A stretch of 64,000 bases of DNA from Deltaproteobacteria bacterium (GTDB lineage Bacteria > Desulfobacterota > Binatia > UTPRO1): the NCBI GenBank assembly GCA_020852955.1, contig JADYZW010000047.1:24436-88435 (forward strand), read 5' to 3'. This document shows, piece by piece, positions 1 to 64,000 of this stretch. The notes under the pieces were generated by a model that was not told the DNA's origin, made no database searches, and saw nothing but the letters and a program-made list of their open reading frames with translations. Each line of letters opens with the position of its first letter. The stretch's first letter is position 1. Both the position numbers and the translations under genes were made by a program.

Positions 1-1
1 C

Positions 2-676
2 CACGGCCTCACCCAGCAGCTCGACAAGCTCTCGCTCATGCACGCGCCCTTCCTGCTCGGGCTCGTGACCGGCGGCGCCGTCATCTACTGGTTCAGCGGC
101 GCGTCGATGCAGGCCGTCGCAACCGGCGCGTACCGGGCCGTCGAGTTCATCAAGCAGAACATCAAGCTGGAGAACACCGAGAAGGCCTCGATCACCGACT
201 CCAAGAAAGTCGTCGAGATCTGCACCCAGTACGCGCAGAAGGGCATGTTCAACATCTTCCTGACGGTCTTCTTCTCGACCCTCGCCTTCGCCTGCGTCGA
301 GCCGTTCTTCTTCATCGGCTATCTGATCTCGATCGCGCTGTTCGGCCTCTACCAGGCGATCTTCATGGCGAACGCCGGCGGCGCCTGGGACAACGCGAAG
401 AAGCTCGTCGAAGTCGAGCTCAAGGAGAAGGGCACCGAGCTCCACGCCGCGTCGGTGGTCGGCGACACCGTCGGCGATCCCTTCAAGGACACCTCGTCGG
501 TCGCCATGAACCCGATCATCAAGTTCACGACGCTCTTCGGCTTGTTGGCCGTGGAGCTCGCGATCACCATGTCCCGGAGCGCCAGCGCGGGGCTCGCCGT
601 CGTGTTCTTCGCGCTGTCGCTCGTGTTCGTGTACCGCTCCTTCTACGGGATGCGCATCCCGGTCGAAGGGAAGTAG
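2..676 (+). CDS. hppA: Membrane-bound proton/sodium-translocating pyrophosphatase, C-terminal part (5' end lies outside the window)
   Basis: The ORF runs off the left edge (track ORF 38..676, same frame open from nt 2). It carries the hallmark motifs GGAWDNAKK and GDTVGDPFKDTSSVAMNPIIKF plus hydrophobic C-terminal helices. Confidence 0.9.
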   Translation, partial: HGLTQQLDKLSLMHAPFLLGLVTGGAVIYWFSGASMQAVATGAYRAVEFIKQNIKLENTEKASITDSKKVVEICTQYAQKGMFNIFLTVFFSTLAFACVEPFFFIGYLISIALFGLYQAIFMANAGGAWDNAKKLVEVELKEKGTELHAASVVGDTVGDPFKDTSSVAMNPIIKFTTLFGLLAVELAITMSRSASAGLAVVFFALSLVFVYRSFYGMRIPVEGK

Positions 677-682
677 CTCCCG

Positions 683-723
683 TCGAGGCCGGCCTGCGCG
701 CGATCGCGGCAGGCCGGCCTCGA
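683..723 (+). terminator. GC-rich stem-loop immediately downstream of hppA
   Basis: A perfect 15-bp inverted repeat, tcgaggccggcctgc (683-697) and gcaggccggcctcga (709-723), begins 7 nt after the stop codon. No T-tract follows. Confidence 0.55.
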
Positions 724-1003
724 TGTTGCCGACCGGAGCGTTCGTTTCGACCGAGCCCTCGCCAAGGACAACGGCTGCCCGAAGGCCTGGACCGCCAGCA
801 CGTGCGGCGGGCAACCCGTACGGGGTGATCGCAAGTCGGAAACGCGACGTACCGGAAGTCGACCGTTGACGGTGTTCCGCGCGATCGACGCCGCGAATCC
901 GAACTGCGCGGTAGTCGCCAACGGCTGGTGCAGCGACCAGTCGCACCCCCTCACGGGAGGGCGATGGCGATACCACGACCAGAGCATTCCGGCTCACGGC
1001 TTC

Positions 1004-1372
1004 CTATGCCCACAGCACGCTCACGCCGTAGGGGCCAAACGTCGGATCGCGCGTCACCAGGGTCAGCTCCTCAATCCTGGTCTGCACGACGAGCAACCGG
1101 TCGAACGGATCGCGATGGTGCGCGGGAAGGCCAGCGACGGCATCGGCGTGCTCGACGGTCACCGGCAGCCGCGTGAACCCGTAATCGTCGATCGCATCCG
1201 CGACCGTTCCGCGTGCGGACAGCTTGCCGAGCGCAGTCTTGATTGCGATCTCCCAGGCCGTCACGGCGCTCACGTAGACCTCGTCGGCGCGCTGGATCTG
1301 TGTAGTGACCCGCTTCGGAAGGCGGGCGTTGTCCCACCAGATGAACGTATGCGTGTCGAGAAGGAGCCTCAC
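1004..1372 (-). CDS. vapC: Type II toxin, PIN-domain VapC family
   Basis: 122 aa with the N-terminal MRLLLDTHTFIWW motif and PIN-like acidic residues. It overlaps the upstream antitoxin ORF by 4 nt. Confidence 0.85.
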   Translation of the reverse strand: MRLLLDTHTFIWWDNARLPKRVTTQIQRADEVYVSAVTAWEIAIKTALGKLSARGTVADAIDDYGFTRLPVTVEHADAVAGLPAHHRDPFDRLLVVQTRIEELTLVTRDPTFGPYGVSVLWA

Positions 1373-1632
1373 TGCGTCGGTCCGTAGAAGAGCGCGAGCA
1401 CGTCCCCCGGAAGCTCGGTGTCGAACCCGGGGCCGGGCTTGAAGCGACCTTTCCCCTTTCCCGGGACGCGGAGGGCTTTGTGATCGTCGGCGAGCGGGAC
1501 CAACCGAGCACGCGGCCGCCCGGCGCGTGCGAGGATGATCTCTTCGCCACGAGCCGCCCGCTCGATCAGCTCAGGCAGTCGAGCCTTGGCGGAGGCGACG
1601 TTGACGATGACCGTGCTGGCGCGGCGAGGCAT
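1369..1632 (-). CDS. Type II antitoxin, Phd/YefM-like, partner of VapC
   Basis: 87 aa with an N-terminus typical of Phd/YefM antitoxins (VNVASAKARLPELIERAARGEEIILARAGRPRARLVP). Its stop overlaps the vapC start. Confidence 0.8.
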   Translation of the reverse strand: MPRRASTVIVNVASAKARLPELIERAARGEEIILARAGRPRARLVPLADDHKALRVPGKGKGRFKPGPGFDTELPGDVLALFYGPTQ

Positions 1633-1838
1633 GGGTCCCTCCGGTTGACCATCATGGTCTCCTCAGGTGTATCTTGACTGACCAAGATGGTCAACTAAAC
1701 GTCTGCCTGCGCCGCTCATTCGCTGTCCACCACTTCGTCCGGACAGATCCACTGCGCACCCGCTCTTGTCGGCGGAAGCGCTCGCCGGGCCATCGAGCTC
1801 GCGATCACCATGCCCCGGAGCGCGAAGGGCATCCTCGC

Positions 1839-3632
1839 TCACTTGCACTTCATGGTGGTGCCGGTCGCATTGTAGAGGCATTCGTGCGCGGAGAGCGGCG
1901 CCCCCGGCCACTGCGCGGTCGCACATTGCGCGGACTCCGGAGCGGTGACGTCGAACACCAAGCTCACGTTCTCGAGATCGTCGAAGGCGCTGAAGTCGGC
2001 GTCCTTGCCGGACATCTTGAGCGCGAGCTGCCCGGGAACCTTGGGCTTGCGCTTCAGCTGCAGGTACGTGATCCCCTGGATGCCGGCCTTGTTCTTGTAG
2101 GTCCACTGCGTCGCGCTGCGGTTCGTCTTCCAGCCGGCGCCGCCCGGGATGGTGACGTCGAGGTCGCCCTCGCCGACGATGAGGCGGATCCCATTGGCGG
2201 CCGGATCCACGGGCGCACCGGTCTCGTCGACGACCAGCAGGCCCTTCAGCGTCACCTTCTCGTCGCCGGTCGGAGCCCCGAGCTTGCCGAGGCTCAGGCT
2301 CGCAGCGGCAACCCCGCTGCAGCCGTCGCCCTCGTAGCGTCCGATGAGAAGCGACGTGACGCCCCCCGTCAACGGATAGTAGCGCCCCCAGCCGGCGGCG
2401 ATCGGTTGCCCGTCCGGCTGCACCACCACCCCGGCGAAGTGGCCGCTGAAGTTGTCGCCGTCGTCTCCCGGATCGAGCTGGGGCACGGCCGTCGTCGACC
2501 GTCCATCGCCATAGGGACCGAAGGTCGGGTCGAGGGTGCCCGTCTGCGTGACGCCCCAGATCCTCGGTGACGCGCCGGCGACGACCAGCAAACGGCCGTT
2601 CGGCTGCCGACCGACTCTGGTATTGAGCGTCGTCGGGTAGACGTTCTCCACCAGGACCATGCCGCCGGGCGGACCGAAGGTGGGATCGATCATCCCGCTC
2701 GGGTTCCAGCGCGCCATCGCCAGATTGGAGGCCTGCTCTCCGGCGGCGAAGATGCGATCGTCGGGATCGACGAGCAGGGCGAAGGCATTGAAGTTCGTGT
2801 CTTCGCCGACGCTCGCGACCTCGGCGCGGCCGGTGCCATAGGGGCCGAACGTGGTGTCGATCGTCCCATCGCTCGTGTAGCGCTCGACGCCGCCACCGGC
2901 GAGGACGATCTTGCCGTCCGACTGCAAAGCAAGTCCTTTCCCGAGCTCGGAGTTTCCGGAGGTGGCGATGGTGATACCGCCGGTACCGAACGCGGGATCC
3001 AGGGCGCCGTTGGAGAGGTGCCGGGCGAGCGTATTCCGCGCCGTGCCGTCCATCACCCCCGCGTAGCCGGCGGTGACCAACGCGCCGTCCGGTTGGCGGA
3101 CGATCGCGAGGGCCGCGTCACCGAAGGTGCCTGCGGCCACCGGCGTGATGACCTTGCCGCCGACGCCGAAGGAGGAATCGAGGGTGCCGTCGGCGAGATA
3201 GCGCACGAGAGCGGAATCGCGGCCGCCGGAGCCGAACGCGCCGCCGGCGACGACGATGGCGCCGTTCGGCTGGACGAGGACCGCGTAGGCTCTGCTGTCG
3301 CCGCTGCCGACGCTGGTGACGACGATGCCGTCGCCTCCGAAGGTCGGATCCAGCTCGCCGTCGGCATCGACGCGCGCCACGAACATATCGTCCGTGCCGG
3401 GCTTCCCGAACTCGCCGGCCACGACCAGCATGCCGTCCGGCTGCATCGCCACGGCCCTCGTGTAGACGGCGTTCGCGCCAGCGAAGACCTTCAGCGCAAC
3501 GCCGACACCATCGCTACCGTAGGAAAGATCGAGATCCCCCTGTACGCCGGCCCCGGCGCACGTGCCCAGGGAGAGCACGAGCATACAAGCGAGCATGGCG
3601 AAACGACGGGTCGAACGCAGCTCACCGGACAT
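1839..3632 (-). CDS. Secreted delta-60 repeat protein with an unassigned C-terminal module
   Basis: I re-called the start at the internal ATG 3632 (MSGELRSTRRFAMLACMLVLSLGTCAG signal peptide; RBS ggagggag upstream). The protein has multiple DP(T/S)FG..G repeats (DPTFGGDGIVV, DSSFGVGGKV, DPAFGTGGIT, DTTFGPYGTG) as in the delta-60 repeat family. The last ~155 aa form a separate module, discussed in the findings. Confidence 0.75.
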   Translation of the reverse strand: MSGELRSTRRFAMLACMLVLSLGTCAGAGVQGDLDLSYGSDGVGVALKVFAGANAVYTRAVAMQPDGMLVVAGEFGKPGTDDMFVARVDADGELDPTFGGDGIVVTSVGSGDSRAYAVLVQPNGAIVVAGGAFGSGGRDSALVRYLADGTLDSSFGVGGKVITPVAAGTFGDAALAIVRQPDGALVTAGYAGVMDGTARNTLARHLSNGALDPAFGTGGITIATSGNSELGKGLALQSDGKIVLAGGGVERYTSDGTIDTTFGPYGTGRAEVASVGEDTNFNAFALLVDPDDRIFAAGEQASNLAMARWNPSGMIDPTFGPPGGMVLVENVYPTTLNTRVGRQPNGRLLVVAGASPRIWGVTQTGTLDPTFGPYGDGRSTTAVPQLDPGDDGDNFSGHFAGVVVQPDGQPIAAGWGRYYPLTGGVTSLLIGRYEGDGCSGVAAASLSLGKLGAPTGDEKVTLKGLLVVDETGAPVDPAANGIRLIVGEGDLDVTIPGGAGWKTNRSATQWTYKNKAGIQGITYLQLKRKPKVPGQLALKMSGKDADFSAFDDLENVSLVFDVTAPESAQCATAQWPGAPLSAHECLYNATGTTMKCK

Positions 3633-3883
3633 CTTGAAGGTCTCCCTCCGGACAACGGAGTCGCTCGGCCTTACGACCGAACGGCGTTCGCCGTCAAGAC
3701 GATTCGCCTGCCGACCAGCAGCGGCATCGCCGAGCCGCGCCCCGGCAACGGGAGCCGCGGCGATCGACGCGATGGTCGGGCTACCCGGTCCGGGCGCGCT
3801 CACGCGGCCGGTCGACTCCCCGCGCACGCCAGGGTGCGCCGGACGCGACAAGCTCGCCGAAGTCCTCTATCACTCGGGACACC

Positions 3884-4165
3884 GTGACGCGCGACGATCG
3901 TTGGAAGAACCTGGTGACAGGGGCGTTCCACCTCGACGACGAGCTCGGCTCCGTCCGCGTGCGCGGGTCGGTCGCGCGCCGCCGCCGCGCCATCGAGTAT
4001 CTCGACAGCATCCTGGAGGTCTTCCCCCCGGACCTCGACCCGGTCGAGGACTTCGAGGGCTACGCGGTCCGCCGCCTCGCGCAGTCGCTGCGGCGGGCGC
4101 TCCACGACGCGGGCGCGCCGCCCCCGGCCCGCTCGCGCGTCCGACCGCCGCGCCGAACGTCGTGA
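3884..4165 (+). CDS. Small hypothetical protein (GTG start)
   Basis: 93-codon ORF in an otherwise empty 670-bp gap. It shows strong GC3 codon bias and a non-low-complexity first 70 aa (DDRWKNLVTGAFHLDDELGS...IEYLDSILEVFPPDLDPVEDFEGYAV). I recognise no homology. Confidence 0.3.
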   Translation: MTRDDRWKNLVTGAFHLDDELGSVRVRGSVARRRRAIEYLDSILEVFPPDLDPVEDFEGYAVRRLAQSLRRALHDAGAPPPARSRVRPPRRTS

Positions 4166-4305
4166 AGAGGCGCTGCGACCGGGCCGACCCCCGCGCCCCG
4201 ATCCCTCGGCCTGCGGCCCCGACCCCCGGCGTCCCGGGGCTCGCAGCGTCGAAGGCGGTACTTGCGAGCTTGATCCCGACGCGGCCGTGCCCTTAGGTGG
4301 AGCGC

Positions 4306-6255
4306 ATGACCGTCGCCCGTTCGCTCGCCGCCACGGCCTTCCTCCTCGCGCTCGCGTTCGGCCCTTCCGCCGAGGCCGCCGACTACTACGTGAAGACCGG
4401 CGGCAACGACGGGCTCGACGGCCTCTCGCTCGCGACGGCGTGGGCGACGCTCGGACAGGCCGCCGACGTCGTCGACCCCGGTGACACCGTGCACGTGCAG
4501 GACGGCGACTACCAGGGATTCTACCTGGAACGCTCCGGCGCGCCGGGTCAGCCGATCACCTTCGTCGCCGAGGGCGCCGCCGTCCGGATCACGAGCGACA
4601 ACGGCACCACGCCCGACGGCATCAACCTCGAAGGCGCGAGTCACGTCGTCATCGACGGCTTCGTGGTCGACGGCCGGACGCGCGCCGGCATCCGCGCCGT
4701 GCTGGGAGCGTTCGTGACGGTTCGCAACTGCCGCGCCGGATACAATGGCCGCTGGGGCATCCTCACGGGCTTCGTCGACGACTTCACCGCCGAGTTCAAC
4801 GAAACGCACCACTCGGTCGCCGAGCACGGCATCTACGTCTCGAACAGCGGCGACCGGCCGATCCTCCGCGCCAACCACTCGCACGACAACCACGCGAACG
4901 GCATCCACATGAACGGCGACGCCGAGCAGGGCGGCGACGGCATCATCGCGAACGCGCTCGTCGAGCGCAACGTCATCCACGGGAACGGCGTCGGGGGCGG
5001 ATCCGGCATCAACATGGACGGCGTCACGGACAGCGTCGTCCGGAACAACCTGCTCTACGACAACCACGCGAGCGGGATCAGTCTCTACCGTATCGACGGT
5101 GGCGCGGCCTCGAGCGGCAACCTGGTCGTGAACAACACGATCGTGACCGCCTCGAACGGACGCTGGTGCGTGAACATCAGCGACGGCTCGACCGGGAATC
5201 GCGTGGTGAACAACGCGCTCTACAACCTGCACGGCTTCCGCGGCGTCATCACGATCGATCCGGCGAGCCGGCCCGGCTTCACGAGCGACTACAACACGGT
5301 CATGAGCCGCTTCAGCCTCGATGGCGGCGACACCGTGTCGAGCCTCGCTGCCTGGCAGGGCCAGGGCTACGATGCGCACTCGTTCGTCGCGACGCCGGCC
5401 GAGCTCTTCGTCGCAGCCGGCAGCGACTTCCACCTGAAGCCGGGGAGCCCCGCGCGCGACGCCGGCAGCGCCGCCGACGCGCCGCCCTTCGATCTCGACG
5501 ATGCGCCCCGCCCCGTCGGCGCGGGCGTCGACATCGGCGCGTACGAGGAGCAGCTCGTGAGCTGCGGCGACGGCACGGTCGACCCCGGCGAGCAGTGCGG
5601 CGAGGCCGGGCTCGCCTGCGCCGATCCGTGCACCACGTGTAGCGGCTGCACCTGCGTCCCGCCGGCGCCGGTCTGCGGCGACGCCATCGTCTGCGGCGCC
5701 GAGGAGTGCGAGGACGACGGCCAGTGCGGCGCGGCCGAGGTCTGCGCCGGCTGCCGGTGCGTGAACGCTCCGGCCTGCGCGAGCGGGATCACGCTCGGGA
5801 AAGCATCGCTCACGATGCGCGTCGCGCCGGCGAGTCTGCGCGTGCAGGGCGAGGCGCTGATCCCGCGGCCGTGGGTCGGCGTGGACCCGCTCGCGAACGG
5901 CATGCGCGTCGTGGTCGATGCGACGAGCGGAGGCGGTGGGATCGACGTGACGCTCCCGGGCGGCGGCGGGTGGACCCGCAACCGGAGCGGCACGCAGTGG
6001 ACCTACAAGGATCGCACGGGAGCGGTCGGCGGCATCACGCGGGCCGTGCTGCGGGACCGGTCGAAGCAGCTCCCCGGTCTCGTCCGCGTCACCGTGCAGG
6101 GAAAGCCCGCCGGCCTCGTGCTGCCGGCGCCGACCGTCACGCGCACGGCCCTCGTGGTCGGTACCGCCGCCGAATGCGCAAGCCTCGCCTGGAATCCGCC
6201 GACGGGGCCGAAGCCCCGCTGCATCGGGACCAGCGCGAAGCTCGCGTGCAGATGA
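4306..6255 (+). CDS. Secreted right-handed parallel beta-helix protein with Myxococcus-type Cys-rich repeats and the shared C-terminal module
   Basis: ATG 4306 is preceded by aggtggag. It has a signal peptide (MTVARSLAATAFLLALAFGPSAEA) and YYVKTGGNDGLDG followed by repeated NxxxxN/G beta-helix turns. A CGDGTVDPGEQCGE...CGAEECEDDGQCG Cys repeat precedes the C-terminal PGGGGWTRNRSGTQWTYK module. Confidence 0.8.
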   Translation: MTVARSLAATAFLLALAFGPSAEAADYYVKTGGNDGLDGLSLATAWATLGQAADVVDPGDTVHVQDGDYQGFYLERSGAPGQPITFVAEGAAVRITSDNGTTPDGINLEGASHVVIDGFVVDGRTRAGIRAVLGAFVTVRNCRAGYNGRWGILTGFVDDFTAEFNETHHSVAEHGIYVSNSGDRPILRANHSHDNHANGIHMNGDAEQGGDGIIANALVERNVIHGNGVGGGSGINMDGVTDSVVRNNLLYDNHASGISLYRIDGGAASSGNLVVNNTIVTASNGRWCVNISDGSTGNRVVNNALYNLHGFRGVITIDPASRPGFTSDYNTVMSRFSLDGGDTVSSLAAWQGQGYDAHSFVATPAELFVAAGSDFHLKPGSPARDAGSAADAPPFDLDDAPRPVGAGVDIGAYEEQLVSCGDGTVDPGEQCGEAGLACADPCTTCSGCTCVPPAPVCGDAIVCGAEECEDDGQCGAAEVCAGCRCVNAPACASGITLGKASLTMRVAPASLRVQGEALIPRPWVGVDPLANGMRVVVDATSGGGGIDVTLPGGGGWTRNRSGTQWTYKDRTGAVGGITRAVLRDRSKQLPGLVRVTVQGKPAGLVLPAPTVTRTALVVGTAAECASLAWNPPTGPKPRCIGTSAKLACR

Positions 6256-6289
6256 CGTCGCATCGGTCTCGCCCTCTGCGGCGCGCGGC

Positions 6290-6541
6290 TCAGGGCAGCC
6301 GCAGCCGGTCGAGTTCGTCGAGCCAGTAGGTCGGAAGGGCGTCCCAAGGCGTCCCGGCATCGTGCGCCTCGATGCACGTGTCGGTCGCCTTGGTGAAGGC
6401 AGCCGCGAGCTTCTGCCAGCTCGCATTCGCGCCGACGACGCACGCCTGCTGGGTCCTGGTGAGAGCGCCGTGGGCCGGCACGGTGAGGACGAGGAGCGCG
6501 GCGCATCCACCCCCGGACGGCGGCGAGCCGGGCGGGCGCAT
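6290..6541 (-). CDS. Small secreted hypothetical protein
   Basis: 83 aa with a hydrophobic N-terminus (CAALLVLTVPAHG). It starts 2 nt after the stop of the upstream SHOCT lipoprotein gene. No family recognised. Confidence 0.4.
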   Translation of the reverse strand: MRPPGSPPSGGGCAALLVLTVPAHGALTRTQQACVVGANASWQKLAAAFTKATDTCIEAHDAGTPWDALPTYWLDELDRLRLP

Positions 6542-6543
6542 CC

Positions 6544-7155
6544 TCAGTGCTCTCCGAGGATGGACTTCCGTTTCGCCGCGTACTCCTTCTCGGTGATCAG
6601 CCCTTGCGCTCGCATGCTGTTCAGCTCTTCGAGTCGGCTCGTGGTCGAGCGGCCGGCGTCGGCGCCTTCCGCGTTCACGGGGACGGGGTCGCGCGCGTCA
6701 GCGGGCAACGCGCCAGCAGCGGCCCGCACGCTGGCGACGTCGTTGATCGCGTCGAGGACGTCTTGATTCGCGCCGGTCCAGACCATGCCCCGGCGCATGA
6801 AGCTCGTATGCATGTGTGTGCCGTAAGCGTAGTCCTTCACTTCAACCCAGCCCGACGTCGACCAGAATCCCGGAGACCAGCCGATCGAGACCGTGCACGC
6901 CTTCCTGCGGACGTCCGGGTGCGCGAGTCGCGGATCGCTGTCGCTGACGACGACGAACGATCGCTCGAGCGTCGCGCTCGCTCGTTGGTAGTACTCGCCC
7001 GCGGACTGCGCGGTGAGCACCGCGTAGTCGCATCTCGCGACCGGTCCGCCGGGACCGGTTTCGCGCTTCATCGCGCAGCCCGTCCCGACCACCGGGATCA
7101 CGGCGATACAGCAGAAGAACGCGAGGGTCTGGCGCGACGGCCGGCTGACACGCAT
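6544..7155 (-). CDS. Lipoprotein with C-terminal SHOCT domain
   Basis: I re-called the start at ATG 7155 (MRVSRPSRQTLAFFCCIAVIPVVGTGC, lipobox-like VGTGC). The C-terminus LEELNSMRAQGLITEKEYAAKRKSILGEH matches the SHOCT short oligomerisation motif. Confidence 0.65.
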   Translation of the reverse strand: MRVSRPSRQTLAFFCCIAVIPVVGTGCAMKRETGPGGPVARCDYAVLTAQSAGEYYQRASATLERSFVVVSDSDPRLAHPDVRRKACTVSIGWSPGFWSTSGWVEVKDYAYGTHMHTSFMRRGMVWTGANQDVLDAINDVASVRAAAGALPADARDPVPVNAEGADAGRSTTSRLEELNSMRAQGLITEKEYAAKRKSILGEH

Positions 7156-7260
7156 CGAGGCACTCCACGGAGACAGGGGTTCACGAGTCGCTAGCGCATC
7201 GGCGATTCGCTGCGCAAGGACGATGCGACCCCCGATGCGCCGTTTCCGCCGGCCAGCGGC

Positions 7261-7301
7261 TTGCAATTGAATGGAGTTCATCTAATCTTGGAGATTCTCC
7301 A
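7261..7301 (+). promoter_or_regulatory. Putative sigma70-type promoter plus palindromic operator for the TetR-NMO operon
   Basis: This is a locally AT-richer stretch. It reads TTGCAA (7261-7266), a 16-nt spacer, TAATCT (7283-7288), then the perfect palindrome tggaga-t-tctcca (7289-7301) ending in the A of the TetR ATG. Confidence 0.4.
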
Positions 7302-8014
7302 TGATTGCGCGATCCCAGACCGGCGGCGGCACGCTGCCCCTCGGCGACGCCTCCGAAGGGCGCCGCACCCGGCGGCGCCGCGAGCTGCACCAGAGCATCC
7401 TGGAAACGGCGGCCGAGCTCTTCGCGCGGGACGGCTACGAAACCACCACGGTCGAGAAGATCGCCGCCGCCGCCGACATCGCGCCCGCGACCTTCTTCAA
7501 CCACTTCCGCAGCAAGGAGGACGTGCTGCGGGAAATCGGTCAGGACGTGTTCTCGCGTTTCCGGCGGCTGGTCGACGAGCAGCTCGAGCGCCCGGTCACG
7601 AGCATGGAGCGGCTGCACGGGTTCGCGACGCGCGGCGCGGCCCTGGTGCGGCGAGCGCCCGAGATGACCCGACGGGTGCTCATGGCCGTGCTGCGCGCGC
7701 CGCGTCCCGGCGAGGCCGGCAACGAGCTCGCCTCGATGCAGGCCGCCTTCGCGCAACTGTTGCGCCGCGGCCGCGACGACGACGCGCCCGCGAAGGACGT
7801 CCCCGACGACCTCGACGTCGAGCTCGCGGCCGAGATCCTCGTCTCGGTCGTGATCGGCGCCATGACCCATTGGATCAACGATCCCGACTATCCGCTGGAA
7901 GGCCGGCTGCGTGCCTCGTTGACGCTGCTCGCCGACCGATTGCTGACCCCCACCACCACCGCGCCCGCGGCGTCCCGACGTCCGGCGCGCCAACGCCAGA
8001 GGAAGACACCATGA
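7301..8014 (+). CDS. TetR/AcrR family transcriptional regulator
   Basis: The N-terminal HTH (ILETAAELFARDGYETTTVEKIAAAADIAPATFFNHFRSKEDVL) is typical of TetR. Its stop overlaps the next start (ATGA). Confidence 0.9.
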   Translation: MIARSQTGGGTLPLGDASEGRRTRRRRELHQSILETAAELFARDGYETTTVEKIAAAADIAPATFFNHFRSKEDVLREIGQDVFSRFRRLVDEQLERPVTSMERLHGFATRGAALVRRAPEMTRRVLMAVLRAPRPGEAGNELASMQAAFAQLLRRGRDDDAPAKDVPDDLDVELAAEILVSVVIGAMTHWINDPDYPLEGRLRASLTLLADRLLTPTTTAPAASRRPARQRQRKTP

Positions 8015-9129
8015 AGACCGAGATCTGCAAGCGCCTCGGGATCGAGTTCCCGATTTTCGCGTTCAGCCATTGTCGCGACGTCGTCGCCGCGGTCAGCAAT
8101 GCCGGCGGGTTCGGCGTGCTCGGGGCGGTCGGCTTCTCAGCCGAGCAGCTCCGCGTCGAGCTCGACTGGCTCGACGAGCACGTCGTCGGCGGATACGGCG
8201 TCGACATCGTCATCCCCGGCAAGTACGTCGGCATGGGCGAGATGGACGTCGAGAAGCTGCAGGCCATGCTCGCCGCGCAGATCCCCGCCGAGCACCGCGC
8301 CTTCGCGAAGAAGCTCCTCGCCGACCACGGCGTGCCGGAGCTGTCCGCCGATGAGAAGCCGCGCGAGCTGCTCGGCTGGACGGAGGCGACCGCGGGCCTG
8401 CAGGTGGAGGTGGCGCTCCAGCACCCCAAAGTGAAGGCGATCGCGAACGCGCTCGGCACGCCGCCTCCCGAGGTCATCCAGGAGATCCAGGACACCGGCC
8501 GGCTGGTGGGCGCGCTCTGCGGCAGCGCCAAGCAGGCCCTGTCGCACAAGGCGGCGGGCCTCGATTTCATCATCGCGCAGGGCACCGAGGGCGGCGGCCA
8601 CACCGGCGAGATCGGCAGCATCGTACTCTGGCCCGAGGTCATCGACGCCGCGGCGCCGGTCCCCGTGCTCGCCGCCGGCGGCATCGGCAGCGGCAAGCAA
8701 ATGGCGGCCGCGATGGCGCTCGGCGCGCAGGGCGTATGGACCGGCTCGATCTGGCTGACCGTGACCGAAGCCGATACGCCGCCGGCGCAGAAGGAGAGCT
8801 ATTTGAAGGCGACGAGCAGGGACACGGTCCGGTCGCGCTCGTGGACGGGCAAGCCCTGCCGCATGCTGAAGAACGACTGGACCGAAGCCTGGGACAAGCC
8901 CGAGAACCCGAAGCCGCTCGGTATGCCGCTCCAGTTCATGGTGACGGCCGAGGCCGTGAGCCGCGGGCACCACTATGCCGCCAAGGCGCAGGCGGTCGGC
9001 TTCAATCCGGTCGGCCAGATCGTGGGCCGCATGAACGAGATCCGCTCGGCGCGCCACGTGATCCAGGACATGGTGCAGGACTACCTCGAGGCGGCCGAGC
9101 GCCTGCAGGGGCTTCTGCCGGAAGCCTGA
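8011..9129 (+). CDS. Nitronate monooxygenase (NMO / 2-nitropropane dioxygenase family, FMN-dependent)
   Basis: Start re-called at ATG 8011 (MKTEICKRLGIEFPIFAFSH...). The motifs IIAQGTEGGGHTG and AAGGIGSG are characteristic of the NMO family. Confidence 0.85.
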   Translation: MKTEICKRLGIEFPIFAFSHCRDVVAAVSNAGGFGVLGAVGFSAEQLRVELDWLDEHVVGGYGVDIVIPGKYVGMGEMDVEKLQAMLAAQIPAEHRAFAKKLLADHGVPELSADEKPRELLGWTEATAGLQVEVALQHPKVKAIANALGTPPPEVIQEIQDTGRLVGALCGSAKQALSHKAAGLDFIIAQGTEGGGHTGEIGSIVLWPEVIDAAAPVPVLAAGGIGSGKQMAAAMALGAQGVWTGSIWLTVTEADTPPAQKESYLKATSRDTVRSRSWTGKPCRMLKNDWTEAWDKPENPKPLGMPLQFMVTAEAVSRGHHYAAKAQAVGFNPVGQIVGRMNEIRSARHVIQDMVQDYLEAAERLQGLLPEA

Positions 9130-9151
9130 GGCGGAGGAGACGGGCCGCGCG

Positions 9152-9219
9152 GCGCCGCCCCCGACGCCGCGCGCGTACCGGGACGGCGTCGCCCCCGGCG
9201 CCGCGCGCGTGCCGGGACG
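9152..9219. repeat. Tandem 34-bp direct repeat (2 copies, 3 mismatches) between convergent genes; each copy can form a GC hairpin
   Basis: Copy 1 is gcgccgcccccgacgccgcgcgcgtaccgggacg (9152-9185) and copy 2 is gcgtcgcccccggcgccgcgcgcgtgccgggacg (9186-9219). Copy 2 contains the stem cccggc..gccggg. Confidence 0.7.
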
Positions 9220-9225
9220 ACGCGC

Positions 9226-10257
9226 TCAGCGCAGCGCCTTGACGCGCGCGATCGCGTCCCGCCAGCGCTCCATCATCGCGGGACCGCGCTCCCAGGCCTC
9301 GGTCGCGAAGTAGACGATGAGGCACTCGGCGACGCCGCCGTACTTCTCGACCAGACGCCGCGGCAGGTCGGCCCACGTGCTCGTCACGGCGTACACGTCG
9401 AGCATCTCGTCCGTGATGGCGTCCGCCATGGCGGACAGATCGCCCTGGCGCTGAAGGCGCGTCAGGCGCTCCGAGACCCCATGCCAGCCGTGCAGCTCGA
9501 AGACGCCCTTGTACGCGGGCGTCGACCCGTAGAAGGCGATCTGGAAGCGCGCCCGCTGCCGCCACTCGGCGCGCTCCTCCTCGGTGTCGCCCACGATCGT
9601 GAAGACCGGGCAGGCGAGCGCGATCGCCTGCGGATCGCGACCGGCCTTCGCGGCGCCGGCGGCGAGGTTCGGGCGGATCACTTCGTCGAGATAGCGGCGG
9701 GAGTGGAACGGATGCACGTGCACGCCGTCGGCGACCTCGCCGCAGGCGCGCAGCATCCACGGCCTGACGGCCGCCAGGTAGATCGGCACGTCGGGATGCT
9801 CGATCGGCCCCGGACTCCACAAACCGAGGAGGTCGAAGCGGTAGAACTCGCCCCGGAAGTCGAGCCGCTCCGTCCCCTGGAACGCCCGGAAGATGGCGCG
9901 GAGCGCCAGCGCGTACTCACGCAGGCGTGCACCCGGACGATCGTAGGTCGCCGAGAAGCGGCGCTCGATGTGCGCCTTGATCTGCGTCCCGAGCCCGAGG
10001 ACGAAGCGGCCGCGGGTCACCTCGGCGAGCTCCCACGCGGCCTGCGCGGTCACCATGGGGCTCCGCGGAAACGCCGTCGCCACGGCCGTGCCGATGCGGA
10101 GCTCCGGGGCCGCGAGCGCCGACGCCACGCACGTGAGGTAGGCCGTGCGTCCCGCTTCGGCGAGCCAGAGCCCGTCGAACCCGGCGCGCGCGAGCTCCGT
10201 GGCGCGAACGCCCGCGCGGTGCAGCTCCATCCCGGCTCCGAACGCTTCGATGCGCAT
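9226..10257 (-). CDS. LLM-class (luciferase-like) F420-dependent oxidoreductase
   Basis: The sequence is luciferase-like monooxygenase in character (FDGLWLAEAGRTAYL..., FVLGLGTQIKAHIERRF, ATYDRPGARLREY). The start is ambiguous between ATG 10257, ATG 10278 and GTG 10281. Confidence 0.8.
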   Translation of the reverse strand: MRIEAFGAGMELHRAGVRATELARAGFDGLWLAEAGRTAYLTCVASALAAPELRIGTAVATAFPRSPMVTAQAAWELAEVTRGRFVLGLGTQIKAHIERRFSATYDRPGARLREYALALRAIFRAFQGTERLDFRGEFYRFDLLGLWSPGPIEHPDVPIYLAAVRPWMLRACGEVADGVHVHPFHSRRYLDEVIRPNLAAGAAKAGRDPQAIALACPVFTIVGDTEEERAEWRQRARFQIAFYGSTPAYKGVFELHGWHGVSERLTRLQRQGDLSAMADAITDEMLDVYAVTSTWADLPRRLVEKYGGVAECLIVYFATEAWERGPAMMERWRDAIARVKALR

Positions 10258-10382
10258 GGGAGGTCCCTGTAGTCGCATCACGCGCCGCCGCCAACCCGGC
10301 CGCAGGTCCCCGTGGGCGACGCGACGTTGGATGCCGCGAGCCGGTTGACGGCGACGAGCCGTCCGCGCATCGCGCGCCCGCG

Positions 10383-10500
10383 ATGTACCTCGCTTACACC
10401 CCCGAGCGGGAAGCGCTCCGCGAAGAGCTCCGCGCCTACTTCGCCACCATGATGACCCCCGAGGTCGAGACCGAGGTGGCGAACGGCGATACCGGTCGCC
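10383..10500 (+). pseudogene. Possible remnant of an acyl-CoA dehydrogenase N-terminus
   Basis: MYLAYTPEREALREELRAYFATMMTPEVETEV resembles the conserved ACAD N-terminus. The frame then degenerates into Ser/Ala/Arg low complexity and runs antisense into the ABM gene, and no ACAD core follows. Confidence 0.3.
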
Positions 10501-10615
10501 GCGGCAACGCCGGGAGCTCCTGCCGCGCGTCGTCGACGGCTCCCTCGTCCTCGCCGTCGCGTTCCTCGCCCGCCTCGGGGAGCGGATCGTGGCGGGCGGC
10601 TGAACGGCGACGCGC

Positions 10616-10978
10616 TCAGCCGCCTGCCGGCGCCGGCTCGGTCGTCTGGATGACCTCGTGGATCTCGAGCACGCTCGGCCCCGCGAACATCTCGGCCGGC
10701 GGCCGGTTGCCGTGCGCGATCCGGAACGACTCGCTGTTCGTCCAATCCCAGAACGCCTGCTCGGACTCCCAGTAGGTCTGCACCAGGTAGTAGCCCTGCT
10801 CCTGGCGCTCCTCGATCCGTCCCGTTCGATGGTCGAAGCGGCGCTGCACCGGCCGCAGCACGAGGTTCTTCACGAAGCCCGGCGAGCGGTCGATCAGGTG
10901 GGCGCGCTTCCTGAAGCGCTCCTCGAACTCGGCCTCGAAGGCCTTGGTGACGGGGATGCGGTTGGTGACGACGAACAC
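10616..10978 (-). CDS. Antibiotic-biosynthesis-monooxygenase (ABM) family protein, IsdG/HmoA-like
   Basis: 120 aa with a GTG start preceded by aaggagg. The sequence MFVVTNRIPV...FEERF...GFVKNLVLRP...YLVQTYWESEQAFWDWTNSESFRIAH has the typical ABM ferredoxin-like fold signature. Confidence 0.8.
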   Translation of the reverse strand: MFVVTNRIPVTKAFEAEFEERFRKRAHLIDRSPGFVKNLVLRPVQRRFDHRTGRIEERQEQGYYLVQTYWESEQAFWDWTNSESFRIAHGNRPPAEMFAGPSVLEIHEVIQTTEPAPAGG

Positions 10979-11003
10979 GGGAGCCTCCTTCGCTGCCGGA
11001 AAT

Positions 11004-11711
11004 CTAGGGGAGCGCGGCGAGCAACGCGCGCAGTCGCTCCATCGCGGGCCGGTGATCCTCCGCTACGAGGATGCCGCGCATGCCGAGGCGCTCGGCCGCG
11101 GCGATGTTGCCGTGGAAATCGTCGAGGAAGACCGCCCGCTCGGGCGCGCCGACGCCGAGCCGCTCGAGCGCCAGCCGGAAGATCCGCGGATCGGGCTTCC
11201 GGACGCCGACGTGCGCCGAGTCGACCACCACGTCGAAGAGCTCGTCCACCGGCAGCATGGCGCGCCAGCCGTCGCCGAACTCCCGTACGTTGTTGGTGAC
11301 GATCGCCGTCTTGACGCCGAGCGCGCGGGTGTGGCGGGCGAGCGCGATCACGTCCTCGCGGATGCTCGTATCGCGAAGCGAGCCGAGCGCCTCGAAGAGA
11401 TCGATGCGGTGGCCCGGCGCCGCGAGATCGAAGATCGCCTGGCGGGCATCGGCGAGCGACACCTCGCCGCGCTCGAGGCGGTGCCACGGATGGTCGGTGT
11501 CGCGGTCGTAGGCTCCGAAGACGATCTCGACGACGCGCTCGGGCGCGAGTCCGAGTCCGGCGGCGAACACGCGCACCGCCGCGAAGGGCGATGCCATGAA
11601 GACGCCGCCGAAGTCGAAGAGGACGGCCTGGACGGAGGGCACCGGCACATCCTCGCGGTTTCTCCGCTCCGCCTCAAGCTCCCGGCGCGCGGCGCCGGCG
11701 AAGTCGGACAT
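11004..11711 (-). CDS. HAD-superfamily hydrolase (subfamily IA)
   Basis: Start re-called at ATG 11711. HAD motif I is AVLFDFGGV, motif II is IVTNN, and motifs III/IV are VGVRKPD and FLDDFHGNI. Confidence 0.85.
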   Translation of the reverse strand: MSDFAGAARRELEAERRNREDVPVPSVQAVLFDFGGVFMASPFAAVRVFAAGLGLAPERVVEIVFGAYDRDTDHPWHRLERGEVSLADARQAIFDLAAPGHRIDLFEALGSLRDTSIREDVIALARHTRALGVKTAIVTNNVREFGDGWRAMLPVDELFDVVVDSAHVGVRKPDPRIFRLALERLGVGAPERAVFLDDFHGNIAAAERLGMRGILVAEDHRPAMERLRALLAALP

Positions 11712-11767
11712 GGTCCGCCTCGACTCGACTCCTCTCTCCGCAGCCTGCGGGGACCGGCCGATGATCG

Positions 11768-13078
11768 TCAGCGGGTCGCCGACCAGCTCCCGCTGCTGAC
11801 GATGATCGGCGGCCAGCCGAGCAGGTAGTGACCGCTCCCCGGGAAGGCGGCCATCAGCCTCCCGTCCATGACCATGCGACAGAACCCGGCGCCAGTGCCG
11901 CCGCAGCTCGCGGCCGGCGAGGTCGGATCGGCCGCGGCGTAGCGGCCTTCGAAATGCCATCGACCCCGGGGCGATACCCAGCACTCTCCGCTGGAGAACG
12001 TGCCGCGCGTCGCGCCTTGTCCATCGATGTCGCTCGTCGCGGCGCAGGTTCCGATGCCGTCCGCCGGTACGGCGAGGTCGAACGCCGCATGCGACGTCGA
12101 TCCGAGCCCGTCGGGGCTGTGCGCGAACGTGAGGACGTGGGCGCCGTTCAGCGAGGGCGGGATGCCCGCCGCGGGTCGCGCCATCGCGAACGTCACGGTG
12201 CGATCGCCGTCGTAGCCGACGTACGCGACTCCCGTCACGCGGCGCTCCGTTCCGATGATGCTCACCGTGGCGGTGGCGTTCGCCGTGAACAAGATGTCGC
12301 CGCCCAACACGAGAGAGCCGTCGAGGACGAGAGCACCGGTATCCGCGTTCGGGCCGCGAAGCGACAGGGAGTCGTAGGGGCCGAACCGGAGCACGAGACC
12401 GAGGGTGCCGGCGGACACCTCCGCGATCCTGCCGAGCGCCTCGGAGGCGCCGACCACCGGCCGCGGATCGGGACCGATCACCGCATCGTAGGTGCCGAAG
12501 AGCGATGCGGGTTCGCCATCGGGCCCGAGGATGGTCACGAGATCGGCGACGAACGCCTCGAGGAGCCGATCGAGCGTGAGCTCTCCACCGGCGCTCCCGC
12601 ACGGACCCTTGGACTCGCCCCGCGCCCAGCGGATGTCGAGCCGCCGCTCGGCCGCACCGAAGCAGGCGGTCGTGCCGGGCATGCCCCGCACGGCACGCGA
12701 TCGGCAGTGGAGGACGTCCCGCACCGCTCCGATCGCGGCACGGTGCTTCGTGGTCGCGCAGCGGGACGCATCCGTCCCGACGATCCCGAGTACGGCATCC
12801 ACGAGCTGATCCGAGCGCGTCGCGAGCGCGGCAAGATCCTGCGTACCGAGGCAGGCGACGGCATGGGCGTCGGCGCGTGCCGCGACCTTCGCGAGACAGC
12901 GATCCGGCGCACGGCCTGCGGCCACGCCGACGTGACAGCGCAGCAGGGCGCGTACGCGCCAGCTCGCGTGATCCAGGGTGTCCGAGGCGCACGTCACGTC
13001 GATCTGTGCCGATGCGGCGGAGGCCGTCAGCAGCATCGCGATCGCCGCGCCGCCAAGACCCTTCGAGACACGTCCCAT
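11768..13078 (-). CDS. Secreted hypothetical protein with paired-Cys helical N-terminal region
   Basis: Signal peptide MGRVSKGLGGAAIAMLLTASAASAQ with RBS gggaggaa upstream. Good GC3 bias. No family recognised. Confidence 0.6.
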   Translation of the reverse strand: MGRVSKGLGGAAIAMLLTASAASAQIDVTCASDTLDHASWRVRALLRCHVGVAAGRAPDRCLAKVAARADAHAVACLGTQDLAALATRSDQLVDAVLGIVGTDASRCATTKHRAAIGAVRDVLHCRSRAVRGMPGTTACFGAAERRLDIRWARGESKGPCGSAGGELTLDRLLEAFVADLVTILGPDGEPASLFGTYDAVIGPDPRPVVGASEALGRIAEVSAGTLGLVLRFGPYDSLSLRGPNADTGALVLDGSLVLGGDILFTANATATVSIIGTERRVTGVAYVGYDGDRTVTFAMARPAAGIPPSLNGAHVLTFAHSPDGLGSTSHAAFDLAVPADGIGTCAATSDIDGQGATRGTFSSGECWVSPRGRWHFEGRYAAADPTSPAASCGGTGAGFCRMVMDGRLMAAFPGSGHYLLGWPPIIVSSGSWSATR

Positions 13079-13251
13079 CGCCGTTCCTCCCGCCCCCGCG
13101 AGCAGGGCGCTCCTGCGCGTATTAGGGCGTCGGCACGCACCGACGAGTCAAGCGGAAGATCTCGAATGGCGCGCCCGGCGTCCCCCGGATCGGTCGGAAG
13201 CGCAGAGCGCTTGCGATCCGCGGATCGTACGGGGCAAGCTCGAAGTCCCCC

Positions 13252-14100
13252 ATGTGCCCGCGCCGGATCCACGTTCTCGCCGCCGTCGTCGCGCTGGTCG
13301 CCACGGCGGCAGACCCCGCCGCGTTCGGGCACGCGCCGCCGGAGGCGATCGAGGCGGAGGCGCGCGCCGCGATCGCCCGTCACCCGGCCGACGCCGACGC
13401 GCACCTCGCCGCCGGACGCATGCAGCGCGCCGCACGGGCCTGGGACGCCGCGCTCGCCGCCTTCGCGCGCGCCGCGGAGCTCGGCGCCGATCCGAGCGTC
13501 GTCGCCGTCGCCACGGGCCAGGTCTGTCTCGACGCGGGATGGCCGCGCCTCGCCGAGCGGGCGTTCACGCGCGCGCTCGAACGCACGCCGGAAGACCTCG
13601 CGGCGCGCTACGATCGCGGGCGCGCCCGCATGGCGCTCGGCGATCCCGCGGGCGCAGCACGGGACTTCGAGCGCGCGATCGCGCGCATGCGCGAGCCGCG
13701 CCCCGAGCACGTGTTCGCATGGCGCGACGCGCGCATCGCGCTCGGCGACCGCGCCGGGGCGATCCGCGTGCTCGACGCCGGCATCGCGCACCTCGGCGCC
13801 GTGCCGTCCTTGCAGCTCGCCGCGCTCGACCTCGAGCTCGCCCTCGGGCGCTACCCCGACGCGCTCCGCCGCCTCGACGCGCTCCTCGCAACCGGCGCCC
13901 AGAGCCCCGTCTGGGTCGCGCGCCGGGCCGAGGTGCTCGATCGGCTCGCACGCCGCGACGACGCGCGGCGCGAGCGCGCCCGCGCCCTCGCCATGATCGA
14001 GCGCCGGCGCCCGGAACGGCGCGGCGCCGCCTTGACCGGACTCGCCGCCGATCTCCGCCGCGATCTCGCCACCACGGAGCTTCAGGAGGATCACCCATGA
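13252..14100 (+). CDS. Secreted tetratricopeptide-repeat protein
   Basis: It has a signal peptide (MCPRRIHVLAAVVALVATAADPAAFG) and repeated Ala-rich helical pairs of TPR character. Its stop overlaps the next start (ATGA). Confidence 0.7.
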   Translation: MCPRRIHVLAAVVALVATAADPAAFGHAPPEAIEAEARAAIARHPADADAHLAAGRMQRAARAWDAALAAFARAAELGADPSVVAVATGQVCLDAGWPRLAERAFTRALERTPEDLAARYDRGRARMALGDPAGAARDFERAIARMREPRPEHVFAWRDARIALGDRAGAIRVLDAGIAHLGAVPSLQLAALDLELALGRYPDALRRLDALLATGAQSPVWVARRAEVLDRLARRDDARRERARALAMIERRRPERRGAALTGLAADLRRDLATTELQEDHP

Positions 14101-15887
14101 CGCCGACCGCCCGGCGCGTCGCCGCCCTCGCCACGACCCTGCTCATCGCGACCGCTGCGGAGGCTGCGACCGTCATCCGCGGCCCGTACCTCCAGCAGCC
14201 GACGTCGACCGGCATGATCGTGCGCTGGCGAACGGACGTCCCCACCGACAGCCGCGTGCGCTACGGCGCGGCCCCGGGGGCGCTCGGCCAGAACGTCGAC
14301 GACGCGACCGCCACCACCGAGCACGCCGTGAACGTGTCGGCGCTCTCGCCCGACACCGTCTACTACTACGCCATCGGCACGACGAGCGCGGACCTCGAAG
14401 GCGACGACGCGGCACACTTCTTCCGGACGACCCCGCTCCCCGGCGCGGTGCGGCCCATGCGCATCTGGGTCACCGGCGACGGCGGCTACGCCGACGCGAA
14501 CGGCATGGCGGTGCGGGACGCGTATGCCGCGTACAACGGCGTGAATCCGACCGACCTCTGGCTCCTCCTCGGCGACAACGCCTATCCGACCGGCAACGAC
14601 GCCAACTACCAGGCGGCGCTCTTCGACGTGCACCACGACATGCTGCGCAGCGTCCCGGTGCTCTCGACGTTCGGCAACCACGAGGCCATGGCGGGGAACT
14701 CCGCTCTCCAGACCGGCCCCTACTTCGCCATGTTCAGCTTCCCGACCGCCGGCGAGGCCGGCGGCGTGGCCTCGGGCTCCGAGGCCTATTACTCGTTCGA
14801 CTACGGCAATGTCCACTTCGTCGTCCTCGACTCGGAGCACAACGCGAAGGCGGCGGGGAGTCCGATGATGCTCTGGCTCGAGGCCGACCTGCAGGCGACG
14901 ACCGCCGACTGGGTCGTCGCGCTCTTTCACCGGCCGCCCTACAGCAAGGGCCTGCTCCACGACTCGGACGTCGAGGTCGAGGAGATCACGATGCGCACGA
15001 ACGTCGTGCCGATGCTCGAGGACTATGGCGTCGATCTCGTCCTCTGCGGACACAGCCACTCCTACGAGCGCAGCTTTCTGCTCGACGGTCACTACGGCTT
15101 CTCCGACACGTTCGAGCGCTCGGTCCACACCCGCGATGACGGCGACGGCGATCCGAACGGCAACGGCCCCTACCGCAAGCCGAGCCTCGGCCAGCGCCCG
15201 CACGACGGCGCGGTGTACGTCGTTGCCGGCAGCTCGAGCGACGTGCGCACGACGACGCTGAATCATCCGGCGCTCCCCGTCGGGCTCCTCGAGCTCGGCT
15301 CGCTTGTCCTCGACGTCGACGACCAGACGCTCTCCGCCACGTTCGTGAACGCCGCCACGCAAACCCCCGACCGCTTCCGCATCGTGAAGGGCCCCTCGTG
15401 CCCGAGCGCCCCGCACGCGGGCTGCACCGACGCCCCCAAGGGCGGCGTGGCGATCAAGAACCATCCCGTCGACGGGCGGGACAAGCTGCAATGGACGTGG
15501 CAGAACGGCACGCTCGACAGCGCGCAGATCGGCGTGCCGAGCGGCCCGCACGACGTCGCGGTCTGCCTCTACGATCAGAACGGACGCCTGCTCGGCGACG
15601 CGCTCCGGCACGGCGCCTCGGCGTGGACGGCCAAGGCGGACCGCGTGCACTACATCGAGAAGTCCGGCGCGCACGCGGGCGTCACGAGCGTGAAGGGCAC
15701 GTCGGGCGTCGGAACGGGCCGGATCCGGGTGAAGGGCGCGGGACCCTCGCTCGGCCTCGCGCCGGGCGCCGCGGCGTTCCCGCTCACGGCGCAGCTGATC
15801 AACCTCCAGAGCGGGGCCTGCTGGCAGTCGGTGTTCCCGACCTCCAGGGTGAACGACGGCGTGAAGCTCTCGGCGAAGATCCCGTGA
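14097..15887 (+). CDS. Secreted purple-acid-phosphatase-like metallophosphoesterase with extra C-terminal module
   Basis: Start re-called at ATG 14097 (caggagga RBS) with signal peptide MTPTARRVAALATTLLIATAAEA. An N-terminal PAP Ig-like domain (VIRGPYLQQPTSTGMIVRW) is followed by the metallophosphatase motifs GDGG, GDNAY, GNHE and GHSHSYER. Confidence 0.85.
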   Translation: MTPTARRVAALATTLLIATAAEAATVIRGPYLQQPTSTGMIVRWRTDVPTDSRVRYGAAPGALGQNVDDATATTEHAVNVSALSPDTVYYYAIGTTSADLEGDDAAHFFRTTPLPGAVRPMRIWVTGDGGYADANGMAVRDAYAAYNGVNPTDLWLLLGDNAYPTGNDANYQAALFDVHHDMLRSVPVLSTFGNHEAMAGNSALQTGPYFAMFSFPTAGEAGGVASGSEAYYSFDYGNVHFVVLDSEHNAKAAGSPMMLWLEADLQATTADWVVALFHRPPYSKGLLHDSDVEVEEITMRTNVVPMLEDYGVDLVLCGHSHSYERSFLLDGHYGFSDTFERSVHTRDDGDGDPNGNGPYRKPSLGQRPHDGAVYVVAGSSSDVRTTTLNHPALPVGLLELGSLVLDVDDQTLSATFVNAATQTPDRFRIVKGPSCPSAPHAGCTDAPKGGVAIKNHPVDGRDKLQWTWQNGTLDSAQIGVPSGPHDVAVCLYDQNGRLLGDALRHGASAWTAKADRVHYIEKSGAHAGVTSVKGTSGVGTGRIRVKGAGPSLGLAPGAAAFPLTAQLINLQSGACWQSVFPTSRVNDGVKLSAKIP

Positions 15888-15900
15888 GTCCGTCGCGCGT

Positions 15901-17082
15901 TCAGAGTTTCAACTGTCGCGCGGCGAGATCGCGCATGATCTCCTCGCTGCCGCCGCCGATCGCGTTGACGCGTACCTCGCGGTAGATGCGCTCGACCTTG
16001 TTGCCGCGCAGATAGCCGGCCCCGCCGAGCACCTGCATCGCCTCGCGGGCGCAATACTCCATGGTGAGCGTCGCCTGGACCTTGAGGAGCGCCAGGTCGG
16101 CGACCGGCGTCTCGCCCTGTTGCACGCGCCAGGCGCAGCTCTCGAGATAGGCCTGCGTCGCGTTCACCTGGCGGAGCATCTCCGCGATCTTGTGGCGGAT
16201 GACCTGGTGATCGGCGAGGCGCTTGCCGAAGGTGCGGCGCTCCCGCGCGTAGCGCGCGGCCTCGACGAGGCAGACGCGAGCGTAGGCGTTCGCGCTCGCC
16301 GCCAGCCCGAGCCGCTCGCCGTTGAAGTTCAGCACGATGCCGAGAAAGCCCTGGTTCTCGGCGCCGATCAGGTTCGCCGCCGGCACCCGCACCTCGTCGA
16401 AATAGAGCGCCGCCGTGTCCGACGCCCACCATCCCATCTTCTCGAGCCGCGTGCGCGACACGCCGGGACGGTCGAGCTCGATCAGGAGGAGCGAGATGCC
16501 GCCATAGCCGGGCCCGCCCGTCCGGACCGCGGCCGTCACGTAGTCGGCGCGCAGCCCGCCCGTGATGAACATCTTGCTGCCGCGCACGACGTAGTCGTCG
16601 CCGTCGCGCACGGCGCGGGTCTGGATGTTGGCGACGTCGCTGCCGGCGTCGGGCTCGGTGATGCCGAGGCAGATGTGCCGCTCGCCGGAGAGCACGCGCG
16701 CCGCCACGCGGGCCTTCAGCTCGTCGGAGCCGAGCGCGAGCACCGGCGGAAGCCCGATCGAGTGCACCATCAACGAGGCGAAGACGCCGCCCGCGCCGAT
16801 CTGGGCGGCCTCCTCGGACGTGACGATGTGGTGGAAGTGGTCGATACCGGCCGACGTGCCGCCGTACCGCTCCGGGTACCCGAGCCCGAGCAGACCGACC
16901 TCGGCCGCCTTGCCGTACAGCGCGAGCGGGATCTCTCCCGCCGCTTCCCACGCCTCGACGTACGGCGCGACCTCCTTCGCGAGCCACCGGCGGAGCACAT
17001 CGCGCCACTCCCGGTGGCTGTCGGTGTAGAAGGGCGAGGTCGGCTTCGTAGAATCGAAATCGATGACGGCGGTGGACGGCAT
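15901..17082 (-). CDS. Acyl-CoA dehydrogenase
   Basis: Start re-called at ATG 17082 (MPSTAVIDFD...). The protein is ACAD-like throughout (GITEPDAGSD, YFDEVRVPAANLIG, GGAGYLRGNKVERIYREVRVNAIGGGSEEIM). Confidence 0.9.
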   Translation of the reverse strand: MPSTAVIDFDSTKPTSPFYTDSHREWRDVLRRWLAKEVAPYVEAWEAAGEIPLALYGKAAEVGLLGLGYPERYGGTSAGIDHFHHIVTSEEAAQIGAGGVFASLMVHSIGLPPVLALGSDELKARVAARVLSGERHICLGITEPDAGSDVANIQTRAVRDGDDYVVRGSKMFITGGLRADYVTAAVRTGGPGYGGISLLLIELDRPGVSRTRLEKMGWWASDTAALYFDEVRVPAANLIGAENQGFLGIVLNFNGERLGLAASANAYARVCLVEAARYARERRTFGKRLADHQVIRHKIAEMLRQVNATQAYLESCAWRVQQGETPVADLALLKVQATLTMEYCAREAMQVLGGAGYLRGNKVERIYREVRVNAIGGGSEEIMRDLAARQLKL

Positions 17083-17224
17083 GGCGGCGGGCTCCCGTGG
17101 CGAAGGTGACCGAGCGCGGCTCGGCCGCTCCCCATAGCAGCCGGCGCCGCACGCGCGCCACATGGTGGCCCGAGCGGGAAGCCGGCGAAGCGCCCGCGCG
17201 GCGCCCCGCCGGATCGGATCCCCC

Positions 17225-17788
17225 TCAGAGCTTGCCGACGAGCTCGAGCGACGGCTTCAGCGTCTTCGATCCCTGCTGCCACTTCGCCGGACACACCTCG
17301 CCCGGATGCGCCGCGACGTACTGGGCCGCCGTCACCTTGCGCAGCAGCTCCTTGGCGTCGCGCCCGATGCCGTTATCGTGGACCTCGTAGAGCTTGATCT
17401 TGCCCTTGGGATCGACGACGAAGCTGCCGCGCAGCGCGAGGCCCTCTTCCTCGATCAGGACCTCGAAGTTGCGGGCGAGCGTCGCGGTCGGGTCGCCGAC
17501 CAGGGGATAGCGGACCTTCTTGATGGCCGGCGACGTGTCGTGCCACGCCTTGTGGGCGAAGTGGGTGTCGGTCGACACGCCGTAGACTTCGACGCCGATC
17601 TTCTTGAACTCGTCGTAGTGATCGGCCAGATCCTCGAGCTCGGTCGGGCAGACGAAGGTGAAATCGGCGGGATAGAAGACGAAGACGCTCCACTTTCCGC
17701 GGATCGACTCGTCGGATACCTGGACGAAGTCCCCCTCGTGGAACGCGGTGGCCTTGAACGGCTTGATGGTCGTGTTGATCAGCGACAT
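17225..17788 (-). CDS. ahpC: Alkyl hydroperoxide reductase subunit C (typical 2-Cys peroxiredoxin)
   Basis: Start re-called at ATG 17788 (MSLINTTIKPFKATAF). The peroxidatic Cys context is FYPADFTFVCPTE and the resolving Cys context is EVCPAKW. Confidence 0.92.
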   Translation of the reverse strand: MSLINTTIKPFKATAFHEGDFVQVSDESIRGKWSVFVFYPADFTFVCPTELEDLADHYDEFKKIGVEVYGVSTDTHFAHKAWHDTSPAIKKVRYPLVGDPTATLARNFEVLIEEEGLALRGSFVVDPKGKIKLYEVHDNGIGRDAKELLRKVTAAQYVAAHPGEVCPAKWQQGSKTLKPSLELVGKL

Positions 17789-17916
17789 CTCGATTCCTCC
17801 TCCTGGGTGATTGGTTCGGCCGGGGCCTCCCGGCGCTCTTCCTATGTGCCCCGCGAGCGCTCGACAGTCCAATCGAACGTTTTGAACTTCCGATCGCTCC
17901 CGGTTATCAGACGGAG
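17789..17916. promoter_or_regulatory. Divergent ahpC/oxyR control region
   Basis: This 128-bp gap is AT-richer than its surroundings and contains the imperfect dyad atcgaa-N10-ttccgat (about 17870-17895). Divergent ahpC-oxyR regions classically carry OxyR operators. No consensus match was verified. Confidence 0.3.
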
Positions 17917-18888
17917 GTGGTCGATCTCGGGCAGATCACCCTCACCCAGATGCGCTACGCCGTGGCGGTCGAGACGACGCGGAACTTCCGGGAAGCCGCC
18001 GCGCGCTGTCACGTGTCGCAGTCGGGCCTCAGCATGCAGCTCCGGAAGCTCGAAGATCTCCTCGGGATCGTGCTCTTCGACCGCGGCAAGAAGCCGCTCC
18101 TCGTCACCTCCGACGGCGCGACGGCGCTCGCCCAGATGCGAGCGGTCCTGCGGGAGACCGAGCGGCTCGGCCAGGTCGTCGCCGAGGGCGAGGAGCCCGC
18201 GGGACCCTTCCGGCTGGGCGTCATCCCGACGCTCTCCCCGACCGTCCTGCCGTTGTTTCTCGGACGGTTCGCCGCCGCGCACCCCCGCGTCGAGCTCGTC
18301 ATCGAGGAGCTCAAGACGGAGGAGGTCATCGCGCGCCTGCGCGCCGACACGCTCGACGCCGGCCTCGTCGCGACGCCGCTCCGGGCCCTGGGACTCCGTG
18401 AGGAGACCCTCGGCCGCGAGCGCATGCTCGCCTATCTGCCGCCGGGCGACCCGCTCCTCCGCAAGAAGGTCGTCACCCAGGCGGCGCTCAGCGTGCGCGA
18501 CCTCTGGATCATGTCGGAAGGCCACTGCTTCCGGAGCCAGGTCCTGTCCTACTGCGGGACCGAGCCGCGCCCGCACCCCTCGCGCATCCACTTCGAGAGC
18601 GGCAGCTTCCAGACGCTCGTGCGGCTCGTCGACGAAGGACTCGGCGCCACCGTGCTGCCGGAACTGGTCGTGGACGGACTCCCGGCCACGCGCCGTCGCC
18701 GGCAGGTGCGCCCGCTGGTCGCCCCGACGCCGGTCCGCGAGATCGGGCTCGTCACCGCCCGGAGCCACCTGCGGCGGCGCGTCACCGACGCGCTCATGGC
18801 GGCGATCCGGCACGGGCTCGATCAGGCGCTGCCGCCCGCGGCGCGCAGCGCCGTCGTGCTGGATCCATTGGCGCCGCCGGCCGAGTGA
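17917..18888 (+). CDS. oxyR: LysR-family hydrogen-peroxide sensor OxyR
   Basis: It has a LysR HTH (MRYAVAVETTRNFREAAARCHVSQSGLSMQLRKLEDLLG) and the redox pair GHCFRSQVLSYC, with the same C-x8-C spacing as E. coli OxyR C199/C208. It is divergent from ahpC. The GTG start is uncertain. Confidence 0.85.
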   Translation: MVDLGQITLTQMRYAVAVETTRNFREAAARCHVSQSGLSMQLRKLEDLLGIVLFDRGKKPLLVTSDGATALAQMRAVLRETERLGQVVAEGEEPAGPFRLGVIPTLSPTVLPLFLGRFAAAHPRVELVIEELKTEEVIARLRADTLDAGLVATPLRALGLREETLGRERMLAYLPPGDPLLRKKVVTQAALSVRDLWIMSEGHCFRSQVLSYCGTEPRPHPSRIHFESGSFQTLVRLVDEGLGATVLPELVVDGLPATRRRRQVRPLVAPTPVREIGLVTARSHLRRRVTDALMAAIRHGLDQALPPAARSAVVLDPLAPPAE

Positions 18889-18963
18889 CGATCGCGAGCC
18901 GCGCCGGCGCGGCTCGCGCAGCCTTGAGGCGGGCGGTGAAACTCGGCATAGCAGCTCTCGGCG

Positions 18964-19692
18964 ATGGGCGCGGGGATCCAGACGAAGATCTTCGAGACCG
19001 GGGAGGCGCTGGCGCGAGCGGTGGCGGAGGATCTCGGCGCGCTCGCCGCGGCGACGGCCTCGACACCGTTCACGATCGCCCTCTCGGGCGGCTCGACGCC
19101 GAAGCGCCTCTACGAGATCCTCGCCGCCTCTCCCTTCCGCGAGCGGGTGCCGTGGACCAGGGTCGAGCTCTTCTTCGGCGACGAGCGTCGCGTTCCTCCC
19201 GAGCACCCCGACTCGAACTTCGGCATGGCGAAGCGCGCGCTCCTCGACCACGTCCCGGCCAAGGCGCACCGCATGCGCGCCGAGCACGACGACGCCGACG
19301 GCTATGCGCGCCTCCTCGGCGAGCGCATCGCGCGGCGGCGGAACGACGCGCCCGTGCTCGACGTCGTGCTGCTCGGCCTCGGGGAAGACGGTCACACCGC
19401 GTCGCTGTTTCCGGGAACCGCCGCGCTCGGCGAGCGCCGGCGCTGGGTCGTGATGAACGACGTCCCGCAGCTCCGCACGCGCCGCATGACCCTCACCTAC
19501 CCCGTGCTGAACGCTGCCGACCGCGTCTGGGTGCTCTCGGCCGGCGCGGGCAAGCGCCCCATGGTCGCCGCGTGCCTCGCGGCGGCGGCGCGCGGCGACG
19601 AGCCGCCGCCGCACCCCGTCCTCGGCGTCCGGCCGACCGACGGCGAGCTCGTCTGGTTCCTCGACAAAGCGGCCGCGGGGCCGACGGCCTGA
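18964..19692 (+). CDS. pgl: 6-phosphogluconolactonase
   Basis: Motifs IALSGGSTPKRLYE, FFGDERRVPPEHPDSNF and LLGLGEDGHTASLFPG. Confidence 0.88.
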   Translation: MGAGIQTKIFETGEALARAVAEDLGALAAATASTPFTIALSGGSTPKRLYEILAASPFRERVPWTRVELFFGDERRVPPEHPDSNFGMAKRALLDHVPAKAHRMRAEHDDADGYARLLGERIARRRNDAPVLDVVLLGLGEDGHTASLFPGTAALGERRRWVVMNDVPQLRTRRMTLTYPVLNAADRVWVLSAGAGKRPMVAACLAAAARGDEPPPHPVLGVRPTDGELVWFLDKAAAGPTA

Positions 19693-19733
19693 CGGCCGGG
19701 CGACGGCCGCACGGCCGAGAAAGGCAGTCGCGC

Positions 19734-21141
<1,408 letters not shown>

Positions 21142-21167
<26 letters not shown>

Positions 21168-22143
21168 CATCGGCGGCACCAACTCGCGCCTCGCGCTCTA
21201 CCAGACTGGAGCGGACGGGCTGACGCTCGTCCGCGGCGCGACGTTCCCGAGCCGCGACCACGCCGGCCTCGAGGAGGTGATCGCCCGCTTCCTCGCCGAA
21301 GCCTCGGCGCCGCCCGTCGCCGCCGCCGCGTTCGGCGTCGCGGGGCCGGTGGTCGACGACGCCGTCGTCGCCACCAACCTCCCGTGGCACATCCGGAGCG
21401 CGGCGCTGCGCGCGCGCCTCGGCACGCCCCTCGTGCGGCTGCTCAACGACCTCGAGGCGACGGCCCACGGCGCGCTCGCGCTCGCGCCGGAGAAGCTCCT
21501 CGCGCTGAACGCCGGGGTCGCCCGGCCGGGCAATCGCGCCGTAATCGCCGCGGGCACGGGCCTCGGCCAGGCGCTCCTCTTCTGGGACGGCGCGCGCCAC
21601 GTACCGGTCGCGACCGAGGGCGGCCACGCTGACTTCGCGCCGCGCGACGAGGTCGAGCACGACCTGCTCCGCTGGCTCGAGCGCAAGTACGATGGCCACG
21701 TCTCCTACGAGCGTGCGGTCTCGGGGCACGGGCTCGCCAACATCTTCGCGTTCCTGGACGAGCACTGCCGGATGCCGGTCGCCGACGAAACGCGCCGTCG
21801 CCTCCAGCACGAGGACCCGGCGGCCGTGATCGGCGAGCTCGGCGTCGCCGGCGCGTGCGGCACCGCCGTCGCGGCGGTCGAACGCTTCGTCTCGATCTAC
21901 GGCGCGCAGGCCGGAAACCTCGCGCTCACCGTCATGGCAACGAGCGGCGTCTACGTCGGCGGCGGCATCGTCAACAAGCTGCTGTCGGCCATGACGGGCG
22001 GCGCCTTCATGCGCGCCTTCGTCGCCAAGGGACGCTACGAACGGCTCGTGCGCGAGATCCCGGTGTGGATCATCCGCGAGCCGAACGCCGGGCTGTACGG
22101 CGCGGCGCACGTCGCCGCGGCGCTCCTGCACGCCCGAGCGTGA
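21142..22143 (+). CDS. glk: Glucokinase
   Basis: It has the MTTHVLAGDIGGTNSRLAL ATP-binding N-terminus and a ROK-less Glk family layout. It overlaps the gnd 3' end by 26 nt. Confidence 0.85.
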
Positions 22144-22456
22144 CGCGGCGACGGCGACGGAAACGCGGGGAATCGAACGAGACAGTGCCGGCGCAGAGGT
22201 TCCCGATGAACGGGGACGCGGCGCTGGCGAATGCCGCCCATCTCGATGACGGGCGTTCCCAGTGCTAGTGTTCTGGCCGAGTCGATGCGTCAACAGCGGC
22301 ACGACGCGCCTTCTCTCACCGGTGGATCGACATGACGCGCGCTATCGGACGTTCGCCTCTCTCCTGGCGTTTGCCACGGCGTCCGGGCTCGGATCGCAAG
22401 GAATGTCTCGAGTGGCCTGATCCGCTGCAGTCAACCGAGCGATGGGGAGACTCACC

Positions 22457-24001
22457 ATGAGCGACGCAAACGGCGAACTCGCCGGGCCAGACCTCTGCAA
22501 AGGGGTCCCGTTTTCGGCGCTCGCGGAATCGGTGCCGTTGCTCGGCCACGCGCAAGGCGAGCCGACGATCGTCGTGCGTCGCGGCAAGGATCTGTTCGCG
22601 ATCGGGGCCGTCTGTACCCACTACAGCGGCCCGCTCGCCGAAGGGCTGGTCGATGGCGACACGGTGCGCTGCCCGTGGCATCACGCCTGCTTCAGCCTGC
22701 GCACCGGGGAGGCCCTGCGCGCACCGGCACTCGATCCGGTGTCGTGCCGGCACGTCGAATTGCGCGACGGCACGGTCTACGTCGGCGACCGGATCGCAGC
22801 GGCGGCACCACCGCGGGCGCGCGCCGCGGGCAACGCCCCGACGCCCAAGGCGGTCGTGATCGTCGGCGGCGGCGCGGCCGGCAACGCCGCGGCCGAGACG
22901 CTGCGGCGCGAACGCTTCGAGGGCAGCATCACGCTGCTGAGCGCCGACGACTCGCCGCCTTGCGACCGGCCCAATCTGTCGAAGAGCTACCTCGCCGGAA
23001 CGGCGCGGGAAGACTGGATTCCGCTGCGCAGTGCCGAGTTCTATCGCGAGCAACGCATCGACCTGCGGCTCGGCACGCGCGTCGCGAACATCGACGTTCC
23101 GAGGCGCGAAGTGGTGCTCGAAGACGGCACGCGCCACGGCTACGACGCGCTGCTGCTCGCCACCGGCGCCGATCCGGTGCGGCTTTCGGTGCCGGGGTCC
23201 GATCTCCCGCACGTCCACCGGCTGCGCAGCTGGGCCGACAGCCGCGCGCTCGCCACCGCGGCAGCCAAGGCCAAGCGCGCGGTCGTCATCGGCGCGAGCT
23301 TCATCGGGCTCGAAGTCGCCGCGTCGCTGCGGGCACGGGGCATCGACGTCGATGTCGTCGGCCGCGAGACAGTGCTGATGGAGCGCGTGCTGGGCGCCGA
23401 GGTCGGCGCCTTTCTGCTCGCGCTGCATCAGGAGCACGGCGTGCGCGTTCATCTGGGCGCGACGCCCGCGTCGATCGACGAACGAGCGGTGCGGCTTGCA
23501 AGCGGCATGTCGCTCGCCTGCGATCTGGTCGTCGTCGGCGTCGGCGTGCGCCCGGCACTCGAACTTGCCGAGCGCGCCGGGCTTGCGATCGATCGCGGCG
23601 TCAGGGTCGACCGTTACCTCGCGACGAGCGTTCCCGGCATCTACGCGGCGGGCGACATCGCGCGCTGGCCGGATCGCCTGAGCGGCGAGCCGATCCGCGT
23701 CGAGCACTGGGTCGTCGCCGAGCGCGCCGGCCAGACCGCCGCGCGCAACATGCTCGGCCGGCGGGAGGCGTTCGACCACGTGCCGTTCTTCTGGACCGAG
23801 CAGTACGACTTCGTGCTCGGCTACGTCGGGCACGCCGAGCGCTTCGACCGCGTCGAGATCGACGGCTCACTCGCGGCACGCGATTGCACGCTGCGCTACA
23901 GCCGCGGCGGCAAGACGCTTGCCGTCGCCGTCGTGCGGCGCGACCTGGAGGGGCTGCGCAGCGAAGTCGAGTTCGAACGCGCGATCGCCGCCAGCAGCTG
24001 A
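22457..24001 (+). CDS. Rieske [2Fe-2S] domain fused to an FAD-dependent pyridine-nucleotide-disulfide (ferredoxin-reductase-like) oxidoreductase
   Basis: Start re-called at ATG 22457 (ggggag RBS). The Rieske motif is CTHYSGPL...CPWHHACF, followed by the VVIVGGGAAGNAAAE FAD fold, the VVIGASFIGLEVAA NAD fold and AAGDIARW. Confidence 0.8.
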   Translation: MSDANGELAGPDLCKGVPFSALAESVPLLGHAQGEPTIVVRRGKDLFAIGAVCTHYSGPLAEGLVDGDTVRCPWHHACFSLRTGEALRAPALDPVSCRHVELRDGTVYVGDRIAAAAPPRARAAGNAPTPKAVVIVGGGAAGNAAAETLRRERFEGSITLLSADDSPPCDRPNLSKSYLAGTAREDWIPLRSAEFYREQRIDLRLGTRVANIDVPRREVVLEDGTRHGYDALLLATGADPVRLSVPGSDLPHVHRLRSWADSRALATAAAKAKRAVVIGASFIGLEVAASLRARGIDVDVVGRETVLMERVLGAEVGAFLLALHQEHGVRVHLGATPASIDERAVRLASGMSLACDLVVVGVGVRPALELAERAGLAIDRGVRVDRYLATSVPGIYAAGDIARWPDRLSGEPIRVEHWVVAERAGQTAARNMLGRREAFDHVPFFWTEQYDFVLGYVGHAERFDRVEIDGSLAARDCTLRYSRGGKTLAVAVVRRDLEGLRSEVEFERAIAASS

Positions 24002-24037
24002 CCGCGCCCACCCGTTGCGAAACATGAGGAGAAGATC

Positions 24038-24391
24038 GTGGACAAGCACATGTACCCCGAGGCATCGATCGAACTGCACCGCCAGCGCCAGGCGCTCGCA
24101 CCCGAAATCGGGGCCGCGTTCAAGGCGTTCAGCAACGCGGTGTTCGCCGACGGCGCGCTGTCGGCGAAGACGAAGGATCTGATCGCGGTCGCCGTCGCCC
24201 ACGTCACGCAGTGCCCGTATTGCATCCGCGGCCACACCGCGAGCGCGTTGCGCAGGGGCGCGACGCAGCAGGAGATCATGGAGGCCATCTGGGTCGCCGC
24301 CGAGATGCGCGCCGGCGGGGCGTACGCGCATTCGAACCTGGCGCTCGACGCGATGAACCAGTTCGCGGCGAAGACGACCGGCGCCGACTGA
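24038..24391 (+). CDS. Carboxymuconolactone decarboxylase / AhpD-like alkylhydroperoxidase family protein
   Basis: 117 aa with the core motif [14 protein letters not shown] (CxxC-containing AhpD-type helix). Confidence 0.8.
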
Positions 24392-24577
24392 AGCCACGTC
24401 TACCACCCCCGCCCGTTCGTTCGCGTCAGCCACGGTCTCTACGCCCCGAACCCCGCCCTCGACGTCGGCGATCACGACGAATGGGACCTGATCGCCGACC
24501 TCAGGGGGCTGCCGCAGCTGTTCGCGACCACCGGCCTCGAACGCTCCCGGAGCGGCGATCCGTCGCCATGCCGGGCG

Positions 24578-26053
24578 TCAGAAGCGGAAGATTGCCTGCA
24601 TCCTGGCGAGCAGGCGGCGCGCCCTGCCCTCGTTGCTTTCCGTCGCCACGCTCTGGCCGCGGCGCTCGCGGAGCTCGCTCTGCCGGGTCGCCAGAATGCG
24701 GCTCACCGCGGCCGCGACGCTCGGCCGGGTCTTGAAGAGGGCCTCGAACCCGGCCCGCGCGACGATCAGGAGCTCCGCGTCGCCCCTGGCGCGGACCGTC
24801 GCCGAGCGCGCCTCTCCCGTGAGGAGCGCCATCTCTCCGAAGAACGCCGGCGCGCGGAGATCGGCGACGTGGGTCTCGTGGCCAGCGGCGCCCCGCGCGA
24901 CGACCTCCACGGTTCCCCGCCGCAGCACGAAGAAGGCGTCACCGGCATCGCCCTCGCGACAGATGACCTCGTCCCGGCCGAACGCGGCCTCCCGGACGTC
25001 CGGCCGCAGCATGCCGAGCGCCGCGTCGTCGAGCTCCGCCAGGAAGTCGACCTGCCGGAGGGCCGCGAGGCGCTGCTCCTGGGCGCGCGCGTCCGGGTCC
25101 CGCTGCGGCGCCGCTTCGTGCAGGTAGACGTTCCGGATCGGGAACGGAATCTCCATGTCGTGGCGGCGAAGCGCGTACCAGAGCCTGCTCATGATCGCGT
25201 CGCGGACCGCGGGCTGACGCGTGTAGTCGCGGATCCAGAACCGGATCCGATACTTGATCGCAGAGTCGCCGTAGTCCACCACCTCCGCCGTCGCCGGCGG
25301 CGTCGCGACGACGTCGGGCACGCCGCGCAGCACCTCGACGATGACCTCCTTCACCTCGTTCGGCGGAATCGCGTACGCGACGCCGACGAAGAGCTCGTCG
25401 CCGATGGCCTCGCCCCGGAAGTTGCGTACGACCTCGCGCGCGAGGAACGCGTTCGGGACGTCGAGGATCTCGAGGTTGCGGGTGACGATCGACGTCGAGC
25501 GCCACCCGATGCCCTGCACCCGGCCGACGTTGCCACCGAAGCCGATCCAGTCGCCCGGCTCGAAGGGCTTCTGCATCTGCAGCGACAGGCCGCTGAAGAC
25601 GTTGCCGAGCGTCTCCTGGAGCGCGAGGCCGATCACCGCGGTCACGATCGCGGAGGTCGTGAGGAGGCCGGAGACGTCGACGTCCACCGAGTGCAGCACC
25701 GCGAGGATGACCACGGCGTAGACCAGGAGCGTCGCGAGGTCGCGGAAGATCGTCGAGAAGTGCGCCTGGCGGCGGCGCATGACGAGGTCGGCGGTCACGG
25801 CGATGCCGCGCACGACCGCGAACGACACGGCGGCGATCGCCAGCACGAACGCGACGTTGGCCGGCCGCGACGCCAGCCACGGCATGACGGCCTCGACGAC
25901 GGTCGCGGCGACGAGGCACCAGAGCGCGCCCCCGAACCGCCGGAAGGCCGGCTGATCCCGCCCGAGCCACCACCCCCCCACCAGGATCAGAGCTCCCGCG
26001 AGCCACAGGGCGGATGTCACGAGCGGTGAGCTGAGCGTCGCAGCGTCCATCAC
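24578..26053 (-). CDS. MscS-family mechanosensitive channel with C-terminal cyclic-nucleotide-binding domain
   Basis: N-terminal TM helices are followed by an MscS beta-domain (FEPGDWIGFGGNVGRVQGIGWRSTSIVTRNLEILDVPN). The C-terminal CNB domain reads FFVLRRGTVEV...FFGEMALLTGEARSATVRA. Confidence 0.85.
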   Translation of the reverse strand: MMDAATLSSPLVTSALWLAGALILVGGWWLGRDQPAFRRFGGALWCLVAATVVEAVMPWLASRPANVAFVLAIAAVSFAVVRGIAVTADLVMRRRQAHFSTIFRDLATLLVYAVVILAVLHSVDVDVSGLLTTSAIVTAVIGLALQETLGNVFSGLSLQMQKPFEPGDWIGFGGNVGRVQGIGWRSTSIVTRNLEILDVPNAFLAREVVRNFRGEAIGDELFVGVAYAIPPNEVKEVIVEVLRGVPDVVATPPATAEVVDYGDSAIKYRIRFWIRDYTRQPAVRDAIMSRLWYALRRHDMEIPFPIRNVYLHEAAPQRDPDARAQEQRLAALRQVDFLAELDDAALGMLRPDVREAAFGRDEVICREGDAGDAFFVLRRGTVEVVARGAAGHETHVADLRAPAFFGEMALLTGEARSATVRARGDAELLIVARAGFEALFKTRPSVAAAVSRILATRQSELRERRGQSVATESNEGRARRLLARMQAIFRF

Positions 26054-26137
26054 GCCTGTCGGGTCGACGGCGCGGCACTATGCAGAAGGCGCCGCGCGCC
26101 TGTCAAATCATCCGCCCGCGTGCTAGCCCTGCGGACC

Positions 26138-27019
26138 ATGGCGGACGCGCCGATCACCGTCATCTTCGCCGACATCAGCGGCAGCACCATGCTCTGCGCG
26201 GTGCGGGGCGACGAGACCGCCTACAAGCTGGTCTCGACCTGCCTGAGCACGCTCGAAGCCGAGGTCGAGCGCTTCAACGGCCGCGTGATCAAGCGGGTCG
26301 GCGACGCCATCCTCGCCATCTTCGACGCTGCCGAGCCGGCGGTGCACGCGGCGCACGCGATGCAGGTCGCGCTTGAGGCCCCCGGCAGCGAGGTCCACGC
26401 CGAGGGCGTCCGCGTCCGGGTCGGCATCGCGACCGGCACAGCCGTCCTCGACGCGGGCGACATCTACGGCGACGTCGTCAACGTCGCCGCCCGACTCACC
26501 TCGCTCGCCGGCGCGGACGAGGTGTTCATGGCCGGCGAGACCTACGAAGGGATCCCGGCGTCGATGAAGGACAACGTCCGCGTCATCGACCAGCTCGCGC
26601 TCCGCGGCCGTCCCGACTGGGTGCTCGTCTACCAGTACCTCTGGAAGCAGGAAGGCGCGACGGTCAGCACGACCGTCCGCCCGCGCGGCTACACGGCGGC
26701 GCTCGAGGTCGCCTACCGCGGCGAGAAGTACGCCCTCGGCCCGTCGCGTCCGAAGCTCACGGTCGGCCGCGATCCCGACAACGACATCAGCATCGACGAG
26801 ACGGTCGTTTCGCGCCATCACTGCGAGGTGGTGCTGCGCGGCGACAAGTTCCTGCTGGTCGATCGCAGCACGAACGGCACCTGGGTGCTGACCGACGGCG
26901 GCGACACGTTCCGCGTGACCCGCGAGGAGATCACCCTCGCCGGCAGCGGCCGAATCCTGCCGGGACGTCAGAATCTGGAACCCCTGCGCTATAGAGTCGG
27001 GCCGCAAACCCCGGCGTGA
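26138..27019 (+). CDS. Class III adenylate/guanylate cyclase fused to an FHA domain
   Basis: The cyclase core is ITVIFADISGST...RVIKRVGDAILAIFD...VRVGIATG. The C-terminal FHA is LTVGRDPDNDISIDETVVSRHHCEVVLRGDKFLLVDRSTNGTWV. The start could instead be GTG 26120. Confidence 0.85.
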   Translation: MADAPITVIFADISGSTMLCAVRGDETAYKLVSTCLSTLEAEVERFNGRVIKRVGDAILAIFDAAEPAVHAAHAMQVALEAPGSEVHAEGVRVRVGIATGTAVLDAGDIYGDVVNVAARLTSLAGADEVFMAGETYEGIPASMKDNVRVIDQLALRGRPDWVLVYQYLWKQEGATVSTTVRPRGYTAALEVAYRGEKYALGPSRPKLTVGRDPDNDISIDETVVSRHHCEVVLRGDKFLLVDRSTNGTWVLTDGGDTFRVTREEITLAGSGRILPGRQNLEPLRYRVGPQTPA

Positions 27020-27094
27020 TCCCGGCCGCGTCACGCCCGCTTCGCGAACCCGCGTTGCGCGAACGTGGGTCGATATGGGACAACGGTGGAGTTC

Positions 27095-27799
27095 ATGGTG
27101 GTCGTGGGTGACGTGCTGTCGGATCGCGGGCTCCGCCGCGAGCTGAACGAGGACGCGTACGCGTACGAGCCCGCGCTCGATCTCTTCCTGGTCGCGGACG
27201 GCATGGGCGGCCACGCCGCGGGCGAGATCGCGAGCCGCACGGCCGCCGAGACGATCACGACCAAGCTCCAGGAGCTCCTGGCCGACGACGATCTGACCCC
27301 GTTCCGCGACGCCGACGGCAAGCCCTGCGTCGGAGCCCGCCGGCTGGTGATCGCGGTCGAATGCGCCAACGACGCCATCTTCCGGACGGCCGCGAGCAAC
27401 CCGAGCCAGCGCGGCATGGGAACCACGGTCGCCGCCCTGCACTTCGCCGACGGGTTCGCGAACCTCTGCCACGTCGGCGACAGCCGCATCTACCGCATCC
27501 GCAACGGCGCCATCGAGCGCCTCACGGAGGACCACGCGATCGCGGCGAACGTCCTCTCCCGCGCGCTCGGCGCCGAGCCGATGGTCGAGGCGAGCTGGCG
27601 GGTCGAGCCGGTTCGTCCCGGCGAGTGCTTCGTCCTCTGCACCGACGGCGTCCATGGCCAGGTGAAGGACGAGGAGATGCTCGAGATCGTCGAGCGCAAC
27701 GGCGACGATTTCGGCGCCGCCTGCCGCGAGCTGATCGCCCTCGCCAACGACCGCGGCGGCCGCGACAACTCGACCGCCCTCGTCGTCGGCGTCCGCTGA
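27095..27799 (+). CDS. PP2C-family Ser/Thr protein phosphatase
   Basis: Motifs SDRGLRRELNEDAY, FLVADGMGGHAAGEIAS, LCTDGV and GGRDNSTALVV. The start could instead be GTG 27065. Confidence 0.88.
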   Translation: MVVVGDVLSDRGLRRELNEDAYAYEPALDLFLVADGMGGHAAGEIASRTAAETITTKLQELLADDDLTPFRDADGKPCVGARRLVIAVECANDAIFRTAASNPSQRGMGTTVAALHFADGFANLCHVGDSRIYRIRNGAIERLTEDHAIAANVLSRALGAEPMVEASWRVEPVRPGECFVLCTDGVHGQVKDEEMLEIVERNGDDFGAACRELIALANDRGGRDNSTALVVGVR

Positions 27800-27823
27800 C
27801 CGGCGCCGTCCGCCCCGAACGAG

Positions 27824-29155
27824 CTACCTCGTGGGCGCCCGAGCGCGCGGCGCCTCTCTGCCGAAGATCGCCTCGATGGTGATCTCCTTGCGCCGAGCAT
27901 CCCGCAGCACATGGTCCTTGCTGGTGTCGTGGTACAGGTGGCAGAGCATGCAGCTCGTGCCCGCCGACCGCGTCTCGCCGTCGATGTGGCAGCGCTGGCA
28001 GACGTCCTTCATCGGGAGGTTCACGTCGGCGGTCTCGGCGCTCTCGCGCACGTCGGGATGGCAGTGCTCGCACTTCAGGAGGTCGTGCGCCCGGTGCGAG
28101 AACTCGCCCCGTACGAGCCAGCGCGTCGGGATCATGGTCGGCTCGATCTCGGGGAGATCCCCCGGCGCGTGCGTGCCCTCCTCGTCGTGGCACAAGAAAC
28201 AGTACTTGTTGGCGTCGAGGAGCGACGAGGCGCCGTCGCCGAGGTTCGGGTCGAGTGGCTGATAGAGCTTGGCCTCGGCCTTGGCGAGTGCGCTCTTCGG
28301 GTTGGTCGGGTCGATAAAGGCGGCCAGCGAGACCGAGGCGTCGAGCGGGTCGCGGCGGACGCGGCCCGGGAGGCCCGGATCGGTCGAGCCGAAGATGCCG
28401 TCGGGGTTGTTCACGGCCGCGAAGAGAAGCTTCGCCTTCAGATCCTCGCGCACGACGTCGGGCGCCTCGTGCACCGCCTCGACCGACGAGTCCGGACCGA
28501 GCCCCGACTGCGCATGGCACTTCTTGCAATGCCGCTCGAAATCGATCGGCAGCATCAGCGCGCCGTCCTTCGCGGGCACGTGGCACTCGACGCACGAGAG
28601 CGTGTCGTCGGGATCGATCTTGGTGCTCGACAGATGGATCTCGTGATCGAAGCGGATCGCGGCTTCGTCGCGACGCCCGGCGCGGAGCGCCCCGAACTCC
28701 GGGTGGTCGGCGAAGGTCCGGACCGAACGCCGGATCTCGGGCTGCTCGCGCGTCGACGCAAGCTCGCCGTGGCACTCGACGCAGCTCGCGTTCGCGACGG
28801 CGAGGAACACGCCGGTGGCTCGATGCTCGACGTGACACGCCGCGCAGTCCGGCGTCTCCACCTCGGACTTCGCGTGCGTACGGTCGGTATGACAGCCGAG
28901 ACACGCCTCGGTCGGAACCCCGGCGTACGCGGCATGGCAGGTTTCGCAGCGGTCGCCGAAGCTCGCGTGCCCCTGCGACACGGGTCCCGGCAGGTACTGG
29001 CGCTGCTTCGTGCCGGCGTGGAGCCCCCACCACGCGAGGCCGCCGATCGCGACGAACAGCACCCCCACGAGCCAGTACCAGCGCCGGAAGAAGTCGGGAC
29101 GCGGGAAGAGGTCGAAGCGGAGGCGTTTCGCGAGGTCTTTGCTGTTCCGGACCAC
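27824..29155 (-). CDS. Membrane-anchored decahaem c-type cytochrome (class III/c3-like)
   Basis: One N-terminal TM helix (WYWLVGVLFVAIGGLAWWGL) followed by ten CxxCH motifs: CETCH, CLGCH, CAACH, CVECH, CVECH, CKKCH, CFLCH, CEHCH, CQRCH, CMLCH. Confidence 0.85.
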   Translation of the reverse strand: MVRNSKDLAKRLRFDLFPRPDFFRRWYWLVGVLFVAIGGLAWWGLHAGTKQRQYLPGPVSQGHASFGDRCETCHAAYAGVPTEACLGCHTDRTHAKSEVETPDCAACHVEHRATGVFLAVANASCVECHGELASTREQPEIRRSVRTFADHPEFGALRAGRRDEAAIRFDHEIHLSSTKIDPDDTLSCVECHVPAKDGALMLPIDFERHCKKCHAQSGLGPDSSVEAVHEAPDVVREDLKAKLLFAAVNNPDGIFGSTDPGLPGRVRRDPLDASVSLAAFIDPTNPKSALAKAEAKLYQPLDPNLGDGASSLLDANKYCFLCHDEEGTHAPGDLPEIEPTMIPTRWLVRGEFSHRAHDLLKCEHCHPDVRESAETADVNLPMKDVCQRCHIDGETRSAGTSCMLCHLYHDTSKDHVLRDARRKEITIEAIFGREAPRARAPTR

Positions 29156-29167
29156 CGGTACACCGAC

Positions 29168-30076
29168 TCAGTACTTGAGCGCCATGACGATGTGGAACGC
29201 CGCGAGCACGAAGAGCGCGAACGAGAGCGGCGCGTGGACGAAGAGCCAACCGTGCAGCACGTCGTGCAGGCGGCGCTGCACCGCGAGCTGGTGTGACTCC
29301 TCGCAGATGGCCGCGAGGCGCTCGAGCTTCGGGGCCCACTCCCCGGGCGCCCGCACGACGAGGGTGCGGATGTCGGGCGGGTTGGTGCGCGTGCGGGCGT
29401 CGCGCAGGAGGTACGGGCGGATCTCGCGTAGGTAAACGTCCCTGAGCAGCGCGGCCTCGGGCACGGGATCAGTCACCGGGGGCTTCCGCGCCACGGCCTT
29501 CCAGTTGCCCGGGCGCGTCTGCAGGGCGGCCTGCTCGGCGGCGAGCCGGGCCTGCTCCTCGGCGGCCTCGGGGACGACGCCGGCCAGGCTCGCGACGAGC
29601 TCGTACGCGTCGGTCGCGAGCCCCTCGCGCACGTGGTCCATCTGACCGACGAGCGTCTCGAGCGGCACGCGCTCGGTCATGATCCCCGGCAGGTACTGCT
29701 GCAGCGCCAGCCCGAAGAGGCCGCTCACCGTAACGACCGCGAACAGCGCCATGAGCGTCGTCGTGAGGGCGCCGCCGAGCCGGAGGCCGGCGTGGAAGAG
29801 GATCAGCGGCACGGCGAGGAGGCCGAGCCAGACGTGCATCTGCATCCAGACGCGCGCCGGCCCGATCCGCCACGTGCGAACCTTCTTCCGCCCCGCGAGG
29901 AGGCCGGCGAGCAGCATCGCGAGCGTCCCGAGGACGCCGTACGCGAGCCCGGGCCAGCTGCCTCCCGACGCACCGTACGGGCTCGCCGCTACGTAGAGGC
30001 GGTAGCTCACCGCGCCGGCGATCGTCGCGACGATCGTGAACGCGAGCCAGCCGCGGTGGTCCCTGTTGAGCCTCAT
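29168..30076 (-). CDS. Five-TM membrane protein with two H-x13-H pairs (putative dihaem b-type cytochrome)
   Basis: Start re-called at ATG 30076, overlapping the upstream stop (ATGA). TM3 reads HVWLGLLAVPLILFH and TM5 reads HAPLSFALFVLAAFH. A helical soluble insert of about 140 aa lies between TM4 and TM5. Confidence 0.7.
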   Translation of the reverse strand: MRLNRDHRGWLAFTIVATIAGAVSYRLYVAASPYGASGGSWPGLAYGVLGTLAMLLAGLLAGRKKVRTWRIGPARVWMQMHVWLGLLAVPLILFHAGLRLGGALTTTLMALFAVVTVSGLFGLALQQYLPGIMTERVPLETLVGQMDHVREGLATDAYELVASLAGVVPEAAEEQARLAAEQAALQTRPGNWKAVARKPPVTDPVPEAALLRDVYLREIRPYLLRDARTRTNPPDIRTLVVRAPGEWAPKLERLAAICEESHQLAVQRRLHDVLHGWLFVHAPLSFALFVLAAFHIVMALKY

Positions 30077-31941
30077 CGCAGATCGGAGGGCGCGAGAAAC
30101 TCGCCAGGAGCGACCCGGATCGCGGCGTCGTGGGGACACGCGTAGACGCAGTTCGGGCCGTCGTAGCCGGCGCAGAGGTCGCAGACCGTGGCGCGCAGCG
30201 ACACGCCCTCGCGCGGGGGCGGCGGCCGCTTCAGCTCGGAGAGCTCGACCATGTTGATGTTCCCGAAGGGACACTGGTTGGCGCAGCGCTCGCAGCCGAT
30301 GCACCAGTCCTCGATCTTGATCTCGAGCGAATCCTCGCGGCGGATCGAGCCGACCGGGCAGCCGACCATGCACTTCGGGTCGGTGCAGGAGCGGCAGGCC
30401 ATGGTGACGAGGTACCGGCCGATGCGCGGCCCGTCGCGGGTAAAGCGCGCCACCCCGTCGTGGGCGTCGGCGCAGGCGCGCACGCACTCGTCGCAGCGCG
30501 TACAGCGTTCGAGATCTATGAGCAGGACGTTCTGCGAGTTGTAGAGGTTGAGCTCGACGGTCTCCTCGAGCATCGCCTGCTCGTTCGCCGAGCGGCTGAA
30601 GGCGGCCGTCTCGAGCGCGCGCCCAGCCCGCGTCGCGGCCGCCAGCGCCGCGGCATTGGCCTCCGCGAGGCGGCCGAGCGCCTCGGCCGGGACGCGGACC
30701 ACCTCGAAGCTGTCGAGTCCGGAGGCGCGCGCGACCCGCACCGCCGCAGGCGCGTCGACCGCGGTGACGTCCTCGCGTCCGATCTCGAAGACGTACTCGA
30801 CGACGCCGATGTGATCGCCCTCGGCGAGGATGGCCTCGCGGATGCGCTCGCCGTTCAGAAGCGTGTGATTCGCGCTGTCGAGATCGACGATCCAGAGCTC
30901 GCCGTCCCGCTCCTCGACGCGGCAATGGCGACGGCCGATCGCACGGCTCTCCTTCGGCACCAGCATGTCGCAGGACTCGCTGCGACCGATCGTGATGGGC
31001 TTGGTGAGCGCCAGCTCCCGGAAGAGAGTCGGGTGCGACGCGCAGCGCAGGACCAGCCTGGTCCGCGGACGCGCCGGCATGAGCGCCTCGAAGCCGAAGG
31101 CTCCGCCGCGACCGAGATAGGTGAAGACGAACTCCCCGCCGGCCTTCGTCTGCGACATCTTGATGGTGCCGGCACGCACGAGATACAGCGCGTCGGCCGG
31201 CGTGTCCTCCGCGTAGACGACGCCGTCCGAAACCTCGTCGGAGTCGGGCGTGAGGAGCGTGCTCACCGCCGCGAGCGCCTCGATCTGCGAGGCGCTCAGC
31301 TCCGCCAGGAGCGCGCTCTGATGCAGGGTGCTGCGGATGGCGTGCGCCTCGTAGGCCTCGTCGATGGCGTCGCCGGCGCCGCGAATCGTGTCGAGCACCG
31401 AGCGCAGCATCTCGAGCGCGACGCACCGGGTCTCGGCGCGCACCGTCGCCTCGCGCGGGTAGAAATTCACGCAGGTATCGAGCCCGAAGATCTCGCCGGG
31501 ACGGATCGCCGCGGGCCCGAGGCGGCGGTCGTGCGCGAGCGTCGCGTAGCGGCTCACCTCGCCGACCTCGGGACGTCCGGGTGTCCGCTCGGCGCGCCGC
31601 GTACGGCGCCGGAAACCGTCCAAGATCCGGGCGAGCGAGCGCGGCGTACGTCCCTCGACGCTCTTCGCCTCGACCCGCTCGGGAAGGAACGCGGTCGCGG
31701 CGCCCTCGACGAGGAGAAACGCGGTCGAGCCGTAGGCGCCGGCCTCGCAGATGACCTCGCCGGGCTCGTACTCGCGCCGTACGACGGCCTTGATGCCGGG
31801 CTCGCCGGCGTCCGGCGCGGCCCCGAGCAGCGTCGGCAGCTTCAGCTTCGCGCGCTTGCTGCTCTTGAAGAAGTCGAGCTCGGCGACCTCTTCGAGTGAG
31901 AGCCACTGGCCGTCGAGGCCATCGGCGTGTCGTCGTGTCAC
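30073..31941 (-). CDS. Cytoplasmic polyferredoxin (NrfC/DmsB-like 4x[4Fe-4S]) fused to two cNMP-binding-like domains and an FHA domain
   Basis: Start re-called at GTG 31941 (gagggtgag RBS), because the upstream part of the track ORF overlaps hldD in another frame. Domains are CNB1 (GEIFGLD...REATVRAETRCVALEM), CNB2 (LYLVRAGTIKM...GGAFGFEAL) and FHA (ITIGRSESCDMLV...RRHCRVEERDGELWIVDLDSANHTLLNG). The Cys clusters are CTRCDECVRAC, CRSCTDPKCMVGCP, CIGCERCANQCP and CDLC...CVYACP. No signal or Tat motif. Confidence 0.8.
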   Translation of the reverse strand: MTRRHADGLDGQWLSLEEVAELDFFKSSKRAKLKLPTLLGAAPDAGEPGIKAVVRREYEPGEVICEAGAYGSTAFLLVEGAATAFLPERVEAKSVEGRTPRSLARILDGFRRRTRRAERTPGRPEVGEVSRYATLAHDRRLGPAAIRPGEIFGLDTCVNFYPREATVRAETRCVALEMLRSVLDTIRGAGDAIDEAYEAHAIRSTLHQSALLAELSASQIEALAAVSTLLTPDSDEVSDGVVYAEDTPADALYLVRAGTIKMSQTKAGGEFVFTYLGRGGAFGFEALMPARPRTRLVLRCASHPTLFRELALTKPITIGRSESCDMLVPKESRAIGRRHCRVEERDGELWIVDLDSANHTLLNGERIREAILAEGDHIGVVEYVFEIGREDVTAVDAPAAVRVARASGLDSFEVVRVPAEALGRLAEANAAALAAATRAGRALETAAFSRSANEQAMLEETVELNLYNSQNVLLIDLERCTRCDECVRACADAHDGVARFTRDGPRIGRYLVTMACRSCTDPKCMVGCPVGSIRREDSLEIKIEDWCIGCERCANQCPFGNINMVELSELKRPPPPREGVSLRATVCDLCAGYDGPNCVYACPHDAAIRVAPGEFLAPSDLR

Positions 31942-32036
31942 CCGCTCACCCTCGCTTCCCAGCCGGACCGAAAAGCCGGTCGCTCTTAGCAGGAAGGCGC
32001 GAGCCAGGGCAACGATTCCGTCGGGGCGGGGCGGCG

Positions 32037-33011
32037 CTACGCCTCCGCCAGCAAGCGCGCGACGTAGCGCCGCGCGCCTTCCTCGAGCGTCGTGAACGGC
32101 GTCGTCCACCCGGCGCCGCGCACGCGGTCCATCCTCGCTTCGGTCGCGTACTGGTAGCGCGCGCGCAGGCTCTCGGGCATCTCGATGAAGCGGATCCTCG
32201 GGGGAACGCCGAGCGCGGCAAACGTCGCGCGGGCGAGGTCGAGGAAGCTGCGGCTCGCGCCACTGCCGAGATTGAAGATGCCGCGCGCGAGCGGGCGCTC
32301 GAGCGCGAACCAGAGAACCGCGACGACGTCCTCGACATGGACGAAGTCGCGCCGCTGCTCGCCGTCGGCGACGTCCGGCCGATAGCTCTTGAAGAGCCGC
32401 ACCTCGCCGTCGGCGCGGATCTGGTCGTACGCGTGCAGGATGACGCTCGCCATCTTGCCCTTGTGGCGTTCGCCGAAGCCGTAGACGTTGAAGAACTTGA
32501 AGCCGCTCCAGGCCGGCGGCGTCCGACCGGCGCCCTCCTCGCCGAGCGCCCACAGATCGAACCGCTGCTTCGACTCGCCGTAGGGGTTGAGAGGACGGAG
32601 CTTCGGGATCGAGGCCTCGTCGTCGTCGTACCCGTTCGCTCCGTCGCCGTAGGTGGCGGCGCTGCTCGCGTAGACGAAGGGCACGCGGTGCGCGCTCGCC
32701 CAACGCCACAGCCGTTGCGAGTACTCGAGGTTGACCCGCCGGAGATGGTCGAGGTCCATCTCGGTCGTGTCGGTGCACGCGCCGAGGTGGACGATGCCGG
32801 CGAGCCCGGGCGCCTCCGCCGCGAGCCATCCGTCGAGCCCGTCGACGTCCACCCTGGCGCCGAAGTCGAGCCCCCGGTGCTCGGGGCGGTCCACGAAGCT
32901 CGCGAGGCGATCCACCGAAACGAGCGGCACGCCGCGCCGATTGCACGACTCGACGAAGCGCGCGCCGATGAAGCCGGCGGCGCCGGTGACGAGAAGCGCG
33001 CGCGCCGCCAT
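32037..33011 (-). CDS. hldD: ADP-L-glycero-D-manno-heptose 6-epimerase-like NAD-dependent epimerase
   Basis: It has a VTGAAGFIG Rossmann motif, the YASSAATYG catalytic region, and FKFFNVYGFGERHKGKMASVILH typical of HldD/RfaD. Confidence 0.72.
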   Translation of the reverse strand: MAARALLVTGAAGFIGARFVESCNRRGVPLVSVDRLASFVDRPEHRGLDFGARVDVDGLDGWLAAEAPGLAGIVHLGACTDTTEMDLDHLRRVNLEYSQRLWRWASAHRVPFVYASSAATYGDGANGYDDDEASIPKLRPLNPYGESKQRFDLWALGEEGAGRTPPAWSGFKFFNVYGFGERHKGKMASVILHAYDQIRADGEVRLFKSYRPDVADGEQRRDFVHVEDVVAVLWFALERPLARGIFNLGSGASRSFLDLARATFAALGVPPRIRFIEMPESLRARYQYATEARMDRVRGAGWTTPFTTLEEGARRYVARLLAEA

Positions 33012-33018
33012 GGCCGCC

Positions 33019-33999
33019 TCAGTCGCCGAGGAGATACGCGAAGATCAACGGCGCCACGATCGTCGCGTCCGACTGGATCATGAACTTCGGCGTCGCGACC
33101 TCGAGCTTGCCCCAGGTGATCTTCTCGTTCGGCACGGCGCCGGAATAGCCGCCGAAGCTCGTCACCGCATCCGAGATCTGCGCGAAGTATCCCCAGTACG
33201 GCACGTCGTCGCGCTGGAGATCCTGGATGATGGTCGGCACGGCGCAGATCGCGAAGTCGCCTGCGATGCCGCCGCCGACCTGGAAGAAGCCGACGCTCGG
33301 CGTCCCGTCGTCCTTGCCGCAGCTCTCGAGGTACCACTCGATGAGATGCTGCATCTGCTCGGTGCCGCTCTTCACGCACTGGTGATGCGGCAGCGCACCG
33401 CGCAGCACGCCGGCCGCGAACATGTTGCCGGTCGTGCTGTCCTCCCAGCCGGGCGAGTACACCGGAATCCCCTTCTCCCACGCGGCGAGGAGCCAGCTGT
33501 GCTCCGCGGGGATCTGGTAGAACCGCTCCATCTCGCCGTCGCGGAAAAGATCGTGGAGGAACTCGGCCTCGAACTTCCGCTCGCCGCGCTCGCAGGCGAG
33601 TTTCCAGCGCTCGAGGAGCCGACTCTCCAGGTGGCGCATGACGGTCTCGGGGATGCAGGTGTCCGTCACGCGGTTGAAGCCGCGCGCGTAGAGATCGGCC
33701 TCGTCCTGAGCGGAGAGCGCGCGCCAGTCCGGAATGATCTCGTACTCCTCGTAGGCCAGGAGGTTGAAGAGATCCTCTTCGAGATTGGCCCCGGTGCAGC
33801 TGATGGCGTGCACCTTGCCCGCCCGGATCATCCGGCTCAAGATCTGGCCGAGCTTGGCGGTGCTCATCGCGCCGGCGAGCGCCACCAGCATCTTGCCGCC
33901 CGCCGCGAGGTGCGCCTCGTAGGCCTTCGCGGCGGCGACCGTCTCCCGGCTGTTGAAGTGGAGGAAGTGCTTCTCCATGAACGCACGCACGGTGCTCAT
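33019..33999 (-). CDS. Deoxyhypusine synthase-like protein (DHS/homospermidine-synthase family)
   Basis: LVALAGAMSTAKLGQILSRMIRAGKVHAISCTGANLEEDLFNL and the remaining sequence match the bacterial DHS-like family. Confidence 0.82.
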   Translation of the reverse strand: MSTVRAFMEKHFLHFNSRETVAAAKAYEAHLAAGGKMLVALAGAMSTAKLGQILSRMIRAGKVHAISCTGANLEEDLFNLLAYEEYEIIPDWRALSAQDEADLYARGFNRVTDTCIPETVMRHLESRLLERWKLACERGERKFEAEFLHDLFRDGEMERFYQIPAEHSWLLAAWEKGIPVYSPGWEDSTTGNMFAAGVLRGALPHHQCVKSGTEQMQHLIEWYLESCGKDDGTPSVGFFQVGGGIAGDFAICAVPTIIQDLQRDDVPYWGYFAQISDAVTSFGGYSGAVPNEKITWGKLEVATPKFMIQSDATIVAPLIFAYLLGD

Positions 34000-34095
34000 G
34001 GCCCCGCTTGTAGGTGATATTCCGATGCTGCACCAGTCGGCGCGCCGGTTGCAGCTGGCGCGCGGCGCGTGTTACTCGGCGCACCGGGGGTGGGG

Positions 34096-35421
34096 ATGAT
34101 GCGCGCGACGTTCCTCCTGATCGCCTCGATCGGCTTCGGGATGCTGACGGCGACGCCCGTGGCGGCCGGCCCCGGGTTCCTCGGCGACGGGCGGTGCGGC
34201 AATCCCACGTGCCACGGCGCCGGACTCCCGAACCGCGAGAAGCCCGACCCCAAGTGGCGCCCGTGGAAGTCGGCGCGGACGCAGTGGATCAACACCAACA
34301 TCGACCGCCACTCCCGCGCCTATCGCACCCTCGAGACCGACGAGGGGAGGACGATCGCGCGCTACATGGGTATCGAGGCGACTCAGAGCGACAAGTGCCT
34401 CGCCTGCCATGCCCCCGCGGCGACGGCCGCGCCCGGCGGTCGTTACAAGAAGAGCGACGGCGTCACCTGCGAGCACTGTCACGGCCCCGCCGAGCTCTGG
34501 CTCGAGCCGCACTCGCAGAAGGATTGGCCGCAAACGCGCCGCCAGTACGTCTCGAAAGGCTTCTACGACAACGACGACTATGTGCTGCGCGCCCGTAACT
34601 GCGCGCGCTGTCACGTCGCGATCGACCATGAGATCGTGGCCGGCGGCCACCCGCCCCTCCAGTTCGAGCTGGTCGCGTACGCACAGATCATGAAGCACTG
34701 GGACGACCAGGACGAGCTGCCGGCGGGTGCGTTCAGCGTCGACCCCACGATCTGGGCGCTCGGGCAGGTCACCGGCCTCCGCGACGCGCTTCGCATGCTC
34801 TCGGAACGCGCCGACGGCGCCAACTACCAGTCGTTCGACCAGTTCCCCCACTTCGCCGACCGCAACTGCTACACCTGTCATCACAAACTCGTGGACGACG
34901 CGCTCCGCCAGGCGCGCGGCCACTACCTGATGGTCGACGCCGTGCTCTCGGGCGTCGCCACCGGCAAGCGCGACGAGCTCGCCGGCCTCTGGAACGCCGT
35001 CGCCGCCGCCGTCCCGTCGAGCCCGCAGGCCGCCAAGCAGAAGGCCGACGCCATGATCGGCTGGCTCGGAGCGCTGGAAGGGCGGCTCGATGCGATCGAC
35101 CAGAGTGCGACGCGCCGCATGCTCGCCCGCGTGACCGCGGGCGGCGACCGCCTGAAGCTCGCCGAGCGCTTCTCCTTCAGCCGCTCGAAGAGCTCCAACT
35201 GCGTCGACATCGACAACCCGAGCACCCCCTGGTGGTGGACGACCGGCGGCCCAGAGCAGAGCTATCTCGCGATCCGCGCCCTCTGCCGCCCCGCCTGGGG
35301 CGACCGCTGCGACGTCGTCAAGAGCGACATGCGCACGATGCTCGATGCGATCGACCGCTTCGCCTACAAGCCGGACCAGTTCGCAGCGAGCCTCGGAGCG
35401 GTGGGCGCGAAGCTGAAGTGA
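34096..35421 (+). CDS. Periplasmic multihaem cytochrome c (cytochrome c554-like family)
   Basis: Start re-called at ATG 34096 (MMRATFLLIASIGFGMLTATPVAAG). It has four CxxCH motifs (CLACH, CEHCH, CARCH, CYTCH) plus one CX4CH (CGNPTCH). Confidence 0.75.
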   Translation: MMRATFLLIASIGFGMLTATPVAAGPGFLGDGRCGNPTCHGAGLPNREKPDPKWRPWKSARTQWINTNIDRHSRAYRTLETDEGRTIARYMGIEATQSDKCLACHAPAATAAPGGRYKKSDGVTCEHCHGPAELWLEPHSQKDWPQTRRQYVSKGFYDNDDYVLRARNCARCHVAIDHEIVAGGHPPLQFELVAYAQIMKHWDDQDELPAGAFSVDPTIWALGQVTGLRDALRMLSERADGANYQSFDQFPHFADRNCYTCHHKLVDDALRQARGHYLMVDAVLSGVATGKRDELAGLWNAVAAAVPSSPQAAKQKADAMIGWLGALEGRLDAIDQSATRRMLARVTAGGDRLKLAERFSFSRSKSSNCVDIDNPSTPWWWTTGGPEQSYLAIRALCRPAWGDRCDVVKSDMRTMLDAIDRFAYKPDQFAASLGAVGAKLK

Positions 35422-35501
35422 CGGGCGTTCGAACGATCCGCACCGCTACAGTGTCGCGCTCGCATCCAGGCAACCGGACGCGGAACTCCGGGCCCGAAAA
35501 C

Positions 35502-35540
35502 GCGAGGGGACCAACCCCGGTGCGGGATCGGCCCCCTCGC
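35502..35540. terminator. Bidirectional stem-loop between convergent genes
   Basis: An 8-bp stem, gcgagggg (35502-35509) paired with cccctcgc (35533-35540), with an inner cccg/cggg pairing. It lies in the 139-bp gap between the convergent cytochrome and Cys-rich genes. Confidence 0.45.
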
Positions 35541-35560
35541 CGCGCTGCAGCGTCAGCCGG

Positions 35561-37915
35561 TCACGGAACCTTGATCACCGTCTCGCGCTGGATCAGGGCA
35601 CCCGGCCCGGCGAAGCCGGCCGCGATGTCGATCGCGCCGTTGTTCTGCGGCACGCAGTAGACCGCGGCCGTGTCCCTCGTGGGGGTGCCCGGCACGCCCT
35701 CGCGGATGATGCCGCTGTTCACGAAGCACGCACGCGGCCTGAGCTGGCAGGTGTCGCCCGCCGTACAGTAGGGGCACCCGGCCGATGGCTGGCAATCCGC
35801 GGCGGTGTTGCAGCCGCGGATCGGCGTCAGCACGCAGAACTTGTCGGGCGGGCCGTCCGTGCACTTGCCCTCTTGATTGGAGTCGGTGTCGGACGGATCG
35901 GCGCGGCAGTCCGCCGGATGGCAGAAACCCCCGCCGGTGCAATCGGCGTTGGTGTCGCACGGCGCGGCGTCGTTGTCGCCGCCGACGCACGCCTCGAAGC
36001 AGGCATTCGGCCGCTTCTGCCCCGAGCAGAAGCATTGGCCGTTGCACGTGCCTCCCGGGCACTCCGACGGCACCGTGCACGACCGGCCTTCGCTCGTACC
36101 GCCGACGCACGTCTTGTTGCCGAACCCGGCTTCGGTACAGTTGAAGTTGGGGACCAGGGTGACGGTCCCGGTCGTGCGCGGGTTCGCGTTGATGTCGAGC
36201 CCGGTGCCGTTCGGATTGGTGATGAAGTCGGTGTCGGGCGGACAGTCGACGCTCGTCAGGCCGAAGAACGGCAGCTCGCCCCCGAATGGCGGCGTACGCC
36301 GGCACGCTTTGTCCCTGCGGGTGCCGTCGCTGCACACGGCCTCCGTGACGCACGGGCCCATGCCGGGGGCGCAGTCGGTGTCGTCGTCGCAGCGCTGGCG
36401 ATCGACGCCGCAGAAGTTCCCGCATACGGGACAGGGCTTGTCCTGCGTGATCGCGAGGCGCGTGATCGCGCGCTGACGGACCTTCACGGCGGACGTGCCC
36501 GCCGTCAGGTTGACGGTGCCGACGACGTCCTCGCTGAAGAAGCTGACGTTGCAGACCGCGATGCCGCCGGCCGCCTGCGCGACGGGAGACGCATGGAAGG
36601 TCGTCGCGCAGAAGTCGCCCGGAGCGTTGCAGACCGGATCGTTCACGTTCCTGAGGTCGCACTTCTTGTTGATGTCCATGAAGCAGTGCGGACCCGTCGC
36701 GGTGCGCTCCTTGCGACAGGTTCCCTGACCGAGGCCGGCGCAGATCGAATCCGAGGTGGTCCCGGACGGTGCGTTCTCGGCGACGCTGCACGGCGAGTGC
36801 GGCGCGAGCGAGCAGCTCGGGCCGGCATTGCAGAGGCCGCTCATGTCGCAGTCGTAGAGATCGACGAGGAAGCCGCCCTCCTCCACGACGTCGCCGTCGG
36901 CGCTGACCCCCGTCCAGCCGTTGTCGACATCGGCGTTGGCGTCTTCGATGACCACCATGCGAGGCTTGGTCTTGCAGAGGCACGCGAAGAAGCCGTCCGG
37001 TGTGGTGGCGGTGCCGCACTGGCCCGGACACGCCGAATCGTCCGGCCCGTCACACTCCTCGTTCAGGTTGTTCACGACGTTGTCGCCGCAGAGGCCGCCG
37101 CGCGTGGCGTACTCGTAGTCGACGAGATCGGGGGGCACGATGATCTCCGGGCCGTCCGTCAACACGGTCGTCGCGTCGATCAGGCACGTCGCCGCGCCGG
37201 CGGCGTCCGTCTGATCGGGCGTGCACACCTTGAGGGTCGAAACCTGGGGGTTCGTGCACTTCTTCTCGAGGGCGGCCGTGAGCTTGTCCTTGCACTTCTG
37301 GATGGCGGCGCTCGTCTTCGGGTCGTTGGTGGCGCAGTAGTCGGGCGGCACGCCGAGCGGCTTGCCCTTGAGGATCGCGTCGCGGCACTTCGAGACGTTC
37401 TTGAGGACGCAGCTCGAAAACCCGGTCGTCTGCTTCGCGACCTCGGTCTGGCACTTGAGGTCGTCGCCGAGCGGCCCCGTCACGGTCGCGTCGTAGGCGA
37501 GCGCCATCGCCGCGGTCACGAACGCGTCGTGGGTATCCTTCATGCAGAGCTGGAGGTCGGCGGTCGTGAAGCCGTCGCCGGGATCCGGGTCCGTACAGGG
37601 GCCCGGGAATCCCATCAGGTCGAAGTCGGTCGGCGTGAGCGCGCAGGATTTCGCGATGGAGCTCGAGAGCTTTCCGTCGATCTTCGCGAGGGCCCCAGCG
37701 TCCGGCGTCGGACAGGTGCCGTCCTTCAGGTGGGTGTTCTTGCACTTCTGCAGCAGCTTCAGCTTCCCGATCGTGTACTTCTGGGAAGCCTTCGCGCTCG
37801 CGAGCAGGCACTTCAGACGATTCTTGCTGAGCTGCGCGTCGGCGTGCGACGCGGTCAGCATGACCGCGGTCAGTCCGGCGACGATGAAGGACGCTCGGGT
37901 TCGGCCGATCGTCAT
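35561..37915 (-). CDS. Large secreted cysteine-rich protein (about 60 Cys) of unknown function
   Basis: Signal peptide MTIGRTRASFIVAGLTAVMLTASHADA. My hand count gives about 62 Cys in 784 aa and no CxxCH. It contains one Myxococcus-type Cys repeat (CGDNVVNNLNEECDGPDDSACPGQCG). Confidence 0.7.
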   Translation of the reverse strand: MTIGRTRASFIVAGLTAVMLTASHADAQLSKNRLKCLLASAKASQKYTIGKLKLLQKCKNTHLKDGTCPTPDAGALAKIDGKLSSSIAKSCALTPTDFDLMGFPGPCTDPDPGDGFTTADLQLCMKDTHDAFVTAAMALAYDATVTGPLGDDLKCQTEVAKQTTGFSSCVLKNVSKCRDAILKGKPLGVPPDYCATNDPKTSAAIQKCKDKLTAALEKKCTNPQVSTLKVCTPDQTDAAGAATCLIDATTVLTDGPEIIVPPDLVDYEYATRGGLCGDNVVNNLNEECDGPDDSACPGQCGTATTPDGFFACLCKTKPRMVVIEDANADVDNGWTGVSADGDVVEEGGFLVDLYDCDMSGLCNAGPSCSLAPHSPCSVAENAPSGTTSDSICAGLGQGTCRKERTATGPHCFMDINKKCDLRNVNDPVCNAPGDFCATTFHASPVAQAAGGIAVCNVSFFSEDVVGTVNLTAGTSAVKVRQRAITRLAITQDKPCPVCGNFCGVDRQRCDDDTDCAPGMGPCVTEAVCSDGTRRDKACRRTPPFGGELPFFGLTSVDCPPDTDFITNPNGTGLDINANPRTTGTVTLVPNFNCTEAGFGNKTCVGGTSEGRSCTVPSECPGGTCNGQCFCSGQKRPNACFEACVGGDNDAAPCDTNADCTGGGFCHPADCRADPSDTDSNQEGKCTDGPPDKFCVLTPIRGCNTAADCQPSAGCPYCTAGDTCQLRPRACFVNSGIIREGVPGTPTRDTAAVYCVPQNNGAIDIAAGFAGPGALIQRETVIKVP

Positions 37916-38155
37916 GTGGAGGCCTCCTCTCTCGGCATGGGCGTACGTTGGCTTGGGGCTCGTCGGCTAGCAGCGCTCGCTCCATCGCTGCAAGCCGCAT
38001 CGCGGCGTAGGGATTCCGACATCGGCACTGGTCTCCGGAACGGGGACGCCCCCCGGGGACTTGGCGGAAGCCTAGCAGACTCGGATTGCCGAACGGGAGG
38101 GAAAAATTACATCGCAGGTCGAAAAGCAACCGCGCTGCCCGCGCCGGCCCCCGGG

Positions 38156-41100
38156 CTAGCGACGTCCCGGGAGGAGACGCTCTTCCTCGGGCGCGGCCGG
38201 CTGTACGACGGGCCCGCCGATCGGGCCCATGCCCGCCTCGGGAAGCTCGGGGCGCAGAAAGGCCCGAGGCTTCGCGGGGGCCGAGTTGGCGACCGTGAAG
38301 ACCTCGCCCCCGTGCATGAAGAGGCGTTCCATTTCGGGGCGGGTGAAGGGCCGCGCGCCGAGCCGGCCGAATACGGCCACCTGATGGCCGCTCTCGTCGA
38401 CCGCTCGGTCGCGCTCGAGGCCGCGGGACAGCGCGACGGCCGGCCCATGCGTGTGGCGGGTGGCGATGAGCCGCGGCGTCGGGATCGGACTGAATCCGGC
38501 GCTTCCCGGGGTCTCTCCCGGAGTGACGAGTTGGAGGATGCGCAGGCCGTTCTTCCCGTCCGCGACATAGGCGAAGACGCTGGCGTCGGTGCCGCCGACC
38601 CGCACCGCACGGGTATCGTCGAGGGTGCCATTGGCGTCGAACATCTGGAAGAGGACGGGCCTGGTCGGGCGTTCGACGTCGACGATCGCGAGGCCCTGCG
38701 ATCCGGCCGGCACGTAGGCGTAGGTGCGCGAGACGGTGAGGTCGCCGGCTTCCGCAATGTCGAGCGACGCCACGAAGCGCGGCTGGTCGAGGCGCGTCAC
38801 GTCGAGCACGCGCAGGCCGCGGGCGTCGGTCACGAACGCGTAGCGGAACTGGACCTGCACCGCGCGGGGCTCGACGACGTCCGGCGCACCCACCTCCGAC
38901 ACGATCCGCGGATGGACCGGGTCGGCGATGCTCACGACGACGAGGCCGCGCTTACACAGCACGTAGGCGTACTCGCCGGCGATCGTGACGTAGCGAGCGT
39001 CGTCGAGCGCGCCCGCCGGATTGAAGCTCGCGACCTTCTCCAGGAAGTTGTTGAGCGGATCGCCATCGGCGAGCATGTCGACGTCCACCACGACGAGCCC
39101 TTCGACCTTGTCGCTCACGTAGGCGTACTTGTAGATCGGGTGCATCGGCTGCTCTTCGTTCGCCGGGTCGCGCTCGCGCCCGTAGTGGATCGGTTGGTTC
39201 GTCGGCAGCGCGACGCCGGTGGCCCACGGCGTCTTCACGTAAGCGCGTTGCCCGAGCGGCGAGACCGGAGCGGTGACGATGCGCTCCGAGAAGCCCTTGT
39301 TGTCGGTGTTGGCGACGTCGAAGACCCGGAACCCGCCCGGCCCGTTGGCGACGTAGAGGTACTCGCCGCGGAGTTGGACCGACTGCACGTCGACGGCCCG
39401 GCTCGCGAGGTCGACGCCCGGATGCTCGTACGCCTCCTGGAGTTCCAGGTCGTGATCGAGGTGGGTCTGGAAATTGTCGGGGTACACCATGCGGTGCAGG
39501 TTCGAGCCGATCACCGCCTGCGGCTCGTCCCATTCCGTCACGGCGACGGCCTCGAGCCCGTGCTCGCCCTCGCCGACCCACGCGAAGCGGCCGACGAAGT
39601 TCACGAAGTTCGTCCCGAGCGTCAGCACCTGCGCCATCCAGGCGTTGTTGTCGCCGTTCGCCGACACGTGGCAGTCGTCGCACTGCCGCGTCTCCCTGGC
39701 GCGCACCGTGTGCGCGAAGTGGGCGTTGAACGCCTGCGAGCTGTAACCTTCGGCCGAGACGGGCGGCTGCTGGTAGTACTGCCGCTCGCGGTTCGCGTTG
39801 GTGGTGCTGATGATGACGGCGCTCGACGAGCGCACCGGCGCGACCGTGTGGCCCTTCACCGTGCTGTGCCGGCCGAGCATGAAGATGTCGTGGCGCAGCA
39901 CTTGCGGATTGTACGAGGTCCAGTTGCGGGTCTCGCCGCCGTCGTAGTGCTTCTTCGCGATCTTCCAGTTCGCCTGCTGCGGCAGGTGGCAGCCGAAGCA
40001 GCTCGTCACCCACGACGTGTGGCACGCGATGCACGACATCTTGTCGGCGCCGTGCGCGAGCGCATCGGTCTTTTCGGGCACGTCGCCCCAGGTCTTGCCG
40101 TCGGCGCGCATCGTCTTCGCGAGGCGCGCCTTCTCGCTGTAGTGCTTGGAGAGCGGGTCGATCACGTCGACGACCTGCGGCACCTCCCACTCCTTGCCCT
40201 CCTCGAGCATCGAGCGCTGAATCAGCTCGCCGCCGATCCATTCGAAGCGCCGCTCGCCCCAGGGCGTGAGGCCGGTGAGGAGGTTCGTACCCCCGTCCGG
40301 CGCCGCCGGGCCGCTCGTCGTGACGGTCGCCCAGGTGTTCACGGTCCCGTGACAATCGACGCAGCCGATCTCGATCGCGTCGGGATACTCGCCGTAGATC
40401 TTGCCGTTGGAGTGGACGTCCTGCTGGAAGTGGCAGTCCACGCAGTGCATGCCCTTCTCGAGGTGGATGTCCTTCAGGTGCACGGCCTTGTCGAACTTCT
40501 TCGGGTCGTTCGGGTCGACGATCGTGCCGTTCTTGTCGAGGAGATTGCCCTTGCGGTCCTGGCTGTAGACGGCGCGGAAGATCCAGCCGTGGCCGTGATA
40601 GTCGGCGAAGGTCGTCTCCTTGGTCTTGGCATTGAGGTCGCTGACGTTCTTCAGAAACTCGCGGTCGGTCCAGAGTCCGCGGATGGCGGCCTCTTCCGGG
40701 TTGTGGTCGAGGCTCCTGTGCATGGGCTCGTAGTCCGCGACGTTGAGCGGCCATGGCTTGTCCACCGTCCGATGCCGCTGCTCGGCCGGCCAGAGCAGCT
40801 GGCCGTCGGTCTCGTAGTCCCACATCTGGTAGCCGAGGAACGTGTTCACGAACGAGTTCGGCTGGTGCATGTGGCAGACCATGCACTGGCTCGTCGGGAT
40901 CGCGCGCGTGAGGCGGTGCTCGATCGGGTGACCGGACTCGTCCTTCGGGATCGTCGGGTCCTTGCCGAAGTAGCGGCCGTCGTGGCCGTATTTCGCGTAC
41001 GACGCGGAGTGCGCCGGATCCTTGTCGTTGGCGTAGACGACGTGGCAGCCGGTGCAGCCGCTCGAGCGATAGTCGCCGGGGTGGTCGTTGGTGCCGAGAA

Positions 41101-42082
41101 ACGAGAGGTGCGGGTCGTTCAGGCGCGTCTTCTGGATGTTCAGCACGCCGGCGCTGATGCGGAGGTCGGTGCCGAGCCCGCGCGTGCCGAACTTCATGTC
41201 CGGCTTGCCGGGGAGATCGGGGAGCGGGCCGAGCCCAGGGTTCCCGACCTCGGACACGACCGAACGGTCGATCTTGCCCCCGCGCTCGAAGGCGCGGAGC
41301 GGATCGGGAGGCTGCGCGACGTTCCAGGCCGGAAGCGGCAGGAGGAACGGCAGCACGCCCTTGCGCCGCTCCTCGGGCGTCGGCGGCGGCACGGTATTGA
41401 GCTTCCGCGGCTTCCCGTCCCTCGTGTACGACTCGCCGACGATGTAGCGCTTGGCCGGCAGGATCCCGTTGTTGTACGCGGCGCCGCCCCAGAGCAGCGC
41501 CGACGTCGTCATGAGGCTGCGCTCGACCTGGCGCACCTCGTTCAGGTGGCACCCGCCGCAGGTCTCCGGAGCGACGCGGAGATCCCCGGGATTGATGAAC
41601 TGCAGGTATTCCGGCGACTCCTCGTTCAGCGCGGTGTAGCTGCGCTCGGGATTCGCGGAGCTGATCCGGTCATGGTTCTTCGGATCGCGCCAGACGTCGG
41701 GGCGGCGCGGGGCCACGTGCGCGTCCCGCTGCGCCGCCGCGTACTCGTCGGTGCCGGGCTTGGCGCCGCGCGCGCTCGCCTGCACGTTGCCTCCGTGGCA
41801 ATCGACGCAGCCGAGGTTCACCTGCCCCGAGACGTGCATCGGCTCGATGCCCTGATGGCAGGAGAGGCAGCCGGCGCTCTTCGCGTCGGCCTCGCCCTGC
41901 GTCTGGCGCAGGAGCTTCGGCGCGCTGTCCGGGATGCCGCCGACGCCCGGCTCGTGTGCCGCCGCCCCCGCCCCGGTCGCCGTCGTCTCGTCGGCCCGTA
42001 CGGGGCCGGTCACGCCGGTGGCCGCCATGACCGCCAGCGCCGACGCCACGCCGACGCCGACCCATCGCGTTCGATCGCTCAT
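38156..42082 (-). CDS. Decahaem c-type cytochrome fused to a C-terminal LVIVD-repeat beta-propeller
   Basis: Start re-called at ATG 42082 (gggagggtgga RBS; signal peptide MSDRTRWVGVGVASALAVMAATGVTGPVRA). The ten CxxCH motifs are CLSCH, CVDCH, CGGCH, CTGCH, CMVCH, CVDCH, CVDCH, CIACH, CFGCH, CDDCH. Six or more LVIVD-like units lie at about 38525-39380 (YLYVANGPGGFRVFDV, YAYVSDKVEGLVVVDV, YAYVLCKRGLVVVSI, YAFVTDARGLRVLDV, YAYVPAGSQGLAIVDV, FAYVADGKNGLRILQL). Confidence 0.85.
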   Translation of the reverse strand: MSDRTRWVGVGVASALAVMAATGVTGPVRADETTATGAGAAAHEPGVGGIPDSAPKLLRQTQGEADAKSAGCLSCHQGIEPMHVSGQVNLGCVDCHGGNVQASARGAKPGTDEYAAAQRDAHVAPRRPDVWRDPKNHDRISSANPERSYTALNEESPEYLQFINPGDLRVAPETCGGCHLNEVRQVERSLMTTSALLWGGAAYNNGILPAKRYIVGESYTRDGKPRKLNTVPPPTPEERRKGVLPFLLPLPAWNVAQPPDPLRAFERGGKIDRSVVSEVGNPGLGPLPDLPGKPDMKFGTRGLGTDLRISAGVLNIQKTRLNDPHLSFLGTNDHPGDYRSSGCTGCHVVYANDKDPAHSASYAKYGHDGRYFGKDPTIPKDESGHPIEHRLTRAIPTSQCMVCHMHQPNSFVNTFLGYQMWDYETDGQLLWPAEQRHRTVDKPWPLNVADYEPMHRSLDHNPEEAAIRGLWTDREFLKNVSDLNAKTKETTFADYHGHGWIFRAVYSQDRKGNLLDKNGTIVDPNDPKKFDKAVHLKDIHLEKGMHCVDCHFQQDVHSNGKIYGEYPDAIEIGCVDCHGTVNTWATVTTSGPAAPDGGTNLLTGLTPWGERRFEWIGGELIQRSMLEEGKEWEVPQVVDVIDPLSKHYSEKARLAKTMRADGKTWGDVPEKTDALAHGADKMSCIACHTSWVTSCFGCHLPQQANWKIAKKHYDGGETRNWTSYNPQVLRHDIFMLGRHSTVKGHTVAPVRSSSAVIISTTNANRERQYYQQPPVSAEGYSSQAFNAHFAHTVRARETRQCDDCHVSANGDNNAWMAQVLTLGTNFVNFVGRFAWVGEGEHGLEAVAVTEWDEPQAVIGSNLHRMVYPDNFQTHLDHDLELQEAYEHPGVDLASRAVDVQSVQLRGEYLYVANGPGGFRVFDVANTDNKGFSERIVTAPVSPLGQRAYVKTPWATGVALPTNQPIHYGRERDPANEEQPMHPIYKYAYVSDKVEGLVVVDVDMLADGDPLNNFLEKVASFNPAGALDDARYVTIAGEYAYVLCKRGLVVVSIADPVHPRIVSEVGAPDVVEPRAVQVQFRYAFVTDARGLRVLDVTRLDQPRFVASLDIAEAGDLTVSRTYAYVPAGSQGLAIVDVERPTRPVLFQMFDANGTLDDTRAVRVGGTDASVFAYVADGKNGLRILQLVTPGETPGSAGFSPIPTPRLIATRHTHGPAVALSRGLERDRAVDESGHQVAVFGRLGARPFTRPEMERLFMHGGEVFTVANSAPAKPRAFLRPELPEAGMGPIGGPVVQPAAPEEERLLPGRR

Positions 42083-42123
42083 CGTCCACCCTCCCATGCC
42101 GCGCCTGCCCCGCATGGGCTTCA

Positions 42124-43842
42124 TCAGAAGACCAGCACCACTTCGGTGCCGACCTGATAGAGCGTGTTGCTCTCCGTAATGTCCGTGAGCCCCCCGAACG
42201 GCTGGAGGATCGCCCCGAAGCCCTTCACGATGACGTTGTTGTTGAGGAAGGGCCGGTACTCGACGCCAAGGCTCAGGTCGATGCCGATGTCCTGGCGAAC
42301 GTCGGGCTGCTTCAGCAGGATCTGGAGCGGCTCGGTGTCGACGAACCGGAGGTAGGTGGCGTTGCCGATCAGGCTCACCTTCTGGGTGAGATCGGCCGTC
42401 GCGCCGACGTTCACCATCAGGATGCCGGGATTCACGAAGTTCGGCTGGCCCTGGGTCTTCGAGCTGCGCAGATCGGGCACGACGCTGTTGCGCTGCATGA
42501 GCGCGACGCCGCCGCGATCGGTGACGCGGATCGATTGGCGCTGCCAGTAGCCGAAGTTGCCGCCCATGATCTGCGGGTTGTCGAGGATCGTGTCGAAGCC
42601 CCGCGCGGTGTCGTCGCGCGGGTCGCTGTCGCCGGACGACCAGAAGACCGACGCCTGGTAGCGCATCCAGTCGCGGTCCATCGAGAGCTCGAGGAACGCC
42701 TGCTGCGCCTCGATGTCCACGTCGCGTCCCGCGATCGGGTTCGACGTGTCGTGACCGAGGGCCTGGTAGAAGGCGTGGCTGACGTTCACCCAGCCGAGGT
42801 GCCCCTCGCCGGTCCACCCGAGGTAGAAGACGTCGAGGTTGTGGGGCCGCGCGATGCCGACGGGATCGGGCCGGACCAGGAAGCCCTGGTTGTCGAAGAC
42901 GAACCCCGCGTCCTTCCCGTCGTCGTTCAGGTAGTGGACGCTGAACTGGGTCGTGTAGCCGAGCTTCAGGAAGTCCTGGATGTAGAGGTTGCCGATCGCG
43001 ATCTGCTGGTCGCGCAGACCGAACGTGTTGAGGTCCGAGTTCGTGTCCTTCTCCGCCGGATAGAAATACGCGAGGTTGTACTGGTAGCGGTTCGAATTGG
43101 CGTTGCCGAAGAACCGGATGCCCTGGTTCACGTCCGAGAAGACGAGGCTCCGGAAGTCGCTGTTGAACGGCTGCCGGCCGATCTTCGTCGAGAGGAAGTC
43201 GTAGTTCACCGAGGTGTCGAGGAGGTGGATCTCGACGAAGGCCTCCTGCAGGGCCGCGTGGGTCGTGAGCCGATCGGTCGCGTCGCGGACGTCGGGATCG
43301 ACGAGACCGTTCTCACCGGTCGCGAGCAGGTTCACGTCGAAGGCGCCCGCGAGGACGATCTGCCATTCGAACGGCTTGAACGACGTCTGGCCCTTCTGCA
43401 GCTCGAATCGCGTCACGAACTTCTGATCGAAAAGGATCGCGTTGCGGTTCCCGAAGAAATCGAAGCTGCCCGGGTCCTCGGTGGACACGCCGCTCGGCGA
43501 CGGCGCGCCTCGGCCCTCGACGCTCGTCTTCGAAATGCCGGTCAGCTTCATGAAGACGTCGTCGCCGAGGATCGGTATGTCGCCCTTGAGCACGTTCTGG
43601 TTGTAGGGATCCCACCAGTGGCCCTTGGTGTTGAGTTGGTAGGGCGGCAGCTCCATCCGCCAGCGATCCTCGAAGAGCTCCGTCGCGGGCGTATCGCTGC
43701 CGACCGCCGGGCTCTCGACCGTGACGCTCGGTCCGCCCCCGGGAGCGTCCTCGGCCCGCGCTGACGGCGCGGCGAGCGCCCACGCGAGCACGGCGGCGCA
43801 GGCGACGAACGGAACGACGTCGTGACGCGCGCGGCGGGCCAT
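42124..43842 (-). CDS. Outer-membrane beta-barrel protein (porin-like partner of the cytochrome)
   Basis: Start re-called at ATG 43842 (MARRARHDVVPFVACAAVLAWALAAPSARA signal peptide). It shows an alternating amphipathic strand pattern, abundant Tyr/Asn/Gly/Asp, and a C-terminal ...YQVGTEVVLVF ending in Phe, as in the OMP beta-signal. Confidence 0.75.
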   Translation of the reverse strand: MARRARHDVVPFVACAAVLAWALAAPSARAEDAPGGGPSVTVESPAVGSDTPATELFEDRWRMELPPYQLNTKGHWWDPYNQNVLKGDIPILGDDVFMKLTGISKTSVEGRGAPSPSGVSTEDPGSFDFFGNRNAILFDQKFVTRFELQKGQTSFKPFEWQIVLAGAFDVNLLATGENGLVDPDVRDATDRLTTHAALQEAFVEIHLLDTSVNYDFLSTKIGRQPFNSDFRSLVFSDVNQGIRFFGNANSNRYQYNLAYFYPAEKDTNSDLNTFGLRDQQIAIGNLYIQDFLKLGYTTQFSVHYLNDDGKDAGFVFDNQGFLVRPDPVGIARPHNLDVFYLGWTGEGHLGWVNVSHAFYQALGHDTSNPIAGRDVDIEAQQAFLELSMDRDWMRYQASVFWSSGDSDPRDDTARGFDTILDNPQIMGGNFGYWQRQSIRVTDRGGVALMQRNSVVPDLRSSKTQGQPNFVNPGILMVNVGATADLTQKVSLIGNATYLRFVDTEPLQILLKQPDVRQDIGIDLSLGVEYRPFLNNNVIVKGFGAILQPFGGLTDITESNTLYQVGTEVVLVF

Positions 43843-44543
43843 CACCAACTCCCCCACAGCCACAGCGCCGCCGCCACCAGCGCCCCGATCGCGAGCACGA
43901 GCCACCGCCGGCCGCCGGGCTTCGCGCCCGTCCCGGCTCCCTCTTCCGCCGCCGGAGCGCCGCGCTCGTCGAGGAAGATCAGCTCGTCGCCTCCGAGCTG
44001 CACTCGCATTTTGTGCGTCAAGGGAACCTCCTCCTTCACCTGTGTGCCGTCCACCAGCACGACCTTCCCGGTGACCGGCGTGAGGTACCAGTGGCCGTCG
44101 CGCACCGTCAGCTGCGCGTGCTCGCGCGACGCCGTCTGCGAATAGAGCCGGAGGTCGCACGAGGGCAGCCGGCCCATCAGATAGTGCGCGCGCTCGAGCG
44201 TGACGATGTCGGAGCGTCCCGGCGGCTGCACGCGCTGGAGGCGCGCCGGCGGCGGCGCCTGCGGCTGGAGGTCGGCGAGCAGGATCGTGTGCTCCGCGAA
44301 GTCGCCGCCCGCGGCCGGAGCCGTCGGCACGATCGTCCCGGGCGTCGCGGACGTCTTCGGCATCGGAGGCGGCGTCGCCGCGAGGCGCGTCGACTCGTCG
44401 AGCGGCGGCGCCGGGCTCGCGGGCGCGGCGGGTGTCGGCGGGGACGGAGGCGACGAGACTTGCGGCGCCCCCGGCAGCTTCGGCGGCGCGCCGCCGATCC
44501 GCGTGTGCTCGTCGAATCCCGTGTCGTCCCCGTCCTTCGCCAT
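43842..44543 (-). CDS. Tail-anchored FHA-domain protein
   Basis: A Pro/Ala-rich disordered N-terminus is followed by an FHA core (YLMGRLPSCDLRLYSQTASREHAQLTVRDGHWYLTPVTGKVVLVDG) and a single C-terminal TM helix (WLVLAIGALVAAALWLWGSW). Its stop overlaps the barrel ATG by 1 nt (TGATG). Confidence 0.8.
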   Translation of the reverse strand: MAKDGDDTGFDEHTRIGGAPPKLPGAPQVSSPPSPPTPAAPASPAPPLDESTRLAATPPPMPKTSATPGTIVPTAPAAGGDFAEHTILLADLQPQAPPPARLQRVQPPGRSDIVTLERAHYLMGRLPSCDLRLYSQTASREHAQLTVRDGHWYLTPVTGKVVLVDGTQVKEEVPLTHKMRVQLGGDELIFLDERGAPAAEEGAGTGAKPGGRRWLVLAIGALVAAALWLWGSW

Positions 44544-44587
44544 CGCTCGTGCTCGCGCCTACCTCGCCGCGCCTCGGCGACGCGCCG

Positions 44588-46432
44588 TCACTGATTGGGC
44601 TGCCGGTTGAACTTGAGGTACGGCAGCCGCACGCCGCGCACCTTCACCCGATCCGCGCGGATCGCCGACGGCGGCTCGAAGCCCGGTGGGGCGTTCGCGC
44701 CCGCGTTCGTCACGATGTCGTCCTGCTCGACACCGTCGCCGCTGACGCCGAAGCCCCCGATCAGCGTGCCGTCCCGGTAGAGCGGGGCACTGCCGGGAAA
44801 GAAGACGATGCCGTTCTGCCGTCCGTTCTCCGGCTCCTGGCCGTTGGTGCACGGATTCGCCGAGTCGAAGAGGAACACGCGCCGGAACGGGCCGGGCTGC
44901 GTGCCGTCGATGCCGGACGGAAAGAGCGGCTGCGCGCCGAAGCTCAGCGTGCGGTTGGTGATCGCCGTCCCGGGCTCGTAGGCCGTGCCGATCGTGACGT
45001 CGAGGCCCGGGCTGTCCCGCGTGTCGACGGGATCGATCGCCGGGTTGCTGAACCAGATCACGTTGCGCGACTTGGCGACGGCGACGTCGATCGAGAAGAC
45101 GGTCGCATCGTCCATACGATAGAGGCCGAGCAGCACGCCGTTGGCGTCCGAGACGGCGAGTATCATCGCGGTGCGCTCCTCGAGCGGCAGCCGGATCGCG
45201 GCGCGGGTCCTGCGCGCCTCCGCCACGCCCGTGTCGATGATCGCGCGCACCTCGGCGGCGCCGATCGGCGGCACGCCCGGCGAGGAATCGCGCGGACCGA
45301 CGAGCCAGCCGCCCGGCACGACGTCCGCGGCGGGCGCGCCCGCCGGGTCCATCACGAACGAGAGGGCGCGCGCGACGGGGCCCGAGCCGGCCTCGACCGG
45401 GGGATCGTTCGCGACCTCGGGCACCTCGATGCCGTCGATGAAGATCACCGGGTCGATGCGCTGAACGTTCGGCAGAATGCTGAAGGTGCAGGGACTCACC
45501 GGGTCCGCGCAACACGCCGGGCGTGCGATCGCGGTGTTGGCGCAGACGTTCACGAGCCCCTTGTCGACGACGGTCGGCACCACCGCCTTCACGTCGCCGG
45601 CGAAGGCGCGTGCGGCGAACTCGCCGACGTCGAAGTCCGGGTCGCCGTCCTGCCGGCGCAGCACGACGTCGCCCTCGGGCGCGGCCTCGGAATCGGGTCC
45701 GGGATCCTGGCCGCGCAGGAAGACGCCGATGCCGCCCGCCAAGCGTCCGTTCTTGAAGATCGGCACGCCGCCCGGAAGGGTCGCGATGCCGGTCGTGCAT
45801 CCGGCGCGCGACCCGCCGCTCTCGCACGCGAGCGGCGCGGCGCCGGCGAGATCGACGAGCGTCGCCGCGAGGCTGCGCGCGCGCGGGATCACCTGGTCCG
45901 CCTCGAAGAGCCCGTCGCCCGCTGCCGCGTCGAAGCTGCAGCCGCGGTTCGTGTTCTCGATGCCGAAGAGGGCGGCCGCCCCCGTGTTGTCGATGCGCGG
46001 CGGGAAGTGGATGTCGCTGATGAAGCGGATCGAGCGCGAGGTGAGCGGCGTCTGGTCGGCGCTGAAGAAAGCGGCGGTGCGCGCCAGCTGGGTCGCGAAG
46101 CTCGCGACCGCGCAATCGGTGCCCGGCGTCGGGTTCGGCGCCTCGCAGGCCGTCGCGTCGATCGCGAAGTTGGCGCCGACGCCGAGGATCACGCCGCGGC
46201 GGTCGGTCACGGCGACGACTAGATCGCGGTCGACCGCCCGCGCCGCGTGCTCCATGAGCGAACGCACCTCGTCGCGCTCAAGCGTCGGCGCCGTCGCCGC
46301 CGGCGGGGGACCCGTGCCGGGACCCTCGCCTTGTCCGGCGCCGCCGCCGCACGCGGCCAGCATCGTCACGAGCGCCGCTGCCAGCCACTCCGACCGCCTC
46401 CCGTACTGCGCCCCCATCACGGCTCTCCGCAT
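44588..46432 (-). CDS. Lipoprotein with two GlcG/HbpS-like (DUF336, haem-degrading/haem-binding family) domains
   Basis: Start re-called at ATG 46432 (…WLAAALVTMLAAC lipobox). Domain 1 reads LVVAVTDRRGVILGV...LPGGVPIFKNGRLAGGIGV. Domain 2 reads MILAVSDANGVLLGLYRMDDATVFSIDVAVAKSRN...PLYRDGTLIGGFGVSGDGVEQDDIV. Confidence 0.7.
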   Translation of the reverse strand: MRRAVMGAQYGRRSEWLAAALVTMLAACGGGAGQGEGPGTGPPPAATAPTLERDEVRSLMEHAARAVDRDLVVAVTDRRGVILGVGANFAIDATACEAPNPTPGTDCAVASFATQLARTAAFFSADQTPLTSRSIRFISDIHFPPRIDNTGAAALFGIENTNRGCSFDAAAGDGLFEADQVIPRARSLAATLVDLAGAAPLACESGGSRAGCTTGIATLPGGVPIFKNGRLAGGIGVFLRGQDPGPDSEAAPEGDVVLRRQDGDPDFDVGEFAARAFAGDVKAVVPTVVDKGLVNVCANTAIARPACCADPVSPCTFSILPNVQRIDPVIFIDGIEVPEVANDPPVEAGSGPVARALSFVMDPAGAPAADVVPGGWLVGPRDSSPGVPPIGAAEVRAIIDTGVAEARRTRAAIRLPLEERTAMILAVSDANGVLLGLYRMDDATVFSIDVAVAKSRNVIWFSNPAIDPVDTRDSPGLDVTIGTAYEPGTAITNRTLSFGAQPLFPSGIDGTQPGPFRRVFLFDSANPCTNGQEPENGRQNGIVFFPGSAPLYRDGTLIGGFGVSGDGVEQDDIVTNAGANAPPGFEPPSAIRADRVKVRGVRLPYLKFNRQPNQ

Positions 46433-46461
46433 GGCTCCGGACCCTCCAAGGATGCGCGCGC

Positions 46462-48882
46462 TCAGGCGGGTGGAATCGTCAACTTCACGGGACCTTTGAT
46501 CTTCGCGACGCACGCCAACCGATACTTCACGGGATTCCAGTCGAGCTGCCGCACCTTTTCGATGGTGGGCCGCTCCATGCCGCCCGGATCGGGCGGCACG
46601 AAGTGCTCGGCGCCCTCGATGATCTCGACCGTGCAGAGGCCGCACTGGCCGATCTTGCACTCCCAATCGAGCGGCTCTTCGTGATGATCGCGCGGCGCGC
46701 CGTCCTTGCCGACCTTGCAATCGGGAAAGCGCGTGACGAGCTCGTGGAAATACGCGTGCAGCAGGTCCTGGTCCGGCGCGACCGGGATCGTGAGCTTGTA
46801 CTTCTCGTAGTCGAGCGCGGCGACGAGCCCGCCCGCGGTGGCGGCGGCGAGCGCGGCCGGAGCGGGTGCGGCCGGAGCGGCCGCGGCAGGCGGCGCGGCG
46901 GCGTGCGGCGCGGCGACGACCACGTCGCTCGGCGCGAGCTTCGATACCGGCGCGAACCGTTCGAAGCGGAACCGCTTGCTCGCGACCCGGAACTCGTCGC
47001 CGTTCGCGAGCCGGGTCGGCGCCGTCAGCTTCACGTACGTGCCGTTCTTGCTCCCGAGATCGAAGATGCCGAGCGCGCCGCCCTCGATCCGCAACTGCGC
47101 GTGGCGCCGGGACAAGCTCAGATCCGCCTTGTCGAGGGACACCGCCTCGACCCGGCCGACGATCATCCCCTTGCCTGGGATCGGATAGGTTTCCCGCTGC
47201 ACGCCCTCGGCGTCGAAGTGGGTGACGGCCCAGCCGTTCCCCTGCTCCACGACCATGAGGATCTGCGCGCCGATCCAGACGAGGTCGTTCGCGACGAGCG
47301 GCCGCCCCTCCTGCCCTTTGGCGCGGAGCCACACGCCGGCCCCGCCGCTCTCGTCCTCGAGCGCGTAGCCGTCGTCCTGGCGGGTCAGGAGCGCGTGCGT
47401 GTCGGCCATGTAGACGTCGTCGGCGCAGGCGATGTCGGGCGTCTTCCTGCCGATCGTGACCTGATCCTTCGTGAGCGGGAACGCCTCTTCCGGCGAGTCG
47501 TCGGGATGGAGGCTCACCAGCTGCGCCGCGCTCGCCGGACGCTTGGCGGCCTCGGCGTGCGACGGCGCCGGCGGCACGACGACCGGCGGCGGCGGAGCGC
47601 TCGGCGCCACGGACGGCGCGCTCGAGGGCGCGGCGGCCGCCGGCTTCGGCGGCGCGGGCGCCGGCGTCGGCGTCGGCGCCACCTCGGACTTCGGCACCTC
47701 CATGCCGGCGCGCAGCGCGATCGCCTCGACCGCCTTCACCGCATCGACCATGGCGGCCTTGATGTTGCGCTTCTCGACGACCTGCTCGTACGAGCCCGCG
47801 TCGTCGAAATCCTTGCAGCGCAGATATTTCGGCCCGCGCGCGTCGCCCACCAGGAACACGCCCGGCAACGACACCTCGCCGTCGTGGTTCACCAGCATCT
47901 GCGGTCGGTTGTTGAGGAGCGGGATCTTGATGCCGCAGCCTTGCAGCAGCTTCACCGGCAGGTCCTCGCCGATGCAGGCCACCACCTGATCCTTGGCGAA
48001 CTCGAGGTGGACGGTCTCACAGGGCCTGCCCGCCGAGATCTTGCGGTCGATCCGCACCGACAGGTACTCGAGCTTGTCGTCGGCGGTGACCACCGCGACG
48101 GGCTCCGAGAACGCGAGATAGCGGACGTTGCCGTTCCCGACGTAGGCGGAGAAGAACACCTCGGAGAGCGCCCGCGACACCTTCGGCATGCCGCCGCCGC
48201 GATACGACCAGTAGATCGCGCTCTGATCCTCGCCCGCGATCTTCGCGCCCGAGATCGCGATCACCGCCTCCGCCGCCGACGTGCCGCCGCCGATCACGAG
48301 CGCGGGCCTCCCGACGTAGTCCTTCGCGTCGTCGAGGCGGAACGCGATGCCGTCGGTGTTGCCGGGGATGTCGAACCGGCGCGGCACGCCCGCGCCGATC
48401 GCGAGGAGGACATTGCGCGCTTGGTAGCGCTCTTCCTCGCCGGTGCGATGGTTCCAGGTCCGGACGCTCCACACGCCCTCGGGCAGCCGGTCGAGCCCCG
48501 TGAACTCGTGGCCGATCTTCGCGGTCAGGCCGTACTCCTTGTACTTGGCCTTCCAGACCTTCACGAGATCGTCCTTGTCGATGTCGTCGAACGCGAGGGC
48601 CGCGAGCATCGGCCCGCCGGCCGGGAACTGGAGCTTGTCGCCGCCGCCGTAGCTCGGAAGGATCTGCTTCTCCTTCGGGTAGTCGCGGATGCGCTTCATC
48701 AGGTCGTCGTAGTCGACGACCAGGCAGGAGAGTCCGAGCTCCTTGCAGCGCACCGCCGCCGCGGTGCCGGCGGGACCGCCGCCCGCGACGAAGACGTCGA
48801 CGACGTCCGGCACGGCAGCCGGCTGGTCGACCTTCAGCGTCCCTCGGCGGGTATAGTCCGCCTCGTCTATCTTGTCGGACAT
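46462..48882 (-). CDS. FAD/NAD(P)-binding oxidoreductase fused to two FHA domains and a plant-type [2Fe-2S] ferredoxin domain
   Basis: Start re-called at ATG 48882 (MSDKIDEADY). FAD fold VDVFVAGGGPAGTAAA, second nucleotide fold PALVIGGGTSAAEA, then GVFLVGDA. After a Pro/Ala linker come FHA1 (VTIGRKTPDIACADDVYMADTHALLTRQDDGYALEDES) and FHA2 (MIVGRVEAVSLDKADLSLSRRHAQLRIEGGALGIFDLGSKNGTYV). The C-terminal CKIGQCGLC...LAC matches the C-x4-C-x2-C...C ferredoxin pattern. No signal peptide. Confidence 0.8.
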   Translation of the reverse strand: MSDKIDEADYTRRGTLKVDQPAAVPDVVDVFVAGGGPAGTAAAVRCKELGLSCLVVDYDDLMKRIRDYPKEKQILPSYGGGDKLQFPAGGPMLAALAFDDIDKDDLVKVWKAKYKEYGLTAKIGHEFTGLDRLPEGVWSVRTWNHRTGEEERYQARNVLLAIGAGVPRRFDIPGNTDGIAFRLDDAKDYVGRPALVIGGGTSAAEAVIAISGAKIAGEDQSAIYWSYRGGGMPKVSRALSEVFFSAYVGNGNVRYLAFSEPVAVVTADDKLEYLSVRIDRKISAGRPCETVHLEFAKDQVVACIGEDLPVKLLQGCGIKIPLLNNRPQMLVNHDGEVSLPGVFLVGDARGPKYLRCKDFDDAGSYEQVVEKRNIKAAMVDAVKAVEAIALRAGMEVPKSEVAPTPTPAPAPPKPAAAAPSSAPSVAPSAPPPPVVVPPAPSHAEAAKRPASAAQLVSLHPDDSPEEAFPLTKDQVTIGRKTPDIACADDVYMADTHALLTRQDDGYALEDESGGAGVWLRAKGQEGRPLVANDLVWIGAQILMVVEQGNGWAVTHFDAEGVQRETYPIPGKGMIVGRVEAVSLDKADLSLSRRHAQLRIEGGALGIFDLGSKNGTYVKLTAPTRLANGDEFRVASKRFRFERFAPVSKLAPSDVVVAAPHAAAPPAAAAPAAPAPAALAAATAGGLVAALDYEKYKLTIPVAPDQDLLHAYFHELVTRFPDCKVGKDGAPRDHHEEPLDWECKIGQCGLCTVEIIEGAEHFVPPDPGGMERPTIEKVRQLDWNPVKYRLACVAKIKGPVKLTIPPA

Positions 48883-48962
48883 CGACCCCGATCCCTTCTC
48901 GGGAACACCACGCCGCCCCACCGTAGAAGCCGCGCCTTCCTACTGATTCGGCGTCGAAGTTG

Positions 48963-50504
48963 TCAAGGATTCGCGGCCGGACGCGAGCGGAAGTAGTCGA
49001 CGATCGCGGCCGCGAAGGCGGGCACCGTGTAGTCCTTCGGCTCGACATCGACCGCGAGGCCGAGATCGCGCGCCGTCGCCGCGGTCACCGGACCGATACA
49101 TCCGACGGCGACGCCCGCGAGCACCGCGCCCAGGTCGCGGCCCGGAAAGAGCCCCGCGAAGTGCGTGACCGTACTCGAGCTCGTGAAGGTGACGAGGTCG
49201 GGACGCGGCGAGCCGGCGAAGAGCGCGGGCGCGGCCGCGGCCTCCGGCGGCAGCACCGTCCGGTAGGTCGCGACGTCGTCGACGAGCGCGCCCGCCGCCC
49301 GCAGGCGCTCCGGCAGGACCCGGCGCGCGCCGGCGGCGCGGGCAAGGAGCACCCGCTTCCCGGCGACGCCGCGCGCGACGAGGCCGTCGGCGACCGCCTC
49401 GGCGCGGTACTCCCCGGGCGTGAGCGCCGCCGCGAGCCCGCGCGCTCCGATGGCAGCCGCCGTCGCCGGCCCGATCGCCGCGATCGCGACGCCGGCGAGC
49501 TCGCGGACGTCGCGCCCGAGCGCGCGCAGGCGGTCGAAGAACACCTCGACGCCGTGCGGGCTCGTGAGCACGAGCCAGGCATAGCGGCCGAGGTCGGCGA
49601 GCGCGGCGTCCCACGCGGCGAACGACGCGGGAGGCTCGGGCGCGATCGTCGGCAGCGACACCACCTCGGCGCCCTCGCCCTCGAGGAGTGCGGCGAACGC
49701 CTCGGCCCGTCCGCGCGGCCGCGTCACGACGACGCGACGGCCGAAGAGCGGGCGGCGCTCGAACCAGCCGAGCTCCGCGGCCAATCCGACGACTCCCCCG
49801 ATCACGACGAGCGCCGGCGGCCGCAGTCCGGCGGCCGCGACGAGCGCCGGCAGTGTCGCAACGGTGCCGCGCACCACGCGCTGGCGCGCGGTCGTGCCCC
49901 AGCGGATCGCCGCGGCGGGCGTCGCGGGGTCGAGCCCGCCGGCGGTCAGGCGGTCGAGGTTGCCAGAGAGTTGCAGCACGCTCATGTAGAGCACGAGCGT
50001 GCCGCCCTGCCGCGCGAGCGCCTCCCACGGCACGGCACGGTCGCCCTCGCGGTCCGCCTCGTGACCGGTCACGAAGCTCACGACCGACGCGTGATCGCGG
50101 TGGGTGAGCGGGATCCCCGCGTAGGCCGGCGCCGCGACGGCCGCCGTGACGCCCGGCACCACCTCGAACGGAACGCCGGCCCGCACGCACGCGCGCGCCT
50201 CCGCGCCGCCACGACCGAACACGAAGGGATCGCCGCCCTTGAGGCGCACGACCGAGCGTCCGGCGCGCGCGTATCCGAGCATCGTCTCGGTGATCTGCGC
50301 TTGCGTGAGGCGCACGCCGGAGCCGTGCTTGCCGGTGAAGATCACCTCGCAGTCGGGTCGGGTGAACGCGAGCAGACTCGGGTTCGAGAGGGCGTCGTAG
50401 ATCACGACGTCGGCGCTCTCGAGACGGCGCTTGCCGTGGAGCGTGAGGAGCCCCGGGTCGCCCGGCCCGGCGCCGACCAGGCTGACGCGGCCGCCGGCGC
50501 TCAC
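48963..50504 (-). CDS. cobA/hemD: Bifunctional uroporphyrinogen-III C-methyltransferase / uroporphyrinogen-III synthase
   Basis: N-terminal SUMT (VSLVGAGPGDPGLLTLHGKRRLESADVVIYDAL, VRLKGGDPFVFGRGGAE) with a C-terminal HemD-like half. Confidence 0.88.
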   Translation of the reverse strand: MSAGGRVSLVGAGPGDPGLLTLHGKRRLESADVVIYDALSNPSLLAFTRPDCEVIFTGKHGSGVRLTQAQITETMLGYARAGRSVVRLKGGDPFVFGRGGAEARACVRAGVPFEVVPGVTAAVAAPAYAGIPLTHRDHASVVSFVTGHEADREGDRAVPWEALARQGGTLVLYMSVLQLSGNLDRLTAGGLDPATPAAAIRWGTTARQRVVRGTVATLPALVAAAGLRPPALVVIGGVVGLAAELGWFERRPLFGRRVVVTRPRGRAEAFAALLEGEGAEVVSLPTIAPEPPASFAAWDAALADLGRYAWLVLTSPHGVEVFFDRLRALGRDVRELAGVAIAAIGPATAAAIGARGLAAALTPGEYRAEAVADGLVARGVAGKRVLLARAAGARRVLPERLRAAGALVDDVATYRTVLPPEAAAAPALFAGSPRPDLVTFTSSSTVTHFAGLFPGRDLGAVLAGVAVGCIGPVTAATARDLGLAVDVEPKDYTVPAFAAAIVDYFRSRPAANP

Positions 50505-51427
50505 GAACGGCTCGTGCCGGCGCGCGCGACCAACGCCGCCGCGCCGCGCGTGAGGAGGGCCTCGGCGAGCCGCGTTCCGATGTCGGCGGCGGCGTCGCGC
50601 GGCCCGTCGAAGGCGTCGCCGAGGATCTCGCGACCGTCGACCGACGCCACGATCGCCCGCATGCGGAGCTGGTCGCGGTGGACGGTCGCGTACGCCGCGA
50701 GCGGCGTGTGGCAGTCGCCGCCGATCGCGGCGAGAAAAGCGCGCTCGGCCACCGCCGCGGCGCGGGTCGGAGGATCGTCGAGCGCCGCGACGACCCGGCG
50801 CGTCGCCGCGTCGTCCTCCCGCACCTCGAGCGCGAGGATGCCCTGACCGATCGCGGGCAGGAAGCGCGCCGCCGGGATCGCCACGAGGCCGGCGGGCGCG
50901 AGACCGAGGCGCTCGAGCCCCGCCGCGGCGAGCAGGATGGCGTCGACCTCGCAGGCCCCGAGCTTGCGCAGGCGCGTATCGACGTTACCGCGCATGTCGA
51001 CGACGCCGAGATCGGGCCGCAGCGCCGCGAGCTGGGCGCGTCGGCGGAGGCTCGACGTGCCGACCCGCATGCCGGCCGGCAGGCGTCCGAGCCCGACGCC
51101 GACCGGCGAGATCACCACGTCGCGCGGGTCGGCGCGCGGCGGCGTGGCGGCGATCTCGAGCCCCGCGGGCAGTACCGCCGGCACGTCCTTCAACGAGTGC
51201 ACCGCGAGGTCGATGCGACCGCGCGCCAATGCCTCCTCGATCTCCTTCACGAACAGACCCTTGCCCCCGAGAGCGGCGAGGCTTCCGGTCGCGACGTCGC
51301 CGCTCGTGCGGATCGTGATGAGCTCGACGGGCGTGCCGCGGCGCTCGATCTCCGCCGCGACCATGCCGGACTGACGGAGCGCGAGCGCGCTGCCGCGGGT
51401 GCCGAGGCGAAGCGGCTCGACGCTCAT
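50501..51427 (-). CDS. hemC: Hydroxymethylbilane synthase (porphobilinogen deaminase)
   Basis: Motifs LRLGTRGSALALRQ, HSLKDVP and RGNVDTRLRKL. It has 4-nt overlaps on both sides. Confidence 0.92.
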   Translation of the reverse strand: MSVEPLRLGTRGSALALRQSGMVAAEIERRGTPVELITIRTSGDVATGSLAALGGKGLFVKEIEEALARGRIDLAVHSLKDVPAVLPAGLEIAATPPRADPRDVVISPVGVGLGRLPAGMRVGTSSLRRRAQLAALRPDLGVVDMRGNVDTRLRKLGACEVDAILLAAAGLERLGLAPAGLVAIPAARFLPAIGQGILALEVREDDAATRRVVAALDDPPTRAAAVAERAFLAAIGGDCHTPLAAYATVHRDQLRMRAIVASVDGREILGDAFDGPRDAAADIGTRLAEALLTRGAAALVARAGTSRS

Positions 51428-52734
51428 TTCTCCTCCTCGGGATCGTCCGTCAGGCGCGCCGCCGGGATCTCCAGGTCGAAGAGGCGCCGGACACTGGCGG
51501 CGAGATCGGGATCGTCGGGCGCCCCTTCGCGCTTCAGCGAGGCGAGCGGCGTGTGCAGGATCTTGTTCACGATCGACGACGTCAGCGCGTCGAGCAGCGC
51601 GCGGTGGCGCGGCGCCGCGTCCTGGAGCGCCGTCAGCGCCTTTTCGAGCTCGGCCCGGCGGATGGTCTCGAGCTTCTCCCGCAGCGCCACGATCGTCGGC
51701 ACGACGTCGAGGCCCGCGAGCCAGCGCACGAACCGCTCGACCTCGTCCTCGACGATGGCCTCGGCGCGCAGCGCCTCGCGCTCGCGCTCGCCGGTGTGGT
51801 CGGCGCTCGTCCGGGCGAGATCGTCCATGTCGTAGACGTAGACGTTGTCGAGGTCGTTGATCGCCGGATCGAAGTTGCGGGGCACGGCGAGGTCGATGAA
51901 GAACATCGGCCGCTGCTTGCGGGCGCGCAGGACCTCCTGGACGAGCTGCGGACCGACGAGGTGGTCGGCGGCGCCGGCGGAGCCGATCACGATGTCGGCG
52001 TGCTTCAGGTACTCGGCGAGGCGCTCGAACGGAATCGCCAGGCCGCCGAACGCGTGGGCGAGCGCGGCCGCGTGGTCGAAGGTGCGGGTCGTCACCATGA
52101 TGTCGCCGGTGCCGCGCGCCTGGAGATGGCGCGCGACGAGCTGGCTCATCTTGCCGGCGCCGACCAGCATCACCGTCTTGTCCTCCAGCGTCTCGAAGAT
52201 GGTGCGGGTGAGGTCGGCGGCAACCGACGCGACCGACACGGACTTGCTGGCGATGCCCGTCTCGGTGCGGACGCGCTTCGCCACCGTGAAGGCCCGGTGA
52301 AACGCCTTGTGCAGCACCGGCCCCGACGTCCCGGCCGCCGCGGCCGCCACGTACTGATCCTTCATCTGACCGAGGATCTGCGGCTCGCCGACGACCATCG
52401 AATCCAGGCTCGCCGCGACCCGGAAGAGGTGGCGGATCGCGTCCCGGCCGTGGTGGACGTAGAGGTGGGGCGCGAACGCCGAGCGCTCCACTTCGCGCAC
52501 GCGCGTGAGGTACGCCTCCACCTGGGCGGCCACCATCGCGGCCGGCACCGACGTGCCGGTCACCACCTCCACGCGGTTGCAGGTGGAAACGATCGCCGCC
52601 TCCTGCACGCCCGGCACCGCTTTGAGCTCGCCGAGCGCCGTCGCGATCCCATCCGCCGGGAACGCCAGACGCTCGCGCAGCGCGACCGGCGCGGTGCGAT
52701 GGTTCACGCCGACGATACAGAGGTCGCGCGCCAC
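51424..52734 (-). CDS. hemA: Glutamyl-tRNA reductase
   Basis: Start re-called at GTG 52734 (VARDLCIVGVNHRTAPVALRERLAF). It has the catalytic STCNRVE motif and the NADPH fold VMLVGAGKMSQL. Confidence 0.9.
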   Translation of the reverse strand: MARDLCIVGVNHRTAPVALRERLAFPADGIATALGELKAVPGVQEAAIVSTCNRVEVVTGTSVPAAMVAAQVEAYLTRVREVERSAFAPHLYVHHGRDAIRHLFRVAASLDSMVVGEPQILGQMKDQYVAAAAAGTSGPVLHKAFHRAFTVAKRVRTETGIASKSVSVASVAADLTRTIFETLEDKTVMLVGAGKMSQLVARHLQARGTGDIMVTTRTFDHAAALAHAFGGLAIPFERLAEYLKHADIVIGSAGAADHLVGPQLVQEVLRARKQRPMFFIDLAVPRNFDPAINDLDNVYVYDMDDLARTSADHTGEREREALRAEAIVEDEVERFVRWLAGLDVVPTIVALREKLETIRRAELEKALTALQDAAPRHRALLDALTSSIVNKILHTPLASLKREGAPDDPDLAASVRRLFDLEIPAARLTDDPEEEK

Positions 52735-52736
52735 GG

Positions 52737-53558
52737 TCAGTCGAAGCTCCCTCCGTGCTTGCCGGGGAAGATCATCTGTCCGAAGACGAACGACGCGAAG
52801 AGCAGCGTGAAGCCGACGATGGTGACGGTCGCGGCGCGCCGGCCGCGCCACCCGGCCACCATGCGCGCCTCGAGCAGCCCCGCGTAGACGCCCCAGGTGA
52901 CGAGCGAGAATATCTCTCGCTCGTCCCACGACCAGAACCGTCCCCAGGTGTGCTTCGCGAAGAGCGCGCCGGTCACGATGCCGAGCGTGAGGAGCGGAAA
53001 GCCCCAGGCGAGGGCGCGATAGTTGAGCGTATCGAGCGCCTCGAGCGACGGCAGCCGGCTGGAGAGCCCACCGATGCGCTTCTCCTTCAACTGCCGTTCG
53101 CGAAAGAGGTAGACGAGGCTCACGCAGAATGCGAGCGCGAGGATCGCGTTGCCGAGAAAGGCCGCGGTCACGTGCACGGGCAGCCACGCGCTCCGGAGGT
53201 TCGGGGGTAGCTCGCGCACCCCGGCGTAGAACGCGAAGGACGCGAGCGTCACCGTGAAGGCGAGCGGCGCGACGACCGCCCCGACGGCGGGCAGGTGATA
53301 GCGCGCTTGCACCCCGAGATAGACGCCGACGGTGAGCCAGGCGAAGAACGACAGCGCCTCGTATTCCGTCGTGAAGGCGGGATAGCCCGCCGCGACCGAC
53401 CGCAGGAAGATGCTCGCGCCGTGCGCCGCGAAGGCCGCCGCGAGGCCGAGGGTGCCGAGGCGGCGCGCGGCCGGCATGAGGCTCAGGAGGTGCAGGCTCA
53501 GGCCGACCGCGGCGGCCAGATAGGCGACGAGCGCGATCTTCAGCAGCAGGAGGTCCAT
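52737..53558 (-). CDS. Cytochrome c assembly protein, CcsA/HemX-like
   Basis: Start re-called at ATG 53558 (MDLLLLKIALVAYL). It is polytopic and carries the Trp-rich haem-handling motif WGRFWSWDEREI. Confidence 0.8.
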   Translation of the reverse strand: MDLLLLKIALVAYLAAAVGLSLHLLSLMPAARRLGTLGLAAAFAAHGASIFLRSVAAGYPAFTTEYEALSFFAWLTVGVYLGVQARYHLPAVGAVVAPLAFTVTLASFAFYAGVRELPPNLRSAWLPVHVTAAFLGNAILALAFCVSLVYLFRERQLKEKRIGGLSSRLPSLEALDTLNYRALAWGFPLLTLGIVTGALFAKHTWGRFWSWDEREIFSLVTWGVYAGLLEARMVAGWRGRRAATVTIVGFTLLFASFVFGQMIFPGKHGGSFD

Positions 53559-53563
53559 GGCGA

Positions 53564-54238
53564 TCAGCGATCCTCTCCGACCGCGAGGTCGATGCCGAGC
53601 TCGGCGAGCGTCGTGCGCGTCCCGGCGTGCTCGCGCAAGAGCGCATCGACGCGCGCCGCGTCGCGGGCGCGGAGCGCGTCGAGGAGCGGCGCGTCGGCGA
53701 GCGCCGCGAAGATCCGGCCGCGCGTCGACGCGTCGCCGGCGCCGAGCCGGGTCCGGAGCGCGCCGAGAATGCGCGCCGCCGTGCCCCACTCCACGCCGAG
53801 CGTGGCGTCGAGGTCGCGCGCGAGGCGCTTCGCGAGTGCCGGGCTCGCCCCGCCGGTCGAGACCGCGACCTGCACGGGGCCGCGGCGCACCACCGCGGGA
53901 ACGATGAAACCACACCGGCGCGGCTGGTCGACGACGTTGAGGAAGACGCGCGCCTCCTCGGCCTCGACCGCGATGGCCGCGAGCTGGGACTCGTCGCCTG
54001 CGGCGGCGCAGGCGAGCCACGCGCCGTCCAGGTCGCCCCGCCGGTACGCCCGCGCGTGGTGGACGATCTCGTGCGTATCGGCGAGCCCCCGGAGCTCCTC
54101 GGCGAGCGTCGGGCTCACCACGGTCACGCGCGCCCCGGCCTCGAGAAGCGCCGCGACCTTGCGCGCGGCGATCTCTCCGCCCCCGATCACGATGCACGGA
54201 CGCCCACGCAGGTCGAGATACGCCGGGTAATACTGCAC
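53564..54238 (-). CDS. sirC: Precorrin-2 dehydrogenase / sirohydrochlorin ferrochelatase (siroheme synthase N-terminal type)
   Basis: MQYYPAYLDLRGRPCIVIGGGEIAARKVAALLEAGARVTVVSP is typical of the CysG-N/SirC/Met8 family. Confidence 0.85.
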   Translation of the reverse strand: MQYYPAYLDLRGRPCIVIGGGEIAARKVAALLEAGARVTVVSPTLAEELRGLADTHEIVHHARAYRRGDLDGAWLACAAAGDESQLAAIAVEAEEARVFLNVVDQPRRCGFIVPAVVRRGPVQVAVSTGGASPALAKRLARDLDATLGVEWGTAARILGALRTRLGAGDASTRGRIFAALADAPLLDALRARDAARVDALLREHAGTRTTLAELGIDLAVGEDR

Positions 54239-54344
54239 GCCCGGTCACCCTATTATCGGCCGCCCCGACGCTCAAGGCGGATCGCGGGACAGGACGCGCG
54301 CGCGCATCGGCGCCGGAGGATTCGCGGCGGCGCCGAAGGCGCGC

Positions 54345-55766
54345 TCAGCCCGCCGGGATCTTCAGGACCTGCCCCGCCTTGACCGAGTTCCCGCGCAGGC
54401 GGTTCGCGTCGCGCAGCTTGCCGACCGGCACGCGGTAGCGCTCGGCGATGTGCGAGAGCGTCTGGCCACGGGTGACGGTGTGGGTGCGCGCGGCGACCGC
54501 GCCGGCGGCGGCCGCGCGTACGGCGCCGCTCCTGCCGTCGGCTCTGCGCCCGCGGCCCGACTTCGTCGCGACGACCGGCACGTCGGCGGCGACCTGCGCG
54601 AGGCGCTCCCGGAACGCACCCGCGGTGCCCTGCGGCACGCGCAACACGTAGCCGCGCGGGAGGTTGCCGCTCCCGAGAAAGACCGCGCCGTCGACCGCCG
54701 GGTTCAGGGCCGCGAGCGCCGCCGGCGGGACGTTGGCGCAGCGCGCAGCGACGTGTCCGGCGAGCGCCTCCGAGAGCTGCACCTCGTCGCCGACGAAGGG
54801 CCCTTCGAACTGCAGATCGCCGAAGTAGTCCCGATAGCGCCGTTCGACGTGGAGCGCGGCGAGGAACTCGGCGTAGAAGTTCCGCGAAGCGAACCCGAAG
54901 AGCGGCCCGCGGTACCGCCGCACGATCGCGCCGATATCGTCGGTGCCCGTCTCGCGGGCGGCGCGGGCCATCCCGGCGCGACCGTGATTGTAGGCGGTGA
55001 TCGCGAGCGGCCAGGTGCCCAGGACCTCGTAGTTCTCCTTCAGATGGAGGGCCGCGCCGTGCGTCGCCCGCAGGGGGTCGCGGCGCTCGTCGACCACGCC
55101 CGAGATCGCCAGGTAGCGCCGTCCCGTCGACGGCATGAACTGCCAGATACCGGCGGCGCCGACCTTCGAGTACGCCTCGATGTCGAAGCACGACTCGACG
55201 AGCGGCAGACGCGTGAGCTCGGTCGGCAGGCCCTCGCGACGGAAGATCTCTTCCATCTCGGCCAGGTAGCGACGGGAGACGCGCACGCCCTCGGCGAACC
55301 GCTCGCGGAGCCCGCGTTGCGACCGGATGCGCCCGGGGTCGGCGGCGAGCGCGAACCGCTTCGCATCCTTGTCTTTCCCGAAGAGGTCCCATAGCTTCCG
55401 CTCCTCGTCGTCGAGGCCGCCGGTGTTGCCCTGGCGCGCGTCGAGGCGGAGGAGAACCCCCCGGATGCGCTCCCGCTCCCGTGCGACGGCGTCGCGCTCG
55501 GCGAGCTCGAGCGCGAGCGCGCTCTCGCCGGCGGCCGCGCGATCGCGGAAGTCGAGGACGCTGTAGACGCGGGCGAGGTGTTCGGGATCGTGCAGGACGA
55601 TCTGGTGCTTCGAGTAGACGCCGAAGATCCGCTCCCAGAACTCGACCTGGGCGCGGAGGACGGCGGGCTCGGGAAAGAGCGGCGGCGCCTTCGCCCGGCT
55701 CGCGTCGACGCTCGCGACGACGGCCGAGAGCGTCAGAAGCGCGATGCGTACGCTACGCGCGGTCAC
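54345..55766 (-). CDS. Membrane-bound lytic murein transglycosylase D-like protein with C-terminal LysM
   Basis: It has a signal peptide and an SLT catalytic region (ESCFDIEAYSKVGAAGIWQFMPSTGRRY). The C-terminal LysM reads HTVTRGQTLSHIAERYRVPVGKLRDANRLRGNSVKAGQVLKIP. Confidence 0.85.
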   Translation of the reverse strand: MTARSVRIALLTLSAVVASVDASRAKAPPLFPEPAVLRAQVEFWERIFGVYSKHQIVLHDPEHLARVYSVLDFRDRAAAGESALALELAERDAVARERERIRGVLLRLDARQGNTGGLDDEERKLWDLFGKDKDAKRFALAADPGRIRSQRGLRERFAEGVRVSRRYLAEMEEIFRREGLPTELTRLPLVESCFDIEAYSKVGAAGIWQFMPSTGRRYLAISGVVDERRDPLRATHGAALHLKENYEVLGTWPLAITAYNHGRAGMARAARETGTDDIGAIVRRYRGPLFGFASRNFYAEFLAALHVERRYRDYFGDLQFEGPFVGDEVQLSEALAGHVAARCANVPPAALAALNPAVDGAVFLGSGNLPRGYVLRVPQGTAGAFRERLAQVAADVPVVATKSGRGRRADGRSGAVRAAAAGAVAARTHTVTRGQTLSHIAERYRVPVGKLRDANRLRGNSVKAGQVLKIPAG

Positions 55767-55820
55767 GAGCCGTCCTCGCCTTCTCCGTCACGGTCGGGAA
55801 TCGTATGGCACGGTCGAAAA

Positions 55821-57425
55821 ATGTGTCAACGCGGTTTCGTCATCGCGAAACGCCGCGGACGTCGCGCGCGCGCCGCGCTCGCGGTCCTGCTGCTCTGCGT
55901 GTTGTCATGTAGCCGTCCGGTCGCGCCCGCCGCGCCGCCCGGCACCGTGGTGATCGCCCTCGAGAGCGCGCCGACGGTGCTCGATCCCCGCTTCACGACC
56001 GACGCGAACTCTTCGCTCGTCTCCGAGCTCGTGAGCGACGGCCTCACCACGAACGACGCGCGGGGAGAGACCGTCCCGGCCCTCGCGGAGTGGCGGCATC
56101 CATCGCCGCTCGAGTGGCAGTTCAGCCTGCGTCCGAACGTCCGCTTCCACGACCGGACGCCGCTCACCGCCGCCGACGTGGTCGCGACCTACCGGTCCAC
56201 GCTCGATCCCGCCCTCGGCTCCCCGAAGCGCGAGGCCCTCGCGGCGATCGCCGCCGTCGAGGCGCCCGATCCCAAGACCATCGTCTTCCGGCTGCGCGAG
56301 GTGTCGGCGTCGTTCCTCGAGAGCACGAGCCTCGGCATCCTGCCCGCCCGCCTCACGGCGACGGGCCCGGTCGCGCCGGCGGCGGTCGTCGGCACCGGGC
56401 CGTTCCGGGTGGCGGAGCCGCTCGCCGGCGGCGGCATCGATCTCGTGCCGTGGGCGGAGGCGCACGACGGAGCGCCCCGCCTCGCGCGCGTACGCTTCCG
56501 CGTCGTACCGGACGGGATCGTGCGCGCGCTCGAGCTCGCGAACGGCGGCGTCCATCTCGTGCAGAACGCCCTCGATCCGGACCTCCTGCCGTGGCTCGCG
56601 GCGCGCCCCGGGCTCGAACTCCTCGTCTCGCCGGGCACGACGTTCCAGTACCTCGGCATGAACCTCCGCGACCCGCGCCTCGCCGACCGCCGCGTACGGG
56701 CCGGGATCGCCGCCGGAATCGACCGCGAGGCGATCGTCCACCACCTGCTGCGCGACACCGCGACGCCCGCAACGGGCCTCCTGCCGCCGTCGCATTGGGC
56801 CTACACGGACGAGGTCGCTCGCCACCCCTACGACCCGGCGCGCGCCGCCGCCCTGCTGCGCGAGGCCGGGCTCGGCCCCGATGCGGACGCTGCGCTCCGC
56901 CGCTTCTCCTACAAGACCTCGACGGTGGAGCTGCGCCGCCGGATCGCCGAGGTGTTCCAGCACGACCTGGAAGCGCTCGGGCTCGGCCTCGACATCCGCA
57001 GCTACGAATGGGCGACCTTCTACGAGGACATCAAGCGGGGCAATTTCGACCTCTACGCGCTGGCCTGGGTCGGGGTCCGGGATCCCGACATCTATTTCCG
57101 GATGTTCCACTCGACAATGCGGCCGCCGGCCGGTGTGAACCGCGGCGGCTACGCCGATCCCGCGATGGACGATCTGGTCGCCGCGGCGCACGCGACCGAG
57201 GACCGCGCCGAGCGTCGCCGCCTCTACGCCGAGGTGCAGCGCCGCGCCGCGGAGGATCTGCCGATCGTTCCGCTCTGGTGGGCAGAGAACGTCGTCGTGA
57301 AACACCGCGCGCTCACGGGCTTCGCGCCGGCGCCGGACGGGAGCTTGCGCTCGCTGGCGGGCGCGCGCTTCGCCGAGCCCGCGGACCAGGCGCCGCCGGG
57401 CCCCCGCACGTCGGGCGCCGACTGA
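55821..57425 (+). CDS. ABC transporter substrate-binding protein, family 5 (peptide/nickel type)
   Basis: Start re-called at ATG 55821, with a lipoprotein-like N-terminus (ALAVLLLCVLSC). The sequence is SBP_bac_5-like (LDPRFTTDANS..., WQFSLRPNVRFHD, NFDLYALAW). Confidence 0.85.
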   Translation: MCQRGFVIAKRRGRRARAALAVLLLCVLSCSRPVAPAAPPGTVVIALESAPTVLDPRFTTDANSSLVSELVSDGLTTNDARGETVPALAEWRHPSPLEWQFSLRPNVRFHDRTPLTAADVVATYRSTLDPALGSPKREALAAIAAVEAPDPKTIVFRLREVSASFLESTSLGILPARLTATGPVAPAAVVGTGPFRVAEPLAGGGIDLVPWAEAHDGAPRLARVRFRVVPDGIVRALELANGGVHLVQNALDPDLLPWLAARPGLELLVSPGTTFQYLGMNLRDPRLADRRVRAGIAAGIDREAIVHHLLRDTATPATGLLPPSHWAYTDEVARHPYDPARAAALLREAGLGPDADAALRRFSYKTSTVELRRRIAEVFQHDLEALGLGLDIRSYEWATFYEDIKRGNFDLYALAWVGVRDPDIYFRMFHSTMRPPAGVNRGGYADPAMDDLVAAAHATEDRAERRRLYAEVQRRAAEDLPIVPLWWAENVVVKHRALTGFAPAPDGSLRSLAGARFAEPADQAPPGPRTSGAD

Positions 57426-57693
57426 GCGTACGCGGCCGCACGTTCCGCGCGCGGAGGCTGGTAGCGTCTCGGTTTGGTCATGCACCGGAGCCTCGGCCTG
57501 CCACGAGCCGTCTCTCGTTCGGTGTCGCAACACCGCCCGAGCGATCCGCGTGCCGCCTCGCCGTGCCGCACCCAACGGCGGCACGACGACTGAGGGATGC
57601 TGCCGCCGGCGCCGACCCCTTTCGAATGACTCCGCCGGCGGCCACCCATCCACCTGGCGCAGGCGCGCGACGCTCGCTAGGGTCGGCGCGCCG

Positions 57694-58632
57694 ATGCTGC
57701 GACTCGCGCTCCGCCGTCTCGCGCTCGCCGTCCCGACGATGCTCGCGGCCGCGACGTTCGTCTTTCTCTTGATCCACCTCGTCCCGGGCGACCCCGTCGA
57801 CGTGATGCTCGGCGAGAGCGCGGCCCGGGCGGACCGCGAAGCGCTCCGCCGGACGCTCGGCCTCGACCGGCCGATCGCCGCGCAGTACGCGGCCTTCCTC
57901 TCCGGCCTCGCGCGCGGCGACCTCGGCCGCTCGCTCGTCCACGGGACGCCGGTCGCGCGCCTCCTCGCCGACCGCGTTCCCGCGACCGCGGAGCTGACCT
58001 TCGCGGCGCTCGCCGTCGCCGTCGCGCTGGCGCTGCCGCTCGGGCTCGCCGCGGCGGCGCGGCCCGGCACGTGGATCGACCGCGGCTCGGTCGGCGTGGC
58101 GCTCCTCGGGGTCTCGGTGCCGAGCTTCTGGCTCGGGCCGATGCTCGTCATCCTCTTCGCGATCGACCTCGGCTGGCTGCCGGTCTCGGGCCGGGGCACG
58201 TGGGCGCATCTCGTGCTCCCCGCCGCGACCCTCGGCTTCGGCATGGCCGCGATCCTCACCCGCATGACGCGCGCGAGCGTCCTCGAGTGCCTGGCGGAAG
58301 AGTACGTCCGGACGGCGCGCGCCAAGGGGGTGAGCCGTGCCGGCATCCTGGCGCGGCACGCGCTCCGCAACGCGCTCGCCCCGGTCGTGACCATCCTCGG
58401 CCTCCAGTTCGGCGCGCTCCTCGCCGGCACCGTCATCACCGAGACGATCTTCGCGTGGCCCGGCCTCGGGCGGCTCCTCATCGACGCCATCAACCAGCGC
58501 GACTACCCGGTGGTGCAGGGCTGCATCCTCGCCATCGCGGCCGGATTCGTCGCCGCCAACGCGCTCGCCGACGTCGCGAACGGGTGGCTCGACCCCCGGA
58601 TCGGCGCTGCGGCGGCCCGGGCCCGCCCGTGA
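57694..58632 (+). CDS. ABC transporter permease (DppB/OppB-like)
   Basis: Start re-called at ATG 57694. It has the MLRLALRRLALAVPTMLAAATFVFLLIHLVPGDP N-terminus and the EAA-type loop EEYVRTARAKGVSRAGILARHALRNAL. Confidence 0.88.
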   Translation: MLRLALRRLALAVPTMLAAATFVFLLIHLVPGDPVDVMLGESAARADREALRRTLGLDRPIAAQYAAFLSGLARGDLGRSLVHGTPVARLLADRVPATAELTFAALAVAVALALPLGLAAAARPGTWIDRGSVGVALLGVSVPSFWLGPMLVILFAIDLGWLPVSGRGTWAHLVLPAATLGFGMAAILTRMTRASVLECLAEEYVRTARAKGVSRAGILARHALRNALAPVVTILGLQFGALLAGTVITETIFAWPGLGRLLIDAINQRDYPVVQGCILAIAAGFVAANALADVANGWLDPRIGAAAARARP

Positions 58633-59453
58633 GGCCGCCCGTTGCGGCGCTGCGCTTGCGGCTCGGAGCGACGATCGTCGCCGGACTGCTCGTCGTCGCG
58701 GCCGCGGCCGCCTGGATCGCGCCGTACGACCCGACGACGCAGGTGCTCGCCGAGAACCTCGCGCCGCCGACCGCGGCGCATCTGCTCGGGCAGGACAAGC
58801 TCGGACGCGACATCCTGGCGCGCATCGTCTACGGCACACGCGTGTCGCTCGCGGTCGGAGTCGTGACGGTCCTCGTGTCGCTCGGAATCGGCGCCGCGAT
58901 CGGCGCGCTCGCGGGCTTCGCGGGCGGCTGGGTCGACGAGATCGTCATGCGCGCCATCGACGTCCTGCTCGCCTTCCCCGGCCTGCTCCTCGCCATCGCG
59001 CTCACCGGCATCCTCGGTCCGAGCCTCCGCAACGTCGTCATCGCCCTCTGCCTGATCGGCTGGACCGGTTATGCGCGCCTCGCGCGCTCCGAGGTCGTGC
59101 GCCTGCGCGAGCGGGAGTTCGTGGAAGCGGCGCGCGCGCTCGGCGTCCCGGAGCGCCGCATCCTCGTCCGCCACGTCGCGCCGCTCCTCGCGACGCCCAT
59201 GCTCGTGCAAGCGACCTTCGGCATGGCGGCGGCGATCGTCGCCGAGGCGTCGCTCAGCTTCCTCGGGCTCGGCGCCCAACCGCCGACGCCTTCGTGGGGC
59301 GCCATGCTGAACGACGGGCGCGCGTTCGTGCTCGTCGCGCCCCATCTCACCGTCTTTCCCGGGCTGGCGATCTTCGTCACGGTGCTCGGGCTGACCTTCC
59401 TGGGCGACGGGCTCCGCGATCGACTCGACGTCCGGAGACCGACGGAGCTCTGA
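58629..59453 (+). CDS. ABC transporter permease (DppC/OppC-like)
   Basis: GTG 58629 overlaps the upstream stop (GTGA). Motifs are HLLGQDKLGRDILARIVYG and REFVEAARALGVPERRILVRHVAP. Confidence 0.88.
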   Translation: MRPPVAALRLRLGATIVAGLLVVAAAAAWIAPYDPTTQVLAENLAPPTAAHLLGQDKLGRDILARIVYGTRVSLAVGVVTVLVSLGIGAAIGALAGFAGGWVDEIVMRAIDVLLAFPGLLLAIALTGILGPSLRNVVIALCLIGWTGYARLARSEVVRLREREFVEAARALGVPERRILVRHVAPLLATPMLVQATFGMAAAIVAEASLSFLGLGAQPPTPSWGAMLNDGRAFVLVAPHLTVFPGLAIFVTVLGLTFLGDGLRDRLDVRRPTEL

Positions 59454-59491
59454 CGCCGCGCGCGCCGGTCGCTCGCTCCCTCGCGCCGGGC

Positions 59492-60985
59492 CTAGCCCGT
59501 CCCCTGCGCCGCACGGGCGGCGGGGAGACGCACGGTGACGGAGGTTCCCCGTCCCCGCATCGACGCGATCTCGATGCGCCCGCCGTGGCGCGCGACGATG
59601 GCGTGCGAGATCGCGAGGCCGAGGCCGCTGCCGCGTCCGGGCTCCTTCGTGGTGACGAAGGGCTCGAAGACGCTCGGCAGTAGATCGTCCGCGATGCCGA
59701 CGCCGTCGTCGCGGACGACGAGGCAGACGTCGCCGCCGTCGCGCGCGAGCGCGAGCCAGAGGTTGCCGCCGGGCGCGAGGGCGTCGAGGGCGTTCATCAG
59801 GAGATTGATGACGACCTGGTTGATCTCCGCGGGCACGCAGACCACGGGGGGCACCTCGCCGTAGTCTTCGTGCACCGTCACGCCGGGCGGGACCCGATAG
59901 CGCAGGAGCGCGAGGGTAGCTACGAGCCCCGGCGCGAGCGGCGCCGCGCGCCGCACCGTCCCTTTGCCGCCGCGGCCGAAATCGCGCAACTGCGCAAGGA
60001 GCCCGGTCGCGCGGCTCGTCGCTTCGGCGCAGTTCGCGAGGAACCACGGCGCTTCGCGCCGCGCCGCGGCCGCCGCAACGAGCGCCGCGGTCGCGGCGCA
60101 CGACGCGCCGGGGGCATCGGCCGCGCCGGGAGGCGCGCAGAGCGCGAGCGCACGCTCGTACGCGCGCACCGCTTCCGTGAGGGGCTCGATCGTGCCGGCG
60201 AGGACCGCGAGCGGGTTGCCGAGCTCGTGGGCCATGCCGGCGACGAGGAGTTGCAAAGTCTTCATGCGGTCGGTCTCGACGAGCCCCGCCTCGGCGCGCG
60301 CGAGACGGTCGTACGCGTCCCGCAACGAGGCGTGGGTCGCGGTCAGCCGGCGGAGCGAGCGCGCCAGCCGGCGATGGGTGCCCGCGAGCGCGCGCTCGCT
60401 CCTGGTCAGCCGGCGCGCGAGCACGCCGCCCACGAACACGAGGAAGAGGAGCGTGGTCCCGAACGAGGCGAGACGGACGGCGGCCTCCGCGACGGCGACG
60501 GGCCGGGCGGCGTTCCCGAGCCCGGCCGGCTCCGCGAGCGACGCGGCCGTCAGGAGGGCGAGGCTCGCGGCGCCCGTCGCCGCGCCGAGCCCGACGTCGA
60601 CCACGATCGCGGTCGTCAGCACCTGCACCACATAGAGGAAGAGGAACGGGCTCGCGGCGCCGCCGGTCCACGCCACCACGTAGGTGATGAGGACCGCGTC
60701 GCCCGCCCCCGTCCACGCCAGCATCCCCGGAATGCGTTCCCACCGCGCGATCCGGCCCGCCGCGAGCCGGTTCATGACGCCGCCCACGACCGCGGCGACG
60801 AGCGCCGGGCCGAGCGCCGGCAGCACGCCGCGCCGCCATCCCGCGACGGCGACCGCGAGGAACACGACGATCACCGTGGCGCGCACCCGCACCGACCAGC
60901 GCAGCCGGTCGGGCGTGACGCGGACGCGCGCGCGCCGCGCGTAGCGGCGAAGCGCGCGGACGATCCGGCGGCCTCCACGGGTCAT
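59492..60985 (-). CDS. Membrane sensor histidine kinase (no adjacent response regulator)
   Basis: Start re-called at ATG 60985. A multi-TM N-terminus is followed by the HisKA H-box LVAGMAHELGNPL and HATPase N/G boxes (NLLMNALDA, DDGVGI, GSGLGLAISH). Confidence 0.8.
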   Translation of the reverse strand: MTRGGRRIVRALRRYARRARVRVTPDRLRWSVRVRATVIVVFLAVAVAGWRRGVLPALGPALVAAVVGGVMNRLAAGRIARWERIPGMLAWTGAGDAVLITYVVAWTGGAASPFLFLYVVQVLTTAIVVDVGLGAATGAASLALLTAASLAEPAGLGNAARPVAVAEAAVRLASFGTTLLFLVFVGGVLARRLTRSERALAGTHRRLARSLRRLTATHASLRDAYDRLARAEAGLVETDRMKTLQLLVAGMAHELGNPLAVLAGTIEPLTEAVRAYERALALCAPPGAADAPGASCAATAALVAAAAARREAPWFLANCAEATSRATGLLAQLRDFGRGGKGTVRRAAPLAPGLVATLALLRYRVPPGVTVHEDYGEVPPVVCVPAEINQVVINLLMNALDALAPGGNLWLALARDGGDVCLVVRDDGVGIADDLLPSVFEPFVTTKEPGRGSGLGLAISHAIVARHGGRIEIASMRGRGTSVTVRLPAARAAQGTG

Positions 60986-61138
60986 GCGCGCCAGCCAAGC
61001 CCGCGCGTCCGGGGCCGGGCAACGACGCCGGCGGGCTACGCGTATCCGTTCGCCCCGCCCCTCGTTCCGCAGACCCGATGCTGTTAGAAGGACGCCCGTG
61101 ACGCGTCCTTCCCCGCGGCTCCGCATCCCCCGTCCCGC

Positions 61139-61933
61139 ATGACCGAGGCGCACGTCGAGCTTTCGCACGTGCGCGTGGCGTTCGGCGCGCGCGAGGTGCT
61201 GCGGGATCTGTCGTGCCGGTTTCCGCGCGGTAGGATCTCGGTGATCCTCGGCGGCAGCGGCTCGGGCAAGAGCACGCTGCTGCGGACGATCGGCGGCCTC
61301 GTGCGACCGCGCTCCGGTTCGGTCGTGGTCGACGGCGAGGACGTCACCCGGCTCTCGGAGTCGGAGCTCTACCGGGTGCGCAAGAAGCTCGGGATGATGT
61401 TCCAGCACGGCGCGCTCCTCGACGCCCTGACGGTGTTCGACAATCTGGCGTTTCCGCTCCGCGAGCACACGCGTCTTCCCGCGCGCGAGATCGCCGACGC
61501 CGTCCACGCCTGCATCGAAGCGGTCGGCCTGCAGAACGTCGACGCGCTCCTTCCGGGCCAGCTCTCGGGCGGGATGGTGAAGCGCGTGGCGCTCGCGCGC
61601 GCCATCGTGCGCGAGCCCGACATCCTGCTCTGCGACGAGCCGTTCTCGGGCCTCGACCCGATCTCGGCGCGACGGATCGAAGGGCTCCTCGTCGAAATCA
61701 ACCGCCGCCGCGGCGTCACGTTGATCGTCGTTTCGCACAGCATCCCGTCCACCATGCGGATGGCCGATCACGTCGTCGTGCTCCTCCCCGACGGGCCGGT
61801 CGAGGGCACTCCGGCGGCGCTACGGGCGAGCACCGATCCGCGCATCGTCGCCTTCCTGAGCGACGGCGAGGATCCGTCGGTCGGCGCGCCCGACGATCTC
61901 CCCGGCACGTCCGCCGTCGCGAGGCCCGCGTGA
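61139..61933 (+). CDS. mlaF: Phospholipid ABC transporter ATP-binding protein
   Basis: Walker A GGSGSGKST, signature LSGGMVKRVALARA and Walker B ILLCDEP. It is followed by mlaE/D/A-like genes. Confidence 0.88.
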   Translation: MTEAHVELSHVRVAFGAREVLRDLSCRFPRGRISVILGGSGSGKSTLLRTIGGLVRPRSGSVVVDGEDVTRLSESELYRVRKKLGMMFQHGALLDALTVFDNLAFPLREHTRLPAREIADAVHACIEAVGLQNVDALLPGQLSGGMVKRVALARAIVREPDILLCDEPFSGLDPISARRIEGLLVEINRRRGVTLIVVSHSIPSTMRMADHVVVLLPDGPVEGTPAALRASTDPRIVAFLSDGEDPSVGAPDDLPGTSAVARPA

Positions 61934-61946
61934 GGGGCGCGCGCTG

Positions 61947-62723
61947 ATGTTGCGACCGATTCAGGATCTCGGCTGGGCGTCGCTGCGCTTCGTCGCCGAC
62001 CTCGGCGCGCTCGCGATCTTCACGCTCCAGGTGCTCCGCGCGACCGTGATACCGCCCTGGCGTTTCCGGCTCTTCGTCGACGAGATCTACAAGCTCGGCG
62101 TACTGTCGCTCGTCATCATCTGCGTCTGCGGGCTGGCGGTCGGCATGGTGCTCGGCCTCCAGGGCTACAACACGCTGGTGCGCTTCGGCGCGGCCGAGTC
62201 GCTCGGGGCGGTGGTGGGGCTGAGCCTCGTGCGCGAGCTCGGACCGGTGCTGACGGCGCTGCTGGCCACGGGACGCGCCGGATCCGCGACCGCCGCCGAG
62301 ATCGGCACGATGGTCGCGACCGAGCAGCTCGACGGGCTCCGCATGATGTCGGTCGACCCGGTGGATCTCGTCGTGCAACCGAAAGCCCTGGCCATGGTCG
62401 CGGTGATGCCGCTCCTCTCCGCGCTCTTCATTGTCTGCGGGCTCGCCGGCGGGTATCTCGTCGGCGTGGGGCTGATGGGGCTCGACGGCGGCAACTACCT
62501 GGCGAGCCTGCAGTCGGCGGTCGACTTCCACGACGACGTCCTCGGGAGCCTGCTGAAAGCGCTCATCTTCGGCGTGCTGATCGGCCTGATCGCGACCTAT
62601 CGCGGCTACCACGCCGCGCCGACGTCCGCGGGCGTGAGCGCCGCCACCACGTCCACCGTGGTCGTCGGATCGGTGAGCATCCTTATCTTCGACTACTTCG
62701 TGACCGCCCTCTGGGGAGTGTGA
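61947..62723 (+). CDS. mlaE: Phospholipid ABC transporter permease
   Basis: MlaE/Ttg2B-like sequence (VRELGPVLTALLATGRAGSATAAEIGTM). Confidence 0.88.
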   Translation: MLRPIQDLGWASLRFVADLGALAIFTLQVLRATVIPPWRFRLFVDEIYKLGVLSLVIICVCGLAVGMVLGLQGYNTLVRFGAAESLGAVVGLSLVRELGPVLTALLATGRAGSATAAEIGTMVATEQLDGLRMMSVDPVDLVVQPKALAMVAVMPLLSALFIVCGLAGGYLVGVGLMGLDGGNYLASLQSAVDFHDDVLGSLLKALIFGVLIGLIATYRGYHAAPTSAGVSAATTSTVVVGSVSILIFDYFVTALWGV

Positions 62724-62726
62724 CCC

Positions 62727-63197
62727 ATGACTCGATCCCCCCTCCGCGACCTCGTCGTCGGCCTCTTCGTGCTCGCCGGGCTCGGCGCGATGGCCTACCT
62801 CTCGATCAACGTCGGCGGGCTCTCGTACAGCGGCCCGGGCGGCCTCACGCTCTATGCGTCCTTCGATCAGACCGGCGGACTCAAGGTGCGGGCGCCGGTG
62901 GTCATCGCCGGGGTGAAGGTCGGGCAGATCTCCAAGATCGAGCTCGCCGACGACTACCGCGCCCGGGCCACCCTCGATCTCGACCCGAAGCTCGCGCTGC
63001 CGACCGACACCACCGCGTCGATCCAGACGGCCGGTCTCCTCGGCGACCGCTACGTCGCGCTCCAGCTCGGCGGCGAGGAGCAGATGCTGAAGCCCGGCGA
63101 CGACATCACCTTCACCGAATCGGCGGTGATTCTCGAGCGCCTGATCGGCAAAATGGTGCACGACGCTCCCGGCGAGCGCGACACGAAAAAGGAATAG
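62727..63197 (+). CDS. mlaD: MCE-domain phospholipid-binding protein
   Basis: An N-terminal TM helix followed by an MCE fold (GLKVRAPVVIAGVKVGQISKIEL). Its position lies between mlaE and mlaA. Confidence 0.8.
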   Translation: MTRSPLRDLVVGLFVLAGLGAMAYLSINVGGLSYSGPGGLTLYASFDQTGGLKVRAPVVIAGVKVGQISKIELADDYRARATLDLDPKLALPTDTTASIQTAGLLGDRYVALQLGGEEQMLKPGDDITFTESAVILERLIGKMVHDAPGERDTKKE

Positions 63198-63207
63198 AGG
63201 AGCCCCG

Positions 63208-63963
63208 ATGGTCCTGATGCGAACGATGCTCGCCCTGTTGGCGGCGCTCGCGCTCGCGGCGCCCGCGGCCGCGCGCGCGGACGAGGAGGCGGGCGCCGAC
63301 TACGATCCGTGGCAGCGCATGAACCGCGGCATCTTCTGGTTCAATGACCGGTGCGACGTCTACGTGCTCGAGCCCGTCGCGAAGGGCTGGGACCTGGTGA
63401 TGCCCGAACGCGCCGAGACCAGCATCGCGAACTTCTTCGCGAACCTGCGCTTCCCGGTCGTGATGGTGAACAACCTGCTGCAGGGAAAGCCCGGCGCGGC
63501 AGCGATCGACGTCGGCCGCTTCATGGTGAACACCAGCTTCGGCATCGCCGGCCTGTTCGATCCGGCGACCATCTGGGGCCTGACCAAGCACGACGAGGAC
63601 TTCGGACAGACGCTCGGAGTCTGGGGCGTTCCGCCGGGACCGTATCTCGTGCTCCCGCTGCTCGGGCCGTCGAACCCGCGCGACACGGGCGGCATGCCGG
63701 TCGACTACGTGCTCAGCATCACGCCCCTCGTCCTCGACTCGTTCTGGTGGACGGGCGCGGGGATCGTGAACGTCGTCAACACGCGGGCGCAGTACCTCGA
63801 CGAGGTCCGGAACGCGAAGGAGGCCTCGCTCGACTACTACGTCTTCGCACGGAACGCGTACTATCAACGACGCAAGGCGCTCGTGAACGACCAACAGGAG
63901 GAAAGCGGCCAGGCGCCGCCGGACGATCTCTATGACCTCAACGCCACCGAAGGCTCGAACTAG
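63208..63963 (+). CDS. mlaA: MlaA/VacJ family lipoprotein
   Basis: Motifs NRGIFWFNDRCDVYVLEPVAKGW, FGQTLGVWGVPPGPYLVLPLLGPSNPRD and a signal peptide. Confidence 0.85.
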   Translation: MVLMRTMLALLAALALAAPAAARADEEAGADYDPWQRMNRGIFWFNDRCDVYVLEPVAKGWDLVMPERAETSIANFFANLRFPVVMVNNLLQGKPGAAAIDVGRFMVNTSFGIAGLFDPATIWGLTKHDEDFGQTLGVWGVPPGPYLVLPLLGPSNPRDTGGMPVDYVLSITPLVLDSFWWTGAGIVNVVNTRAQYLDEVRNAKEASLDYYVFARNAYYQRRKALVNDQQEESGQAPPDDLYDLNATEGSN

Positions 63964-64000
63964 GGAAGGTCTGCGCAGCCGGGAGCCATCCGTACGGAGC

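Follow-up and report, generated by a model that had tools for sequence, protein, structure and literature searches.

A flavoprotein, FHA and [2Fe-2S] ferredoxin fusion linked to a multihaem cytochrome operon in uncultured bacteria: a candidate NAD(P)H entry module

Introduction

Several described families resemble parts of the protein analysed here (the target). The TrxR-type ferredoxin-NADP+ reductases (FNRs), including those of Chlorobaculum tepidum (3ab1), Bacillus subtilis (YumC, 3lzw), B. cereus (FNR1/2) and Rhodopseudomonas palustris (5ygq), share with it a two-Rossmann TrxR fold that lacks a redox CxxC and carries both FAD and NAD(P)H motifs (Foldseek E 5e-21 to 1e-15), at only 15-21% identity. 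These enzymes have a ferredoxin partner, whereas the target carries its ferredoxin, of the 2Fe-2S type, fused in cis; it also differs from them in the two FHA domains placed between reductase and ferredoxin and in an invariant cysteine within an ACIGED motif. Phthalate dioxygenase reductase, BenC-type oxygenase reductases and the P450 RhF reductase domain combine, as the target does, a flavin and a [2Fe-2S] centre in a single chain. Electrons pass in these proteins from NAD(P)H to the flavin, then to the tethered plant-type 2Fe-2S centre and singly to a partner, a logic that the target would share. Fused flavin and 2Fe-2S reductases usually pair the 2Fe-2S centre with a classical plant-type FNR module; unlike the target, the three named have such a module, lack FHA domains and serve oxygenases and not a cytochrome conduit.

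FHA domains are phosphopeptide (phosphothreonine) readers. The target shares with the phospho-switches GarA/OdhI, Rv1747 and type VI secretion Fha/TagH with PpkA/PppA a canonical FHA domain accompanied by genes for a Ser/Thr kinase and a PP2C phosphatase, and the ABC transporter Rv1747, with its tandem FHA domains and disordered linkers, is reminiscent of the target. Unlike in these systems, the FHA tandem of the target lies inside a redox enzyme and is linked to multihaem cytochromes.

The Hmc/Tmc/Nhc complexes of sulfate reducers and the MtrCAB/Pcc porin-cytochrome conduits share with the operon described below a plan of periplasmic multihaem cytochrome, membrane cytochrome b (in the operon a predicted one), cytoplasmic Fe-S protein and outer-membrane porin-cytochrome pair. 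No operon protein matched the Pfam or NCBIfam models of these systems in the scans run, and the operon differs from Hmc/Tmc/Nhc, MtrCAB and Pcc in the cNMP-binding domains on its cytoplasmic Fe-S subunit and in its dedicated flavoprotein-ferredoxin, FHA, kinase and phosphatase genes. A 'novel membrane-associated nonahaem cytochrome c' cluster in Ferrigenium straubiae is described as three genes, for a multihaem cytochrome with one TM segment, a 5-TM protein in which no motif was recognised, and a [4Fe-4S] protein of the cytosol; an FHA domain is attached, and the authors assign the cluster no function (bioRxiv 10.64898/2026.01.22.701106, section 6.3.2). That three-gene set is similar to one in the window (the whole 64-kb stretch of DNA analysed) as far as its description goes; there the FHA domain is on the cytochrome, and no flavoprotein-FHA-ferredoxin gene is mentioned. 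A full-text literature search found an FHA tandem in a redox enzyme together with multihaem cytochromes described nowhere save in the Ferrigenium preprint, and found no published characterisation of the target family.

Results

Features of the locus

The coordinates of the target, its domains and the neighbouring genes are collected in Table 1.

Table 1. Features of the target protein and of its genomic surroundings in the window
Feature	Coordinates	Strand	Basis
Target gene, flavoprotein / FHA1 / FHA2 / [2Fe-2S] ferredoxin fusion, 806 aa	46462..48882	-	No TM segment
TrxR-fold flavoprotein, two dinucleotide-binding folds, aa 27-392	47707..48804	-	Pfam, Foldseek, residue conservation
Linker 1, Pro/Ala-rich, disordered, aa 393-450	47533..47706	-	pLDDT <50 for aa 400-450; composition
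FHA1, divergent, aa 451-548	47239..47532	-	Pfam; G478, R479, H496 kept
FHA2, canonical, aa 549-650	46933..47238	-	Pfam, GarA/OdhI alignment, 113 homologues
Linker 2, Ala/Pro-rich, disordered, aa 651-683	46834..46932	-	pLDDT <50 for aa 658-683; composition
[2Fe-2S] ferredoxin domain, aa 684-806	46465..46833	-	Pfam Fer2, profile vs PDB, ligand conservation
HbpS/GlcG-like predicted lipoprotein, next gene downstream of target	44588..46432	-	Pfam, synteny
Tail-anchored FHA protein, 233 aa, C-terminal TM aa 213-233	43842..44543	-	Domain and TM prediction
Putative outer-membrane beta-barrel (porin-like), 572 aa, signal-like N-terminus	42124..43842	-	Recurs beside LVIVD cytochrome
Decahaem c-type cytochrome with LVIVD beta-propeller repeats, 1322 aa, putative outer-surface	38156..42124	-	Pfam; 10 CxxCH; synteny
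C554-like multihaem cytochrome	34090..35421	+	Homologous to first gene of conserved operon
Cytoplasmic polyferredoxin: two cNMP-binding domains, FHA, HycB/NrfC-like multi-[4Fe-4S] module	30073..31941	-	Pfam, PDB matches
5-TM membrane protein, four invariant His, predicted di-haem b wire	29168..30076	-	TM prediction, alignment
Membrane-anchored decahaem c7/c3-like cytochrome, TM aa 27-47	27824..29155	-	Pfam; 10 CxxCH; synteny
PP2C Ser/Thr phosphatase	27086..27799	+	Homologous to PP2C directly after target in Bacteroidota and KSB1
Class III nucleotidyl cyclase fused to FHA domain	26120..27019	+	Domain scan

The target is one gene with a widely kept architecture

The target reading frame begins at an ATG, with an alternative GTG at 48921. 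The initial annotation had allowed that it might be several genes separated by undetected frameshifts. Third-position GC was 0.89-0.96 per 300 nt throughout, both linkers included; because it was uniform and the frame unbroken, there was no sign of a frameshift, and the target was confirmed as a single genuine, continuous gene. Since it has no TM segment, the product is predicted to be cytoplasmic. An identical sequence is held at NCBI as a MAG protein (P0001, 'NAD(P)-binding domain-containing protein [Deltaproteobacteria bacterium]'), and the JGI family name is 'thioredoxin reductase/FHA/ferredoxin'.

The motifs first noticed by eye were located at aa 34 (GGGPAG), 197 (IGGGTSAAEA), 341 (GVFLVGDA), 742 (CKIGQCGLC) and 789 (LAC). 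In the AlphaFold2 model (mean pLDDT 82), disorder was confined to two stretches, aa 400-450 and 658-683, in the two Ala/Pro-rich linkers that had been proposed (pLDDT <50), and a confidently modelled, folded FHA tandem lay between them. A short motif, VVPPxP[S/T][E/Q]PxDA, was conserved at the C-terminal end of linker 1. Domain scans and an architecture search, both suggested in the initial annotation, matched the domains and found the architecture kept in at least 113 full-length homologues from about 12 phyla; all homologues listed are MAG or metagenome sequences. Residue counts below refer to an alignment of 113 full-length homologues.

The N-terminal domain is structurally closest to TrxR-type FNRs

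Pfam matched Pyr_redox_2 at aa 29-349 (E 7e-18) and Pyr_redox_3 (E 1e-16). The FAD motif GGGPAGT kept G34, G36 and G39 in 112 of 113 homologues, and the NAD(P)H motif GGGTSAAEA kept G198 and G200 in all 113; Y227 and R228 were near-invariant, and C303, within the invariant ACIGED, was the sole invariant Cys of the domain. As had been claimed, the flavoprotein lacked a redox CxxC: none was found in aa 1-400, and the only CxxC of the whole protein (C747/C750) belonged to the ferredoxin motif. When the model was searched with Foldseek, the top matches were the TrxR-type FNRs 3ab1 (E 5e-21), 6gas, 3lzw, 2zbw and 5ygq (probability 1.00), which makes these the closest structural relatives of the modelled domain. 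The original description as the standard pairing of a flavin reductase with a 2Fe-2S centre agreed with the domain reading, but the flavoprotein has the TrxR-type FNR fold and not that of a plant-type FNR.

Two named identities were tried. That of a thioredoxin reductase was rejected (redox CxxC absent; TIGR01292 28 bits against a cut-off of 343), and membership of the YpdA/Bdr bacillithiol-disulfide reductases failed (TIGR04018 62.7 bits against 339.9; the Cys of GGGPCG replaced by Ala38). We consider it extremely improbable that the target is a thiol-disulfide reductase of either type. YpdA was indeed the best NCBIfam match, over profile positions 1-171 only, YpdA/Bdr and TrxR structures were among the top Foldseek matches, and the JGI name points the same way. 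Against this, the flavoprotein domain has no CxxC, the position equivalent to the functional Cys14 of the YpdA GGGPxG motif was Ala or Gly in 110 of 113 homologues, and the presence of a fused 2Fe-2S domain argues for transfer of single electrons.

FHA2 is canonical and FHA1 divergent

Both proposed FHA domains were detected by HMM: Pfam FHA (PF00498) matched in two stretches (58.2 bits against 20.7, E 1e-15), the best of them aa 574-633 in FHA2, and the FHA-like family Yop-YscD_cpl also matched in two stretches (43.2 bits against 33.2), covering aa 467-547 in FHA1. For the canonical FHA domain, GarA was the closest solved relative by sequence (E 2.5e-8). The suggested check of the phosphothreonine-binding residues separated the two copies. 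FHA2 had the full set: G576, R577, S591, R592, H594, N613, G614 and T615 were each present in at least 103 of 113 homologues, and the phosphothreonine contacts among them (G576, R577, S591, H594, N613) in 109-113. FHA1 kept G478, R479 and H496 but had Ala at the positions of the contact Ser (Ala493) and Asn (Ala515). Across the homologues the Ser-equivalent was Ala in 61 and Ser in 46, and the Asn-equivalent was Ser in 72, Thr in 26, Asn in 8 and Ala in 5.

The C-terminal domain is a tethered [2Fe-2S] ferredoxin

The ferredoxin domain is tethered by linker 2, about 30 flexible residues. Its Pfam Fer2 match (PF00111, aa 735-795, E 1.3e-4) was marginal (22.3 bits, cut-off 21). The assignment gained strength from a profile of the domain family, which matched solved [2Fe-2S] ferredoxins in the PDB, the best being 9i2a (E 9e-13), followed by FeSII 5ffi (4e-7) and plant-type ferredoxins (about 1e-6). 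The profile also matched the fused ferredoxin domains of 6kbh, 6laa and 5ogx. The domain was modelled by AlphaFold2 as mixed alpha/beta (pLDDT 82-97), while the Foldseek list for the whole chain was filled by matches to the N-terminal domain.

The plant-type C-x4-C-x2-C...C pattern read at the outset was found as C742-x4-C747-x2-C750...C791, and the Fer2 and profile matches agree with it. Three of these ligands were near-invariant (C742, C747 and C791, each 111/113), but the third position, C750, was Cys in 71 homologues and Asp in 40, about one third. Asp at the third cluster-ligand position is known from E. coli SdhB. In the window clade the domain has an insertion containing C722.

The conserved operon genes are split between two sites in the window

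In the window clade the target lies about 15 kb from the polyferredoxin, 5-TM and decahaem genes and adjoins haem-biosynthesis genes and the outer-membrane module. In other phyla, too, an HbpS/GlcG-like gene comes after the target, and the genes for the porin and the LVIVD cytochrome come next. The stop of the tail-anchored FHA gene overlaps the start of the porin-like gene; Pfam gave nothing above threshold for the porin-like protein, and a homologue in locus L003 had a faint Alginate_exp match.

In the window the target directly follows a haem-biosynthesis operon with a CcsA-like gene and precedes the HbpS-like protein of a 'haem-degrading' family. This placement, and the presence of IruO (5twb) among the Foldseek matches, would suit a reductase that serves c-type cytochrome biogenesis through maturation or the handling of iron and haem, in the way that IruO and other TrxR-type FNRs act on Fe(III)-siderophores or in haem turnover. 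Such a role is very unlikely. Outside the window, the haem-biosynthesis adjacency occurred only in L075 (same place as L003) and L076, all of the window clade, whereas linkage to cytochrome, polyferredoxin, FHA and PP2C genes holds across phyla, and the HbpS-like protein, as a predicted lipoprotein, would be extracytoplasmic.

The window polyferredoxin has homologues in the operons of L004 and L006 (E 1e-52 to 1e-58), and its C-terminus resembled the electron wires HycB3, HycB4 and HycB in PDB matches. In the 5-TM protein, H81-x13-H95 and H281-x13-H295 were invariant in 15-17 homologues at 22-28% identity. These are two His pairs on two TM helices, with a spacing that suits bis-His ligation of two haems. 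Its Pfam matches were all below threshold and to di-haem b families only (Ferric_reduct E 0.012, DUF4405 0.025, Ni_hydr_CYTB); the homologue P0196 matched DUF4405 at E 1.5e-5, and one homologue carries the NCBI name ferric-reductase-like. Foldseek against the PDB returned nothing below E 0.4 for the model. The protein is described here as a predicted di-haem b transmembrane wire.

The window is unusually rich in signalling parts: four of its proteins share five FHA domains, it encodes a PP2C and an FHA-cyclase, and both the polyferredoxin and an MscS channel have cNMP-binding domains. A search of the 64-kb window for a kinase gene found none.

Across phyla the target belongs to a conserved operon

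The conserved operon consists of a C554-like multihaem cytochrome, a cNMP-binding HycB-like polyferredoxin, the 5-TM protein (2 x H-x13-H), a membrane-anchored decahaem cytochrome, an FHA-FHA protein, the target, PP2C and a Ser/Thr kinase, often with the porin and LVIVD-decahaem module beside it. That the target is a near-constant member of this multihaem cytochrome operon is a new finding. Carriers were uncultured Bacteroidota, Ignavibacteria, KSB1, Zixibacteria, Acidobacteriota, Gemmatimonadota, Myxococcota, Binatia and others. Among target-anchored loci with enough flank, from about 12 phyla, a decahaem cytochrome was present in 43/57 and the cNMP-binding polyferredoxin in 35/48. In these loci the FHA-FHA gene lay directly upstream of the target. 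Of the 8 loci in which a downstream PP2C was measured, 6 had the PP2C start at -4 to +5 nt relative to the stop codon of the target. The kinase often came next. When loci were anchored on the 5-TM gene, 11/13 held the target, in a sample biased by a search pattern built from 5-TM genes already linked to it. In L001 and L005 the target had PP2C only or unrelated neighbours.

Among the operon members scanned, the target was the sole protein with a dinucleotide-binding domain. This bears on whether it might be a redox-sensing adaptor, in which the state of the FAD and 2Fe-2S centres reports NAD(P)H or conduit redox, alters engagement of FHA with phosphoproteins and feeds the kinase, PP2C and cyclase network. 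We regard that as rather doubtful, although the window is dense in the signalling parts listed above, cNMP-binding domains included, and the FHA tandem is central and the best-conserved non-redox part of the target. The FAD, NAD(P)H and cluster motifs are strictly conserved, as in a working reductase, and without the target the operon would have no enzyme to connect the polyferredoxin with NAD(P)H, whether for entry or for exit. Sensing and carrying electrons are not mutually exclusive.

Discussion

What the domains are, which cofactor motifs they carry, how well these are conserved and how the genes are linked has been reported above. Beyond these observations, we put at about even the chance that the target is a cytoplasmic module through which electrons of NAD(P)H enter a transmembrane conduit under phospho-regulation. 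We infer that NAD(P)H is the donor and the polyferredoxin the acceptor, that electrons flow outward and that docking depends on phosphothreonine. FAD in the TrxR-fold flavoprotein would accept an electron pair from NAD(P)H, and the [2Fe-2S] domain, on its tether of about 30 residues, would collect them singly and hand them to the HycB-like polyferredoxin of the conserved membrane complex. From there they would pass through the predicted di-haem b 5-TM protein to the membrane-anchored decahaem cytochrome, the periplasmic C554-like cytochrome and the porin and LVIVD-decahaem module. The FHA tandem, chiefly canonical FHA2, would dock the reductase on a phosphothreonine of a cytoplasm-facing partner or of an FHA-FHA adaptor. 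The co-encoded receptor-type Ser/Thr kinase would phosphorylate this site and the co-encoded PP2C would dephosphorylate it. Phosphorylation would then act as a switch on electron input; cyclic nucleotide, through the polyferredoxin, probably would as well.

The initial annotation had already proposed an electron-input module whose recruitment or switching depends on phosphorylated partners, and had named the polyferredoxin and the tail-anchored FHA protein as candidates. That proposal is supported in part: gene linkage agrees with it (decahaem and polyferredoxin genes, the upstream FHA-only gene, the adjoining PP2C and the 5-TM-anchored loci), but FHA1 lacks two phosphothreonine contacts. The FHA domain is fused to differing cytoplasm-facing parts by lineage, to the reductase in the target, to the polyferredoxin in the window and, reportedly, to the cytochrome tail in Ferrigenium. 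Such placement on differing components fits phosphothreonine-dependent assembly at the cytoplasmic face. Counted against the entry-module reading were the missing Ser and Asn contacts of FHA1, the lack of a kinase in the window, the split of the operon there, the neighbours in L001 and L005, and the 5-TM protein with no PDB match. Outward transfer from cytoplasmic NAD(P)H would moreover dissipate and not build membrane potential, which also counts against it.

The last point turns on direction. Electrons might instead run inward, from the cytochromes through haem b, polyferredoxin and 2Fe-2S to a flavoprotein that reduces NAD(P)+ as a true ferredoxin:NAD(P)+ reductase. Such flow would be charge-separating, as in Hmc/Tmc complexes, and the nearest structural relatives are ferredoxin-NADP+ reductases, which physiologically pass electrons from ferredoxin to NADP+. 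A similar-looking trio of nonahaem cytochrome, 5-TM and 4Fe-4S proteins is described in the Fe(II) oxidiser Ferrigenium, the likeness being one of description. We nonetheless judge inward flow unlikely. With a high-potential donor such as Fe(II) and an electrogenic step inward, the reduction of NAD(P)+ would be uphill twice, and the loci scanned held no low-potential periplasmic donor enzyme (hydrogenase, formate dehydrogenase).

Returning to the outward entry module, the linkage of the operon with kinase and phosphatase genes suggests that protein phosphorylation gates a flow of electrons resembling respiration. It is possible, and we propose it only tentatively, that the target marks an unrecognised respiratory or redox module, widespread in uncultured phyla, in which NAD(P)H is wired directly to periplasmic and outer-surface decahaem cytochromes (flavoprotein, 2Fe-2S, polyferredoxin, di-haem b and decahaem c, in that order), with the cytoplasmic entry assembled or switched by FHA-read Ser/Thr phosphorylation and by cyclic nucleotides. 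If true, this would amount to post-translational gating of extracellular electron transfer.

Reading frame and domains of the fusion protein

The gene at 46462-48882 (minus strand) was found to be one open reading frame of 806 aa with an ATG start; with an alternative GTG start, 39 nt further upstream, the protein would be 13 residues longer. GC3 was 0.89-0.96 in a single frame over the whole gene, both low-complexity linkers included, which gives no sign of a frameshift or of two or three separate genes. With the frame unbroken, GC3 uniform and 113 full-length homologues, an artefactual fusion was ruled out. Every motif quoted in the initial annotation was located where expected, and its description of a flavoprotein without a redox CxxC held, the sole CxxC of the protein lying within the ferredoxin motif. 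A promoter and terminator scan of 42000-49300 returned no promoters and one terminator at chance level. An identical protein from an NCBI MAG is named 'NAD(P)-binding domain-containing protein [Deltaproteobacteria bacterium]' and JGI labels homologues 'thioredoxin reductase / FHA / ferredoxin'; the architecture is therefore already visible in databases, under generic names only.

The cofactor-binding motifs, domain order, flexible tethers and a canonical FHA2 were all established for the protein. Pfam assigned Pyr_redox_2 and Pyr_redox_3 to aa 29-349, detected both of the FHA segments that had been proposed (FHA-type stretches at aa about 467-547 and 574-633) and placed Fer2 at aa 735-795, barely over the curated threshold. 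An AlphaFold2 model (32 homologues in the alignment) had a mean pLDDT of 82, with disorder limited to the two linkers (aa 400-450 and 658-683) and with FHA1 and FHA2 confidently modelled as one block. In Foldseek, the N-terminal domain matched TrxR-type ferredoxin-NADP+ reductases first (C. tepidum 3ab1, E 5e-21; also B. cereus FNR1/2, B. subtilis YumC, T. thermophilus 2zbw and R. palustris 5ygq), with YpdA/Bdr and genuine thioredoxin reductases close behind. Both of the latter identities were rejected: the TrxR CxxC is absent, Ala occupies the position of the YpdA Cys, and NCBIfam equivalog scores were far below threshold, so the protein is, as judged from its sequence, neither type of disulfide reductase. 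The disulfide-reductase reading is poorly supported because the thiol features are absent.

A ferredoxin-domain profile built from 22 homologues and searched against solved structures gave E 9e-13 for [2Fe-2S] ferredoxins and ~1e-6 for dozens of plant-type ferredoxins. The proposed C-terminal Cys pattern is conserved, C742, C747 and C791 each being present in 111/113 full-length homologues; at the third ligand position (C750), 71 of the 113 carry Cys and 40 carry Asp, split by clade. E. coli SdhB likewise has Asp at the corresponding ligand position of its 2Fe-2S centre, so the dimorphism agrees with the presence of a cluster, whose potential it may tune.

The phosphothreonine-contact residues were looked for in both FHA copies. 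In FHA2 the set is complete (G576, R577, S591, R592, H594, N613), each residue being kept in at least 103/113 homologues and most in 109-113; its nearest solved relative is GarA. FHA1 is divergent: the Gly-Arg and His are retained, the phosphate-contacting Ser is replaced by Ala in the window's clade but kept in the Bacteroidota/KSB1 clade, and Asn is almost never found at the Asn position among the 113 homologues. Just before FHA1, the end of linker 1 (aa 428-450) carries a conserved short linear motif, which reads (V)VPPxP[S/T][E/Q]PxDA in the window's clade; its Bacteroidota/KSB1 counterpart is GPPxE[S], and the PP dipeptide is found in 100/113 homologues. The motif may serve for docking or as a phosphorylation site. 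When a conserved Thr phospho-site was sought in linker 1, T-hydrophobic-hydrophobic occurred in just 24/113 homologues and no candidate site could be named.

Distribution of homologues

A word-indexed search gave at least 800 matches, and nearly all of the best 120 were 750-830 aa with identical domain order. An exhaustive search of 50%-identity representatives gave 116 clusters at E ≤ 1e-30, ~30-40 of them full length. Scanning one genome per GTDB species yielded 76 loci, every one from MAGs, across Binatia, Myxococcota, Bacteroidota (including Rhodothermales and Cytophagia), Ignavibacteria/Chlorobi, KSB1, Zixibacteria, Calditrichia, Acidobacteriota, Gemmatimonadota, Eiseniibacteriota, Planctomycetota, Deferribacteres and others; the homologues as listed are MAG- or metagenome-derived throughout. 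Two 'split' forms were met among the representatives, a stand-alone flavoprotein and a stand-alone FHA-FHA-ferredoxin, and were set aside as Rosetta-stone evidence, most short FHA-FHA-ferredoxin matches resembling truncated gene calls. C303 of the flavoprotein motif ACIGED (aa 299-304) is invariant (113/113 homologues) and is also retained in stand-alone flavoprotein relatives of ~370 aa.

Gene neighbourhoods

The main new result, as read from gene neighbourhoods, is that the fusion gene is embedded in a conserved, uncharacterised gene system. Across several phyla it is tightly linked both to the polyferredoxin, haem b and multihaem c set and to genes for the kinase, PP2C and FHA proteins. On a Bacteroidota contig, nine genes on the same strand encode, in order, an LVIVD multihaem cytochrome, a C554-like cytochrome, a cNMP-binding 4Fe-4S protein, a 281-aa protein with no Pfam match, a c7-like cytochrome, an FHA-FHA protein, the fusion protein, PP2C and a Ser/Thr kinase; a second, unrelated contig has an equal gene set in permuted order. 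ORFs of all fetched loci were labelled by phmmer with proteins of the window and of two comparison loci from other genomes (L004, L006) as seeds, so neighbour labels denote similarity to these seeds after simple ORF calling. Among loci with enough flank, the fusion gene had nearby a decahaem c7-like cytochrome in 43/57, the cNMP-polyferredoxin in 35/48, the C554-like cytochrome in 27/40, the kinase in 18/44 and PP2C in 14/56. Where PP2C lay just downstream, its start was -4 to +5 nt from the stop of the fusion gene in 6 of 8 measured loci. In the reverse direction, 13 loci on metagenome contigs, anchored on the five-transmembrane (5-TM) gene and with at least 5.5 kb downstream, contained the decahaem gene (13), the FHA-FHA gene (11) and the fusion gene (11), a sample that is biased because the search pattern was derived from 5-TM genes already linked to the fusion gene.

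Exceptions to synteny came mostly from the window's own clade, in which the fusion gene follows haem-biosynthesis genes and precedes those for an HbpS-like lipoprotein, a tail-anchored FHA protein, a porin-like protein and an LVIVD decahaem cytochrome. A haem- or iron-handling reductase, for which the haem-biosynthesis neighbours might speak, is poorly supported because that adjacency is clade-restricted, being seen in the window's own clade only. Beside the window's polyferredoxin, 5-TM and decahaem genes, PP2C and an FHA-cyclase are divergently transcribed, and all of these are clearly homologous to operon members of the Bacteroidota contig and of L006. No Ser/Thr kinase gene was found in the 64-kb window. 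The FHA-cyclase, together with nearby cNMP-binding domains, suggests a cyclic-nucleotide control layer.

Features of the window in order of position
Feature	Position	Strand	Remarks
Rieske-flavoprotein fusion	22532-24001	+	Second fused redox protein: N-terminal Rieske [2Fe-2S] and Pyr_redox_2 flavoprotein with Reductase_C domain; CMD-family protein gene follows
MscS-type mechanosensitive channel	24578-25981	-	Fused to cNMP-binding domain; adjoins cyclase-FHA gene
Class III nucleotidyl cyclase fused to FHA domain, then PP2C phosphatase	26120-27799	+	
Polyferredoxin, 5-TM and decahaem genes	27824-31941		~15 kb from fusion gene
5-TM protein	29168-30076	-	302 aa, without Pfam family
Polyferredoxin	30073-31941	-	Unusual architecture: two cNMP-binding domains, FHA domain, HycB/NrfC-like multi-[4Fe-4S] module
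Deoxyhypusine-synthase-family gene	33019-33999	-	Pfam DS, E 7e-39; between cytochrome modules; adjoins NAD-dependent epimerase
Cys-rich protein, secreted or lipoprotein-like	35561-37915	-	784 aa, 62 Cys (7.9%); directly downstream of LVIVD cytochrome; no Pfam match; conserved in related genome L075
Putative outer-membrane module	38156-46432	-	HbpS/GlcG-like lipoprotein, tail-anchored FHA, porin-like protein (572 aa, without Pfam family), LVIVD cytochrome (1322 aa, decahaem, LVIVD beta-propeller repeats); start/stop overlaps among the last three genes; HbpS-like, porin and LVIVD trio recurs after the fusion gene in KSB1 and other loci
Fusion gene	46462-48882	-	806 aa
C750 codon	46633-46635	-	Third Fe-S ligand
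Linker 1 motif	47533-47600	-	aa 428-450
ACIGED motif	47971-47988	-	aa 299-304
Haem or sirohaem biosynthesis operon	48963-54238	-	Directly upstream of fusion gene, same strand; CysG-N-like, CcsA-like cytochrome-assembly protein, HemA, HemC, CobA-HemD fusion

Partner proteins

The C-terminus of the polyferredoxin (aa 473-615) resembles HycB3/HycB4/HycB and NrfC/PsrB-type multi-[4Fe-4S] electron wires; in other phyla the polyferredoxin has no FHA domain, and an FHA-FHA protein with a gene of its own takes its place. The 5-TM protein has two His pairs, H81-x13-H95 within one helix and H281-x13-H295 within the last helix, and the four His are invariant in homologues at only 22-28% identity. This geometry is a cytochrome b signature and predicts a two-haem transmembrane wire, in which, by hydropathy-only topology (as for all partner proteins) and the positive-inside rule, H81/H281 would lie near the cytoplasmic and H95/H295 near the periplasmic face. 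Pfam similarities were all below threshold (Ferric_reduct, DUF4405, prokaryotic cytochrome b561), and one homologue is named ferric-reductase-like at NCBI. When the 5-TM model was searched against the PDB with Foldseek, every E value exceeded 0.4 and nothing matched meaningfully, which leaves the His pattern and the weak Pfam matches as the basis of the di-haem b call. The decahaem cytochrome combines ten CxxCH motifs with a single TM helix and a short, basic N-terminal tail. Among the conserved operon members scanned, a dinucleotide-binding domain was present in the fusion protein only.

Proposed mechanism

Electrons from NAD(P)H would enter the FAD of the flavoprotein, and the tethered 2Fe-2S domain would carry them singly to the polyferredoxin. 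The membrane would be crossed via the putative di-haem b protein; the decahaem cytochrome would receive the electrons next and pass them to periplasmic and outer-membrane cytochromes. Outward flow from NAD(P)H is thermodynamically easy, but would dissipate membrane potential. Flow may instead be reversed, with the protein a true ferredoxin:NAD(P)+ reductase; inward flow would be energy-conserving only with a low-potential donor. The protein might also be mainly sensory or an adaptor.

Under the proposed electron-input role, the reductase would dock through FHA2 onto a phosphothreonine, which the receptor-type kinase would add and PP2C remove, and cyclic nucleotide may act on the polyferredoxin. 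The FHA fusion partner varies by lineage, being the reductase, the polyferredoxin (in the window) or the tail-anchored protein, and in Ferrigenium FHA is reportedly on the cytochrome tail (bioRxiv 10.64898/2026.01.22.701106). Such lineage-varying fusions on cytoplasm-facing components would fit phosphothreonine-dependent assembly.

Relation to known systems

Every domain of the fusion protein belongs to a known family. The known reductases that fuse flavin and 2Fe-2S modules have another flavin fold, and the known FHA/kinase/PP2C switches act elsewhere than in redox enzymes or cytochrome conduits. The Hmc/Tmc complexes of sulfate reducers also combine a multihaem cytochrome, a cytochrome b and an Fe-S protein, but their subunits are unrelated to those of the operon. 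In the searchable literature, neither the fusion nor a link of FHA/PP2C to multihaem cytochromes was found described, except for a preprint on Ferrigenium straubiae, in which a similar-looking three-gene cluster is called novel and of unknown function, and FHA domains with multihaem cytochromes are stated to be previously unreported (bioRxiv 10.64898/2026.01.22.701106). That cluster has an apparent 5-TM counterpart without recognisable redox motif, likened here by description only. A profile search with the 5-TM family named no match for the Ferrigenium group among those listed.

Significance

Extracellular or transmembrane electron transfer is known mainly from Shewanella and Geobacter, with exit via the quinone pool and mostly transcriptional control. 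If the proposed mechanism is true, many uncultured soil, sediment and groundwater lineages have another electron entry route, in which a soluble NAD(P)H-linked reductase-ferredoxin is plugged into an Fe-S, haem b and multihaem c wire and the entry step is governed by a eukaryote-like kinase/phosphatase/FHA circuit. The system is a concrete, testable candidate for fast gating of electron export or import. It would offer a candidate function for a family now named just 'FAD-dependent oxidoreductase' or 'FHA domain-containing protein', and a candidate redox role for the motif-less 5-TM protein of the 2026 preprint, if homologous; the operon genes would serve as a marker set for spotting this capacity in metagenomes.
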